A DNA stretch of 64,000 bases from positions 25,110,001 to 25,174,000 of the forward strand of contig NC_059438.1 of assembly GCF_021028975.2 (NCBI RefSeq), read 5' to 3'. The position numbers were made by a program, and so were the translations under genes. The notes beneath the pieces were generated by a model that was not told the DNA's origin, searched no databases, and saw nothing but the letters and a program-made list of their open reading frames with translations. Origin of the DNA: Sphaerodactylus townsendi. Its lineage: Eukaryota. The stretch's first letter is position 1. The number at the start of each line of letters is the position of its first letter. Of the stretch, positions 1 to 64,000 are shown one piece after another.

Positions 1-349
1 TTTGCCAGCCTGTTACCATCTCTGTCTACATCAGAGGTCCCCAGTATGGTGGTGCCCACTGACAGCTTTCTCCAGGCTCACCAAGGTTTTTTAGAAAGTG
101 GGCGGGGCTGTTGCCCAGCAGGACTTCTGATTGGCCACTGATGATTCAATTGGCTATGCAGCTTAAAGTGACATCGTTTCAGTGGCAGCCGCCACACAGT
201 GTTTGTTGTAGTCTCCCTGACTCTTATTTCCAGGCATATTTCGTAAATTACGCCTCTGCACTTTGGGGGAGGCGTCCAGTTGGGGAAAAGGCAAAAAGAG
301 GCTCTCTTCCCTCACAAAAGCAGAGGACCAGCCCACTTTGCAAGGCTGT

Positions 350-950
350 TGTACCGATCGCAACAAGGTCACGTGGGGCGCGGGGGGGCCTTTGGGAGAG
401 GGGCGCCGAGCTGGTGCTGCACCAGGGAGGGGTCGCCGAGGAATCAAACCCGCCACGGCCGCTGAACACGACCCTCGGCCACCTCCTGCGATTCGCGCAG
501 CACAGGAGCAGTAGCAGAGCGCCTCTGGGCATGCACCAAGTGTCCGACCCAAGGAACACCGCCTGCCCGCCCGCCCGCCCGCCTACCCAGGAGTGCGGAG
601 AGGCCCCGGCCGGCCGCGGCTCCACTCCCCTCCATCAGCCGCTCGCGCGTTCCCAGGTCTTCCGCCTCCGCTCAAGGGGCGCCACGGCTGGACAACCAAC
701 CGGCGCGCGCTGCGCTGTCATTGGCTGCCGCCGAGAGGCCCCTCTCGGCCAATAGGAATGTATCTCGCGTCTCCCGCCAGCCATTTCGAGAGTGGCGGCG
801 CCGGAAAGGGGTGCAGTGCGCCAGCGCCATCTTGGTTGTGGCGTCGCAGAGGGCCGAGGAGGGGGGGCGGGGTGGTGGGGACGCTCGGGTCTGCCCCGAG
901 ATCCAGGGCACCTCCACCCCGCCTGGAAAGGCAAAAGAAGCCCAAAAGCC
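350..950. promoter_or_regulatory. CpG-island promoter (probable FANCA promoter)
   Basis: CpG-dense. Opposed CCAAT boxes (ATTGG ~720, CCAAT ~749), YY1-type GCGCCATCTT at 824-833, GC boxes. Lies head-to-head with SPIRE2, as FANCA does in other amniotes. Confidence 0.65.
587..635 (-). CDS. FANCA: Putative first coding exon of Fanconi anemia group A protein (MEGSGAAAGRGLSALL-G|gtaggc); rest lies outside the window
   Basis: ATG in the CpG island, 16 codons + 1 nt, then a GT donor. It ends in ..LL with a phase-1 intron like mammalian FANCA exon 1 (..WAELL-A). Assignment rests mainly on synteny. Confidence 0.4.
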
Positions 951-1173
951 CCATTGCCAAAGTGGAGGGGGGTTGTCCAGGGCCAAGCCCTGGAGGAGAA
1001 GTCGATCTATGGCTGCCAATCTTGATCCTCCTTGATCTGAGATTGCAAAGAGAAGACAAATAATGCTGGGAAACCTGTCCATTGCTACCTTAGAAAGGCT
1101 GGACTCTGGAGCTTTCGGGCATCAGGGTGTAGGACAAAGAGGAAGGGGGAAACCTGTGATTTATCTGGGCAAT

Positions 1174-1388
1174 AATCGATTTATGGCTACCAATCTTGAT
1201 CCTCTTTGATCTGAGGTTGCAAATGCCTTAGCAGACCAGGTGCTCAGGAGCAGCAGCAGCAGCAGAAGGCCATTGCTTTCACATCCTGCCTGTGAGCTCC
1301 CAGAGGCACCTGGTGGGCCACTGCGAGTAGCAGAGTGCTGGACTAGATGGACTCTGGTCTGATCCAGCTGACTGTTTCTTATGTTCTT
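1174..1388 (+). mobile_element. CR1-type LINE 3' end (short duplicate fragment at ~1000-1049)
   Basis: Nearly identical to the 3' part of the longer copy at 33134-33489. Ends in ttcttatgttctt tail. Confidence 0.75.
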
Positions 1389-2970
1389 AAGCCGGGGCCG
1401 GAAGGCGTTCCCCCCCCCCCCCCCCGGACTGCCCAGCCCTGCCTGCAGGGCTCCCCATCCACCTACCCATTGCGGATGGCTCTCCCCCGGCGCCTCCTCG
1501 AAGAAGAGAAGGAGCCGCCTCCGTGGCGGTGGGGGGGGTGGCAGGACAGCTGTGCCAAAGGCGAGAAGCCGTGATAAGGGCCTGTCAATATTTGCTGGCT
1601 GTCAATTAGGATGAGACAGGACAGGCAGGAGCCCAGGAATGAGCCCTTCAGGGGCTTTGCAAACCAGAGAAGGAGATGTTTTCTTTTTGCCAGTCGGCGG
1701 TCACACTGCATGCATAGGAGGCTGCAGAGCATTTAGTTGGTCCTCTTGAAAGATGCATGTCCTGCCATGTCAGTTTCTGCCTATGACGGCTTGTGGAATG
1801 AATCACTAAGCACACACACACAACTATTCAGCACCCATTACAGGACATTTACTCTGAAGCACAAACTCCCTGTGTCATCCTGATAGGAGGCTGGGAGAGG
1901 CCAAGCCAGTGGACAAAGGCAAACAAATGTGGCAATTCTGGTCACAGGGTAGGATGGGCCCTCTCCCAAAATAGCAGGCATAGCAAAAGCCCTCGTGGTG
2001 GTGGTGAAGGGAGTCTGGAGGGGTGAGGTTCGCTGTGTGGTCTTGGGCAAGAGGTTCTTTCTCAGCCTAACCAGCCTCACAAATTTGTTCTGATGATCAA
2101 ATGGGTCTGCACTGATGAAAGCCCTTTGAGCGCCTTGGAGGAAAGGGGAGGTACAGGTGTGGTTCATTACAAAGAATTTGCCTCCATGGACAGTAAAACA
2201 CACCTCCTGTGCACTGAAGAATGAAGCATCCATACAGCTATAATGCCCTTTCCATTCTGCCCTTCTGGTGACCATTCTGTGCAGACTTTCTCAGGAGTGA
2301 CTCTCACAGAACTCCAAGGGACATGTGTTGATGCATACACGTGGGTAGTAAATATCTTACTAGAGACTTTTTATTTGTTTTAGCATTTTATTTTATTTGT
2401 TCAAAATATTTATATGCCATTTTTCTACCCAGTTCAAGGTCCACGAGATAGCAAACAATGAATACATTAAAACAAATGCAGAGAGAGAGCAATAAAAACA
2501 ACTGAACAAAATGAACACATAGTTGGGAAGGAAGATCACTGACAGAAGCAGAAGACAGAAACAGAGGAAGACAAATCTTCCGGGACAATGGCCCAACAAG
2601 AACCTGCCCACGAAGTTAGTGGGCTAATTTACCCCTGGATGGAGGTTTTTGCTTTGAATGAAACCTTATTGAAGAGTCTACATAGGAAGCAGAACTATTT
2701 TTGGCCCTTGCTTTTGAAATGAAGTACCTTCACAGTCTGTTACATCCCCTGTTTCCTTGCAAACAGCAGTTATTGACTAGGGACTGTTCCCCCGCTGGCC
2801 TGCTTTACATTGTGCACCTGAGCAAGGACAATATCAATACTATCCAGCTTTTGTCAGCAGACCATTTGCACAGCTTCTATTGAGCCTGCAGAGAGGGACA
2901 CTGGCCAAACACTGCATTATGGGTCTGTTTTTATATCTTTCCCTTGCAAGAAGCTGAAGGTTCAAAAATA

Positions 2971-3035
2971 CTTGCTTGGAGTGGCACGTAAGATCAGAGA
3001 AATGCTTGCTTGGAGTGGCACGTAAGATCAGAGAA
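2971..3035. repeat. Two-copy tandem duplication, 34-bp period
   Basis: cttgcttggagtggcacgtaagatcagagaa at 2971 and 3005. Confidence 0.9.
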
Positions 3036-3898
3036 CCATTTACTTTTTTGCATGTGAGTTTGCTCCCTGCCAGCCTTCAGTCTCTATGACCTACAAGCAA
3101 GGCAGCACAAGCATTGACAGGCTCTGATGGGGGGAGAGAGACACTGCAGGGACCAGCAAGTGGGAGCTGAAGGACTGGCAATCCTGCAAGATCAGGTGGC
3201 TGGCTGGGTCAGGGTCTCTGCAGAGGGTGGGTGCAGCAGGGCAGGGGCCACAGAGTCAGGAAGCCCCCGGTCTGCTTTCTGTTTTTGCTTCCTGGCCTGG
3301 GACTGACTAGTCTTGCACAGGTATTTGCAAACCTCCCAGTCAGCTAGAAGAGAAAAATAGGAGAATGACAGGAATTAGATCCTGTCTGGGAGCATCCATG
3401 CACATTGTGCTGTCACTTTTCAAAGTGCTGCACAAAGACACACAGCACCATCCTCTGCATGTTTACTCTGGAGTAAGGTCCATAGAGCTGTTGCTTCTTA
3501 AGCCTGCACAGGGTTTTGTCCCTTTCCCGTCATCCCCCATCTCCTCTTGGAACTCCTCCCTCCAGTCCGTACTGCTGCCCAGCCATTGCATGTGGCCTGC
3601 AGAGTCCAAGACCACGGGCCTCTGTCCTGAGGTGCCTGCCTTCTGCAAGAGCCAACTGTCGAGGCAGCAGTGCTTAATGCAATCACAGTCTTGCTATTTC
3701 TCTGAGCAGGCTGGGTGATTCTCGAGTCACCTTTCATGGGAGAAGGAACCCGTGCTGGTGGGAGAGGCTGCCTAACCCCACCCCACCCCTGGAAGTGCCT
3801 GCCCAGTTCTTCCCTGAGACCTGGCATCTCTGCCAAGGAGATATACCTCGGCACCTGTGGAGTTTCATCACCTGGTAAGGCATCCTCACCTCCCCACT

Positions 3899-4516
3899 CA
3901 TGCAGGTGGGATCCAGCAGGTTCTCACCAGTTCCCTAGAGCCGGGTTACCACTCATTTGTGTGTGCCTGGCAGGAAGCCACTAATTGGGTCCACTTCTTC
4001 AAGAAAACTCCATTAGGTCCAAAAATCATCAAGTTCTGTTGTTTCCTTCGTGGCTGGTTAGCGAAGGTAGAAAACTGGATAATTCTCCCTGTTGGGCTGT
4101 TTTAAAAACATGTTTTAGAAATATGGTAGAGTTCCTTGTTTAAGGAAAGTATTCTTCTTTTGATTTCTAGAAACAAAATTAAGTATTTGAAAGTATTAAG
4201 TATTTGACATGCAGCCAATTAGAGGAGAAATAGTTGTTTCTGTTGGCAGTAGATGATAGGACTTGCTATAATACGAGTTTTAAATCATGGACAGAAAAGA
4301 TTTGATACCAGCCAGAAATTAGGAACTTTTTTTGTTTATTGCAGGAGCTTTTTTTATAAAGTAACAGAGAAATTACAATGCCCCCGCCGTGCCCGGATCA
4401 TCACTCTTACTGGGCGCCTGCTGTAGCCCAGCCTCCAGTCCTACTGGATGCTACGCCACTGTTTGAATCCCACCACCATGGGAACCTGTTACTAAAATTT
4501 TTGGATCCCACCACTG
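3899..4516. mobile_element. Non-autonomous DNA transposon, hAT-like, family C (caGWGGTGGGATCC termini)
   Basis: TIR ggtgggatcca...tggatcccaccactg. Near-TSD tccccact/cccccact. Ends shared with 7230-7421 and 22098-22489. Confidence 0.7.
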
Positions 4517-5555
4517 CCCCCACTGGTGAACCCGTTTCCTCCTCCCACCTCCCTTGGACGTGACTTCTAAAGCCAGACTTTTGCTCCTCCTTGCAGTCAG
4601 TGACGCGCCCCCTCACAGCCTGTGCTGCTGGGCCTTTAAAGTTGTGTCCTCATTTAGGCCTCACCAACCAGCTGCATTTGATTTGCTTATTAGTGTGGGG
4701 TATGCTCTGGAAGTAGTTTGCTTGGGGCAATTCCTGGAGCTTGTGGTAGTTGCTGTATCTGTGCTGAGCTCGGTTTGATGAACCGTGTTGTAGGTACGTG
4801 GTGGTTACTGTAGCGGGGGTCTGTTGCCACAGTTGAGAGCATCCACCAGCAACATGTTGTTTCTGTTTGGGGCCTTCCTAAGATAAGAGTGGGGGGGGGG
4901 GGGGGAGGCCCCTAAATTCATGCTCTTTTGATCCTTTAATGGGCCATTCCCCCCCTGTACAGTTTATTGAGCTATAAGGAATTAACCCAGCTAATCCAAG
5001 CTAATTAAAATGTCATTTGAATAGAGCGGTGGATGGTGAATGTGTGCCTTACGTAGAATGGGATAATGAAAGGGCTTCTTCCCGGTGGACAAAGGATTGT
5101 TTGTGAATTAGTTTAACTAATTTTCATACATATTTTCCTAAGCACCACTGTGCCTCTTTCACCTATGAATAGTTTGAAGTCACCAGTAAATTTAGTCACT
5201 TTTTCTTTCCTGGTTTTGTTTTCAATGTCCTGTATCTTGGCACATTACTGGAACCGTTCTCTTTTGGAGCTTCAGCAAAATCTCCCTCAATTCCATGATT
5301 CTCAGGGCTTGGAAAACATCTATTATTTTTGTTAAAAACTGCTACATTTATGTATATGGACAGGGTTTTTGTGATTCCCTCGTTGCTGGTGTGGTGGCTG
5401 ATAAAGGGAGAATGCACTGGGGGCCTGACATGGCAAAGTTCCTGCAGCTTCTCTGCCTGTCCCCCAGTAGCAGCTACCTCCTCTGCGCGGCTACTAGTAT
5501 TTCAGCCATTTTTATAAGTCACCACTAAACTATCATGACACCACTATGGCATTAT

Positions 5556-5859
5556 GAAGAAGAAGAAGGGTTTTTGATCAAGGTCTCCTCTCCTCCCTTT
5601 CTCTCCTACAGGAGACTCAAAGGGGCTGACAATCTCCTTGCCCTTCCCTCCTCACAACAAACACCCTGTGAGGTGGGTGGGGCTGAGGGAGCTCCGAGAA
5701 GCTGTGACTAGCCCAAGGTCACCCAGCTGGCGTGTGTGGGAGTGCCCAGGCTAATCTGAATTCCCCAGAGAAGCCTCCACAGCTCAGGCGGCAGAGCTGG
5801 GAATCAAACCCGGTTCCTCCAGATTAGATACACAAGCTCTTAACCTCCTACGCCACTGC
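5556..5859 (-). mobile_element. tRNA-derived SINE (Squam3/L2-partner-like), full length
   Basis: Reverse complement of the SINE at 15781. (gaa)n tail at left. Confidence 0.85.
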
Positions 5860-6760
5860 ATATATCAGTACATGAATTACTGGTGGGTTCTCTGAAATCC
5901 CAGCTCTTTTTAAAAAGTACAAATGCACCATGATTTTCTGGGGAAGCAGGGAGTAAACCCCCTTCCCAGGAGCACTGGACCTGGGGCAGATAGCCTGTGC
6001 TGAAATGGCCCAATTGAAGTTTCCCAATAACTTTCTTTTAAGGGGTGGGTGCAAAAGGCAAACTTGGTTTGGGGATGCCTCTTTAAAAGGTCACGCCAAC
6101 ACACCTGTTCTGGGCTTGCATAAGCTTTTAAAAAATACCTGAACATGATAGAATGACATAACAATAGGAGGGCGTGTGAGTGCGTATCCTTGTTTGTTGA
6201 GGATATCACAGGCGGCTGCCCGTGTGCCTGTGAGAATCACGCAGCTGCATTCCACACAGCATGCGACTGCAGTTAGCACCTCAGCCTGACGAAGAAGCCA
6301 TCCTCCCTGCGTGCGTGCACACACACTCTTAATTGTGTGGGGAGAGGGGGAATGGAATGTCCCTGGTCTGAATCTCTGCCCTGAGGAAAGACCTGCAGGC
6401 TTCCTCCTCCAGGAGAGAGTGACCAACATGACCCACACTGAGGAAAGTTGCCCTCAGCCCCCTCCTAGATGTCTTGCATCTGCCCCAAACCACCACCACC
6501 ACCACCCCGGGGCTCTGCTTTCCTGCAGGTTTGTTTGGGGGTCGGTTGCAGGAGCCTCCTGTGGGACAGAGCAGTTGGTAGCATCTGCATGGGTGATTTC
6601 TAGGGTCAGGGCTGGATGTCTCTCTTTGGCAGGATCTGGGCCGCTGGTTGCCAGATGGCCAAACAAAACAGAGGCATCTTAAAGGCTCACAATGTTTATT
6701 CCAGTATGAGCTTTGGTAAGCCAGACCTCCCTTTCTCAGAGACCAGGAAAAGGGGGGGGG

Positions 6761-6891
6761 GCTTTCACAGCTGGAATCACTGGGGTGTTGTGGGGTTTCC
6801 AGGCTATATGGCTGTGTTCCAATAGCATTCTCTCCTGACATTTCGCCTGCATCTGTGGCTGGCCGTACAGCCCGGAAACCCCCCAATACCC
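6761..6891. mobile_element. Internally deleted fold-back element (Penelope-like terminal repeat derived)
   Basis: Same family as 45389-45670 and 53954-54060. Ends are inverted to each other. Confidence 0.55.
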
Positions 6892-6985
6892 TCCACCCCG
6901 GGAAAAAGTCATTTTGAGAAAGCCACAGAAGGGGACCTTATAAGGCAGCTGCCCCTTTGGATCTGTCTCCCCCTTTCTTCTGTCT

Positions 6986-7190
6986 CTTATTTTATTTATT
7001 TATTTTATTTTATTGGATTTTTATACCGCCCCATCCCCGAAGGGCTCTGGGCGGTGCACAACATATAAAATACAGTACAAAATAAGTAACCATTTAAGGC
7101 AGCGATAAAAATGATCAATTCCTACTCTAATTATAAAACTCAGCAGGTTAAAATGGCGTCCAGCATTCTTAATGTGCAACTGGCCATTTG
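6986..7190 (-). mobile_element. L2-like LINE 3' end with (ttta)n tail
   Basis: (ttta)n followed by ttttataccgccc...ctctgggcggtgcacaac stem-loop typical of L2 tails. Confidence 0.55.
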
Positions 7191-7229
7191 CTGGCTTGGA
7201 TCTTGGGGGTGGCACAAAAGGGTTGGAGG

Positions 7230-7421
7230 CAGTGGTGGGATCCAAAATTTTTAATAACAGGTTCTGATGGTGGTGGGATTCAAACACTGGCGCTGCCGCA
7301 CACACGCCCCTCCAGTCCCTATTGGGCAGGGAGGTTGCTTTAGTAACCCCTTCTCGGCACTCAGAAAAAATTAGTAACCACTTCTAGAGAAGCGGTAAGA
7401 ACTGGTTGGATCCCACCTCTG
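7230..7421. mobile_element. Non-autonomous hAT-like element, family C
   Basis: TIR cagtggtgggatcca/tggatcccacctctg. 8-bp TSD gttggagg/gttagagg. Confidence 0.85.
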
Positions 7422-7949
7422 GTTAGAGGGCTGCTGAGGGAAGAGGGCTTGAAGCGCCACCTTCGCAAGAGGTGTCAGGCAGACCCTGCAAAGAGGGGGG
7501 GGGGCTCTCCTCCCCATCCGTCAGAGAACAGCAGTGGGCCTACCGGCCACCTAGACTTAGCAGAAACTGTGCTGGAGGACTTGTCTGAGTCAGGGTCTCT
7601 AGTACAAGGAAGCCTCTGGGCATGACCAGAGAGCCAACTGAGCACCACTGTTGTGTTGTAGTTAGGAGAGTTGGGCTTGTGTCTGGGAGACCTGGGTTAG
7701 AGTCTTGGGCCAGTCACCTTCTCTCAGCCTAACCTACCTTGCAAGGGTGTTGTGAGGATACAAGTGCTTTGGTCTTCTTTGGGGAGAAAGGTGAAGTACA
7801 AAGTAGTTCAGAAAGGAAAGCCCAGTTTCCCAGCCTGCAGAGCCGCTGTCTGAGATTCGGGGTCTTCCCCCTTCTTCCGGGGGGGGGGGGGCCGGGGGCT
7901 CCTCCTTGCTCTGTCGGTGGCCTTTCTTCTTTCCTGCTTGCAGAGATCC

Positions 7950-9110
7950 AGCCAGCGGCCCTTCGCCTCGTGGGACAGACGGCTGGATCGGGCCCGCCCA
8001 AACGCGCGAGAAGTCACGCTCGGGTCTGGCTGGAAGGTACGGCTCCCAGGAGGCGCGCCTCCTCATCCCCGCGCCCCTTTCCAAAGCCGGGTTCCTCCCT
8101 GCTGCCAAGGGTGCTTCTGAGCACGTCCAGAGTACTGCTACCTCTGCCGCCCCGGGCGGGGCTTGAGGCGGGGGGCGGGGCGGGCGGTGGGGCCGGGAGG
8201 GGCGCGGCCGCCCGGCTGAGCCCTCCCCTTCCCCCTCCTCCTCCTCCTGCCAGGCTGCCCGGCAGCGCCGCTGGGATGGGACGCGGCCCGGCTGTGCGGA
8301 GGCGCGCATGATGGAGCGGCGGCCATGGCCCGAGCAGCGGCGGCGGCGGTGGCGGGATCGGCCGGCGGCGGCGTCGGGGCCCCGGGAGCGGCGCGGGCGT
8401 CGAGGGGCGCTGCGGAGGAGGCGGCGGCGGCGGCGGCGGGAGTCGGCGTCGGGGGGGAGCCGGGGGAGCTGTCCGTGGCGGAGGTGCTGAAGGCCTACGA
8501 GCAGCCCGTGAACGAGGAGCAGGCGTGGGCCGTGTGCTTCCAGTGCTGCCGGGGGCTGCGGGGCGCCGAGAAGGGCTGGGGGCCGGCCGGACGCATCCGC
8601 GACACCGCCGACCTCCTGCTGCACCGCGACGGCTCCGTCTCGGCCCGCGGAGAGTACGGCGTCGCAGGTAGGACCACCACGGCGGGCGGGCGGGCGGGCG
8701 GGCGGGGCTGGCCCAGGGAGCGTCGCCTGCAGCCCGCGGCCCTCCCCCCGCCGGGCACCCTTGGGGGCTTCCACGCCGCCTCTGCTGGGACAAGACCCGA
8801 GCTCAGCGAGCCCTGCGGAATCTCCTCGGCTTGGGGGGAGGGGGTGTGGCTTTGTAAGGGGGGCCATGATGAAGGCGACCAAGCTGGCTGCTTTGCCTTC
8901 TGGGCGCCCTGAGGAAGCCTGGGCTGGAAGCGCCCGCAGAGCCCTTCGGGGTGGGAATAAGAGCGGAGTTGTCACCGGGGGTCCCGCGGACAGGAGAGCT
9001 GGCCGCTCCCTCGGGCGTCCGGAGCCAGCAGGAAACGATGACTCATGGAGGGAGTTTTCCCCGGGGCCAGCGGAGCAAAGCAAAATTCCGGGGCAGAAAT
9101 CGGGGGGGGG
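7950..9110. promoter_or_regulatory. SPIRE2 CpG island/promoter
   Basis: Very CpG-rich. Multiple GGGCGG boxes at 8155-8215. Spans exon 1. Confidence 0.75.
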
Positions 9111-12100
9111 GGGGGGGCGGCCTCTGTTTTGGGGGCTCCTTTTTCCGTGCGTGTGTGCGTGTGTGTGAGCCCACCACAGAGTTGATGCAGAGGGGGTTTG
9201 TTAAAGTGAGAGAGCCTTGTGTGGCATTCACGGTCATCCAGAGCAGGTACATTTGGGAATGAAGGGGGGGGGGAGAGAGAGAGAATGTGGTAAAGAAGCT
9301 TTTCTTCCTGGTCTAGAACAAGACAGGCTGGCTGTGTGGGGAATGCAAGCCTTGGCAGGGTCCAAAGGGCAGTTGAGTTTAGTCTCTTGCCACAGTTCCT
9401 TGTAGAGCAGCAGTTTCGTTCCTTCCTGTGTCACAAATAAGTGTCCCTGTTAGGTGCCAAATTCTGCAGAGCAGACGGGGCCAGCCAAAAGTCGAGCAGT
9501 GCCCTGCAGTGGTTGCTTGCCCGTGCCCAGCCATCTTCCCAGCCCCAAATCAACTGTGGGGTCAGTCATGAAACCAGGTTCAGCCACCCAGGCAGGTAGC
9601 CCAGGCTGGCTAATCTCACGGGTCTGTTGCATGTCTTGAAGGTCACCACTCGTCCTGCAGGGCTGCGTGCGCCAGCTCCACTTGCAGCTGCAGTGCATTG
9701 ATGAATGTGCAGATAAAAGGTTAATGTGCTTTTAAAACACTTTTTCAGCGGCAGCAGTTAGGGGGCAGCTGGTTCGAGCATTACTGAGCTATGCGTTGTG
9801 GTAAAAGAGTGGATGAACTTCTAAATTATATATATATTTATGTGTGTGTGTGTATGCCCTGCACTTCTAGCCAGCACTTTGAGGTAACCAACAGGGAAAG
9901 GAAGCCGGTGGCACCTGTGTGACATTGTAGCCCTCTGCCCTTTGCCTTCTCCTTCCTGAGTTCCCTGAGCCCCAGTGAGAGGGGTGGGGTGGAGCCCAGG
10001 CCCTGGTGAGAGCTGAATTATCTTTATTGCTCCGGCACAGAGGTCAAAGTAGCACCCATGGTTGCTTTATAGCAGTGGTGGCGAATTAGCATTAAACCTA
10101 AGACCTAGTTTTGGGGAAGCAGTGTAGGTAACTCTGTTAGGCGCTGTTAAACCCCACTAATTTTCATGCAAAGAACTAAAGCTCGATCCTTTACCTGGGA
10201 GTAAGCTTGGTTGCTGGCAATGGGGCTTGTTCTGAGTAAACACTCCCAGGGTCGTGATTCACCCGTTGGAAGAGTTGCACGGTTGCTTCAAAGCAAAGCC
10301 ACCGACTACCACCAAGCTTACTCCCAAGTAATGCACGCCTCGGAGCCAACCGTTTTTCTAAACTAAAACCTCAGTATTCAGGTTAAATTGCCGTGTTGGC
10401 ACTTTTGATAAATAAGTGGGTTTTGGGTTGCAATTTGGGCACTCGGTCTCGAAAAGGTTCGCCATCACTGCTTTATAGCCTTGGCATGCTCCTGAAATGT
10501 GTAATTATGCCACGATGGGGAAGTGTTGGTAGAAAATGAAGTTAGGGAGAGGGTGCACTCAGTGTTCAGGCTTCAGCGCATCAGTGCCATCGAGTTGCAA
10601 TCAATTTATGGTGACCTCAGCAAGGGCCTTTTAAGGCCAGGGGGAAGCAGCTGTGGTTTGCTGTTGCCTTCCACTGCAGAGCCTTCCTTGCGGGTCTCCC
10701 ATCCAAACACTCATCCTTCTTAGCTTCCAAGATCTGAGGAGATCGGGCTATATGATGCTGTTTTTCCTCCATGTGTTAAGACTTGGTGGGTGGTACAAAA
10801 AAGTTACCCTCCCCGTGTAGTCCCAATATGAAATTGCATGGTTTGGAACTGAGGCACAGTTGAATTTATCCTAGCTTGGGGTTTGAAAATAGCTGCTTCA
10901 TCTCTTCTGAGGATGTCTCTACACGCATTCTGTCCAACATGAAACCGGGGGGTGGGGGTCTGCCAAGGGGTTTTTGGTTGGGACTCCCTTTTGCCCCAGA
11001 GTCTCCAAGAAAGGTCAGAGATCCAGGGCTGTCCTTTCTCTGCTAAATAACACCCTTTCCCCTCCGATTAGTCTGAGCAAATGTTTTAGTGTTGAATGGT
11101 ACCTTCTGACTTTGGCGTGCCTGGTCCGTGGGTGTGTGGGTGTGGGTGTGGGTGTGTGGGTGTGTCTGTTGCTATCATCTCATTGGTTTGGTTCATGCAG
11201 TTGATGATACACACAGTCCACAATACACCGTTTGGTGTTCAGGCTGTTGCTTCTTAACTCTTCCCAGTTTTAGGAAATGCTGGTAGAAAAAAATAGAGCC
11301 AACTCCAGAGGAAGAAAAAGAAGCAGGGAAAGAAACAGAATAAAATATGTTCTATCAAGGTGGTTGTTCCCGAAGCTCCTTTTTTTCCCCTTTTAAAATT
11401 GTGGGCCTAAATGCTAGTTTCAGTTCCAGTGAAATAAGCCTGCAGGAATGTGCCCAAGTTAATGAGCAAGACGCAGCTGCTCCTGCTGTTTGAATGCATC
11501 ATTTGCTCCACTTATACCCCACCTTTCACCCCTGCGGGAAAGAGTCTGACCTCATTCTCCTTGCCTCCATTTTATCCTCCATTTTATCCTCATAACAACA
11601 ACCCTGTGAGGCAGGTCAGACTGAGAAAGAGAGTGGCTGCCTGAAGGTCACACAGCAAGCTTCTGTGGCAGAGTGAGGATTCAAACCTGGGTCCCCCCCC
11701 CAGCCCTAGTCCAGAATTCCAACCACTACCCCCCACTGTCTTATGCAGTTTGCAAAATATGGAGGCAGCTGGGTGGCTTTTGGGTGCATTCTTAATTAGC
11801 GTGTACCTCTATCCAGAGCAGAAGGCTGGGGTCTGATTTAGACTGTGGAGGCCAAGTTTCCTACGTGCTTCTCTGTCGTGTTGTCCTGCCCGAATGACCA
11901 TCTTTCAAGCAGTAATTCTTGATTCAAGCATTAGCTTCCTGTTGGAGAGCCCTCCCTCACCACCACCACCACCACCCCGGCACTTCAAGTCACATGTGCA
12001 TAATTTCAAGGACGTCTGGCTGCTGCCCTCTGACCTGGCATCTTTTCCTTCTTCCAGCCCCAAGATACCACTCAGTTCTGGGGGAAAAGGGGATCCCACG

Positions 12101-15100
12101 CATAAATGGAGGCACCTGGCGTTACAAAGAGGTGCTAGTAGTGTTGCTTTTAAATGAAGAGCCTTCTTTTGTGGCGCCCAGTCTGTGGTGTGCACAAAAG
12201 GCCTCCTGATTAGTCAGTGGCAGCAGTCATGCGAATGGCAATAAGCACACCGGGAATATGGCTCTGTTGGGCTACTCTCTTTGACCAGTAAATGCTGCAA
12301 GTTATTCATGTAGTTCTATTCTATGTAATACTGCCCTTCTCCTGGGCTTCTGTGCTAAACGGCTGCTGTCTCCTCCAAAGTGTACAAGGGACACCTGCCA
12401 GAAGCATCCCACCCTGACCCTGCTGTCCAGCTGTGCTGTGGCCCGCTTCCCCTTCCTGGCCCCCCGAAGGGCCCTGCTCTGTTTCTCTTGGGCTGGCCCA
12501 GACTCTTTCAGAATGCCATGTCCGTGTCACTCTGTTCTGACCTCTGCAGGGCCCACTCTGAGTGCCAACCCATTTAGTTTTTCCACCCCAAGAGGTAAAA
12601 TGCACAGGGGGAGGTCATTGTTGTCTGGCTGGGGTGTATTTTCTTGCGTCCTCCCTGCCCTCCCGCATGATGCATCCAGTTGCCCTGGAGACTTTGCAGG
12701 AGGCCGAGGTGCAGCACTGCAGATTCAGGTGATATTGACTTAGAAGGACGTCAGTTTCTGCCTTTGAAACTGGTCTGTCCAGTTCTGGGCTTTGCAACTC
12801 TGCAGCTGTGATTGTGGTCAGGCACTGAAGGCATCCGAGCTTCTTGACCCCTGACTGATGGTGCATTAAAATCCTCCCAGGCCAAGAGCTCACTCTGCCT
12901 CCAGGCAGCACCAGGATTTTACTGGGGGGGAGGCCAAGAATTGCATCAGCGTAGTGGTCCCCGGAGGAACATAAGCAGCGGCGGAGGCAGCGCAGCCAGG
13001 AGCTCTTTGCTGCTGCCAAGGAGACCTCCCTTCCTAGTGGCTCCTTGGGGCTTTAATGGTCCCTGCAGAATCTGCCTTGAGATCTTTACATGTTCCCTGA
13101 CCCGGCCTGAGCAAGCCACGCAACACCAGCGCTATTTTTGGCTTGCATTGTTCAGTCTTGTGCTTGCAAATACAATAGATTTCTGTCACTCACCACGACT
13201 TCACTCGGCTCTTTTGGAAATGGTTTTGATGTCATTCTGGAGCAATGAAACAAGATCCGCGTTGGCTGCTCATCCATTTCCAGGCGCAGTTCAGAGTGCT
13301 GCTTCTTGCCTGTTGGGACCTAAACAGGGCTTAGGCTTCGCCCCAGGGAACAATGATAAAATTGTCATAAAATTGTCTGGCACATGCAGCGCAAGCGATG
13401 TTTAAAAATGGCTGGACGGGGCTCGTGGCCTTTCCACAGCGTCCAGTCAAGAATGCTGCGGAGCTTGGAATTCTGTTCCCGCATCAACCTAATTTTGTCC
13501 ACTCAAAGGTCCCCTTTTAAGTATTTTGTATCTGTTGTGCTGTAGGGACCGAGTTGCCACAACAAACGAATTTCTCTGCCAGGGTGTTTAGCACTCTTAG
13601 TGGAGAGAAATATTTCTTGCTCCAGACCTGCCGTTTCTCTTTCGTTAATGTGGGGGGTGGGACAGGGTCTGTCAGCAGTGTTTGGTGGGTGGGGCTGCGG
13701 GGCAGGCTGATTCTCGGGCAAGCAGGACAGCCCAGGAGTTGGCTCAAGTCCTGCCACAGAACTTCTGCCTGGGGCTCCTTGTGAGCTCTTGGGGCTGCTG
13801 AGAAGAATCTGCTGAGTCCTGGGCTTGCAGGACACGGCTGTGGTTACCTGTGCAAAAGGTACTCTGGAGGTGTTTTTCTTCTAGCTGAGCTTGTTCTTTG
13901 TCACGCCAACACGTGGCCACAGCTTCAGGCTGGAGGTCCAAGGGCACCGCCCAGACCTTGAGCTGCTTTCTCCTCTCCCCTAATGGCCACGTTTCTCTTT
14001 TAGCCTGAGTGAGAAGTGTTGTCACTACCCAGAAGTGTACCCACTACCCAGGGCATAAGTGTGAGAGAACTCCTCCCAAACAGCCCAGCAGCCTCCCATA
14101 TCCTGGGAATCAAAGCATCCCACCTAAGTCTGTATGATCCTTTCTATGCCTCTTGCTGGGACAGACTCCCTCCTGCGTCCTGCGCACCTGCCTGCTGTGC
14201 CGGCTGACTTCTGAGTGGGGTTAGCCTCTAAGGAGCTTTTCAGTGGGATAAATGGCAGGAAATGAACAGCAGTGTGTGTGTGGGGGGGGAGGGCTCTGCA
14301 TGTACAGGGGTAGGGGCAAACCTGGCTTAGGAAGGGTCCCAGCTGCTGTTCTACATTCTGCAGACCGTGTGGGGGCTTAAGGGGCCAAGCAACCCCCTCC
14401 CCCAAGTGGGATGAGTGGATTTCATGGCCAAGCGGGAGATGCAGGAGGGAAGTGCCTTTGGGGCAGCTCATGTGCGGCTCCTGTCCTTGCTCGTCCTGCC
14501 CCCTCCTCTTTCGCCCCTTGCTGCCTCCCCTCCCAAATATTTGTCCTTCACAATCTGCTGCCTGTAAATGAGGCAGGTGCTGCAGCCAGCTGTTGTGTGG
14601 GGGGGGACACTGATTGATCTTTGCAGTGGAATGGAAAGGTGGGCTGCAGGTGAAGGACTGAACCTGTGAACACCCACCCAGTAGGGTAGTGATGGCAAAC
14701 CTTTTTGAGACCGAGTGCCCAAATTGCAACCCAAAACCCACTTATTTATCGCAAAGTGCCAACACGGCAATTTAACCTGAATACTGAGGTTTTAGTTTCG
14801 AAAAAATGGTTGGCTCCGAGGCGCACGTTACTCGGGAGTAAGCTTGGTGAAGCAACCTAGGAGGGTTTACTCAGAAGCAAGCCCCATTGCCAGCAACTGA
14901 GCTTACTCCCAGGTAAAGGATCGTGCCTAGGCTAGCCTAGATGTGTGTGTGGGGGGGGGGTTCCACCCCCCACATGATGAACTCTGTGCACGTGTGCCCA
15001 TAGAAAGGGCTCTGAGTGCCACCTCTGGCACCCGTGCCATAGGTTCGCCACCGCTGCAGTAGGGTGATTTTACCAGTTATAGTGGACTTGTAATAAAGCT

Positions 15101-18100
15101 AAACAATTTCAGATACAAATACATTAAATACTTCAGAAGATTTTAAAGACTAACATACAAATGAAACCAAGGGCTGATATTTTGGGTCTTATGGAAAGTT
15201 TGGGAAAAGATATAGAATTTCGTTTTGATATATGACATTGGCAGCAAGAACATTAAATTTTCCATTGTGTGCATATATCTACAATACAACAATGGCTTGT
15301 GAAGAAATTGGAATTGGTTGAGATGGTTAAGCTTACTTCTTTGCTTAGAGAGAAAAAAGCTTATCTAAGTATATCAATAACTGGAAACCCTGAAATAATG
15401 TTTGCTTTTAACAGAAAAAAAGAATGAACTGATGATTTGTAGATTTGAGGACTAGACCAATTTTAAAAAATGAATATAATAAAGAACAGCATGAATCTTA
15501 CTTAATAATAATTAAGAATTAACTGAACTTTAATTCCATAATTGTAACTAGAGAACAAGTGGTAATTTTTAAAACTGTGGTTATATTTGGTGCAGAAGCA
15601 ATTGGAAGCCTTTCCTATCCCTGCTGGTGGTGGTCTTGCCTGCCTCTTTTAAAAGTCCTAGTAAAAAACATTTACCTAAATACCCACCCAGACAATGGTG
15701 GAGAAAGAGAATTTCCCTGAAAACCAGCCCAGCAACTGCCCCTCCCTCCCCTTTTCTAATTCAGTTCATCTTTTTCCATCAGCAGCAGTGGTGTAGGAGG
15801 TTAAGAGCTCGTGTATCTAATCTGGAGGAACCGGGTTTGATTCCCAGCTCTGCCGCCTGAGCTGTGGAGGCTTCTCTGGGGAATTCAGATTAGCCTATGC
15901 ACTCCCACACACGCCAGCTGGGTGGCCTTGGGCTAGTCACAGCTTCTCGGAGCTCTCTCAGCCCCACCTACCACACAGGGTGTTTGTTGTGAGGGAGGAA
16001 GGGCAAGGGGATTGTAAGCCCCTTTGAGTCTCCTACAGGAGAGAAAGGGGGGATATAAATCCAAACTCCTCCTCTTCCTCCTCCTCCTCCTCCTCTTCTT
16101 CTTCTTCTTCTTCTTCTTCTTCTACCACCTATCGGTAACCTAATCGGTAATCGGTAGGGTTTTCTAGACAAGAGACCAACAGAGGTGCCTGCCTCTGCGT
16201 AGCAACCCTCAACTTCCTGGGCCGTCTCCCACCCGAGTACGGACCAGGGCCAATCCTACTTGGCTTCCAGGATTTGATAAGACCGGGCTGGCCTGGGCTT
16301 GAGTTTTCTATCTACTCTCAATGAGTCATTCAGCCAAAATAAATAACTGAATGGTTCATGTCCCTTTGCTTTGTAACGTAACAACTTAGTCACCGAGAGA
16401 CTGAAACAGAGCTTGGAGTTGTCTCTGGGCAAAATTCTGCATTTCAGGTCCAGTTTCTAGCCCCACGGTAGTTTTCACAGTGCTGGGAGAGGGTGGGAGA
16501 AAATGCAGTGCAGTGAACTCTTCCTTTGCTGTGAAAGGCAGTTTGCTTGCTCCAGCTGGTGTTCCGTCTAGGAATCCAGCTGAATTTCTGAATGGTGGAA
16601 TGGAGCCCTTTCTGTCACTCTCCTAAAAACAGTTGGAGGCAATCTGACTTCTCTCCTGTCTGATTTACCTGCATGATTCCCTGGGATAATTGGTTAGTCA
16701 TTGCCCAAGATGTGTAGTGACTTTTGCATTGTGCACAGGGCCTACAGAAGGGTGGGGGGGTATGTGTTAGGGCGTGGGTTAAATTAGAAATGGCTAGCAA
16801 GTGCTCGAGAGTGCCTGAGTTCTCCCTGGATGCAAAGAAAGAAGAAATAGGCACCAGCCACCTTGTGACTGGGCTGGAAAAGGAACCAGGACTTTCCTGC
16901 CTGAGCAATGCAAGGCCTTGGAGAGGAAAGATGAGGAGGAGCCTGCTGGGGTGGTTGGGTTGGTGGGCAGCTCTTCAGAGTGGAGGTGCCTTCTGTGTCC
17001 AGGTACAGTTCAGTCTGTTGCATTGGTGATGAAGAGGGGGCTCCGTGTGGCCTTGCAGGTGCCCCTGCTGAGCCAGCAATCACCCTGGGGTGGGTCTTAG
17101 GAAGGATGGGGGGTCACCCCCACGCAATGTTTTCCAGATTTTGCAAAGATGAACTAGCTGGCCTGCCTCTCCTGATGGGCTGTGCAGCACACACGCACAC
17201 ACCCTCTCCTTGCTTTGTAGCTCAAAGGAATGTGAGCAGGGCCGCCCAACACTGGCAGGACTGGAGCTCTGCCGCCTTGCCTTGCCTTGCCTTGCCCCCT
17301 TGGGAGAGTAAGCCAGGAGGGTCAGCCTGGGCGGTTTAATAAGGAACTATTGGAATCCCAGAGGGAGGAATCCTCACGGTGACATTTTCCCCTTGCAGAG
17401 CTCCCGCTGACCTTGACGCCCTCGGCTGAAGCGCAGGTAGGTTGATAAGCGCGGGGGGCGGGGCGGGGGCGGAGGAGAACAAACTTGGGCCCCTCCACTT
17501 CACCTGCCAATTCCTTAGGGTTCATTAAAAAAAAAATTAAAATCTTTACTGGAAGGAGATTCTTTCCTCTTCCCACTCAGCCAGAAGGAGACGCAGCTTA
17601 TAGGTGATTAGCTCCAGTGAATAACACTTCAGCCAGGGCTATAAATGGGGCAAGCTTCGACCTCCACAATCGCTCCACGTGATTTTTTCAGAGGCCAGCA
17701 GGAAAGTGCCCCCCACCCCCCCTGCCCCCAGCAGCTTTGTGCCTGAAACCGCTGCCCAACAGCCCAGCGTCAGTTTCTCTCTTCCGGGCCCTGGCAGAAT
17801 GGATCCCAGAGACTGGCACTCGCCCAGATGATCGTTCTCAAAGGCTCAGCAGCCCCCACCTTGTNNNNNNNNNNNNNNNNNNNNNNNNNNNNNNNNNNNN
17901 NNNNNNNNNNNNNNNNNNNNNNNNNNNNNNNNNNNNNNNNNNNNNNNNNNNNNNNNNNNNNNNNNNNNNNNNNNNNNNNNNNNNNNNNNNNNNNNNNNNN
18001 NNNNNNNNNNNNNNNNNNNNNNNNNNNNNNNNNNNNNNNNNNNNNNNNNNNNNNNNNNNNNNNNNNNNNNNNNNNNNNNNNNNNNNNNNNNNNNNNNNNN

Positions 18101-21100
18101 NNNNNNNNNNNNNNNNNNNNNNNNNNNNNNNNNNNNNNNNNNNNNNNNNNNNNNNNNNNNNNNNNNNNNNNNNNNNNNNNNNNNNNNNNNNNNNNNNNNN
18201 NNNNNNNNNNNNNNNNNNNNNNNNNNNNNNNNNNNNNNNNNNNNNNNNNNNNNNNNNNNNNNNNNNNNNNNNNNNNNNNNNNNNNNNNNNNNNNNNNNNN
18301 NNNNNNNNNNNNNNNNNNNNNNNNNNNNNNNNNNNNNNNNNNNNNNNNNNNNNNNNNNNNNNNNNNNNNNNNNNNNNNNNNNNNNNNNNNNNNNNNNNNN
18401 NNNNNNNNNNNNNNNNNNNNNNNNNNNNNNNNNNNNNNNNNNNNNNNNNNNNNNNNNNNNNNNNNNNNNNNNNNNNNNNNNNNNNNNNNNNNNNNNTGCT
18501 GCCTCCCACAGGACTGGCAGGGTGGAGAACTCGCCATAGAGGACCAGTTGGCTCAGCCTGTTGGAAGAGAACTGTGTGTGCCACACTTGTTTAGCCTGTT
18601 TTGGAATCTGTTCAAGGCAAAGATCAGGTCCCCTGATTGCCCCCTCCCCCCAGACTTCCACTTGGCCAGTGAGCTGCATCTGTGTTTGTCTTCTACAGAT
18701 ACAGCCTGCCCCCCCCCCCCCAACTTTCCCACAGGGAGGAAACAGAGCGGCTTCTGTGTGTCTGTCTGGAGGCTTCTGGCTGCCGGCTTCCCTCCGTCCC
18801 CTGGGGTGGCTCATGTTCTCCTCTGCTCCTAACTAATGGAACTGCAGCACAAGCAGGGGGGTGGGTGAAAAGAAGAGACCCAGATGGATCCAGGAGGAGG
18901 AAATGGGGTGGGGGGGGGGAGGACAACCGTTTGTTGCTGCTGCTTTTCAATCTGTGATTCTCCTGGTGGCTGAAGAAATTTGGAGAGAGGAATACTAGAG
19001 TGCTGAAATAACCAATAATCCCTTTTTGAAAAACTGATCATTTTGTTCTGTTCTGGGAACCACTTTGGGTCACTCCGGCAGCAGCGTGTAAATATTCTAA
19101 ATAAATACAAAATCACTGAAATGCCCAACAGCGTACCAATTAAAATTGGCTGTCTGTAGCTCAAAGGCCGATGGGGCAAGAGAAGCAGTGGGCGAGCGGG
19201 CAGCCTGGGCATTTACCTGGAGGACGCAGGGCAGGAATTAAGCCCCAGAGCAGAAGAACACAGTCCCTCCTCGGGTGCCTTGGGGGGGGGGCGTGCATTC
19301 CTTGGGGGGCTTCATTCAGCTGTGCTTTCTGCAGATGGTGCAGTCTTTGGGCTTCGCTATCTACCGGGCCCTGGATTGGGGCCTGGATGAGAACGAGGAG
19401 CGAGAGCTGAGTCCGCAGCTGGAGCACCTCATCGACCTGATGGCCAACAGCGACTCTGAAGACAGCGGCTGCGGCACGGCAGACGAGGGCTACGAGGGGC
19501 AGGAGGAAGAGGAAGAGGGAGTGGAGGCGGGCACCCTGCGAGCGGTGCGAACCTTCAGCCAAGCCATGCGGCTCTGCGCGGCCCGCCTCACCCACCCCCA
19601 GGAGGCCCAAGCCCACTACCAGGCTGTCTGCCGAGCCCTCTTCCTGGAGACTGTCGAGCTGAAGGCTTTTCTGGCAAAGATCCGCGATGCCAAGGAGGTG
19701 AGACGCCGCACGGCTGGGGGGACTCCTGGCCTGTCCCCTTTTGTGGGGGAGCCTCCTCTGCCCCATCTTCTCCCCAGGAGTAGAGACTTTTGCAGCAGAG
19801 CGGTTGTAATCTTTGGGGGGAGCCATCCATCCACACAGGGCCCCCATTTCTGCCCGAGAGCCCTACTTGCCAGGCTGCACCGCTGCCAAGGGCAGGTGCC
19901 CCCACCACACGCACCCTTTGAAACTGTCAGGTGGTTGATCCGGACAGGGAAGAAAGCCGGGTTGGCAACTCCTGTGAGAGGCTGCAGAACAGGCCTCTGG
20001 CTGCTGGCTGGAATGAGCCCCTCCCTGTGGCCAAGGGGACTCGCATTTGTTTCTCAACCTCCTGGACTGTCTGCCAGCTGGATCCGGATGGCTCGGGGCA
20101 GGCCAGGGCCGTGGGTGGCCGGTGCCTGCGCATCAAAACCTGCACAATGCAGAACAGGCAGCAAGCCGTGCTGGGAGGAGAGCCCAGGCAGGGCCTGCCG
20201 AATGCTAACCTGGCAGCGGCTTGTCAGGCTTCTGGGAAACGCATCCGGCTCGGACACTGGCAGGTCTCCAGGAGAGGGCAGGCCTTGGACTGCCCCAGCG
20301 CTGCAGGGAGGGCTCCTCGTTGCCTGCCCTCTGGTGGCTTGATCTGGATGCAGACGCTGCAGTCCAGATGTTTGTAGTCTAAGATCAAAGTGGGGGGAGC
20401 AGGGAATAAGCAGTTGCTCTTCCGCTCTAGCCATGCCCTGGGTGAACCCTGACCCCTAGGTGAACCCTGACCCCCAGCCGCTTCACCGGCCAGAACTGTC
20501 ATGCTAGCTGAAGAGCAACCCTCACAAACACCAGCTGCCTGTTCTGCACCGTGGAGCCCTGAATGAGTCTGGCCGTAACCCTTGCCCAGCCTACTGGCAG
20601 GCAGAAGAAGTTGGCTGGGAAGTACGTGGAGCCTGGCTGGCTTAAACCACAATCACAAAAGTATGGTGGAGTCTCCTCCTGTGGAGGTTTTTAAACAGAG
20701 GCTGGGTGGCCATCTGTCAGGAGTGCTTTGATTGTGTGTTCCTGCATGGCAGGAAGTTGGTCTCGATGGCCCTTGGGGTCTCTTCCAACTCTATGATTCT
20801 GTGAAACGTGTTGTTTTGTGTGTGGTGGGGGCACGAGGCCACCTTCACTGCACTGCAGCCTATATCAGCTGTGGATCTCCCTTGCTGCCCACCAGCCAAA
20901 TCCCACTCCTAGAGGACTTCCAGGCTGGCTGTGGACCAGCATGAGCAAGCTGTGGCTAGTTCAGGCCGCAGGGGCTTGTGGGAAAGACTGTGCTAGCCCT
21001 GTTTGGTGTGTGAAGGAGTCAAGGAGGAAGGGCTGAGTCAGTGGGCAGTGGAAGCCGCGCTCCTGCCACGGGAGTCAGCACAGAGCCACCTCCTGAAGCA

Positions 21101-24100
21101 AGCAGCACCTGCCTGCCCCGCCCTCTCCAAACAGTCCTGTGTTTCTAACAGGCAGCCTGATGCTGCTCTCCTGGGCACCTCCCTGAAAGGTCAACTATTA
21201 CACCCATTGTCCAAATACTGCTCCCTACTTTAGCACTGCTGATGGCGGGGGTGGGGGGGGGTGTAGTAGCTGCTGCAAGCTCTCTCTTGGGTCCCTTCTG
21301 GTACTGCAGTCCCCACTGGCAGCAGAGGGGACTCTGCCTTGTTGGCAATTGCTCCTCCCCCCCCCAACACCTACAGGCTTTGATCCTGTGCCAGGGCAGG
21401 GCAGTCAGGTGTCCAGGTGTTTATCAAGAGACTTCTGCCTTCCGTCTTCTCAAGGTGGCTTACAAACTCCTTTTCCCTTCCTCTCCCCACAACAGGCACC
21501 TTGTGAGGTAGATGGGGCTAAGAGAGGTAGGAGAGAACTGTGATTGACCCAAGGTCACCCAGCAGGAATGTAGGAGTGCGGAAACACCTCTGGTTCACCA
21601 GATAAGCCTCTGCCAATCAGGTAGAGGAGTGGGGAATCAAACCCTGTTCTCCGGATTAGAACCCACCTGCTCTTAACCACGACACCACACTCAAATTATG
21701 GGTGGGGGAGGAAAGAGCCCCCAGCCCCTCCTGTGCACAGTTAGGCTGCTAGATTGCAGATCCCTAGGCAGGGAATCATGAACATGGAACCGAGTGGCGG
21801 ACCCTTGATGCAACTTGTGCAAAAGACGCTGCTCCCTTGGCTCTTCTGACCCACACCAGAAGGGGCCTGGTAGGTACCACCCTGTGCAGCCCCTCCAGAG
21901 TATCCTGACTCTTGCTTGGAGATCTTCCTTGTCCATGCGCAGGGTCCTTGTGGGGTGTGCTCTTATCAACCACTTGCTCAGGGCTTGTGGGAGGGGGCCT
22001 CTCATGCTAAAAACAACACCTTCCCAAGTGGGTGCCTTCTTTGGGAGGAGGGGCTTCCGTGTCTGGCTCCAGCTTGTGTGAATGAGAGGCCAAGAAGCAG
22101 AGGTGGGATCCAGCAGGTTCTCACAGGTTCCCGAGGGTAGGTTACTAATTATTTGTGTGTGCCGAGAGGGGGTTACTAATTGGTGATTTTGCCACATGAT
22201 TTTTGCCTTAGTTGCACCCCTCCTCTCAGCAGTAGCGCGCAGAACTTGAAGCAGTCTAGCAGGAGGTGCACCGGCGTGCATGGCAGCCTGCGCCTGCGTG
22301 CATTCGTTTCCCGCCCAAGGACTGGCGCTGCAGCTGCATCCTTGCCACAGCCCCACCCAGGAATGCCCCGCCCCTGGAATGCCCGGCCACGCCCCCGTCA
22401 TGCCTGGCCCAGCCCCATTGGCACTACGCCACAGTTTGAATCCCACCACCATGGGAACCTGTTACTAAAATGTTTGGATCCCACCACTGCCAAGAAGCCA
22501 TGTGGAAAGGGGCTTGGCTGTGTGGCCGGCTGTGAGTTGGGCCAGGCAGCAGCTCTTAGCTCGTGAGCCCGCCTGCCTTGCCAGGAAGTTACCGGTGGTG
22601 GAGACCTCAGCTGGAACACTGAACTGCTTTCTCCGTTTGGGGTGCAGATGCTGACAAAGCTGAAGGAGGAGGAAGATGAACAGCAGTCGGCAGCAGATCT
22701 GGACAGCCTGAGGAACACAGACTGGGTACGGAGGAGCTGGCCTGGCCTGGCGGGGGCAGGGGGCAGGGGCTTGGCCTTGCTGGGCTGTTTCCAGGCCAGG
22801 TGGAGGTATTTGCTGTCTTCACTGCCCCGTTGGAGGACGGGGCTCCCAGAAGAGGCACCTGCGTTCTGTGTCCAATCTGGCTACCCCTTGCTTAGAGGAA
22901 GAGGGACAGCAGGGGTGGGCCGGGAGGCCTAGGGGGGAGGGGCAGGGAGTGTGCCAGGGTCTAGCGGGCCCAGAGCCGGCAGTGCAATCTGTGATGAGCC
23001 CTCTTGACAGCCGGGATGCTTCTTCTTGTGGCAGGCTCGGCTGTGGGTGCAGCTGATGAGGGAGCTCCGGCACGGGGTCAAGCTGAAGAAGGTCGAGGAG
23101 AAACAGTTCAACCCCCTCCCCACCGAGTACCAGCTGACCCCCTTTGAGATGCTCATGCAGGACATCCGGGCTCGCAACTACAAGCTCCGCAAGGTCATGG
23201 TGAGCAGCAGGGACCCCCCCCCTTCCTTTCTCTATCCTTGGCCTTGCTAGTTTGCTGCTCCGGTTGACCGAGAGATTCTTCTAACTTGTGAACGTTCATC
23301 AGGTGGATGGTGACATCCCTCCCAGAGTGAAGAAGAATGCTCACGAGCTCATCCTGGACTTCATTCGGTCCCGCCCTCCCCTGAGACAGGTAACCTTCCA
23401 CGACACCCTGTGCGAGGGGGGTCAATTCAATTCAATTCAATTCAATAAGCCTTTATTGGCATATACACAGTGGCGTATCTGCCTAGGGACAAGGGGTACC
23501 CCTTGTCCCCGGGCGCCACTCTTCTGGTCACGTGGGGGGCGCAAAATTGGCCCCCCACGTGACCAGGAAGTCCTGCTGTCTCATCTGAGACCTGTCTGAG
23601 GCATGCAAAAACGAGGCAGCAGGACTTCCTGCTGCCTCCAAGCACCCTCAACCCCACCCTGGACTCCCCCTCCCTTCCTCCCAGATGGCAGGGGAAGTCT
23701 TGGGGGGAGGTGGGCACTCTAGACCTTGCCCATGTCCATGGTGATATGGGCGGGGTCGAGGGCAGTGTGGGTGGAGTCTGGGGGCATCAGAGGGCAGAGC
23801 TGGGGTGGTGGTGGGCAGAGCCTGGGGGGCGTCCTGGAGACAATTTGTCTCCGGGTGCCAGTTACCCCTGGTATGCCTCTGCATATACACGATAGTATAA
23901 AAATACAGTTCCAGTTAAAAAATGAATAGTAAAAAACTTCGCGTTTGTCATACATTCAGTTTACAAACTTCTGACAAAAACTTTGCCACTATAAGGCAAC
24001 AATGAAAATCCTGACAATTTAAAAGCATAACTACTTTATGTGATTCAGTATAATCAATCATAGAGTCTATGGCTTGGGATAACAGACTGGATCGGAGTTC

Positions 24101-27100
24101 TTGATATAATAAGCAGTTCAGGAGAATGTGTGGAATGGAATCCAGCTGTCCTATACTACAGGGACAGAACCTCTTATCGCTTGGAAGACCTTTAAGTTTT
24201 CCTCTATGTAGCGGAGATGGCATGATGTTAAATCTAGCCAGCGTATAGGCTCTCCTGTGTATGGGATTTGTGAGCGCTGTAATATAATAGGCTGGGTATA
24301 TATAATAGGCTGGGTATACGCGAGGGGGGGGGTCTTCCTTACAGAGTAATTTGGCAGACTAATTATTGGAGGAGCAGATACCTCAAGGCCCACCCCCTGG
24401 GATGTGTGGCAGCAGGTGTGTGTGTGCCGTGGATCTCCCTGGCATTTGGGAATCAGCATCTCTAAGACCTCGTTCCTTGGGAAGACAGAGGTCTCTCTGC
24501 TGCTTTCTCTGCCGCTGCTCAATGTGACTGTCCAACCCTGCTGCAGGCGTCTGAAAGGAGGCTGCGCCCGATTCCCCAGAAGCAGCGAACGCTCCACGAG
24601 AAGATTTTGGAGGAGATCAAGCAAGAGAGGAAGCTTCGCCCTGTGGAGTCCCAGAAGGGTAAAGTAGCAGAATAGTCCTCAGCGGAGGTTTCTCTCCTCG
24701 GACTGGCAGGGGAAACGTTGGGAGCCAACCACCCACCCCACCCCCCAGGTTTAAGGAGACATTGCAGAATCACAGAGCACCAGCAAAGGCCTTCTGAAAG
24801 ACAGACCAAGTCTCATCGGAGTGTTCACAACCCTTCACGTGCCCAATATTGCTGCCATCTGGTTAAGTAGGCCCACTAATTATCATCATCCCCATACTGC
24901 TCCTGAGGGGTAAAGACCATGACTTGCCTTGGACCCCTGTGTGAGTTTACAGCAAAGGGCAGATTGGGGAGGGGCTTCTTGAGCTGCAATGCCCTTGAGC
25001 GAGAGAACCCCTGTTCATGGAAACAGCAACGGAGTCCAGAAATCTTTGCCTGCCCTGATTGGGCAAATGCTGTCTGCTGAGGGAAACCCTTTCCTGGTCT
25101 GTCCAGCTGTCTGGGTGCCCCCCTCAGCTCTCCCCACCCCCCTCAGCGGCTCCTGCCTGCCTCTCCTCCCTCCTCCAGGATTCGGTTCCCTGCCCTGCCT
25201 TCTGAACGCCTGCTCCAGCAATGGCAAGTCCACCTCCTGCATCAACCTTTCTGTCTCCGACTCCAGCGGGCTTCCCCAGCGCCAGAGGCCGAGGGTCTTG
25301 CTGAAGGCCCCCACGCTGGCTGAGATGGAGGAGATGAACATTTCGGAAGTAAGAACTCAGGGTCTGCCTCTGCTTGTGCTCTAGAACAACTCACACCTCT
25401 GCCGCTCTGTGGGGGGGGGTGCTCTTCAACTGACCTTCCCATTTCTGTCCTCCTCCCCCCCCCCATCTGCTGCTTCCAAGGGCCGCATTGCCTTGTGCAC
25501 TGTGCTAAGGGTGGCCGTGATGCAGCTTTCTTTGGGGAGTGCTGCATGGGCTTTTGGGGGGCTACCCTGTGCCCAGAAGTGGTGCCCTTGACTGTGCGCT
25601 GCCCCCTCTCTTCTTCTGCAGGAGGAAGACTCTCCCAGCATGGAAGCGATGGAGGACCCTGGCACCCTGATGCCCCTGAAGCGGGACCGCTCCTTCTCAG
25701 AGCAGGACTTAGCTCAGTTTCAGAGCGATGGTGGCGGCGGCGGCAGCGGCAGCGGCAGCAACCAGCCAGGCTTGGAGGACTGCCTGGGAGGCAGTGGGTC
25801 TGAGCCGAGGCCCCGCTCAGGTACCTCCAGCCTTGCATGGACCAGCATGGAAAAGGAGGGCAAGTGTCACCTCCCCACCCCCCACATGTCTTCTTCCTGG
25901 GCAAGCAGCCCTCTGAGGAGGGGGCAATCTCCAAATTGTTCAAGGAGCGTCTGGGGACAGCATAGGGCCATGGTGGTGAACCTTTGGCACTCCAGATGTT
26001 ATGGACTACAATTCCCATTAGTCCCTGTCAGCATGGCCAATTGGCCAATTGGCCATGCTGGCAGGGGCAGATGGGAATTGTAGTCCATGACATCTGGAGT
26101 GCCAAAGGTTCGCCACCACTGGCATAGGGGATGCTTGCAAGAGACAGCAAGGAGAGGTCTGGGAACTCCTCCTGACCTCCAGGGCAGAAATAGCTGGAGG
26201 GGGGGGGGCATTTTCCAGGACAGGCTCCTCCTTTACTCTCTGCAAGGCACCCTGGGAGAGTCATCGTGGTCCTTGGGACAGGAGTCAAGTGGAGAAGACA
26301 ACGGTTGCTTCATCTCCGTCGTGGGGCATTCGGTTCCTTCCATTAGCTCTCTCTCAGCACTGTCTGCCTGTGGCTCGGCGTATGCCTCCCACCTGCGCCC
26401 CATGCAGGCAGCAGCTCCCAGGGCCAGATCTGTTTGGGTTCAGTACTTCAGCTAGACTCACCTGAGATGGTTGTGGCTGCAAACCTGTCCTCTGCCTGGA
26501 ATGCAGGAACCACCCCCACCACCCCCAGGCATCCTCCCTCCAGCCCTGGAGCAGCAGCCAGGGGGGGCCCGTCAGTCATGCGTGGAGGCTCTGCTCGGAG
26601 TTCTTGCCAGGGAGGTTCTGAACCCGCCTTCTGCTCCTCTCCCAGGCTCCGTTCCCGCCAGCTACCATCAGGGCCCTTACGGCAGCTCCAGTCCCACGTT
26701 CTCTGGCCAGAGCGTCCTCAGTGCCGTGGAGGAGAACTCGGAAGCCAGCTGTGGCCACACTTCAGAGGTCACCATGAAGCAACTGTGGCTGGTCAGTGGC
26801 TGGTGGGAGCGGAAGAGGGGTGGGCTCAGCTGCCGCAGGACGGGACTCTCTGCCACCCCCGATCTATTGTGCTGGGACCAGGTGGCAGAGGCCAGCCCCG
26901 TTCCTTCTCCAGGTGTGCCATGTGCAAAAAGCAGACCTCTGGCAATGCAGCAGGAGGGACAGCAATGGGGGGGGGCATACTGGGGAGGCAGAGCATCTGC
27001 TTGGCGCCCAGGAGGTCTCAGGTTCAATACCCGGCGTTTCCAGTTAAAGGATATGGCAGTGTGTGATGTGAAAGACTCCCACCTGAGGCCCTGGAGAGCG

Positions 27101-28993
27101 GCTGCCAGTTGGAGTAGGCAATACTGACCTGGATTGGTCTGAGTCAGTGCCAGGCGCTTCACGTGGGTCCTCCGAGAGAAGCCCTTCAGATGTACAGAGT
27201 TCACCCCCCTGATTTCTTCAAGGCCAGCTTCCTTTCCTGGCCAAGACCTCTGAGACGTCTGGTCACCTCAAGGCCTCCAGCCTCTGCAGCTGCTCCTTCC
27301 GTCCCTGGTGCTCCGTGGCCCGGGAGGCAGCGGTCGACTTCCTTCCCCTGGGGTGGGGGTAGGGCAATGGTGGTGAACCTTTGGCACTCCAGATGTTGTG
27401 GACTACAAATCCAATTGGCCATGCTGACAGGGGCTGATGGGAATTGTAGTCCATAACATCTGGAGTGCCAAAGGTTCGCCACCACAGAGGTAGGGAGAGA
27501 GCCCTTGCTTAGCTGGAAGGGCCAACCTGAACCTGCCACGGGCAATGCCACGCCTGCGCACACGCTGCCCTGTGCTTCTGTGCTCTGCAGCAGGAGTTCA
27601 GCCACCCGGTGGAGAGTCTGGCGCTCACCGTGGATGAGATGATCAACGTGCGCCGGGTGCTGGTGAAGGCCGAGATGGAGAAAATCCAGCACAGCAGGGA
27701 GCTCCACAGCAGCCTGAAGAAAGGGAAGGTGAGGAGGGCGGAGCCGCTGGTGGGGGCGGGCTCTGGGGCAAGAGCTGGTGGTTGGAGGAGGAGTGCTCGC
27801 ATGGCCCCGCCTACCAATCCAACTGGAGACTCAGGGGTGCATCCCCCCCTTCTAGATCTGCTGTTGCTGCAGGACCAAGTTTGCTCTCTTCTCCTGGCCC
27901 CCCACCTGCCTCTTCTGTAAAAGGTGAGTGAGGCCCAAGGGGAGGGCTGGAGTCCAGGCGGGGAGGGGGGCATGGCATGACGGGCTCCTCACTGACACCC
28001 CTGCTGTTTCTCTGCTTCCAGGTCCGTCTGCAGCTCTTGCAGCCTGAAGGTGAGGTTCCTCCCCTGGGGGAAGGCGGGTGTGTGTGTGTGTGTTCTGTGC
28101 TGCCCCTATCGTGTGCAGCGGCATAAAGGGGCTGGCAGGAGCGCACCCACTGACTGGGGACTCCACGGCCACAGGCCCCCTTGGGCACCACTGTGTCTGA
28201 GGGTCTGGAGAGGACATTTCCATGCCAACTATTGAGAGACTTGGCACAGACGGGTACAGGTCCTTCTCGGCCTTTCACTTGGTGGGCTGGCTTGCCTGCA
28301 AGAGTGTTGTAGTGCCCAAGAGCGGGGACTCGGGTTCGAAACTCTGCTTGTGCCGTGAAAGCTTGCTGAGTGGCCTTGCGTGACCAGTCACGTGTTCCCA
28401 TCCTAACCTACCTCACAAGGCAGCAGTGGGAAGAAAACGGAGAAGAGAATGTTGTAAACCACCTTGAGTCCCCACCGGGAGGAAAGGTGGGGTGTAAATA
28501 AATGGATTAAATGAAAGCCTCCGGGCCAACGGGTGATTCCGTCTCTTTCTAGATTAAGATGCCTTCAAAGAAGTTGGCCCACATCCCGGTCTTTGCCTTG
28601 GGCTTTGAAACCTTGCCGGGCTCCTTAGGCCCCAAGGCGCCCCCGCAACGGAGTAGGGAGGCGTTCTGGTAAGCAGCACTCTGTCCCTTGCTGTTGGGCT
28701 GCCCCCTAAGCAGTTGGCCCTCCTGCAGGGCATTGCCGCTGTGGGACAAGGGGTGTTCCTGATGAGGCCTCTCTGGTGGTCCCCCCAGCTCCTTGCAGGG
28801 CCCGCGCTGGCGCAGCGTGGAGGAGGAGTTCCCCATCATCTATGCGCACGGCTCCGTGCTGAAGGACGTGTGCATCGACTGCTCTGGCTTTGTCACCGAC
28901 GTGGTCAGCTCCAGCCGCAAGAGCATGGACATCCTGAACAAAACGCCAGGCCGGAGCCGCAAGACTCAGTCCCTCTACATCCCGTCCAGCTAG
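8325..28993 (+). CDS. SPIRE2: Protein spire homolog 2 (actin nucleator; KIND, WH2 cluster, MyoV-binding motif, Spir-box, FYVE-type Zn finger), 750 aa, 15 exons
   Basis: Exons 8325-8667, 17399-17436, 19335-19697, 22648-22725, 23035-23199, 23303-23389, 24547-24658, 25179-25348, 25622-25820, 26646-26791, 27594-27728, 27856-27923, 28022-28049, 28553-28668, 28789-28993. All GT-AG, phases consistent, total 2253 nt. Motifs [65 protein letters not shown] match mammalian SPIRE2. Confidence 0.96.
10073..10470. mobile_element. Non-autonomous hAT (Buster/Charlie-type) element, family B
   Basis: TIR cagtggtggcgaa/ttcgccatcactg. Perfect 8-bp TSD ctttatag. Confidence 0.9.
10560..10752 (-). mobile_element. 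5S rRNA-derived SINE remnant (5S-Sauria-like)
   Basis: Minus strand reads gcccgatctcctcagatcttggaagctaag...tggatgggagacc, similar to the 5S rRNA internal control region. Confidence 0.6.
14687..15056. mobile_element. Non-autonomous hAT element, family B (opposite orientation)
   Basis: Shares ends with 10073-10470 and 43496-43978. Perfect TSD cagtaggg. Confidence 0.9.
15065..15600 (+). mobile_element. AT-rich degenerate LINE (L1-like) 3' remnant
   Basis: Abrupt A-rich composition with decayed ORF2-like stretches. No intact frame. Confidence 0.3.
15781..16122 (+). mobile_element. tRNA-derived SINE (Squam3/L2-partner-like), full length
   Basis: A-box tggtgtaggagg, B-box-like ggtttgattcc, 3' cacagggtgtttgttgtgagg, (cct)n(ctt)n tail. 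Confidence 0.9.
16150..16300 (-). mobile_element. 5S rRNA-derived SINE remnant
   Basis: Minus strand ggaagccaagtagg...ccctgg...gtactcgggtgggagac resembles 5S rRNA. Confidence 0.6.
17865..18496. other. Assembly gap (632 N) in SPIRE2 intron 2
   Basis: Run of N. Flanking exons 2 and 3 join in frame, so no constitutive exon seems missing. Confidence 0.99.
20665..20804 (+). mobile_element. CR1 LINE 3' end
   Basis: ...gtctcttccaactctatgattctgtga, the CR1 ATTCTRTG-type terminus. Second fragment at 34079-34152. Confidence 0.75.
21446..21690 (-). mobile_element. tRNA-derived SINE, older subfamily
   Basis: Diverged reverse complement of the 15781 SINE. Similar copy at 35538-35820. Confidence 0.7.
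22098..22489. mobile_element. Non-autonomous hAT-like element, family C
   Basis: TIR cagaggtgggatcca/tggatcccaccactg. Perfect TSD ccaagaag. Confidence 0.9.
23422..24300 (-). mobile_element. 5'-truncated non-LTR retrotransposon 3' end (RTE-X/Tx1-like), interrupted by a hAT element
   Basis: Minus ORF 23948-24223 has a C-terminal CCHC knuckle ([15 protein letters not shown]). aataaa plus (attga)n tail at 23422-23458. Confidence 0.7.
23468..23881. mobile_element. Non-autonomous hAT-like element (cagtggcgta termini) nested in the LINE 3' UTR
   Basis: TIR cagtggcgta/tatgcctctg. Perfect 8-bp TSD catataca. Confidence 0.85.
25968..26121. mobile_element. Palindromic hAT MITE, family A
   Basis: Whole element is a hairpin. 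TSD gcataggg. Confidence 0.92.
27365..27487. mobile_element. Palindromic hAT MITE, family A (internal deletion)
   Basis: Same termini. TSD gggtaggg/aggtaggg. Confidence 0.88.
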
Positions 28994-31193
28994 TCAGCTG
29001 GGCTCCTGGAATACACACTCCACCGCTGTGCCCCCCACCCCCCCGACGCTGCCCCTGGCTGGGTCTGGCCCTATTTCGGGGTTTGTGGGGCACCACTTGA
29101 GGAGGAAGTTCTCTCTTTGGCTGAGGACTCGTCCTTCGGGCTTCTGGATTCGCTCCCTGCCCTGCTTTGTGTCTGCTCAGCTGTCTCCCTCGCCCCTTCA
29201 TGAGCATCTGCTGCCTGAGCGTGTACAGAGAGACACACGTCTTTGGGGCCTTCTTGGGCTGTCTTTGCTGTGGGGCCAGTTGGCCAGCCTGCCTGTAAGG
29301 AAAGGCTTGGCTGAGCAGCCAGTCTCCCGTCCCTTGTGGCAAGGGGCAGCCGTTGCTGGGGCTACTTCCAGCCACCCTGACCCATGGGATTGGCTTCTCC
29401 AGGAGGGGGCTCTCCCTCAGGGCCAGTGCTTGCTGGGGACGGCCCGCTGGGTGAGATGGGCTGGCCTCGTTGCAGAGAGCAGTGGGTTCGGCTGCCCGCC
29501 TGTCTCCTGGAACCGACCTCTCTCCTGCCTCCGCATCCCTCCTGCAGTGTCTCGATTCCTCCATCTTTCTTTTTCGCAGCCCCAGAAAGGAGGAGGAGTT
29601 TTTAAGACGCAGCTTCTGGCCAACCCTGTCTGCTCTCTTTGTCCTGTTTATTTTTGAGATGATGCCAAGGCTGGGGCTCCTCCCCGCCCCCCCCCCCTCA
29701 TGTTCTTCTTGATGCAGCTCATAATAAAATTCATGTTTTTTGTAAGCGTTCAGAGAGCCTTTCTGGCCTGGGTGAGGACGTGGGGCAGGGGAGCGAGTGG
29801 GCAGGCAGTCAGGTGCCAGAGCCACCCCCGGGAGTTGCCCACACGCCAGGCCTGGTGTCTGCAGAAAGCCAGTGCTCGGCAGCAGGCACGGTCCTTGCGG
29901 GGTGAAGGCCAGCCCTGCGCAGCTTCCCCTGCTTTCCTCATTCACAGTCTGGGGACAAGAAGCCGGGAGGGGCTGGCTCGCTTCAAGTGCCGAAGTGGTG
30001 TCAGGGCCTGGATCTGTCTTTTAGTGTTGGGCCCTTTTGTGCCAGACATGAGGCTGCTTCTTCCTGACCCGTTTGGTGGGTGAAGGGGAGCGGGGCTGCC
30101 AATGTGCTTTCTGGCAGTGGCTGGCATACAGAGGCATCTGGGACACTGCCACACTCGTCTCTCTCCCCTGGCAGCCTCCCGTCTTCCAGAAGTGCCCCAG
30201 AGAGGCCATTTCAAAGCTGAGCACAGCAACAGCGCCAAGTTAGCACCCCTCAACTTTCCAGGCTCCTCTTTGCTGGAAAACCAGATCATGTGACTCCAGC
30301 CTTCTTCCCGCCTGTGTGGGGGGAGGACTGTGAGTGGAGCTGCTCAACAGGTCAGAAGAGCAGCCGCCAGGGAACTGGTTGTGGGAGTGATAGTTTGGAA
30401 AGGGCAGTTGCTCCCCCAGTGACCCAGATGCCCCTTCTGCAGCCCAAGATTTGGGTCTTTGGATGCCACACTTTGTGATAGCTCTGAGGGGACTCAGCAG
30501 TGTCATCTGGGGACAACAGCCAGGCAGGCCCTCGTCTTCCTGCCCGGTGGGGTTGGAGCCACAGCCAACCACTGGTGCAAACAGAACTGCATTGCTGCAT
30601 CGGAAAAGGTGCTCTCTGCCCCCAATGACCATTATGCACGCAAGCTACTGTGCGCTGACGCTCACACTCCCCACCCTGGGGGAATCAACCGCAGACGTCT
30701 GCAGATTGGAGGCCTCAGCATTTGCTTTGCTGCTGGGCTGGCAAGCTGCACATTATGGTAGCCCAGCCTATACCTGCCAGGGGTGCCGATGACTAGCTGC
30801 GCTGCCCTTCCCTTGAGCACAACATGGGTGCTTGTGCATTTGCAAAACAGAAAGTAGAAGAACGCTACTGAGGCGGAGCAGGCGGGAGTGGGGCTCGGTC
30901 AGTTCGAGGGGCGGAACCTGCAGGCTCTGGACGAGGCCAGCTACTCCTCCTGTCTGCTGTCGCTGCTGCATCTGGTGCCTGCCTTGCTTTGTGTGCCAAT
31001 CTGCTTGTGTGCCTCGGATGCGTTGCGCTGCAGTCTCTGGCCTCTGCATCTCCTTCACCACCCTCTGTGTTTGCAACAGTTCACTGCGTTTTACATCAGA
31101 GTGCGAGAGAGACGGGCTCTCCCTCCCCCTGCCCCCCCCCCCCAGCACTTCTGGCTGATGTTTTCTGCGCAGCCTCAACTGTACAGAACTGTG

Positions 31194-31199
31194 AATAAA
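31194..31199 (+). terminator. Probable distal SPIRE2 polyadenylation signal (proximal candidate at 29723-29728)
   Basis: AATAAA preceded by TGTA and followed by GT-rich ttgtgttgt. Confidence 0.55.
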
Positions 31200-31849
31200 A
31201 TATATAAACCAACCTGTGCAGCTTGCCTTGTGTTGTAATTCACATCATTATGCCGTCGTGTGTCTTCACCTCGTAAATACGTTTTGTGCTCCAGTAAATG
31301 GCCTTGAGGTGGGGGAGGTCAGATAGGGGAGGGGGTTTGCAGCAGCTGCACCCAGAGGCTGTGATGTCTGTAATACTCTGGGCACAAATAAATCCTGGCA
31401 ACCAAATGGAACCCTTCCTGTATCTGGACAAGCAACCTTGGGCACCTGACAGTTCTGCTACAGATGAGTTCCTTTATCTTTGTGGTGCCACAAGATTTCT
31501 TTGTAACTCTGGCTGCAGCCGCTGAATGCAGTGCCTGGCCCTCTGGACCTTGGCGGGGGTGCCTTGGGGCGTCTCTCCCCTCCTCCGTTTTCTGCGTAAA
31601 TGTACAGTGAGTTCCCCAAGCGCCTGCCACACGTGCCTCTAAACCAAAGGGGGCAAGCCAACATTGCATTCTGATGTGGCAATTGGGGGGGGGGGGGTCT
31701 AACACAGCAGGTTGGTGTTTCAGTTTCCTTGTGAGAAATAACCATTTCCTTAAAGAAAATTAGCCAGGGGTGAATGAATGGCAGAAGGGTCATGTGTTGC
31801 TAGACTGTGACTCACCGTGCATGGACCAGAGGAGCTTTGAGAAGGAAGG

Positions 31850-32850
31850 GGGTGTCTCTCTCTCTCTCCTCTCTGCCCCCCCCCCCGCCCCCGTGTAATC
31901 TGCCGGGCTCTAGGGCTGGCCTGCCAAGCCCCGCGGCTGCGGAGGGAGGAGCAGGGACTGCCCGGCAGCCCACCTTCCGTTGCGCCCAAGGGCTGCAGCC
32001 TGCCAGGGGAAGAAGCTGCCCTCCCCGCCCTCGGGCTCGGGGGTGTCCGCTGGGAGGGAGCCGGGGCGGCGGTTCTGCACCCCCTCGGTTTTCTTCCCTG
32101 GCCCGTCACTGCCTTGCACGGCCCGCTGCGGAAGGGCAGAAGGAGCGCCGCCCGTGGTCGCCCTTCTGCGCTCGGCGTGCAAACCGCGTGGCTGGCGGCG
32201 GCAACTGCCAGGTGCGCTGCGGCACGAGGCGGAAGGCAGGTCCCTTCGAAGGCTGCCGCAACACAGTCGCCGTCCCGTCCCGTCCCCCTGCCTCCCCCCC
32301 ACCTTTGCACCGGCAGCGCCCCCGCCCCCCGCCCCCGCCCCCGCCCCCCGGACTCAGCCGCGCAACTCCCGGGAAGCCCGAAGCGCCCCCTGGCGGAACT
32401 GCGCCGACCGACCGCCTGCAAGAAGCGGAGGCGAACTGGGCATGCGCACAGCTCAGTGGGCGTAAAGGGGACCCGTCTGGCTCCTAGAAGGGCGCCTGGT
32501 TCCTTTCGCGTCCTCTTTTCGGCTTCCGGTCCGTCGGTCTTTCTGGCCCGGTCTGCTGCAGCCTGAGGATGTCACGGCGGGCCTTGAGGCGGCTGCGAGG
32601 GGAGCTGCGCGGGCAGGCGCTGCCGGAGGCCGAGGAGGAGGAGGAGGAGGAGGAGGAGGAGGAGGAAGAGCCGGAGCGGGGCCCGGCGGGGCCCGGGCAG
32701 GATGGAGCCAGCGGCAGGCGGAGGAAGCCCCGGCGAGAGGCGGCTGGGCGCGTCACCAACCTCTTCGAGCTGGTGAGAGGCCCCGGAGGGCTCGGCCGGA
32801 CCCGCCCTCGTGTCCATTTATGCGGGTGGTTCGTGTGCTGCTTCCTTAGA
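31850..32850. promoter_or_regulatory. TCF25 CpG island/promoter
   Basis: CpG-rich. Tandem GC boxes 32318-32350, NRF1-type gcatgcgca 32440-32448, ETS-type cttccgg ~32524. Confidence 0.75.
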
Positions 32851-35800
32851 AGTTAAAGTGCAATAAAAGGATGGAAGCAGGAACGTAGGATCATTAGGGG
32901 CAAAGCAAGGAACAAAACGGACACGAAGCAGCCCAGCACGCCTGATGTTCCCTGGCTAGAAGCAGACCACCAACCCCACCAAACAGATGACGACGCTGCT
33001 CCATTTAAAGCCTGTGTCTAGAAAGGTTTTTGCTTGGCCTCGCCAGCCTCCATGGGTCCTGTGTTCAGGATAAAGAGGACGGGAGATTCGTTGATTCATC
33101 CACCATCTTCTGGACCGTCTTTGTTCTAAAATTAGAATTAGGACTAATAAAAGGAAACACTTCTTCACGCAACGTGTGACTGGTGTTTGGAATATGCTGC
33201 CACAGGAGGTGGCGATGGCCACTAACCTGGATAGCTTTAAAAAGGGTTTGGACAGATTTATGGAGGAAAAGTCGATTTATGGCTACCAATCTTGATCCTC
33301 CTTGATCTGAGATTGCAAATGCCTTAGCAGACCAGGTGCTCGGGAGCAGCAGCAGCAGAAGGCCATTGCTTTCACCTCCTGCACGTGAGCTCCCAAAGGC
33401 ACCTGGTGGGCCACTGCCAGTAGCAGAGTACTGGACAAGATGGACTCTGGTCTGATCCAGCAGGCTAGTTCTTATGTTCTTATGTTCTTGAAATGCTCCA
33501 CTTGGGTCTTACTGGTGTCTTCCTAGCTCTGACCCCAATCAGAGTATTCTAGAACAAAGACGGTCCAGGAGATGGTGGATGAATTAACGACTCTCCCGTT
33601 CTCTTTATCCCGAACAGGGTATAGACCCCGCAGGCCTTCCAGAATGGCTACTGATCAGTTCCCCAGAGAACACAGCTGCTTTGGAGGGTCAGCTCTGTTG
33701 CATGATTCCTTCTGAGGGTCCTTTCCAGGCTCCACCCCCAAATATACAGGGGTTTTCCAACCCAAACGTGGTGACCATATTTTAGCCTGATACATACAAG
33801 AAAGTGGGCACTTGGTGAGGCCCTTCCAAATAGTGGCTAAGCCATTTGAGCCATGGTGACGTCCTGTGGCTCCAGAAACTGACTGGGTAAAGAATCTTTC
33901 CCTTTATCAGTTCTGAACCTGCTTCCCGCAGACTACTTGCTACTGGGACCTGGCATTGTTTTATTGGGTTGAGGCTGATCATTTTCCACGATGAGCTACT
34001 AGACATTTGAGTTTTACTGATGCTGCTGTTGGAAAGTTTAATATGGTGTGTCAAGTTCTTTGCTTCTAAGCAAAGAACTTGATTTTGTGTTCCTGCATTT
34101 GCAGGGGGTTGGACTTGATGGCCCTTGAGGTCTCTTCCAACTCTATGATTCTAAGGCCCCTTCCGCACACGCAAAATAATGCGTTTTCAAACCACTTTCA
34201 CAACTGTTTGCAAGTTGGTTTTTGCCATTCCGCACAGCTTCAAAGAGCACTGAAAGCAGTTTGAAAGTGCATTATTCTGCATGTGCGGAATGAGCCTAAG
34301 CTTCTCTGGTACCTATTTAAGCGTTACAAGAAAGAAGGGGAGGAGATTTTTTGTTGTTTTGGTCATGTGATCATAAAGCATTTCTTGTACAGAGTCAGAC
34401 TTTCAACCTATCTATGCCATTTTTGTTTACTCTGGCAGTGGCTCCCCAAGGTCCTAGAGGGGACCCTCCCCAGAACTGTTTCCTGAGTTTCCTTTATTAA
34501 GAGGTGATGGGGATTGATCTTTGGACCTTCTTTGTTCAAAACAGATGCTCTGAGCTGTGAACTCTTCCCTTTATAAGGGAACTAAATCCATGTATTGGCT
34601 TTGTTTTTAAAAAAATTGGGAAAGGGCATGTGCAGTCTCTGCCTGTTGTTTCTAATAATGAGAAGGATGCAGGTTCTGTTTGCTTGCTTGGGCTAATTGA
34701 AGTGTGCACTTCTTAAATTCTGTGCAGATAACTAACGATGATCCTGAAGCTGAGCCAGCCCCCAGTGAGGAGCGAGATGATTCTAGACTGCAAGAGCAGA
34801 GCCACACAAGGAACAGAGAAGAAGCTGATCTTGAATGTCCGGCAAATGACAGGGGGAACGATGGAGAAGAGATGGACCACCTGGACAAGATGGCAAGTAC
34901 CCTACAGTTGGCTAGGGTGGTACACTTGATCAGTGAAATCCTGGAGAAGGCAGGAAATCTTAGAGATCCCACCACCTGAGCAAAGGAACAATCCCCAGGA
35001 CAAAGTCCAAGGAGATCAGATGCGCTGTGTGGTTGTACCCAGAGTTGGATCACAGGTGTTCCAGTGATTCCGCATGTCAAGTGTGGAATAGCAGGAATTT
35101 TCTGGAACTCCAAAGATAAGAGGAGTGCTGCCTGGTGCCCAGTTGTGGCCAGCATTTGTTTGCACTGAACCAAATTATCTTTCCTTACTCAGTGCACTGA
35201 AGGGTTGCTTCTGCCTTCCCCTGGACTAGATCCCTTCTTTGTATTTGGGCTTTTAGCTGGACTCCTCAGGCTGGGTCTTATCAGTGTCACTTGTTTTCTC
35301 TCATCAAAAAAAAAAGGCTGCATCAACTAACAAAACACGGAAGAAGAAGAAGAAAAGGAAGAATAAGAAGAATGCAGCAGGCGAAACTCCTGTAAGTTTG
35401 GCTTGGTTTGAAGTTTAGTATTAAGTGCTTAAATTTGGATTCTAAAGTGCCTGATAAGATTTGGGGAGGATTAATGCAGAGAGCAAAAGCCAAGACAGAT
35501 CCCAAGGTCACCTTAGAAATTGGAGGTATTTGCATGAAGAAGAGGAGTTTGGATTTATACCCTGTTCTTCTCTCCTGTAAAGAGTCTCAAAGGGGCTTAC
35601 AAACTCCTTTCCCTTCCCTTCCCCACAATGGGCACCTTATGAGGTAGGTGGGGCTGAAATAATTCTGAGAGAACTGGCGGGCCCAAAGTCACCAAGCAGC
35701 TTCATGTGTAGGAACGTGGAAATAAATCCAGTTCACCAGATAGGAGTCTGCTGTTGATGTGGAAGAGTGAGAAATCAAACCTGGTTCTCCAAATTAGAGC

Positions 35801-38800
35801 CCACCACTCTTAACCACTACGTCATACTGTATCCTGGTGCAAGATTGGCTGTACAAAGGGATCTCCCAGGGATCTACAGCGCCATACCTGGCATGTGCAG
35901 TTGAAGCAGCCAGGGAGGGTCCAGCAATCAGGCCTCGTGCAACGGCAGGCGGGAGGAGCCTGGGAATCGGAGTCAGGTTTCCTTTGCTGCCTTTCTGATG
36001 TCTCCCTGCAGTCCCCTCGGGACAAAGACAATGACGCAGAAGATGTGGAGAGCGTCCTGGTGGGGCCGGAGAGCTCCTCGGAGCTGTGGGGCCAAAGCCA
36101 AAGCAGGGTCATCATGGACAGTCGGCCGCTGCTTTATGTGGAGCGCAGGTAAGAGTCAGAGACTGCCAGATGTTGCTCCTGATGTTGGAGGACGAGCCTT
36201 CCCCCGCCTGGTTCCCTGGAGTAACCGGAGTAGGTGGAGCCCGAGGCTTAACAGGGTGGGTAGGACTTAGTGCACTTTTTTTCCTGAAGAGGGCAGCACT
36301 GGCATGTTCTGGGATGGCCTGCACTGAAAGGAGGCTGCGTGACCCATGGCCTGCCCTGCTGGGACTGCAGACTTCTGCCTTTCCTGGGGTGGGGGAGTTG
36401 GGGGAGCTATGATATTTGCAGTGGGCAGCCTCCTCCGAGGGAGGAAGGGGAAGGCAGAGGATCGGGCCAGGTCTCCTGAGCAGGGACTTGAGAAAGCAGC
36501 ATCGTGGAGCTTGGCAAACAGGTGGACTTGCATGTTGATTTTTTTCCCCAGGAACCTGAATCCAGAAACTGAGCTGAAGAGATATTTTGGGGCCCGAGCA
36601 GTTCTAGGCGATCAGAGGTGAGAGCAGGCAGTCAAAGCATGAGATGGATTTTGAGGTCCCGGGAGAAAGTTGCTGCAGTCGTGTTCTAAAAATGCACGTT
36701 TCATATGCTTGTTTGCCGAACTGTTAAAGTTTGGGCTGAGGCTCTGTGAAAGCCTCAAGCGGAGTTAAGGACCGAGGGGCCACTGACAGGGAGCTTAGAA
36801 GCTGCCCACATCAAGGTCCACGAGAGAAGAGTCACGTCGGTGCCTCCCTAGAGGTAGAGCTGGTTTGTGGGTCATTGTTCTAATCCAATGGACCTTCTGA
36901 GCCCAACTCAGAAGCACTGGAGTTTTCCTGGGTTATTTGGATTCAGGTGAAATGAGGAGATTGGGGTGACTTTGAACCAGAGCTGGGCCCAGAATTTGCT
37001 AAGGAGGGTGGGGTGCCAAAAAACAGGGAACCACCCCACCTCAAAAAAGCGAGGAGATCAGCAAGGTACACCTGGGAGCTGGGTGGGCTTGGGCTCCTGG
37101 AAGCAATGGCAGAGGCACTGGGGGGTCAGTAACAGGCTGCCTCCTGCAGGTCACCTCCAGCTCAGCTCTTTCGTCCCCCCCATCTCTTCCTGGGAGCAGT
37201 TCCAAAGGGGGCTTCACAGAGACAGTTTGTGAGGAGGACAGCAGAGGTTCCGCCTTTCCTCATACTTTGGCTCATTCCGCACATGCAGAATAATGCACTT
37301 TCAAACTGCTTTCAGTGCTCTTTGAAGCTGTGCGGAATGGCAAAATCCACTTGCAAACAGTTGTGAAAGTGGTTTGAAAACGCATTATTTTACGTGTGCG
37401 GAAGGGGCCTTTGTTTCTAGAGGGAGGAGCCTGTGAACCTGCTGTCCTTGTTGGTGCTTGTCTTACTGTTCACTCAGGTGTTGCAACAACTTCGGACTCT
37501 CCGTGGGTGGGGGTGGAAGGGCTGAATGGGGCCCTCTCTGCAGATGAATCTGGATTTTTTTGTGGGGGAGGCATCTCAGCCCAGAGAATCTTGCAGTTCA
37601 GTCTCCAACCATTGGTGATGCTGACTTTTGTTTCTTCCACAGACCGAGACAGAGGCAGCGGTCACATCTCCGCAGCGCATGGCTCACTGTGCCCAAGAGC
37701 ACTTGGCCACGCCACAGCAAAACAGGTGAGCACCTCTTGTGTTGAACTCGGGCCAAAGCGCAGCTGGTCTTGTTCGTCAGCAGGGCAGCCTGTGTGCAGT
37801 GGATGCATGGCAGCAATGCGATTCTGGGTAAGCTACTGGAACTCATCTTCTTATGTGACGGGGGCAAGAGCTCTTGCCCAGAAACTTCGCACAGCTTTAG
37901 TGGGAAAGGGATGACTGTTTCCCACCATTGGTTTCAATTTCCCTGGCTACGTTCACTTCTTTGCTTGGGGAAATCCTGGCTTAGCTGACAGCTGAAAGAA
38001 AGACAGACCCTGTGGGTCAGAATAAAGGTGATTTGTAAGCACAGTGAGCCCAGTATTTTTGGACAAGTTCACCTAGTTAGAGTTATATATGTACTGCATC
38101 AAGAACTCAGAATGTGTGCTAGGAGGAAGCAGTGCAAAGGAAGTGCAATTATCTTCCCGTAGTCCAGTTGTACCTTCCAAGGTTTGGGCTTCTGAAGAAT
38201 TGGAATCTCTTGGTGAGGCTAGAAATAGAGGAGTCAGCGGATGCGGGTGGGTGGGTGGGAATCCAAGCCTTCTCTTGGAGGCACAGGTTGGGACTGACCT
38301 GAACAGCAGAAGCCACATGGCCCTACTATCTGGGACTCTGTTTTGTCTTTAAGCTGTGAATTCCGACCTCAGGTTAAACTGTGTGTTTTGTCGTCAAGAA
38401 TTGTGTCTGCTGGGCAGGCAGGAGGTGTTCTTCTGTGCCAGTGACCTTAACAGCCCCTTCCCCTCTAGGAGCAGCAGTGGTGTAGGAGGTTAAGAGCTCG
38501 TGTATCTAATCTGGAGGAACCAGGTTTGATTCCCAGCTCTGCCGCCTGAGCTGTGGAGGCTTATCTGGGGAATTCAGATTAGCCTGTACACTCCCACGCA
38601 CGCCAGCTGGGTGACCTTGGGCTAGTCACAGTTCTTCTGAGCTCTCTCAGCCCCACCCACCTCACAGGGTGTTTGTTGTGAGGGGGGAAGGGCAAGGAGA
38701 TTGTCAGCCCCTTTGAGTCCTGCAGGAGAGAAAAGGGGGATATAAATCCAAACTCTTCTTCTCTTCTAGGTCTCTCTATGCAGCTGCTTGAGTCAAAGCG

Positions 38801-41800
38801 AGGGGTGCAGCACTTTGCCTTTGAGCACCACAGAGAGTACCGGCAAGTGCAGTTCAAGTTCTTGGATGTGGTGGAGTCCATGGATCCCAACAACCTTGTG
38901 GTAGGTGTTCAACTGGGCGAGTTGGTGGTGCAGCGTCTGGGACCTTCCAGTGGCAAACCTCTGTGGTACAAAAAGATGGCCACAGAGACGATTCTCCCAA
39001 GATCTGAAATGCAGGATCGCAGATGGAAGATGCACTGAGGTTTTAGTCTCACTGAGGTTTTAGCCTGGCCCACGAGAGCTTTTCTCAGCCCTGGTGCAGA
39101 TTGTAGAAGTAGCAGTCAGTCAGTCAAGTATTTATTGTTTGAGCCATTGGCTATAACAATACAGAGATGCATGCAGTTAAAACATTTAAATTAAAACAAT
39201 AACTTAGTTTTACATTAAAATATAAATTATTTGTGTTTGCAATCTCTTCTTGGCCTTTTGGCTAAGATCAAGTGTAGTGCAGAAGTAGCAGCAACAGACA
39301 AGGATTTATTTCCAAAGCAGCAGTTGCGGAGCATCTCTGTAGTGGCACCAACCAAAGAGCCGCAAAATAACAAGTGTGCTTTTGGCCCTGCTGAGTCCCA
39401 CAGAAAGTTTTGCAAGGCTTTGAGGCTCAGCACATTGGGGTGGGAGGTGGGGATTGCCCTAGCAAAGCATTGTTTTTATTTCTTTACCCCCCTCCATACT
39501 TAACGTCCAGTTTGATAACAAATTCAGGAGGAAGCAGAAGCTCACTCTGCTTTTGTGGCTAATTGGTTGATCCTGATGGACGACATGACTGTTGTGTTTG
39601 GAGCAGGGACTCTGTGCCCTTCTGCCTCTCTCAAGCTCGTTCATCACCCCACGCCCTGTGGAAATAGTCTTCTTTTTCAGAGGCCCTTTAGTTTGCCGCC
39701 ATCACAACATTCTGAGGTCAGAAGTTCTGTAAGTTGGCTGCGCATCCTTCCTCTTCTTCCCCCAAAAAACAAATTTGGGATGGAACACAGTTGAGAGTCT
39801 GACCTGCCTGTCCTTGTTCAACAGGGGTGGAAAGCATCTGGCCTTGTTGCTCTTTGGAGCAGAGTTGTGATGAGGTCTGCAGAAGCTGCATTCATATCCA
39901 CACACACACACATAGCGCTTGAGTCCTGCCTGGGGGCTTGCTGGTTGGGAGGACCCTGCCTAATTGGACAAGAATCTGCTGGCAGGCAATTTTCCCAACT
40001 TGAGGGGGAGGGGGGAGAGTGATGCTTCAGGAGCAAGAATTGGACAGGCAGTTGTGCTATTTTTGAATTTTTCATTGCTTTGGGAAAAGATGCCTAATTT
40101 CTCTTGGTACTTAGAACAGACGCTCCTTTCAGGCTTTAATTAGGCACGCCAGAGCGAGTTAAGCACGGCAACAGCTTGGACTGTTGGAGGTACAAAGGAG
40201 ACAAAGAGCAAGATGGTTCCATGGCCTAATATTAGCGTAATGATGGAGACACTGACTGGCCCGGAGCCCAGCCCGATGCCCTTCCTGATAAGGTGAACGT
40301 GCCTTATCTTTGAAACTTCCATGCTGGCTCTTGCACACAGAGAGGATTTTGTCCAGGGCAGAGGCCTCCGTCGGCTTCCCAAAATAGCTCTTACATCGCC
40401 CACCTCATCCGCCATGGCTGAGAGGATTGCGGACAGCAGCTGGCAAGGATGAGCTAGCCAATCAAAGACAGTTCTGAGAGCCATCACCACTGGCATCGGG
40501 GCTGGGAACAGGACATGGCACGAGCTTTCAGCTGCCCCCAGTTCCTTGTCTGCCTTAAATGCCTCTCTCCACCTTGGGCAAGTTCCCCTTCAGGACAGAT
40601 GCCTGCAGGCCACACTGGTGGAGGACCCAGGCGGCACCTCAGGCTTTGCCTGGTGGGCTGGAGGGACGCAGCAAGCTCCCAGTCCTGCCCCTGGGTTCAT
40701 AAGTGGGGGTCCTCCACCGTTGGGAGGCAGGAAGGGTTCTGTGTTCCTCTCTCAAGAGCTGCCTGGAGAATCCCTCACCAACCTCCAGCCATTCTCTCTC
40801 TCTCTCTGTCTGCCGGCAGCTTCTGCTCCAGATGAACCCCTACCATGTGGACTCACTGCTGCAGCTCAGCGACGTGTGTCGGATGCAAGAAGACCAGGAG
40901 ATGGCCAGAGACCTTGTGGGTAAGAAGCGCAGGGCAGCCACGAAAGGCTGCCTCGCAGGGTTGCTGGGTGCCTTCCGGGGCCATCCCTAGATGAGGCCTC
41001 TGCTCCCAGAGGTGGGCACTAGTAACAGATGCAGGGGTGCCTTCTAAGGAGTATTGTAGGTGACTGAGCTCATGGGGCAAGGGCGGGGCGCAGGTTCATG
41101 TCTGGGATCAACCAGTCCCCTACACTGTGCCTAGTCATTTTATTCAGAAAAAAAATGTTGCTTGTCCAGGAACCTGCCCGAGGTGACTTACAATTTAAAA
41201 AAAACATTAAAAGATACTGATTAAAATCCAGCATTAAAAACCCAGCCATGCATAAAAACATAGACCAAAAGAACAGACCATTGACAGCTTAAAATACATT
41301 TCTGGACTAAAGTGGTATATTAAAAAAAACCTGAGTGAATATAAATGATTTGGCCTGACACCTAAGAGAGCAACACGGGCACCACGCTAGCCTCAAGGGG
41401 AAGGGCATTCCGTAAGCTAGGGGCCACCACAGAAAATGCCCTGTGTCTGATTGCCGTTCACCTCATCTCTGGAGGTGCAAGCACAGAGAGCAGGACTTCT
41501 GAGGCAGATCTTAACTCGTGGCCTGGATAATACAGGTGGCCGCGGTCCTTTGGGTGCCCTGGCACCATTCAGGGCGGAGTTTTGGAGGCCTTTATCCTGA
41601 TGGGATCCGGTACAGCCAATTACAGCTGTCTAAACCAGCACCATACTAGAGTCACAGTTGCTTCCTGAGCACCTGAGATTTTTAAATGTTCCTGCTTAAA
41701 AGTTTGTCTGTTTTTACATTCACTTAATTGGGAGCCTTGATCATGTGGATAGGCAGCATAAAAATGTGTGTATATATATATATGCCACTGGTGTATACCA

Positions 41801-44800
41801 TTTTAATGTATATTTTTGTTTAAATGTAAGTAATTTTGGCAATAATAATATGCTATAATGTGTTCAGTGATAATACATTATTAGAAAATTCAGTGTTTTC
41901 AAAGTTATAAGATTTAATTTAATATACAACCATGCTGGTAGTTCCACCTGTTGTGACATATGAGACTCTTTCTGTCCACATAATAGACTGAAGCATTGCC
42001 AGGACAGAAGCATTTCCTTCCAGTGTTTTGCAATGTGTTTCCCTATATCCATGGTAGCGAACCTTTGGCACTCCAGATGTTATGGACTACAATTCCCTTC
42101 AGCCCCTGCCAGCATGGCCAATTATAGTCCATAACATCTGGAGTGCCAAAGGTTCGCCACCACTGCCCTATAACTTATGGTTTGTTTGGGAATGTGTATC
42201 TCTTGATTTTAAACTTCTATAGTACCTCACATTCCTTGGGGCAGAACATGATCTCTTAGTCCTGTCAGTCAAATGACTACCAAAATTTAAATGGCTGCCG
42301 TGGTCCTCTGCCCCGTTCTTCTGCCTCTTTCCCAGAGAGAGCCCTCTACACCCTGGAGTGCGCCTCTCACCCCTTGTTCAGCCTCACCAGCGGGACCTGC
42401 CGGCTCGACTACCGGAGGCCAGAGAACAGGTAGGAGGTCACAATTGTGTACCAGCTGCGCTCCTGCACTGTGATGGGTGGGAGATGGGCCACTGGGCTGG
42501 AAGTGGGCCTCCCCTCCCCCGCCCTGCCCCAATATATTCTGTGTTCTTAATTGCTCAGCCAGTTGTGGTTCAGGAAGCATTACTGGGCCTTAACTGAGTG
42601 CTCTTTCTCTGTCAATCCAGACTGACTGTGGGCCTGGTCTGGATGAGACTCCCCCACCACCTCACCCCCCCTCATCTTAACTGGCACCTGGATTAGAGGT
42701 TTCCCTGTTTTGGATCAGCAGCACGCTTTCCCCCTGAGAGAGTCTGTGTTGTGCATAAGAGTCAGCAACCGGCCTTTCCTTCTGCTGTCTCCCGCAGAGC
42801 TTTCTACCTGACCCTCTTCAAGCACATGATTTTCCTGGAGAAGAGAGGGTGCACACGTACCGCTCTGGAGTTCTGCAAGCTCATCCTCAGGTAATTGCTG
42901 TGGGTCAGAAGGGCGTGAGAGCAGGGGAAAGGTTGACCAGCAATCCCCCCCCCCTCCTGCCACCTGGCCAAAGAGTGCCCACTCTGCATCGCTCCACTCA
43001 CGAGACCCAGCCAGGAAGGGCCGTTCCACTGTCCTGCAGTACACCTTGGCCAGGATTGCTGCCGCCAGCCAGAGAAGCACCGGTTGGACACAAGAGGCAG
43101 AGGCGTGGCCAGGCCTCGAGGCTTTATAGCAGCCTTCTTTTTCTCTCCCTCCACAGCCTGGACCCGGAGAATGACCCTTTGTGCATGCTGCTGGTGATTG
43201 ATTTACTGTCGCTGCGAGCAAAGGAGTATGCCTTCCTGACACGCATCTTTCAAGAGTGGGAGGTGAGCTGCCTGGGGGCCAGTTTGGGTCTGCTGGACTT
43301 GCAGGCGGGGCTTCATGGGAGAGCAGCCGCTTGCAGCTGGTGCTGTGTGCCTTTGGCCAGTGGGGCTGGAGGGGTGACTACGTGGGCTCTTGCGAAGGGG
43401 GTGGGAAGGACTGCATCAGAGGTCTTCCCACTGGGTTGCAGAGAGTTGCTCGAGATTGTGCCAGCTGTTGTGGTCTTTGCGGGGAGGGCCTAAGTCAGTG
43501 GTGGCAAACCTATGGCACGGGTGCCAGAGGTGGCACTTGGAGCCCTCTCTGTGGGCACGCGCACACAGAGTTGTCATGTGGGGGGCGGAAAATCACCCCC
43601 CCACACACACACACACACATCTAGGCTGGCCTGGGCCACTGAGCACGACGTGCACACACCGCGGTGAGCAGGGAGGATTTGGCTGGCGGGCCTGGTGCCT
43701 GTGCTCCGGTGGCTGCTGCCCAACGGGGGAGGGAGGGGGGCACAGAGGAGGCAGAGATGCTAGAGAGGCACAGAGCAGTGCTCATGAGACTTGCTGGAGG
43801 CTAGAGCAGACTGGTCCCTGCTTGAGCGGGTGGGGCGGAGGAAGAGGGAGCCAACCGTTTTTTTCTAAACTAAAACCTCAGCATTCAGGTTAAATTGCCG
43901 GGTTGGCACTCTGCGATAAATAAGTGGGGTTTGGGTTGCCATTTGGGCACTTGGTCTCAAAAAGGTTCGCCATCACTGGCCTAAGTTCTTCTCACTGCTT
44001 TTCTCTGCAGTTGGGAATTGGTCCCTCTGATGTTCGGGTCCCTCTGATGCAGCTCCCCGCAGTGGCACAAGGGGCCACCCACAAAGAAAAGGGAGGTGGC
44101 TGCAAAGCCAGAGGGACACCTGGCACGCAGACAAGGGTGGCTGAGCCCCCGACACCCCAGGGGCTGAGAGCTGCATCCGCCCTCCTGCTCTTCTGGGGCT
44201 GACAGCATCACCCCCAAGAGCTCCAGGGTCCCCCAACTCTGCCTGTTGATACGCGGAGGGTGAGGGGCTGCTTCTGGCACTGCTGGAGCCTGATAATTGC
44301 TGCTTAATCCCCTCCATCCCATCGCCTTCTCCTTCACTGTGTCTCTTACTTGAAGACTTCTAGAGTGGGGAAGGGAACTCTCCCCCCCTCCCCAGTGAAT
44401 AGTTTTCACCTGCACCCCTTCCGCCCTTGACGCCCTTTGACATCAGAGGTTCAGGCTGGTGCACCTTTTGTTCAGACAAAGATGCAGTTTTGCTGGGGGT
44501 CTTGCAAGGAGACAGCTGCAGCTGGGGAGGGACAGGGACAGGGAAAACGATGGCAGTTCCCCCTGCTGGCCACAGGAAGGCCTCCTCCCCGAGGCCTGCT
44601 CCTGATTGGTGCTCCAGCTGCCGGTCTTCAGGGTTGGGTGCTTGAGGACTGGCTTTTTTGGAACCAGGCCGGCTGATGATGGCTTTTCCTCCTCAGAGTC
44701 ACCGGAACCTCTCTCAGCTGCCCAACTTTGCCTTCTCAGTCCCTCTGGCATATTTCTTTCTCAGCCAGCAGGAAGATGTCTCAGAAGCAGAGTCCAGCCA

Positions 44801-47800
44801 CGCTCACGAGAAAGCCTCCGATCTCGTTCGGCAGGCGCTGATCATGTTTCCGAGTGGTGAGTTGGAAGCCGGGGGGAGATTACGCAGAGATGCCAGGCTG
44901 GGCCCTGGAAGGGAAGCCGGAGACCTCTGTGTGCCCAGCAGGGGTGTCGTTTGGGGCCCCATTCAGCAGAGAGCTTGATGTGCACTTGGGTGCAGGGTGA
45001 CTCACAAAACCAGGGCGGAAACCGTCAAAGGGGTTGGTCCTGGGCCATCAAAGAGAGGTTGAACTTCCTCGTCCCTAGCGGTGGTTAGCAATGGAAGTGG
45101 AGTCACCAAGCCTCCTCCCTTGGGGTTTTCCCCTATTGATGGAGCTGCCCTCTGCTTGCGGGGGAGGGGGTTCAGGTGCTGCAGAAGTCCAGGCAGCAGG
45201 AATGCAGACTAGAGACTCCAGGTATTTGTACTGGGCAAGTTGGTGAGAGCAGCCCTTGCTATGTAAAGAAGAGGTGGAAGAGGGTGTTGCATAGATTCAC
45301 ACCTCTTGACAAGGGAGGGTCAGTGGGGTGGTTACTCCCTCCCCCCCCCAGTTCTCTTGTGCTGAATAAAACCTGGTTTATATTGCCGAAGGCTTTCATG
45401 GCCGGAATCACTGGGGTGTTGTGGGATTTCTGGGCTGTATGGCCCTGTTCCAGTTGTGGCAAACCTTTGGCACTTGTAGTCCATAACATCTGGAGTGCCC
45501 AAGGTTCGCCACCACAGCGTAGGATTTTCTCCTGATGTTTCACCTGCATCTGTGGCTATCATCTGCCACCAGATCCTCTGAAGATGCCAGCCACAGATGC
45601 AAGCGGAACGTCAGGAGAAAATGCTACTGGAACACGGCCAATACAGCCCGGAAGTCCCACAACCCCCCAAACCCTTGTTTCTTCCTGCTTCACAGTTGCT
45701 CAGAAAGACAGTGGCATGAATCCGCAGAAGAGGGTGTCTGCTTTCAGCCCCATTTCTCATGACCCACTCTCTGTGTTTCTGGCCTCACCTGCCCTCCAGA
45801 GCCCTGCCTGACTTTGCCCAGCTATTGCAGATGTGGGCACCCTGCTCTTTGCCACCCTGCTGCTCCTGCTGCTGCTGCTCTTGCCCCTGGGGGGTGGGCG
45901 GAGAACTTTTCTCTATCCCACCCGCACAAGGGTCACTGTTTGCTGAACAACTGTTAGCTTTGTTAGGCAAGAATATCTGTTTCATTGGAGAGGGGGGGGG
46001 GAGTCTAGTTTGTGTATACCCATGACAGGGAGCGTCCTTTCAACATTTGTCAGCTTAAAATAAACACTTGGGAGCTGCTGTGGGGTGGGGTGTGTGTTGT
46101 GTTTTCCTTGCCTTTTTTCCCATTACTTGGGCCAGGACCTGCCACTGCCTGTATTCTGTTCCAGGCCAACTCACTTTGTTCAGAATCTGGTTCAGGGGAG
46201 GTCTTGGGGGTTCTGCCTGTTTTGTGGGGGCTGCGTCCCACTCTCACAGCCCCAGTACGAGCTGTACTGGATGGCTGGCTGTCAAGGGTGCTCTTTGGCC
46301 CCAGATGAAGTGGTAGGGAAGGGATGACTTAGGCCCGTGGTGGCGAACCTTTGGCACTCCAGATGTTTTGGACTACAATTCCCATCAGCCCCTGCCAGCA
46401 TGGCCATGCTGGCAGGGGCTGATGGGAATTGTAGACCATAACATCTGGAGTGCCAAAGGTTCGCCATCACGGACTTAGGCACTGGAGAAAAGCAAGCCAG
46501 GCCGCTGCAGCCCTCGGCCCCTAGGGTGTCAGGGGCCCAGCCAGGCTTGTCTGTATGTCAGATGTTCCTTTGGCTTGGCAGCAGTCTCCCTTTTCTTTGC
46601 AGGGGGCCCCTTTCACCCCTGTGGGGAGCTTCAGGGGACCCCGTCACATCAGAGGGACCGATTCCCAACCGCAGAGAATGTTAGAGCCTCCCCTCGAAGA
46701 CCCACAACAGCCAACACCTTCTCAAGCAACCCTCTGGGTTTGATTCTCTGCTCTGCCACCTGAGCTGTGGAGGCTTATCTGGGGAATTCAGATTAGCCTG
46801 TGCACTCCCACACACGCCACCAGCTGGGTGACCTTGGGTTAGTCACAGGTTCTGGGAGCTCTCTCAGCCCCACCTACCTCACAGGGTGTTTGTTGTGAGG
46901 GGGGAAGGGCAAGGAGATTGTAAGCCCCTTTGAGTCTCCTGCAGGAGAGAAAGGGGGGATACTTTTTCTTCTTCTTCTTCTTCTTCTTCTTCTTCTTCTT
47001 CTTCTTCAACCCAAAGAGCTAGGAAGGCGGGGGCTTCCCCCAGCCGTCCTGGGTGGTGCAACACGGCTGTGACTCGCTTTCTGAACTACGGCTTTTTTTA
47101 AAAAACCTCCTTGTCCCTCTTGTAGTTCTGATGCCTTTGCTGGACCACTGCAGCGTGCAGCCGGACGCGATGGTGGCCTCCCACTCGTTCTTTGGGCCAG
47201 ATGCCCAGTTAAGGTACAATATGGCTGGGGGCCGCTTTGCACTTCCGAGCGAGAGAGGAAGGAGCCCAGTAGCTCAGCAGCTGAGTCTGTGGAGTCCCCG
47301 GAAGAAAGTTGGAAGGCAGGAGCTTGAGGGGTAGTGGAAAGAGAGCTGGGGACGCAGGGTTTTTCTGCAGACCCCTGGAAAGGTGTTGGGTCCAAGAGTT
47401 GACACCCATGAGCTAACCATAAACCCTCCAGCCCTGCAGGCCATCAAAAAGAACCTGCGGGCAAGGTGTCACTGCGCTCCTTTTCTCCCCTGAGCGATGG
47501 CCTCTGTGCCTCCACTATAGCAGAATCTTGTCCGTCTAGCTCCTAGACACCTTTGTGATAAAATGTCTAGAATCTTTTGCACCCCTGCAGGAAGTCTCTG
47601 GTTCTTCCTGGCAGTTGGCTTTTGTGTTGGGGGGGAGGTGAGGGGCCAGCTGTGCCTGAGAGAGCTCTGCAGGAAGGGGCTGGTTGCCCTCCATGGGGGC
47701 CACCCACAGCCAAGCTCTGCTGTGTCTTGGCTGCCCAGCGGCGGAATTTTTCCCTGGGACTTTGCTCCCTCCAGACCCCTCTTTTGCGCTGACCGTCTGC

Positions 47801-50631
47801 CCACTCCTGCAGCTCACCTCCTGCTCTGAGCCAGCTGGTTGCTCTGTACTTGGGGCGGACTCACTCCCTGTGGAAGGACCCGGCTGTCATGGCCTGGCTG
47901 GAAACGAACGTCCATGAAGTGCTGCGAATGGTGGATGCCAACAACCCAGCCTTGGAAGAGGCCGAGCAGAAGTGAGTCCGACTGAGTCCTTGAGGGCAGA
48001 CCTGCTTCCCCGCCCTCACTCCAAGGGCTTCTCGGCCATTTGCCCCGTTAGCATCCTGCCCCCTTGTCTTCAGTGGTGGATTGTGCTATGTGGCTGGGGA
48101 TCTGCTTGCCACTTGATTTGCTGGGGTGGGGCCTGAAAGAGATTTTTAATCTGGGTCTGTCTCAAGTTAGCCAGAACACGAGTGCCGCTGGATCCAGTAG
48201 TCTGTGAACACCCCTGGAGGCCCAGGCAAGGTCTGAGGGAGGGCTCTTGGGAAAGGGAGCCAGGCCACAGGCCCCAAGGGAAAAGGGTCTTGTTTGTTCC
48301 ACCCTTCTGTTGCTGGATCCATTGATCGATGCCTCTTTAACATTGGATCCACAGGCGGAAGGTGCGGTACCAGAGTGCTCCCAGGAGCATCTACCGCCAC
48401 GTGATCCTCTCGGAGATCAGGGAAGCCACTGCAGCGCTGCCTCTGGTGAGGGCTCTGAGTGGGTGAATTGGTGTGTGGGGGGGTGTTGTTGGCGCATTTC
48501 CTCATCCTGACTCCCAGACCTCCCCAGCCTCGCTTCTCCAGGTCCAAGGCTGGCTTGCCCTGTGGCCCAGTCTGGGCAACCCCACCTTGAGCAGGGGCCT
48601 TCCCTGATCCTCTTGCCAGGGGCCTTGGCCATGCGTTGAGCTCCACCCTCTCCCCCACGTCACTGTCTGGAGTGGCAGGGGACCCTAGTCCTGGTCCAGC
48701 TTCTGCTGGCTCAGAAGAAAGGCCAGCCTGCAAGAATGCTTGGGGCCTTGGCAGCCTGCCAGCCTCTGGTGTCCTTTTGGCATGACCCAGGATGCCCAGG
48801 GCCAAAGTGGCACAGAGCAGCAGAATCAAGGAAAGGGGGCTCCTTTGGGACGTGGGCAAAGGAGCTGCAGTGGTCCTGGGGAAACAAGGCTGGAGAGGGC
48901 TGGCAGCTGGGCACAAAGTTGTGGTTTTCTGCCACCGGTCTGACCTGGACATTCTTTGCTTCCCTCACTTCAGGAAGTGACTTCTCAGCCTATCATGGGG
49001 TTTGATCCACTGCCGCCTCTGGACTCCATTGTGTCCTACACACGGCCAGAAAGGTATTCCTTCTTGCTCTGCTTCTGACCTGCTCTATGCCTCCATCTTG
49101 TGTGGAGCGGGGAGGCAGAGGAGGGCAGGACGGTTCGGATGCTGACCTGGCTCCCTGAGGCTAGACATGTCCAGGCCTCCTCTCTTGGACTTGAGTAGCC
49201 CTCTAGACATTGTCCCTCCTCCAGAGCGAGCGCTTTGGCAGAGCTTGGACCCCTCTGAGGAAGGGTGTCTCCTGCCCCCTTTTCCTGGGAGAGCCAACTT
49301 GCAACTTCTGCCTCCCCTTTTGCAGGGCCGCGCGACCATCCAACGAAAGCACTTTGTCGCTCTTCTTTCGCTCATTGCTGCCGAACTTCCACTTACAAGT
49401 ACGTTGAGCGCGGGAGCCGCTGGCCTGGCCACAAAGCCCACTCCACCCACTGTGTGTATGTGGGGGGAGATTTGCAACTGTTGTTGCCCCTGGCGGGCAC
49501 AGTGCAGCAGCCAGGACAGGGTGTGGGGAGGCTGCCAGGTCCTGTGCTGAGAAAAGGGGAAGGTTTCTGTGGAACAGAGCTGGGCGCCTGCCAGTCTGCA
49601 GGGCACATTTCAGTTTGGATCCAGTGAAAATATTTTGCCCTGTCTCAGCTGGGAGGAGAAGCAGCCTTGACACACCTAGCCCTGTGCTGCTGTCGGGGGC
49701 TCTGGAGGGAAGGGGCCTCTGAGGGCCTGCACTACCCTGTTTCCCCGAATATAAGACATCCCCGGAAAATAAGACATAGTAGAGGTTTTGCTGAAGTGCG
49801 AAATATAAGGCATCCCCCAAAAGTAAGACGTAGCAAAGTTTTTGTTTGGAAGCATGACAGACGAACAGAACAAAGAAAAATAAGACATCCCCTGAAAATA
49901 AGACATAGCTCATCTTTGCGAGCAAAAATTAATATAAGACACTGTCTTATTTTCGGGGAAACACGGTAGTTTCTGCAGCGACTCTCAGAGTCGGGGCTCC
50001 CCAAGGTTATCAAGTCCCTTGAGAATGCAGCCTTGGCCACTCCTGCTGTCAAACACAGGAAGAAGAAGGACGCTCTTGTTCTTCCGGACTGCACTTGCCA
50101 GTGGGCACAACCCTGCCAGCTGCCTGGCTGTGCCTCAAGACTGGGATTGGAAGGGATTGGAATGCACACAAGTGGAAGGGGGGTCCAGGTCAGCAGCTCA
50201 GGCAAGGAGGAAATGGTATCCAAGTAGGTTACGAGCCCAGAGTCTCGGTTGTGCTCATTGATGGTGCATCCAGCCACCTACGCAAGGGCCGTGCCGAACT
50301 TCTAGCCGACCAGGGCCTGGGGGGGCCAGTGGGGTTTCTGCAACGGCCACTGTGCTTGTGTCTGCCCTCTGCCAGAGACGTGCCTTTCTGGAGGCAACTG
50401 CCAGCCCCCCAGCCTTGCCCTGCCCTCCTGCTGCGATCGGGGGTCTCACGGTGTGTTGCCTTTCAGGGAGAAGTTGGAGCTGCTGGAGCGGAGGAGCCGG
50501 GCGCAAGGCAAGACCTGAACCAGGGCGTGAACCGGCTGATGGCAGCCATGCGCGACATGCTGGCCAACATCCAGTTCCAGGAGCCCCCCCATGAAGACAA
50601 TCCTGAGGGGGGTGGGGAGGAATGGGACTGA
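32569..50631 (+). CDS. TCF25: Transcription factor 25 / ribosome quality control subunit (Rqc1 homologue), 689 aa, 18 exons
   Basis: Exons 32569-32772, 34728-34892, 35317-35391, 36012-36148, 36552-36617, 37643-37725, 38770-38900, 40820-40919, 42336-42429, 42798-42890, 43157-43262, 44697-44856, 47126-47213, 47813-47971, 48355-48445, 48974-49053, 49326-49398, 50467-50631. Total 2070 nt in frame. [49 protein letters not shown], ..EEWD match mammalian TCF25. Confidence 0.96.
32632..32670 (+). repeat. Coding (GAG)n microsatellite, poly-Glu13 in TCF25 exon 1
   Basis: (gag)11 gaa gag. Confidence 0.95.
33134..33489 (+). mobile_element. CR1 LINE 3' end
   Basis: Encodes [38 protein letters not shown] (CR1 ORF2 C-terminus). 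(ttcttatg)n tail. Confidence 0.88.
34155..34296. mobile_element. PIF/Harbinger-type MITE
   Basis: TIR ggccccttccgcaca/tgtgcggaatgagcc. 3-bp TSD taa. Confidence 0.8.
35538..35820 (-). mobile_element. tRNA-derived SINE, older subfamily
   Basis: Diverged reverse complement of the 15781 SINE. Confidence 0.7.
37269..37409. mobile_element. PIF/Harbinger-type MITE, inverted relative to the 34155 copy
   Basis: About 3 differences from the reverse complement of 34155-34296. 3-bp TSD ttt. Confidence 0.8.
38470..38764 (+). mobile_element. tRNA-derived SINE abutting TCF25 exon 7
   Basis: Near-identical to the 15781 copy. Flanked by tctagg direct repeats. Confidence 0.9.
39116..39241 (-). mobile_element. 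Short LINE 3' end with aataaa and (ctga)n tail
   Basis: Minus strand ...tagccaatggctcaaacaataaatacttgactgactgac. AT-rich body. Confidence 0.6.
39242..39278 (+). pseudogene. U2 snRNA 5' fragment (nt 1-37)
   Basis: atctcttcttggccttttggctaagatcaagtgtagt versus U2 ATCGCTTCTCGGCCTTTTGGCTAAGATCAAGTGTAGT: 35/37 identity. No further U2 sequence follows. Confidence 0.9.
41150..41570 (-). mobile_element. L2 LINE remnant
   Basis: Minus strand agggcattttctgtggtggccc (RAFSVVA), typical of the L2 ORF2 C-terminus, followed by a T-rich 3' UTR. Confidence 0.6.
42049..42165. mobile_element. Palindromic hAT MITE, family A (internal deletion)
   Basis: Same termini. TSD ccctatat/ccctataa. Confidence 0.88.
43496..43978. 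mobile_element. Non-autonomous hAT element, family B
   Basis: TIR cagtggtggcaaacct/aggttcgccatcactg. Perfect TSD gcctaagt. Confidence 0.9.
45389..45670. mobile_element. Fold-back Penelope-like element with a nested, truncated family-A MITE (45451-45517)
   Basis: Left and right halves are inverted copies. Contains ctgaaga...ggaacgtc hammerhead-like core. Confidence 0.6.
46335..46472. mobile_element. Palindromic hAT MITE, family A
   Basis: Hairpin. Perfect TSD acttaggc. Confidence 0.92.
46734..47006 (+). mobile_element. tRNA-derived SINE, 5'-truncated, long (ctt)n tail
   Basis: Matches the 15781 copy from the B-box onward. Confidence 0.88.
49735..49966. mobile_element. Tc1/mariner-pogo type MITE
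   Basis: TIR ccctgtttccccgaatataagaca/tgtcttattttcggggaaacacgg. TA TSD. Internal aaaataagacat repeats. Confidence 0.85.
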
Positions 50632-50683
50632 CCCTGAGCCCCTCGCTCCTCCCCCCCTCCCCCTGTAATCTCCCTGGTCATGT

Positions 50684-50689
50684 AATAAA
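50684..50689 (+). terminator. TCF25 polyadenylation signal
   Basis: tgtAATAAA about 50 nt after the stop codon. Confidence 0.6.
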
Positions 50690-53584
50690 CAGTCCAAAGC
50701 AGGAGGGCGTCTATGTGCCTCCCACACAGAGGGGTCCTCTGGCTCAGGGGTCCCTTGCCAGCATCCGGAGAGCAACTGCTGAGCGTAGGTGGGGCTGAGC
50801 TGTCGGGAATAAGGGCCCAGGACTCCGTGGCAGAGCCCAGCCCCTCTTCCGCATTCAGGACATTCCGGCTGCAAGCAGAGACCGGGGCAGGAGGGGAGCC
50901 CCCCCCCCCTTGTCATGCTTTGTGCCTCAGTCGAGGCTCTGGGAAGAAACTTTGCCTTTAGACCCAGAGCCTGGCCTGTCTCAAGAGTTTGTGCAGTTAC
51001 AATAATTATGGCTGATGAGGCAGAGGGTGTCGTTTATGTTGGCCAGGGTGCCGACCTTTTCTGAGCCATGCAGCTTGTTTGGTGGCCTCGGGCTGTACTC
51101 CTTCCCTTAGAGTGGCCTACACCACAGGGTAGTTGGGAGAATAAAATGGTGAAGGAAGAGCCGTGCGTCCTGCCTTTGGAATGAAATGCGTGGAATGAAA
51201 CGACACCGGGCGGAGTTGGGGGTTGCTTTTGCAAGTCCTGAAATTCCCTGTGACGCAAGCTCTGTTGTGTACTTGGGCCTCGCAAATTGTGGAGGAGGTC
51301 AGCTAAATTCTGCAAAGGTGGCCATTGCTTCTCAGTATGTGACTTTGTTCCTGGTTTTCCTCTGCCAAACATCCCAAATAGCATGCAGGGGATGGCCTGC
51401 TAGTGCGGTTCATGTGAGCCGCAGCTCTTCGCTGACACGGGCAGCTGTGAGAGGAGCCATCCCTGCTTGGGAAGAGCTGCTGTGTTGGAACTCTGGCTCG
51501 GCTTACGAAGCAGCTTGGATCTTTACAGTAGAGCCTTGAAGCCCAGCAGCCGTGGGGTTCTCTTCCGGGGGGGTGGGGGGGTCTTCCATATGCTACAGTA
51601 GTTGCAAAGCCCATGGAGCAAATGTCAGCCTTCACAAGGAAGGAGGGTCAAACATGAGCATGACAGTAAAGGGCTTTTGTTTTAAATTGGAAGCATATTT
51701 GTGGGGTGGGGGGCTGTCTTTTATGTAGCGCAAAATTCCTTGAAAAGCTGTTCTTTAAGACTGAAACCTTGTACCCTACCAGGTTATGAGAGCTGTTACG
51801 TTTCTGGGTTTGAGGGAAGGAAACTGTGGCAGTTTTCAAGGTGATATCTAGTGCCTTAACTTTATCAGCTAAGTTATACTATTCCTCGAGTTTAATTTTA
51901 AACTTTTAAAATCGATAAGTTTTAGTGCAGAAATGTGTCTCTTTCAAGTTTGTGCAGAATGTCACTTTTGCCTTCTCGTGTGTTGGGCTGGCATGAGAAT
52001 CACAAACCGAGTACCCCAATTAATGTCACGTTTGATGGCGGGCGGGGGGGGGGGGAAGCTGGGTGGAATAGGACTGCCTTTTCCTTGCTTGTGAGACCCG
52101 TGTCATGACAAACTGACTCACTGTCTTTGAAGCTATTAGAAAGGCTAAATGGCAGCCGAAGGACAGTAGGGTTAAATGCCCAGCCTGGCAAGTCTTGGGG
52201 GAGAGCCCACGGCCCTGAACACCACTGCCCAAGAAGATAGTCCAGGGAGAATTAGAAAACGGAAAGATGGTCTTGGGGGAGGGAGGGGTCCAGTGTCAGG
52301 AAGAGGGGAAGAAACCAGCCTGAGGTAACGAGGAGGCAGCCCAAGGTGGTGCCAGGAACAGCCGCGGAGAGTGTGCTGTGACTGAAAACGGATCCAGAGC
52401 AGCTTCTGAGCTGTCCTGCGTTTCCGCTTCTCCGCTTCTTCAGCTTCAGTTTGAAAACCTTTTCAGAGCCGTGCCTGATGATGCGACAGCGCCCTGTCTT
52501 GGCAGATTAGCCACACCCTTGTGCCCAGCATGCTTGGCTCCTGCGGGCTGCTCCTTCAGTTGCTGGAGCTGGAACGGGGAGCCAACTGCAGCGTGAAGGC
52601 TGACAGGGCCTCTGCCCACCTCTCCTGGCACCGAGGCCGAAGCCGGCTGCCTGCTCTTCACATTTTGATCGTATTTACAGCTCCGCTCTCAAAGGTCTCA
52701 TTGATGAGGCTAGAAATGTTTTTGCAACAAGCTGACCTAGAGGCAAATCCAGCTGTTTGTTCCACGGCTCCTGTTTTTGTTTGCCTCTCTTCAGCACCAA
52801 GACTGGGTCATGCTCTAATGTGAGCCCTGCTCATTCTCAAAAGCTCCTGCCCCAAGAATTGTATTGGTCTCTAAAGCGCCCTGGGATAATGGATGGCTGC
52901 CGAGACCTCCACAGCAGAAGTTGCTTTTCTGCGTCCCTCTTTCCAGACCCCGTGGCTGCAAATTATCTACCCAGATTTATAAAAAGGGTTCAAGGATCTA
53001 CATTTCTACTCATGTCTGATTAAAGCTTTGAAAAACTGATGCCCGGAAACTCTTGCTGGTCTCTAAAGGTGCTGCTGGACTTGAATCTTACTGTTCTACT
53101 GAATCTTACTGTGGACCAGCACGGCCGCTTTCTGCAACTGTAGTCACGTTGATGGTGCAGTTGGCATCTGTGCCGTAGGGAACGGCTAAGTGGCCATTAC
53201 TAGGAGCAGAAGTTTCATTGCTAAATAACTTATTTTATTGTACTGAATTTCTATGCTCACCAAAGTCGGGCTCAGGGTGGCGTACAAACATTTTAAAAAA
53301 CAATATTTCTAAACATAAAATCCTTATACCTACCTCTCGTTAAAAGTCAGAATGGCAAACAAATTCCCATCTATGAGGACCCCCCAGAATAACAAATCCA
53401 CAGGCCGAGTCCAAGACCAGGCGATTGGAGTATTCTTTTTGTGCATAAATGTCATTAGGAGATTTCTCTCCACATCTGTGGGTACGTGTGTTTTTCTTGG
53501 TATGTTTCCTTCACTCATAAAATTAACATCATTGATTTGTTTAGTCTCAGTGTCGAAAGGGACCACCCGGAGCGTCTTCTAGTC

Positions 53585-53730
53585 CAGTGGTGGCGAACCT
53601 TTGGCACTCCAGATGTTATGGACTACAATTCCCATCAGCCCCTGCCAGCATGGCCAATTGGCCATGCTGGCAGGGGCTGATGGGAATTGTAGTCCATAAC
53701 ATCTGGAGTGCCAAAGGTTCGCCACCACGG
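53585..53730. mobile_element. Palindromic hAT MITE, family A (near-perfect 146-bp hairpin), inserted in a minus-strand CR1 remnant
   Basis: Arms complementary around ggccaattggcc. Perfect TSD ttctagtc. Confidence 0.95.
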
Positions 53731-53953
53731 TTCTAGTCCAACCCCCTGCCAATGCAGGAATTAATGCTATAATATCCCAGACAAGTAGGTACCCAGTTGA
53801 TAATTAAAACTTTCCATCGGCTGAGAATCCACCACCTTACAAGGAGGCTGCTCCAGTATAGAGCACTCCTCACCATCATTAAGTTCTTCAAATATAAATG
53901 AAGCCTTCTGTGCCATTGTTTATATCCATTCATCTGACTTTAATGTATTGTCA

Positions 53954-54060
53954 AAGGCTTTCATGGCCGGATTCAACTAGTTGTTGTGGGTTTTCCAGGC
54001 TGTGTGGCCATGGTCTGGTACCAGACCACAGCCACACTGCCTGGAAAACCCACAACCACC
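53954..54060. mobile_element. Internally deleted fold-back element (same family as 45389)
   Basis: aaggctttcatggccgga start. Palindromic about ggtacc. Confidence 0.55.
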
Positions 54061-54467
54061 ATCTGACTTTAGTCCATTATGGTGCCTGAGAATCTTTTTG
54101 ATGGAAAGATTACATTAAGTTTTAATCGCAATTCCCTTCACACCGTGATTGTTGTGTTCAGGGAGTCCTGTGAAGTTGCTGTGGCATAAAGGAGACCCAT
54201 TCGGTTGCTTAGCAAGTTCAGTCCAACGTTACAGAAGTTCTCCTATGCCCACCATCATTTGGGGCTCCAATCCGTAACTGTTTCCTCCACCCAACTGGTT
54301 CTGGCTTTTCTACGTCCCCACTTTGCATTCTAGTTCACCATCGCGCTGAGACCGATCACTGAAACACCCTGAAGGAGACCACCAGTGGGTAAAAATTTGG
54401 CCTCCGGATCTGAGAATTGGCCCCAGGTGCTTTTAAGGTGCCCTGTCCTAGACAGCTTGGCCTAGCC

Positions 54468-54615
54468 CAGTGGTGGTGAACCTATGGCACTCCAGATGTT
54501 CATGGACTACAATTCCCATCAGCCCCTACCAGCATGGCCAATTGGCCATGCTGGCAGGGGCTGATGGGAATTGTAGTTCATGAACATCTGGAGTGCCATA
54601 AGTGCACCACCATGG
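54468..54615. mobile_element. Palindromic hAT MITE, family A
   Basis: Hairpin. Perfect TSD gcctagcc. Confidence 0.92.
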
Positions 54616-54752
54616 GCCTAGCCTGATTGTGGAAGCTAAGCAAGGTCAGTCCTGGTTAATATTCAGATGGGAGACCACAAAGGAACTGCAAGATTACTTC
54701 ACCGAGGCAGGCAATGGCGAGCACCTCTGAACACTTCTTGCCTTGAAAACCA
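54616..54752 (+). mobile_element. 5S rRNA-derived SINE (5S-Sauria-like)
   Basis: ggaagctaagcaaggtcagtcctggttaatattcagatgggagacc is 5S-like, followed by a gaggcaggcaatggc...ccttgaaaacc body. Confidence 0.65.
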
Positions 54753-55069
54753 GTGGATCAGACAACATTTCTCTTACGGGGTGTGTGTGTGTGTTGTGTG
54801 AAAGGGCCCAGTATAAGTCCTCCAAGGTCTGGCCTGAGCCTGGCCCCAGTCAGACGAAAGCCCACCTTTCTGGCAAGAGGGTTTCAACTCTCATGGGACC
54901 ATCTAGTACCCCTGCAGTCCCCACACCAGCAGCCCCTAGAGAAGGCTCAATAGCAGCCACAAGTTGCTGGCAGGCCCCCTTCCTTTCTCAACCGGGGTGT
55001 GTCGAGGGCACCGCTTAATGCAGGGGAAAACTCATCCCGTCTTCCAGGCTTGTTTCATAACCTCTCTGT

Positions 55070-55260
55070 GCCATTCAAAGCATGTGCCGCCTTTGTTGCT
55101 GTCATGTGGATCCCCACCCCTACCCCTTGGCCAGAGGAGGAACTGGGAAAGTTCCCTTGAAAGTAGGGCAGAGAAAGGACTCTTTCTTTGCTGTGAGCTC
55201 CTACTAATCAATTACTTAATGCCAGAGATAAATAAAGTAACTGCCTCGTCAGATGTGAAG
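55070..55260 (+). promoter_or_regulatory. Candidate MC1R promoter/enhancer with MITF-type E-boxes
   Basis: CATGTG at 55081 and M-box-like gTCATGTG at 55101-55108, SOX-like ctttgtt between them, TAAT cluster ~55205-55220. MITF control of MC1R is established in mammals. Confidence 0.5.
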
Positions 55261-55728
55261 CCAGGGAGAGGGCTTGGAAGTTGAAGCAACTCTTCACCAG
55301 ACAGAGAGAGAGACAGAGAGACCAGCGGGCTCCTCCCCTTCTGGGTGCCAAAGGGTGTGTGTTTGTGTGTGTGTTAAAGGGTGAATGTCAGGAACCAGTA
55401 ACAAGGAAACAGAGACCCGGGAGACGGTCCATCGCTACAATCTCCGGTGTGTTGTACCACGAAAGCCGATTCAGAAGGGAAACATACAAGTGCCGGAGTC
55501 TGCAGTCTCCGCTTTTGGGCTGGAGAACTTCTGGTCTGGCCTGTTAATTTTGAAACTTCCAGTCCCTGAGAAGAAGATCTGGTGCCACAGATACCCACCG
55601 CCTGAGGTGAGTTCCTAGGACATTCTCTCTGGGGTTCCTTTCTCCAGAAGCCAAGTAGCTTTTTGGAGTAAAACACCTCATTGGGCACTGATTGCTTTTT
55701 CTCTGGTTTTCCCCACAAAGTTGTGAAG

Positions 55729-56664
55729 ATGCCCTTGACGCTGCTGCAGGACTTTGCCAACGTGACCTCCGCCATTCCTGAAGCCAACGGGACCAACGAG
55801 ACATCCGGCAGCCCCGAACACCCCGTCATCATCCCCAGCGAACTCTTCCTGATTCTGGGCTTCTTGAGCTTGCTGGAGAACGTGCTGGTGGTGGCGTCCA
55901 TTATCAAGAACCGGAACCTGCACTCGCCCATGTACTACTTCATCTGCTGCCTGGCTGTGTCGGACATGCTGGTGAGCGTCAGCAACCTTGTGGAGACCCT
56001 TTTTATGCGCCTGATAGAGCACGGGGTGTTGGTCTTGGCGCAAAACACGATGCGCCACATGGACAACGTCATGGACATGCTGATTTGCAGCTCCTTCATG
56101 GCCTCGCTGTCCTTCCTGGGGGTCATCGCCATTGACCGCTACATCACCATCTTCTATGCCTTGCGGTACCACAGCATCATGACCATCCAGCGGGCCGTCA
56201 TCATCATCATTGCCACTTGGGTGGTCAGCATGAGCGCCAGCACCATCTTCATCGCCTACGACGACCACAAAGCCGTGATCCTCTGCCTCTTGAGCTACTT
56301 GCTCTTTATGCTGGCCCTGATCATGGGGCTCTACGGCCACATGTTCCTGCTAGCTCGCCAGCACGCCCGGGCCATCTCCCGAATGCACCGGAAACACACC
56401 GCCCCGCAGGTGACGAGCATGAAGGGGGCCATCACCCTCACCCTCCTGCTGGGGGTCTTCTTTGTCTGCTGGGGCCCTTTCTTCCTCCACCTGATTCTCA
56501 TTGTCACCTGCCCCAGCCACCCCTTCTGCAGGGGCTACTTCAAGTTCTTTGACCTCAACCTGATCCTTGTCATTTGCAATTCCGTGGTGGACCCCATCAT
56601 TTACGCCTTCCGCAGCCAGGAGCTCAGGAAGACCCTGAAGGAGGTGGCCTTGTGTCGCTGGTGA
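55729..56664 (+). CDS. MC1R: Melanocortin-1 receptor, 311 aa, single coding exon
   Basis: 7-TM GPCR with [65 protein letters not shown]. First ATG is 55729 (the track's 55681 start is TTG). Lies between TCF25 and beta-tubulin. Confidence 0.97.
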
Positions 56665-58933
56665 AGCAGGGCGGTGAGGGTGGGCATCGTCATGGGCGGG
56701 GCGGTGGTGGAGGGGCCTGACACCTCTACCGAGGGGCTGCCTGCCTCATGGCACCCTGAAGCACAGCGCTGCCTGGCGCTTGGCCCTCTATGCCGAGGAG
56801 GAGGAGGAGGAGGGACTCGCCTCTCTTACCGGAGATTGCAACCAGTGGTGGACGTGGCCTGGTTGGTGTCCTGATGGCCTGTAAAGTAGAGGCCAGAATC
56901 AGATGCTGCGCAGCTCTGTCTCTCTCTTATGCTCCTGCTGTAGGCAATTCTTTCCCATCCCCATAGACTTGTGTAGGGGAGAAGCTACTTTGGTGCAGTG
57001 GACTGCTTGTGATATAACAGAACTCTCAGAGAGACAGACAGACACAGAGAGATTTTAATGTTGAGGATTACCCCAAGGTTTACAGGATAATGATAATGGT
57101 CCCCCTTGCATGCCAAACAGACAGGCATTTACACCTCACCCCCTTTCTAAGAATATTATGGCTGAGGGTGGACTGGGCGTCTGGTCTTGACCCCCGCTCC
57201 AAAGTGGAGCTCCAGGCAGGAGCAGGGCGGTGTGGTTGCCTAGTGGATCTCTGGTGCATGGCAGTGCGTCGCAGTGGTCAGAGTGCCAGACCAGGACTGA
57301 GGAAAACATACTGGAATCTGCCATGGAGCTCACGGGTAACTTTGGGGCAGCCAATTGTTAGGCTCAGCCGATCTCACAGAGTTGTCAGGGGGGTAAAACG
57401 GGGAACAGAAGAGAGAACTCCGTATGCCACCAGGAAAAAACAAATTGGAGTGTCACAAATCAGTCGCACGCACACACCCCTTGGGGGCCCTACACACAAA
57501 TGCCATTCTCAGAGGTGGCTGTCCATCCCCCCTCCCCCTCCCCCCCCCGCACCTTACAGTTGGACAATAATGCTTTGTGTTTTGACTAAAGGCTGCAGCT
57601 ACCTGGAATCAAACAGACGATGGCTAGAAAAAAATGTAAGCTTATTTAAGAAAACTGTTGTGTGGTTTTGCCATATCCCACCTTACAGGGTTGTTGTGAG
57701 AATAAAATGGGGGAGACGAGGCCAGCTGTTCTGGATCCCCAGTGGGGAGAAAGTCCATCTTGTGAATGAAATAAACATCAAAGTCGGATCTAACTTAACT
57801 AAACTTAAGGCGACAGCAAAGACAGAAGAGCAGACGTCCACACGGTTTGGGGTGGTGGTTTTGTGGGCTTTTAAATGTTAATGAACCCCGCCCTGAGGGG
57901 GTGTCAGTTTGGGCAGAGGGGCCGTGGGGAGGGAAGGTCCGCTTAGCACAACGAAGCCCCCCCCCCCCCCACACCTGCAGAGGAAAGGGGAGGGTGGCAA
58001 CTCTGGAGGCATCATTGGTCTGGGGCAGGCAGCAGTGGGGGACACCGTGAAGAAGTCCCTCCTCCCTTCTCCAGCTGCCAGAGCCTCTCCCAGCCAAATG
58101 CCTCTCCCCTCAAGTGCCTCTTTGCAGGAGGCTTCCCGGAGAATCGGTCTCCTGACGGTCCTGCCTCTCGAAGGCAGGAAAGAGGCTGTGACTTTAAGGA
58201 GGCGTCCCTCAGCCGGCCGGCCGGCAGCCTCCAAGGACAGCGGCTGGGAGGCCAGTCTGACAGGTCGGGGAGGGAGGGCGCCCGGCCCCCGCTGACGCCC
58301 TTCTTGACACCCCCACCCCCCACCCCCAGAGAGGCCTTTTGCCGGCGGCCTGGCCCTGCTCCTCCCTGCCCCCTGGGCCTTGGCCTCCTCGCTGCTCCTC
58401 TACTAGCCCAGCCCTCCTCTTTCCCCACAAAGCGGAGAGGGGGCCTGAAATGCCAGCCAGGAGCAGGAGCAGCTCGACCTTTGGACGCCCCTGGCTGGCA
58501 TCAGAGCGGCGCGCGCGGGGCTTGAGGCCCACCAGAGCCGCGGCTGGGACTGAGGAGCAGCGTCTTGGCCGCAGCAGCCCCGCCCCCACCGGGACCTCCT
58601 TGCCCAGAGGGCTTTTTGTTCCTTGCAAGGATGCTGAGAATCTCTGCCAGAGACGAGTCCACTGGATGGATGGATCGATCGAGGCCCGGCAGCCGGGCGG
58701 GCAGGAAAACCCCCGCGGCGGCCGAATGAATCACCACAGTGACTCTGCTGCTTAATGGGAAGGGGCCTCCCAGCGGGCTGGCCGGAAGGAGAGGGGGCTC
58801 AGCCACAGGGCGGGGGGCGGGAGGGAGGGAGGGGGCGCCTCTCATGCCGAAGGAGAATGGCACCCAAGCCAGGACAGCCGCCATGGATCCCCCCAGCTGG
58901 CAGAGCTGCGTTTCGGGGGGGCAGCGTCTCTCT

Positions 58934-59875
58934 CACTGGCGTAATGCCCATTGGGCAAGGTGGGCAGCTGCCCAGGGCATTACCTTGTGGGGGGCATCAA
59001 AATGCTGGGTTCGTTTTTGGGTATTTTAGTGGTTTTACATTTTTGGCCTGCAGGGGGCGCAGTTTTTAGGCTAGCAGCACCAAAATTTCAGCGTATCATC
59101 AGGAGACTGTCCTTATGCAACCCCCCAAGTTTGGTGAGGTTTGGTTCAGGGAGTCCAAAGTTATGGACTCCCAAAGGGGGTGCCCCTATCCCCCATTGTT
59201 TCCAATGGGAGCTAATAGGAGATGGGGGCTACAGTTTTGAGGGTCCATAACTTTGGCTCCCCTGAACCAAACTGCACCAAACTTGGGGGGTATCATTAGG
59301 GCAGTCTCCTGATGAGATCCTGAAAGTTTTCAGACTGTGCCTTCAGAAATGTGTCCCCCACAGCCTGCAACCCCCATTGACAGCAATGCAGAAAACTCAA
59401 TGCAGAACAAAGATTCTTGGGCAAATTTCTAGGATGTTCCTGCAGGGGGTGCATTTTTGGATGTATCGGCACCAAGATTTCAGGGTATCATCTGGAGATG
59501 ATGGCACCCCCCAAGTTTGGTGCAGTTTGGTTCAGGGGAGCCAAAGTTATGGACCCTCAAAACTGTAGCCCCCATCTCCTAATAGCTCCCATTGGAAACA
59601 ATGGGGGATGGGGCACCCCCTTTGGGAGTCCATAACTTTGGACTCCTTGAACCAAACCTCACCAAACTTGGGGGGTTGCATAAGGACAGTCTCCTGATGA
59701 TACGCTGAAATTGTGGTGCTGATATGTCTGAAAATGCACCCTCTGCAGGCACCAATGTCCTGGTGCAAAAATTTTTTGGTCATGGTGGAGTGGCCGCCCA
59801 TGGGGGGAGGGGGGCATCCAACTCAGGTTTTGCCCAGGGCTACAGTGTGCCCAGGGCTGCCTCGTTACGCCCCTG
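58934..59875. mobile_element. 942-bp non-autonomous hAT-like element with long internal inverted repeats
   Basis: TIR cactggcgtaa/ttacgcccctg. Perfect 8-bp TSD gtctctct. Confidence 0.88.
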
Positions 59876-60099
59876 GTCTCTCTAAATCCCCAAGCTGTTA
59901 CACAAACCCAAACCTCGGGGCAGATAAAGCTGGCACAACTTGTGGCCCACTCTGGTTGGCTTCTTTGGTGCACCTGGGAAAATGTACCCCGCAGGGTTTT
60001 CCACCCGGCCCGGCTGAGCGTGTGCAGAGGCCTCTGAGCGTGTGCAGAGGGCCACCAAACAGCTTCAGCCCTGTCGCTCTCAGGCAAGGCCCTCAGTGG

Positions 60100-62720
60100 T
60101 CAGATCCTGCAGCCGCGGGGGCGGGGCGGGGATGCTGCGCGGCTCAGGGAGAAGAGAAGAGAAGTCCGAGCTACAAGAGCCGCGCTGGGTCGCCCCCGGC
60201 GGGTCCGTTTCGCCCAGCATCGCTCCGACCGAAGTCCTCGTGCTGGGGAAGGCAGCCCCCCCATCTCTGTATTCTCCCCCCTCTTTCCTTCCAATTGGAG
60301 AAAGGAGGGGCGCGGCCTTTGTCTTCCTCGCAGGGTCGCCACAGCCCCAGACAAAGAAGCCCGCCGGACAGGCCGGAGCACATCGCCCGGCCCCTCCCGC
60401 TGGCGGCTCGCCCCACCCTCCAGCTGAGGAGAGGGGAGGGGAGACTGCCGCCGCCTGGCCGAGCCCCTCCGAGGTGGGGTCCCGCTGTGTGCGAGGGGTC
60501 AGTCGGCAAGTGCCCAGGCCAGGCTCGCGCCTGCGGATGCACCAAACATTTCGACCCAAGGAGCAAAAGTAGGGGGGGGGGGCGACAGCCCGCTGGCCGC
60601 CGTGGAACTGCCCCTCGTGGGTGGGTGGGTGGGTGGGTGGGCTTGGGATCCGGGTGCTCCTTTGTCTGGCAGCCAGCCTGAATGGGCCTGCTCCCCTCCT
60701 GCAGCCACGCCTCAGCCCAGATGCGGGCTGGGAGCGGCAGGGCACAAAGCCCCCCCCCCCCGAGGAGAGCGGGTCGGCCCTGCCCGCTTTCCTGGGGCTG
60801 CCGCCGCCCGCGGGGGCGTCTCCTTCGTGGCCTGGAAATCGCAGCCCCCACCTGGGCTGGGGCGTGGCTGCTGCTCCGGCGGGGGGGCCCCGGAGTCCGC
60901 CAGAGCCCCCTCCCCTCCCGTCCCCTGGGGGCGCTGGCCGCCAGGCCGGCCTCGGTCCGGGGGCACTTTCCGCGGCCCGTCGGAGCCTCCACGCCCGCCC
61001 CGCCTGCGCGGCCCGTCGGGGCTTGCTTTGTGTCCGGCAGGGGCGCGCCGGTTGGCCGGCCGGCCGGCGGGTCTGCCGGTGCTGGTGCTGATGCTGCTGC
61101 AGGGCTGGTGCAGGATTCTGCAGCGGCGCCTCCTGATTGGCGGAGCGGGAGGGGGTGACGTCAGCGGGCCGGCCCGGCCGCAGCGGGAGGCGACCATAAA
61201 ACCCGCTGCAGGCAGTCGCCCGCCCGCCTCCTCCGCCCGCTCCGTGCCGCCAACGCCGCCCACCCGTCCGCCCCGCCGTAGCCACCGTCGCCGCCGCCGC
61301 AGCATGAGGGAGATCGTGCACATCCAGGCGGGCCAGTGCGGCAACCAGATCGGAGCCAAGGTAAGGACGCGGCTGCTCCCGACGGGGCGCACGGCTCAGG
61401 CCGCCGGGTCCCTCGAAGGCGGCAGGCTGCCGTTCCGCGGAGGCGTCCCTCCCCTCGTACATCCCCCCTCTCCACCTGGTGCCAGGGCTGAGCCTGCCCC
61501 CGGCTCGGCATCCCGGCGCGGGTGGGTGGGGGGCGTCTCCCATTGTGCCGGCTCTCCTCGGCTGCCTCCTGCCAAAGCGGGGTGTGTGAGGGGGGCGGAG
61601 GGCTCTTTTTCTCCCCCGCCCGCGCGGGGGTGCCCCACCCAGTGTGCGGCCGCCGGGCGTGGCTGGAACAAAGGGCCCTCCCAGCTGCCGGCGGATCCGC
61701 AGGTGACCTTGCCGGGGAGGCCTTGACCTTGGCCAGCTCCGTCCGGGCAGCGGTGGGGGGGGGGGCTTTTTGGTGCCCCGGGGCCGAAGCCAGCGCTGGT
61801 GGCGGGCCGGGCGGGGCCGTGAGACGCCCCCGACTCCTTTGTCCTGTCCGCCGACTGGGACAGGTGGAGGGGCGGGGCGGGCTTGGAGGGGGAAACCGGC
61901 AGCAGCTTCCGGGCAGGGTCCTCCTGCGACCTTGGGCAAAGCTCCTCTTCTTTCTGGGGGTGGGGGGGGGGACACAACGGCACGGAACGGCCCAGAGCTG
62001 AAGACAAAGAGGGCGAAGGAGGGGGTGGGCTGGCAGGTGCCCCTGGATCAGCTGGGCGGCTGCTGCTGCTGCCGGACGGGGGGCAGTGGGGATCCTGCCC
62101 TGCCCCTCGACAGGGCACCTTTCTGGGCACTTGAGCGAGGAAAGGGCCGCCGCTGCCGGCAAGGGCCAGGGGGCCTAGCGGGAAGGCAGGAAGGGTCTCC
62201 TGAGGGTGCCTGACGGGCCCTCCCCTCCCCTCCCGCCGCCGGGGGGCCTCGTGGGATGGGCTTGAAAGAGATGCTGACACAACCGGCTCAGGGACGGGGG
62301 CTGTGCCGAGGAGGAGGTACAGGGCAAAGGGGCTCCTGGAGCTCGGAGAGACCCGTGGCTCCGCCAGTGAGACCACCTGGACAGCGGGTAAGCCCCTCCC
62401 CCACCCCCGCCCGGCATCTGTGGCCGGCCGGCGTGCGGTGCGGGGCTGCCCCCCTGAGCGCTGGGTCCCCCGAAGACGGAGCACCGTCCGGCTGCAATCC
62501 GAGCAGTCCTTTGGGGCGGGCGGGCGAGCGGGGGGGGAGGGTGAAGGCTGACACCTGCCACTCAGGCGACGAGGCTCCCCAAGAGGCCGCGTAATCAGCC
62601 CGCACCGCCTGCCTTTCTCCCCGCCGGCCCGGGCGTATGGCAGGCCTCCCCGCGGCAGCCCCCGGCCATCTGCCTGGTGTCAGACCACGCCGGGGGGCGC
62701 TGGCGCACCCGACACCTCTG
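60100..62720. promoter_or_regulatory. TUBB3 CpG island; core promoter with inverted CCAAT (61136-61140), full CRE TGACGTCA (61156-61163) and TATA-like cataaaa (61195-61201)
   Basis: Motifs read directly, spaced as a core promoter about 100-170 nt upstream of the ATG. Confidence 0.75.
61304..61360 (+). CDS. TUBB3: Beta-tubulin exon 1 (MREIVHIQAGQCGNQIGAK|gtaagg); remaining exons lie beyond the window
   Basis: Canonical 57-nt beta-tubulin first exon with the MREI autoregulatory motif. Isotype assigned by position immediately 3' of MC1R. Confidence 0.9.
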
Positions 62721-64000
62721 CAGCCAGAGAGAGCACCCCAACCCCCCTCCGGGGGTTTCCTAGGAAAGCAGCGGCTCTACTCCTGAGTAAGGCGCACACA
62801 AGGACGTGGGGAGGGGCACAGGGGTGCTGCTAAATAGCCTCATGCATATGCTAATTAGCTTGAATAATTCATGGCCAGCCCCTGTCATTGACACGTCGGA
62901 TCAAGGCGCGGCGGAGCCTCTTCCAGGCAGCTGGGTCACCCTTCGAGCTCCATTTTTAAAGGGCTTCTTCATTAACGTGACTATTCCTATTCGGACCACA
63001 AAATACCCGGTGGAATCTGGAGCCGAATCCGGGACAGGGACCGAAAAGGCTTTGTTCGAACGGCAGCTCCGGAGTGTTGGTTTGTTCCGCCTCCTGCACC
63101 GATCCGCACTTTGCTGTAGCTCTTCTGCCTAGACAGGAACCGGCTGATCGGGAAGGCAGGGCGCCCTTCTTCTCTCCCGCTGTCCTCCTCGCCAAAGGGG
63201 TCCGCCGCCTGGGCGAGGGTCTTCCCATTTTGTTCAGGTGGCCACCCGGCTATGAAGCTTTAGCTGAAAAAGAGCACCTTGCCTGGGACCTGCGTGCGAG
63301 TTTCAGGACCAAACTGAGAACTTGAACTCAGATCTCCTCACTCCAAGTTCAAACATTTTGCCTGCCAGACTGGACACAAACTCACCACTCTCGGGTTTGG
63401 TCCAGGAATACACCAGACTTAGCCATTTGGGCAGTTCCAAGGGGAACCCCTTCATTTGCATCAATGGCAAAGGACCCTTACCAGAGCGAGGTTTGCTTCA
63501 CCCGGTGCGGGGGGTGGGGAGTTGTAGCCCCCATCTCATTTCCCATCTTGCTTATCTCCCTGTCCTTTTCCATTCACCTTCTGGTGCAGTCTGGTAACGA
63601 AGGGTCTGCTCTCTGCCCACTGAACAGTGCTGGCACTGAAGAGATGCCTCCTCAGACCCCCCACAAGGATTCAACAGGGCCCGCCCCCCCCACCGCCCAA
63701 GAACACGCTTCTGCCCCCCTTCTGCCAACTGCCAATATCCCTGTCAAAAGAAACTTTCACCTGCTTCACCCTGTACCAGGGGCGCAGTTCAGCCTTTGTC
63801 TAAGGAAGCCTTTTTTTTTCAAAGCCCGGTTCTAGAAAGTTCATTCCAAGATGCTGCCCTTCCTGGGGCCCCCAGAGAAATAGACCCCCCTCCCCCATCT
63901 ATGGTATTCTATGATGTTGCTCCTCGCGAGTTTCGCCCACTATCCGGGGCATGCGTTGTTTGCACCTCCAAGGACAGTGTTTGGCTGTCTCTTATTTTCA

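Follow-up and report, generated by a model that had tools for sequence, protein, structure and literature searches.

How a gene can remain functional after a retroposon has landed directly on one of its 3′ splice sites is the question raised by TCF25 in Sphaerodactylus townsendi. In the window (the whole analysed stretch of 64,000 nucleotides; contig NC_059438.1, positions 25,110,001 to 25,174,000 of the forward strand), a SINE lies in sense orientation relative to TCF25 at the acceptor of exon 7. The initial annotation proposed that this element was inserted exactly at the ancestral acceptor, that it duplicated the AG, and that the upstream AG is now a poison splice site with a potential regulatory role.

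Protein mapping yields a TCF25 gene model of 18 coding exons with an open 707-codon frame, in which 614 of 682 residues are those of the mapped Euleptes TCF25 protein. The TCF25 family (Pfam PF04910) is recovered with the exon-7 translation alone, the top match being a gecko protein at 98%. Protein searches yielded no annotated protein of this species at 100% identity, and thus no exon 6/7 junction from annotation. The gene is single-locus, each of the 17 matches that the protein has in the genome falling inside it, and no processed copy recording the exon 6/7 junction is found among these 17. At exon 2, the gene model picks an apparent GC donor (34892-34894), while the exon-3 acceptor (35290-35316) carries an A run directly 5′ of its AG, which is unusual as a pyrimidine tract. 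The features around exon 7 are as follows, with a slash marking the exon boundary:

37643-37725 (+): TCF25 exon 6, 83 nt, donor CAG/GTGAGC, phase 1
38445-38451 (+): branch-point-like CCTTAAC, an ancestral candidate whose A at 38450 precedes the stranded AG by 18 nt
38454-38469 (+): ancestral C-rich tract and stranded acceptor TAG/G, the AG ending at 38468; the position of the single acceptor of the relative called organism D below
38468-38767 (+): Squam3B-type SINE, sense; head start within 38468-38470, its GG being ambiguous with the target
38483-38485 (+): premature stop TAG, reached from the AG at 38468, 38471, 38474 or 38477, with a product of 245-248 aa
38740-38746 (+): distal branch-point candidate ATATAAA, a weak match with its A at 38745; the only candidate, in a 34-nt AG-free zone
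38753-38770 (+): SINE tail tract and exon-adjacent acceptor TAG/G, the AG ending at 38769
38770-38900 (+): TCF25 exon 7, 131 nt, donor GTG/GTAGGT

The letters on which the initial annotation was built are confirmed, namely the two TCTAGG copies (38464-38469 and 38765-38770, enclosing an element of 295 nt), CCTTAAC at 38445-38451, the end of exon 6 at 37725, and the start of exon 7 at 38770. The open frame of TCF25 requires the distal AG at 38769, which alone gives the conserved junction between exons 6 and 7, where the residues agree with those of homologues. Exon 7 measures 131 nt via this AG and 432 nt via the upstream one. From the upstream AG at 38468, the reading is G-A-A-V-V-stop, and the protein would end at 248 residues; the immediate stop claimed for this site is thus TAG at 38483-38485.

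That the SINE was inserted into an existing acceptor is borne out by the gene model together with an empty site in organism D (run X9), which is about 10% diverged (62 substitutions in 590 intron letters). The site is carried by one contig of 792 letters. Its letters 1-119 align without gaps to 38351-38469 and are followed by a loose end that equals exon 7 from 38771, and from letter 116 the same contig aligns to 38767-39100, with more than 330 letters on the exon side. D therefore passes from the upstream flank through a single TAG/G into exon 7, whereas the window has TAG/G on each side of the SINE, as expected for a duplicated AG. The net insertion is 301 nt, by which an existing intron, intron 6, has been lengthened. 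The initial annotation further predicted the letters of the single acceptor in an ortholog lacking the SINE. The contig bears out this prediction for the single TAG/G that leads into exon 7, though not letter by letter for the tract before it. Because TAGG alone fits both flanks, D probably differs directly before TAG, and the ancestral tract letters are unread in D since six of the 12 differences on that piece are unlisted.

Both SINE junctions recur in run X3, a further sample of organism A, and in run X6 from organism C, whose divergence is about 4% (22 substitutions over 563 letters of intron). The 3′ junction also occurs in run X4. Runs X10 and X13, of small share, yield no alignment over 37600-38484. 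The junction contigs of A and C reach 21-28 letters into the SINE, which is below the 31-letter bridging rule, because the contigs break within the repeat. In the one sample of organism C, no loose end at 38469 was seen. Among the joints listed, where SINE contigs predominate and a further 302 joints go unlisted, there is no empty-site row for A or C, which carries no weight with regard to polymorphism. Although the SINE is a high-copy repeat that an assembler might mis-join to the acceptor, such an artefact is largely refuted by the recurrence of these junctions and is hardly credible. As D is empty and A and C are filled, the insertion is dated between the split of D and the split of A and C. 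Measured against the majority of 32 relatives, the SINE copy departs at 5 of 283 letters, and this distance of 1.8% would be in line with an insertion not long before A and C split. A and C differ at two positions in exon 7, both of them synonymous. Organism C has no listed change over 38445-38464 or 38742-38769, as is expected by chance at 4% (about 0.44 for 38445-38464).

Run X4 additionally holds a second exon-7 sequence over 38765-38907, which is about 92% alike (12 differences in 143 letters) and whose intron diverges. Since window-identical contigs are present too, this run is probably a mixed sample. The alignment of the second sequence from 38765 offers a weak hint that TCTAGG may be old.

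The SINE itself is assigned on the basis of by-eye comparison with supplement 1 of PMC7983390 by Vassetzky et al. Its tRNA-like head, which carries an A-box-like match at 38478 and a B-box-like match at 38523, resembles the gecko Squam3B rows. Compared with the Squam3A rows, the GTCAC motif is followed by 11 additional letters, which correspond, again by eye and not by computed alignment, to the Squam3B insertion, and the body and L2-like 3′ part match Squam3. A CTT tail (38753-38767) is likewise present in all relatives. With the head, the body, the 3′ part, the 11-nt insertion, the CTT tail, and the scarcity of target duplications, the element agrees with Squam3B as far as the accessible part of PMC7983390 describes it. 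It differs in length, since Squam3B measures 238 nt there (267-271 for 3B3) and the element about 285 nt without its tail, as well as in its 5′ end. The surplus of about 58 nt lies in the head half (38534-38602); copies devoid of it appear as a 67-nt skip with nine other letters in four of four runs. Because of this extra part, the SINE is taken as a lineage variant derived from Squam3B and belonging to no described subfamily.

By its letters, the SINE is full-length, young, and high-copy, the other best copies being 96-97% identical (41 matches, from 40 scored candidates of 1627). The variant is apparently a young subfamily outside the 2021 Squam3 alignment, with more than 1600 candidates in the genome; tens of thousands of CTT-tailed Squam3B copies are reported for gecko genomes in PMC7983390. 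Three further young copies of the variant lie in the window at 92-93% identity to the focal one, at 15779-16075 (+), 5591-5859 (−), and 46737-46961 (+), the last of which ends about 165 nt 5′ of exon 13. Two older relatives occupy 21449-21688 and 35538-35815. Rfam returns only snoR442 and mir-1270 over the SINE, both far under their gathering scores, and no strong donor for a cassette exon is found among the 18 GT sites within it.

A separate insert is present in intron 7. A 5′ fragment of U2 snRNA (39242-39281; Rfam U2, E 1.8e-06, below the gathering score) forms the 3′ end of an insert of about 176 nt, which is flanked by a 14-nt direct repeat (39102-39115 and 39278-39291) and whose first part is itself repetitive. 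The insert is likely a retroposed chimera.

The TCTAGG repeat had been read as a target-site duplication, and this claim holds in part. TAGG fits both sides of the empty site in D, but five of the six repeat letters can be attributed to the SINE or the target, because the head is often preceded by GG and the tail is of the CTT type. Among 32 full-length copies retrieved with queries free of flank letters, GG stands directly before the head in 21 and AGG in 14; the letter after the pyrimidine run is A in 23 and is followed by G, giving AG, in three (10 of 69 when all other copies are taken). A further 30 loci came from a query that included flank letters and are biased; these were kept out of the 32-copy counts. 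Repeats of at least 4 nt flank 8/32 copies (14/69 overall) compared with 7.6% of mismatched flank pairs, those of at least 5 nt flank 5/32 (8/69) compared with 2.2%, and those of at least 6 nt flank 1/32 (3/69) compared with 0.8-0.9% under the same rule. The short repeats of the family begin in pyrimidines and frequently include TA.

It is possible, if rather doubtful, that the SINE entered by a blunt insertion between TCT and AGG with little or no target duplication, such that a head bearing AGG and a tail ending in TCT mimic a repeat. The upstream AG would then be SINE-born and the downstream AG original, with the splicing outcome unchanged. The enrichment of repeats of at least 4 and at least 5 nt over the control speaks against this, as do several repeats that extend past the tail (CTAAG, TTATG, and TTGTAG); moreover, identical letters result from a short staggered cut when microhomology is present at each end. 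In the TCF25 copy, target duplication and microhomology are inseparable, as a staggered cut and a blunt insertion leave the same sequence. Either way, a 3′ splice site resembles the usual target of the SINE family, whose tail supplies a ready-made pyrimidine tract.

The two acceptors differ in composition. As the initial annotation recognized, the tract of the productive site (38753-38767) is wholly the CTT tail of the SINE. Over 17 letters, the distal site has 14 pyrimidines, eight of them T, versus 13 and three upstream. A crude acceptor score trained on the 16 other TCF25 acceptors only gives 6.3 for the distal and 3.5 for the upstream site (−12.8 to 10.2 for the other acceptors, leave-one-out), and three SINE-internal AGs outscore the stranded one. 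The better match to the branch-point consensus yUnAy stays with the upstream acceptor, the distal candidate being weak. Because the SINE tail now acts as the pyrimidine tract for the exon-adjacent AG, TCF25 likely stays functional.

RNA folding adds a further predicted feature:

38715-38774 (+): predicted hairpin in which the purine-rich 3′ part of the SINE pairs with the tail and the distal AG

The predicted energy is −24.9 kcal/mol over 38715-38785 and −29.9 kcal/mol at 28 °C, and 3′ stem-loops are described as a feature of L2-partnered SINEs in PMC1636434. The hairpin is the most stable among 63 SINE 3′ ends (median −17.2), in part because the AGG flank pairs as well. The mean unpaired probability of the distal tract and AG is 0.10 in three settings, the lowest of 18 candidate acceptors, compared with 0.34-0.51 for the upstream acceptor and 0.49-0.72 for a modelled empty site. 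However, the constitutive acceptors of exons 5 and 18 (E5 and E18) are predicted to be nearly as paired in some settings (0.11-0.17), and folding of the whole region is not above that of shuffles (z −1.04). The predicted burial of the distal acceptor in this hairpin makes leakage to the upstream site plausible; since E5 and E18 are almost as paired, the hairpin permits such leakage without demonstrating it. The predicted low accessibility leans toward the regulatory idea of the initial annotation.

The preferred reading, to which a probability of roughly 0.7 is given, is that of a tolerated, self-rescuing insertion, in which the SINE tail feeds the exon-adjacent AG and the stranded AG is a likely decoy, free of regulation, whose rare products would be removed by nonsense-mediated decay (NMD). 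In the proposed sequence of events, a sense CTT-tailed Squam3B-type SINE would have inserted at the exon-7 acceptor and left TAG/G on both sides, its reverse transcription being primed at a pyrimidine-TAG site by microhomology between tail and target, and the cut being short and staggered. The distal AG would then be dominant owing to its U-richer tract and to an exon of 131 rather than 432 nt, some leakage to the stranded AG would be tolerated, and the rare transcripts produced there would be degraded by NMD. A stop codon that lies well before a later exon junction usually renders an mRNA an NMD substrate, and the premature stop at 38483-38485 lies upstream of 11 such junctions.

The same stop could also serve a switch, in which cells alternate between the two AGs to tune TCF25 via NMD, possibly gated by the hairpin. 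The 11 downstream junctions and a hairpin over the productive site that is predicted to strengthen at 28 °C would suit this idea, as would the regulated retained intron of mouse Tcf25, but that is intron 17, elsewhere in the gene (PMC9627664), and the TCF25 splicing treated in the accessible parts of PMC9224647 and PMC9627664 concerns other introns. Between 38441 and 38735 there are 33 other AGs, of which 31 likewise give a truncated product, and skipping of exon 7 also truncates, so the poison stop is the default outcome rather than a sign of design or selection. Given also that three SINE-internal AGs score above the stranded one, that the insertion is recent and missing from D, and that the unchanged 38445-38464 in organism C matches chance expectation, regulation by this acceptor is very unlikely.

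A substantial but unregulated share of splicing to the stranded acceptor, lowering productive TCF25 mRNA, is an unlikely alternative to the self-rescuing insertion. Such a leaky hypomorph would have persisted because the protein level is set after translation. According to the accessible part of PMC10792078, TCF25 mRNA is abundant and in excess of a short-lived, proteasome-controlled protein, and the gene is non-essential in cell lines; a moderate loss of mRNA would therefore be buffered, and this explains tolerance while weakening the case for control at the splicing step. The contrasts in branch point and predicted accessibility between the two acceptors favor leakage, and canine merle provides an example of a SINE insertion after which two acceptors are used to graded extents (PMC6091007). 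Substantial use of the stranded site would, however, require a 432-nt exon behind a C-rich tract, E5 and E18 are constitutive despite being predicted nearly as paired, and the insertion is common to A and C.

As a single locus, the self-rescuing insertion in TCF25 is a curiosity. It nevertheless documents, cleanly and in nature, how a retroposon survived in the worst landing place, and close relatives supply both the filled and the empty allele; if recurrent across gecko genomes, the process would generate new alternative acceptors that break the reading frame. A bolder and highly speculative extension, for which the odds are slim, would cast CTT-tailed squamate SINEs as acceptor-rebuilding retroposons. 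Tail-primed insertion would favor pyrimidine-TAG sites, 3′ splice sites would be hit repeatedly, and each sense insertion would regenerate an acceptor and strand a poison decoy; at TCF25, the hairpin would gate the choice (e.g., by body temperature), which would place a ribosome-quality-control gene under a lineage-specific NMD switch. A literature search, with subscription journals and bioRxiv supplements outside its scope, returned no report of the TCF25 locus or of the acceptor-rebuilding route in squamates.

Several known systems share parts of this arrangement. Introners, as described in the accessible part of PMC11282704, likewise co-opt an AG within the target duplication as an acceptor and leave an insertion that can be removed by splicing. 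They create a new intron inside an exon, whereas at TCF25 an intron already present grew by 301 nt and gained no new donor. In NF1, four de novo Alu insertions at 3′ splice sites are reported to cause exon skipping and disease (PMC3219598); there too a retroelement occupies the AG or the pyrimidine tract, and one sense AluY lies right at the AG. A poly(A) tail beside an AG would be unable to replace the pyrimidine tract, while a CTT tail would be able to do so.

The closest case is canine merle, in which a SINEC_Cf lies at the boundary of PMEL intron 10 and exon 11, a 15-bp duplication holds the acceptor, and splicing is diverted to an alternative acceptor by the oligo(dT) (PMC7349775, PMC6091007). 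Common to both are a tRNA-type SINE at an intron-exon boundary, an acceptor within the duplicated target (at TCF25, the empty site in D and TAGG on both sides), a simple-repeat tail as pyrimidine tract, and two competing acceptors, which in the gecko are known from sequence. In the accessible parts of these reports, the merle SINE is antisense, and its oligo(dT) is far from the exon and feeds an aberrant in-frame site. The TCF25 SINE has no such antisense oligo(dT): it is in sense orientation, with a CTT tail that directly adjoins the exon and serves the productive site, and the alternative is a stop. The merle allele also segregates with a phenotype, whereas the gecko insertion is shared by two differently labelled organisms. 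The route at TCF25 is thus opposite to that of the Alu disease insertions and a mirror image of merle, in that a sense pyrimidine tail mends the very site that its insertion broke.

Follow-up and report, generated by a model that had tools for sequence, protein, structure and literature searches.

Loss of the N-terminus-ECL3 cysteine pair from an otherwise intact MC1R of the gecko Sphaerodactylus townsendi

The MC1R locus

The window (the whole 64,000-nucleotide stretch of Sphaerodactylus townsendi DNA analyzed here, contig NC_059438.1, positions 25,110,001 to 25,174,000) contains an MC1R gene whose reading frame has no internal stop and matches PF00001 with an E value of 5e-37 (Table 1). Among the matches listed, the best protein matches to this frame are all MC1R, and the best solved-structure match by sequence is human MC1R (E = 3e-104). 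In an MC1R-only tree, the protein falls inside the gecko clade (support of 99, starred) and the squamate clade (support of 100). It is an intact seven-helix class A receptor with a very short ECL2 (residues 177 to 180) and with cysteines at positions 73, 74, 120, 186, 247, 261, 267, 283, and 309. A predicted model (mean pLDDT of 71, with residues 1 to 31 below 50) has seven helices, from 37-60 through 276-295, along with an ECL3 helix at 265-273, and gives TM-scores of 0.76 to 0.79 against human MC1R structures.

Two exons of a KIND-domain gene, presumably SPIRE2, lie at 8325 to 8912 and 19335 to 19700, and a stretch at 17865 to 18496 is masked. MC1R itself is flanked by TCF25 upstream and by a beta-tubulin gene downstream, which we take to be TUBB3, a name also given by synteny. 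TCF25 and TUBB3 are the neighbors expected for MC1R, in the same gene order, according to the accessible text of PMC9251544. Fused MC1R-tubulin gene models are present in other species; many public models are of this kind, mostly under the name "tubulin beta-3" (P0121, P0122, and P0154 to P0273), and such MC1Rs therefore escape length-matched searches. The genome assembly holds one match at the MC1R level and four further receptors at 46 to 54% identity, presumably MC2R to MC5R, all of which keep the N-terminal Cys and the CxC of ECL3. No second MC1R copy with the cysteines was found in the genome (127 scored of 582 candidates). MRAP genes gave matches at two loci.

Table 1. Positions of genes, codons, and predicted features in the window
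Feature	Position	Strand	Remarks
TCF25 exons, upstream neighbor	40823..47969	+	6 Pfam PF04910 matches, all of the genome's in this window
Predicted 5'-UTR intron	55607..55720	+	Donor consensus at 55607; pyrimidine tract followed by its first AG at 55719-55720; motifs only
MC1R coding sequence	55729..56664	+	One exon, 311 aa plus stop; 7tm_1 domain
Gly27, site of the squamate N-terminal Cys	55807..55809 (GGC)	+	One base from a Cys codon
Arg94, position 2.65, human L99 equivalent	56008..56010 (CGC)	+	Numbering from L101 = 2.67
Cys261 to Cys267, retained intra-ECL3 pair (human C267-C273)	56509..56529	+	Alignment; human structure
Gly269, human C275 equivalent	56533..56535 (GGC)	+	One base from a Cys codon; Gly also in Euleptes
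Asp275, position 7.36 (human N281)	56551..56553	+	Glu in Euleptes
Asn277, position 7.38 (human F283; Tyr/Cys in other squamates)	56557..56559	+	Asn in Euleptes
Beta-tubulin first coding exon, downstream neighbor	61304..61360 (end approximate)	+	Start motif at 61304 and translation

The coding sequence was compared with contigs X4 and X5, which carry two other organism labels, using 216 synonymous and 717 nonsynonymous sites. Against X5, we counted 18 synonymous differences and 1 nonsynonymous difference (dN/dS of ~0.017; binomial P = 5e-11); against X4, the counts were 7 and 3 (dN/dS of ~0.13). Hallmarks of a pseudogene or of gene decay, namely a broken frame or relaxed selection, were absent, the frame being open and synonymous changes outnumbering nonsynonymous ones 18:1. 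Judged by these comparisons, the gecko MC1R is under purifying selection.

The cysteine pair and its codons

The original prediction stated that the N-terminus has no Cys, that the equivalent of human C275 is absent, and that C267 and C273 are kept. Each of these statements was borne out: no Cys precedes TM1, alignment to the human chain places a Gly at residue 269, and Cys261 and Cys267 are present, with residues 261, 267, 269, 275, and 277 aligning with human C267, C273, C275, N281, and F283. By analogy with the human MC1R structure, Cys261 and Cys267 are probably bonded to each other. The claim that the C35 equivalent is absent is correct in that there is no Cys, but the site that was lost is residue 27 and not the column of human C35. 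In the column of Gly27, Eublepharis (P0154) and Gekko (P0002) have Cys, while Euleptes (P0001) has Asn. The N-terminal Cys lies 9 to 11 residues from the TM1 anchor column in squamates versus 8 in birds, turtles, and mammals; compared with tuatara and these three groups, it is 1 to 3 residues further from TM1 (e.g., P0006 and P0154). A Cys pair between the N-terminus and ECL3 is typical of MC1R but does not define it, frogs also being without one. In the gecko the pair is absent, its sites being Gly27 and Gly269, and no replacement extracellular Cys was found elsewhere in the receptor.

Contig X1, from which the assembly may derive, has no differences from the window, and X3, from a second sample, has a single difference that is not at a key codon; both span 55500 to 56900. 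Among the differences listed for X4 and X5 (all but 3 of those of X4 being displayed), none falls in codons 27, 94, 269, and 275, and codon 277 has only a synonymous difference. An assembly error at these codons, foreseen in the original prediction as a way in which it could fail, is rejected by the four contigs, which agree, and by Euleptes, which also lacks both cysteines.

A spliced N-terminal extension that supplies a Cys had been foreseen as well. A 74-codon upstream frame (55385 to 55606) ends at a consensus splice donor. With the first acceptor, at 55720, this frame hits a stop right before the junction, while a weak second acceptor AG at 55728 would join it, with its two Cys codons, to the MC1R start in frame. 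In the part covered by X5, 4 of the 6 differences in the upstream frame are nonsynonymous, as would be seen without constraint, and an added N-terminal Cys would stay unpaired because the C275 equivalent is absent. We therefore reject the extension; the frame is likely a uORF or a chance occurrence. More broadly, the view that the receptor is decaying or nonfunctional, or that its state is an artifact of assembly or annotation, could appeal to the in-frame joining through 55728 and to the human receptor, in which loss of C35 is loss of function (PMC4885833, excerpt). The agreement among contigs, the shared state of Euleptes, the dN/dS of 0.017, and the properties of the upstream frame largely refute this view, and we consider it very improbable.

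Distribution of the losses and the disulfide

We aligned the gecko MC1R with 273 proteins, giving 274 rows in which some species occur twice. The rows were merged from the best 120 of 999, 120 of 989, and 120 of 167 matches, along with 2 cluster members, and 272 were scored for the Cys pair after 2 with short N-termini were dropped. Among the matches listed, both cysteines are present in 236 rows, neither in 23, and only the N-terminal one is lost in 13, while loss of C275 alone was seen in none of the 272. Over all 274 rows of these matches, C275 is Cys in 251, and C267 and C273 are Cys in every row. The 23 rows with neither Cys comprise the S. townsendi receptor, that of Euleptes europaea, and all 21 frog sequences. 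Loss of only the N-terminal Cys is seen in 12 otophysan fish rows and in the lizard Hemicordylus, 13 rows in total. Squamates keep both in 29 of 32 rows of the matches listed, including all 7 other geckos, which disposes of the possibility, also raised beforehand, that most squamate MC1Rs already lack these cysteines.

A second set of 66 further cluster members, of which 1 partial sequence was dropped and 65 were scored, contained 25 frogs with neither Cys, 24 squamates with both, and 14 carp-like fish and one oddly modeled snake N-terminus without the N-terminal Cys. The one exception was P0338 of Podarcis raffonei, in which C275 is Trp while the N-terminal Cys is retained; this record is either a variant or an error. 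Taking the matches listed and the cluster members together, neither Cys is present in any of the 46 scorable frog rows, and otophysan fish have lost the N-terminal Cys but keep C275 unpaired in 26 of 26 rows (among them P0060, P0064, P0067, P0102, P0221 to P0223, and P0300 to P0313). No replacement extracellular Cys was found in the 6 rows listed for otophysan fish and Hemicordylus. Frog rows (P0054, P0100, P0123 to P0141, and P0274 to P0299) have extra cysteines at the positions of gecko residues 44 and 170 in the 4 rows whose cysteines were listed, and in neobatrachian frogs 7.38 and 7.39 are also changed.

On a FastTree tree built with the trait columns left out, the N-terminal Cys changes four times, two of these losses falling in squamates, and C275 changes twice, in each case on a branch where the N-terminal Cys is lost as well. 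A sign test for coupling gave p = 0.5 on 2 informative pairs, a number too small to reach significance. A rough, post hoc branch-length estimate, the square of 0.0635 (the N-terminal Cys being absent over ~6% of the eligible tree length), is 0.004, or ~0.012 if the Podarcis raffonei record is real, in which case the one-way rule also fails. The alignment test called for by the original prediction thus finds every C275 loss on the tree accompanied by N-terminal loss, but with 13 of 272 rows of the matches listed having lost the N-terminal Cys only and with p = 0.5, a one-way coupling is suggested and not proven.

Among the matches listed, the nearest to the gecko receptor is that of Euleptes europaea (XP_056718211.1, P0001; 87% identical). 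It likewise has no N-terminal Cys, Gly at C275, an acidic residue at 7.36, and Asn at 7.38, but it has Asn instead of Gly at the N-terminal site, Glu instead of Asp at 7.36, and Cys instead of Arg at 2.65. S. townsendi and Euleptes group with a support of 90, below the star threshold. With this support and with Gly in one and Asn in the other at the N-terminal site, the Cys losses of the two may be separate events, although the loss of the pair likely predates their split. The proposed concerted loss of one disulfide therefore stands in that both cysteines are gone from an intact receptor, but the state is not unique. As read from the alignment and tree, it is a lineage-level loss, convergent with that of frogs and not special to this animal.

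A pattern in which C275 is never lost alone among the 272 rows of the matches listed would be expected if pairwise loss is forced, with an unpaired Cys mispairing with C267 or C273 and trapping the receptor until a second loss is selected as a rescue. Mispairing of an orphan ECL3 Cys has been proposed for MC4R (Tarnow 2003, cited in the accessible part of PMC3101337). The same part of PMC3101337, however, reports unpublished mutants without the effect, the N-terminal Cys of human MC5R has no partner yet is kept (PMC10390531, excerpt), and otophysan fish and Hemicordylus still have an unpaired C275. We consider forced loss an unlikely account.

According to the available portion of a review (PMC4885833), human MC1R absolutely requires C35, which is needed for ER export, and its function is abolished by loss of any of C35, C267, C273, and C275; that portion also gives an older view, in which C267 and C275 pair and all four cysteines may form intersubunit bonds. 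The accessible text of a cryo-EM study of human MC1R describes a C267-C273 bond and makes no mention of C35-C275 (bioRxiv 10.1101/2021.06.20.449193), and C35-C275 has been modeled in the human receptor (PMC9032367, excerpt). Structures of paralogues show the bond that is missing in the gecko, as C35-C276 in MC3R (PDB 8IOC; PMC10390531, excerpt) and C40-C279 in MC4R (PDB 7PIV; PMC8563958, excerpt). These two excerpts disagree about MC4R, in that PMC10390531 says that the bond is specific to MC1R, MC2R, and MC3R and that neither MC4R nor MC5R (with R272 at the site) has it. Human MC5R (PDB 8INR), another paralogue, resembles the gecko receptor in being naturally without the bond, but it has lost only the ECL3 partner, with Arg at the C275 site (PMC10390531, excerpt). 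The double loss had been put forward as natural evidence for which cysteines pair. The pattern fits C35-C275 plus C267-C273 and sides with these pairs against the older C267-C275; the pairing had, however, already been seen in MC3R and MC4R structures and was largely settled by them. The natural losses lend it modest independent support.

Frog Mc1r (X. tropicalis XP_012817790.1 and 45 other rows) resembles the gecko receptor in being without both cysteines with C267 and C273 kept, and that of neobatrachian frogs also in its polar 7.38. It differs from it in its independent origin, its mostly Asn residue at 7.36, its hydrophobic 2.65, and in having been functionally assayed. X. tropicalis Mc1r, whose accession aligned in the accessible text of PMC9251544 has neither Cys, responds to alpha-MSH with an EC50 of 2.0 to 2.8 nM and to ACTH at ~7 nM without added Mrap, and it has basal activity and surface expression (PMC9251544, same text). 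Knockout of mc1r in X. tropicalis altered pigmentation, with dorsal pigment reduced (PMC12171348, excerpt). As the frog receptor is functional without the pair, some backgrounds can do without the bond, which is reported as required in human; the need for it thus depends on background. A literature search, covering few subscription papers and made at the level of titles and listings, revealed neither a publication on the Cys loss in the gecko or in frogs nor a functional assay of gecko MC1R.

The rim of the ligand pocket and the role of the bond

The original prediction also placed equivalents of N281D and F283N next to the ligand pocket. Asp275 and Asn277 are present, but "F283N" is most simply a Tyr-to-Asn change, inasmuch as 30 other squamate rows have Tyr or Cys at 7.38 and not Phe. 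Position 7.36 touches the ligand marginally, but 7.38 is outside the MC4R contact table. In MC5R, N7.36 touches His6 along with T2.61 and F1.39 (PMC10390531, excerpt); in MC4R, N7.36 contacts the ligand only with setmelanotide, and neither 7.38 nor 2.65 is listed as a contact (PMC8563958, Table S6). The MC4R mutant N285S has a surface level of 0.99 and an alpha-MSH Emax of 173%, and Y287V has values of 1.75 and 148% (PMC8563958, Table S7); an EC50 for either is not listed in Table S8. Among the 274 rows of the matches listed, 7.36 is N in 240, S in 17, K in 9, H in 4, D in 2, and E and R in 1 each, so that 3 rows have an acid, and on the tree it changes 14 times, to S, K, H, R, D, and E. Polar residues at 7.38 (N, S, or T) occur in 13 of these 274 rows, all without both cysteines, and have two origins. 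Because 7.36 varies often and 7.38 is no MC4R ligand contact, the TM7 changes look peripheral.

Compared with its human orthologue (PDB 7F4D, 7F4F, 7F4H, 7F4I, and 9K3P), which has C35 and C275, the gecko receptor has Gly at both sites, Asp7.36, Asn7.38, Arg2.65, and Phe3.36. It keeps the C267-C273 equivalents, the Ca2+ triad E2.60, D3.25, and D3.29 (E89, D112, and D116), the W6.48 toggle switch, F1.39, F6.51, H6.54, F7.35, L7.39, and the C-terminal Cys. Phe occupies 3.36 in all 9 gecko rows; this residue tunes SHU9119 agonism in human MC1R. Two other residues are unusual among the matches listed: Gly203 in TM5 (56335 to 56337) occurs in no other row, I, L, or V being usual, and Ser57 (55897 to 55899), common to Euleptes, is Ala in 269 of 273 other rows.

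S. townsendi and Euleptes also have other changes in common on the extracellular face (2.65, ECL1, 7.36, and 7.38), which may mean a changed pharmacology. An adaptive retuning along the lines of the original prediction, in which ligand selectivity, sensitivity to ASIP, or constitutive activity was altered by the freed N-terminus and the charged rim, is doubtful, if slightly less so than forced loss. The N-terminus has been proposed as a tethered agonist that lies along TM7 when displaced (bioRxiv 10.64898/2026.09.03.748715, accessible text), and its release could alter basal activity as well. The ligand contacts of N7.36 and the two origins of polar 7.38, both without the bond, point the same way. 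Against retuning, 7.36 is the variable site described above, and 7.38 and 2.65 make no listed MC4R contact. Moreover, among the matches listed, 7.38 is Tyr or Cys in 10 of the 21 frog rows, all of them without the bond, and Cys in 6 of the 7 other geckos, in which the bond is kept. Ligand coevolution was rejected: in the same genome, alpha-MSH has an unchanged HFRW core and Lys11, and the agouti-type domain keeps RLF/RFF-type cores. This alpha-MSH has Ala at position 3, as is common in squamates. The POMC exon (genome C1:30766135-30769188, L006) has three HFRW motifs. The six geckos with Cys at 7.38 (P0002 to P0005, P0121, and P0155) have Val at 7.39.

Arg94 occupies a position that among the 274 rows of the matches listed is L, I, V, F, M, or A in 272, Cys in Euleptes, and Arg in the gecko only. 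Arg94 and the Euleptes Cys are probably one CpG-type change apart. From the helix period, Arg94 may pair with Asp7.36, and we considered whether this candidate salt bridge compensates for the loss by stapling TM2 to TM7, with or without a change in basal activity. Both residues are rare (Arg2.65 in 1 and an acid at 7.36 in 3 of the 274 rows of the matches listed) and occur together in the gecko, codon 94 has no listed difference in X4 and X5, and 2.65 lies one turn above T2.61, one of the three residues that touch His6 in MC5R (PMC10390531, excerpt). Activating MC1R changes cluster around TM2, ECL1, and TM3 (PMC3172247, excerpt), and in cattle and pig L99P, at the same site, is a dominant-black allele (PMC2713407, excerpt); the gecko has Arg and not Pro there. 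At the other sites of melanic-allele type, we found no basic residue at 2.60 and no change at 3.29 or 3.33, and E89, D116, and C120 are kept. Against such a bridge, Euleptes pairs Cys2.65 with Glu7.36 and Etheostoma pairs Leu2.65 with Asp7.36, frogs do without such a pair, and acidic partners near the activating E92K are not needed for its effect (PMC3172247, excerpt). Compensation by this bridge is thus improbable, as is its stronger form, in which a covalent staple was swapped for an ionic one that clamps TM2 to TM7 and resets basal activity. If that form were true, the gecko, frogs, and otophysan fish would make a natural series on why C35 is essential in human and dispensable elsewhere. 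These alternative readings are not mutually exclusive, so that their odds overlap.

Our preferred reading, to which we assign a probability of roughly 0.7, is that this sole, intact MC1R of the gecko does without the N-terminus-ECL3 bridge and still reaches the surface and signals through Gs to alpha-MSH. Melanocortin binding and cAMP production via Gs are predicted from the kept pocket residues and the frog precedent, and signaling likely persists because the bridge is best read as an accessory tether that has been lost on two or more occasions. The intra-ECL3 bond would shape the ECL3 helix and be indispensable, while the second bond would merely pin the N-terminus beside TM7. The greater distance of the squamate N-terminal Cys from TM1 may have loosened the tether first. 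Once the N-terminal Cys had gone, as in the four losses on the tree, its partner C275 would no longer be held, and it was presumably then lost in two of the four lineages, this gecko lineage and frogs. Orphan C275 does not simply decay, however, because otophysan fish keep it in all 26 rows; like Hemicordylus capensis, they resemble the gecko in having no bond but differ in keeping C275 unpaired. On this accessory-tether reading, Asp7.36 and Asn7.38 would likely be tolerated or mildly compensating at the pocket rim and not a ligand switch.

Although C35 is said to be an absolute requirement in human MC1R, entire groups of vertebrates do without it. The gecko has the youngest double loss found here, and since relatives with both cysteines exist (Eublepharis, 83% identical), it offers the cleanest natural system for the role of the bond and its replacement. 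The gecko case bears on how C35Y-type variants in human are read and on the tethered-agonist model for the basal activity of MC1R.
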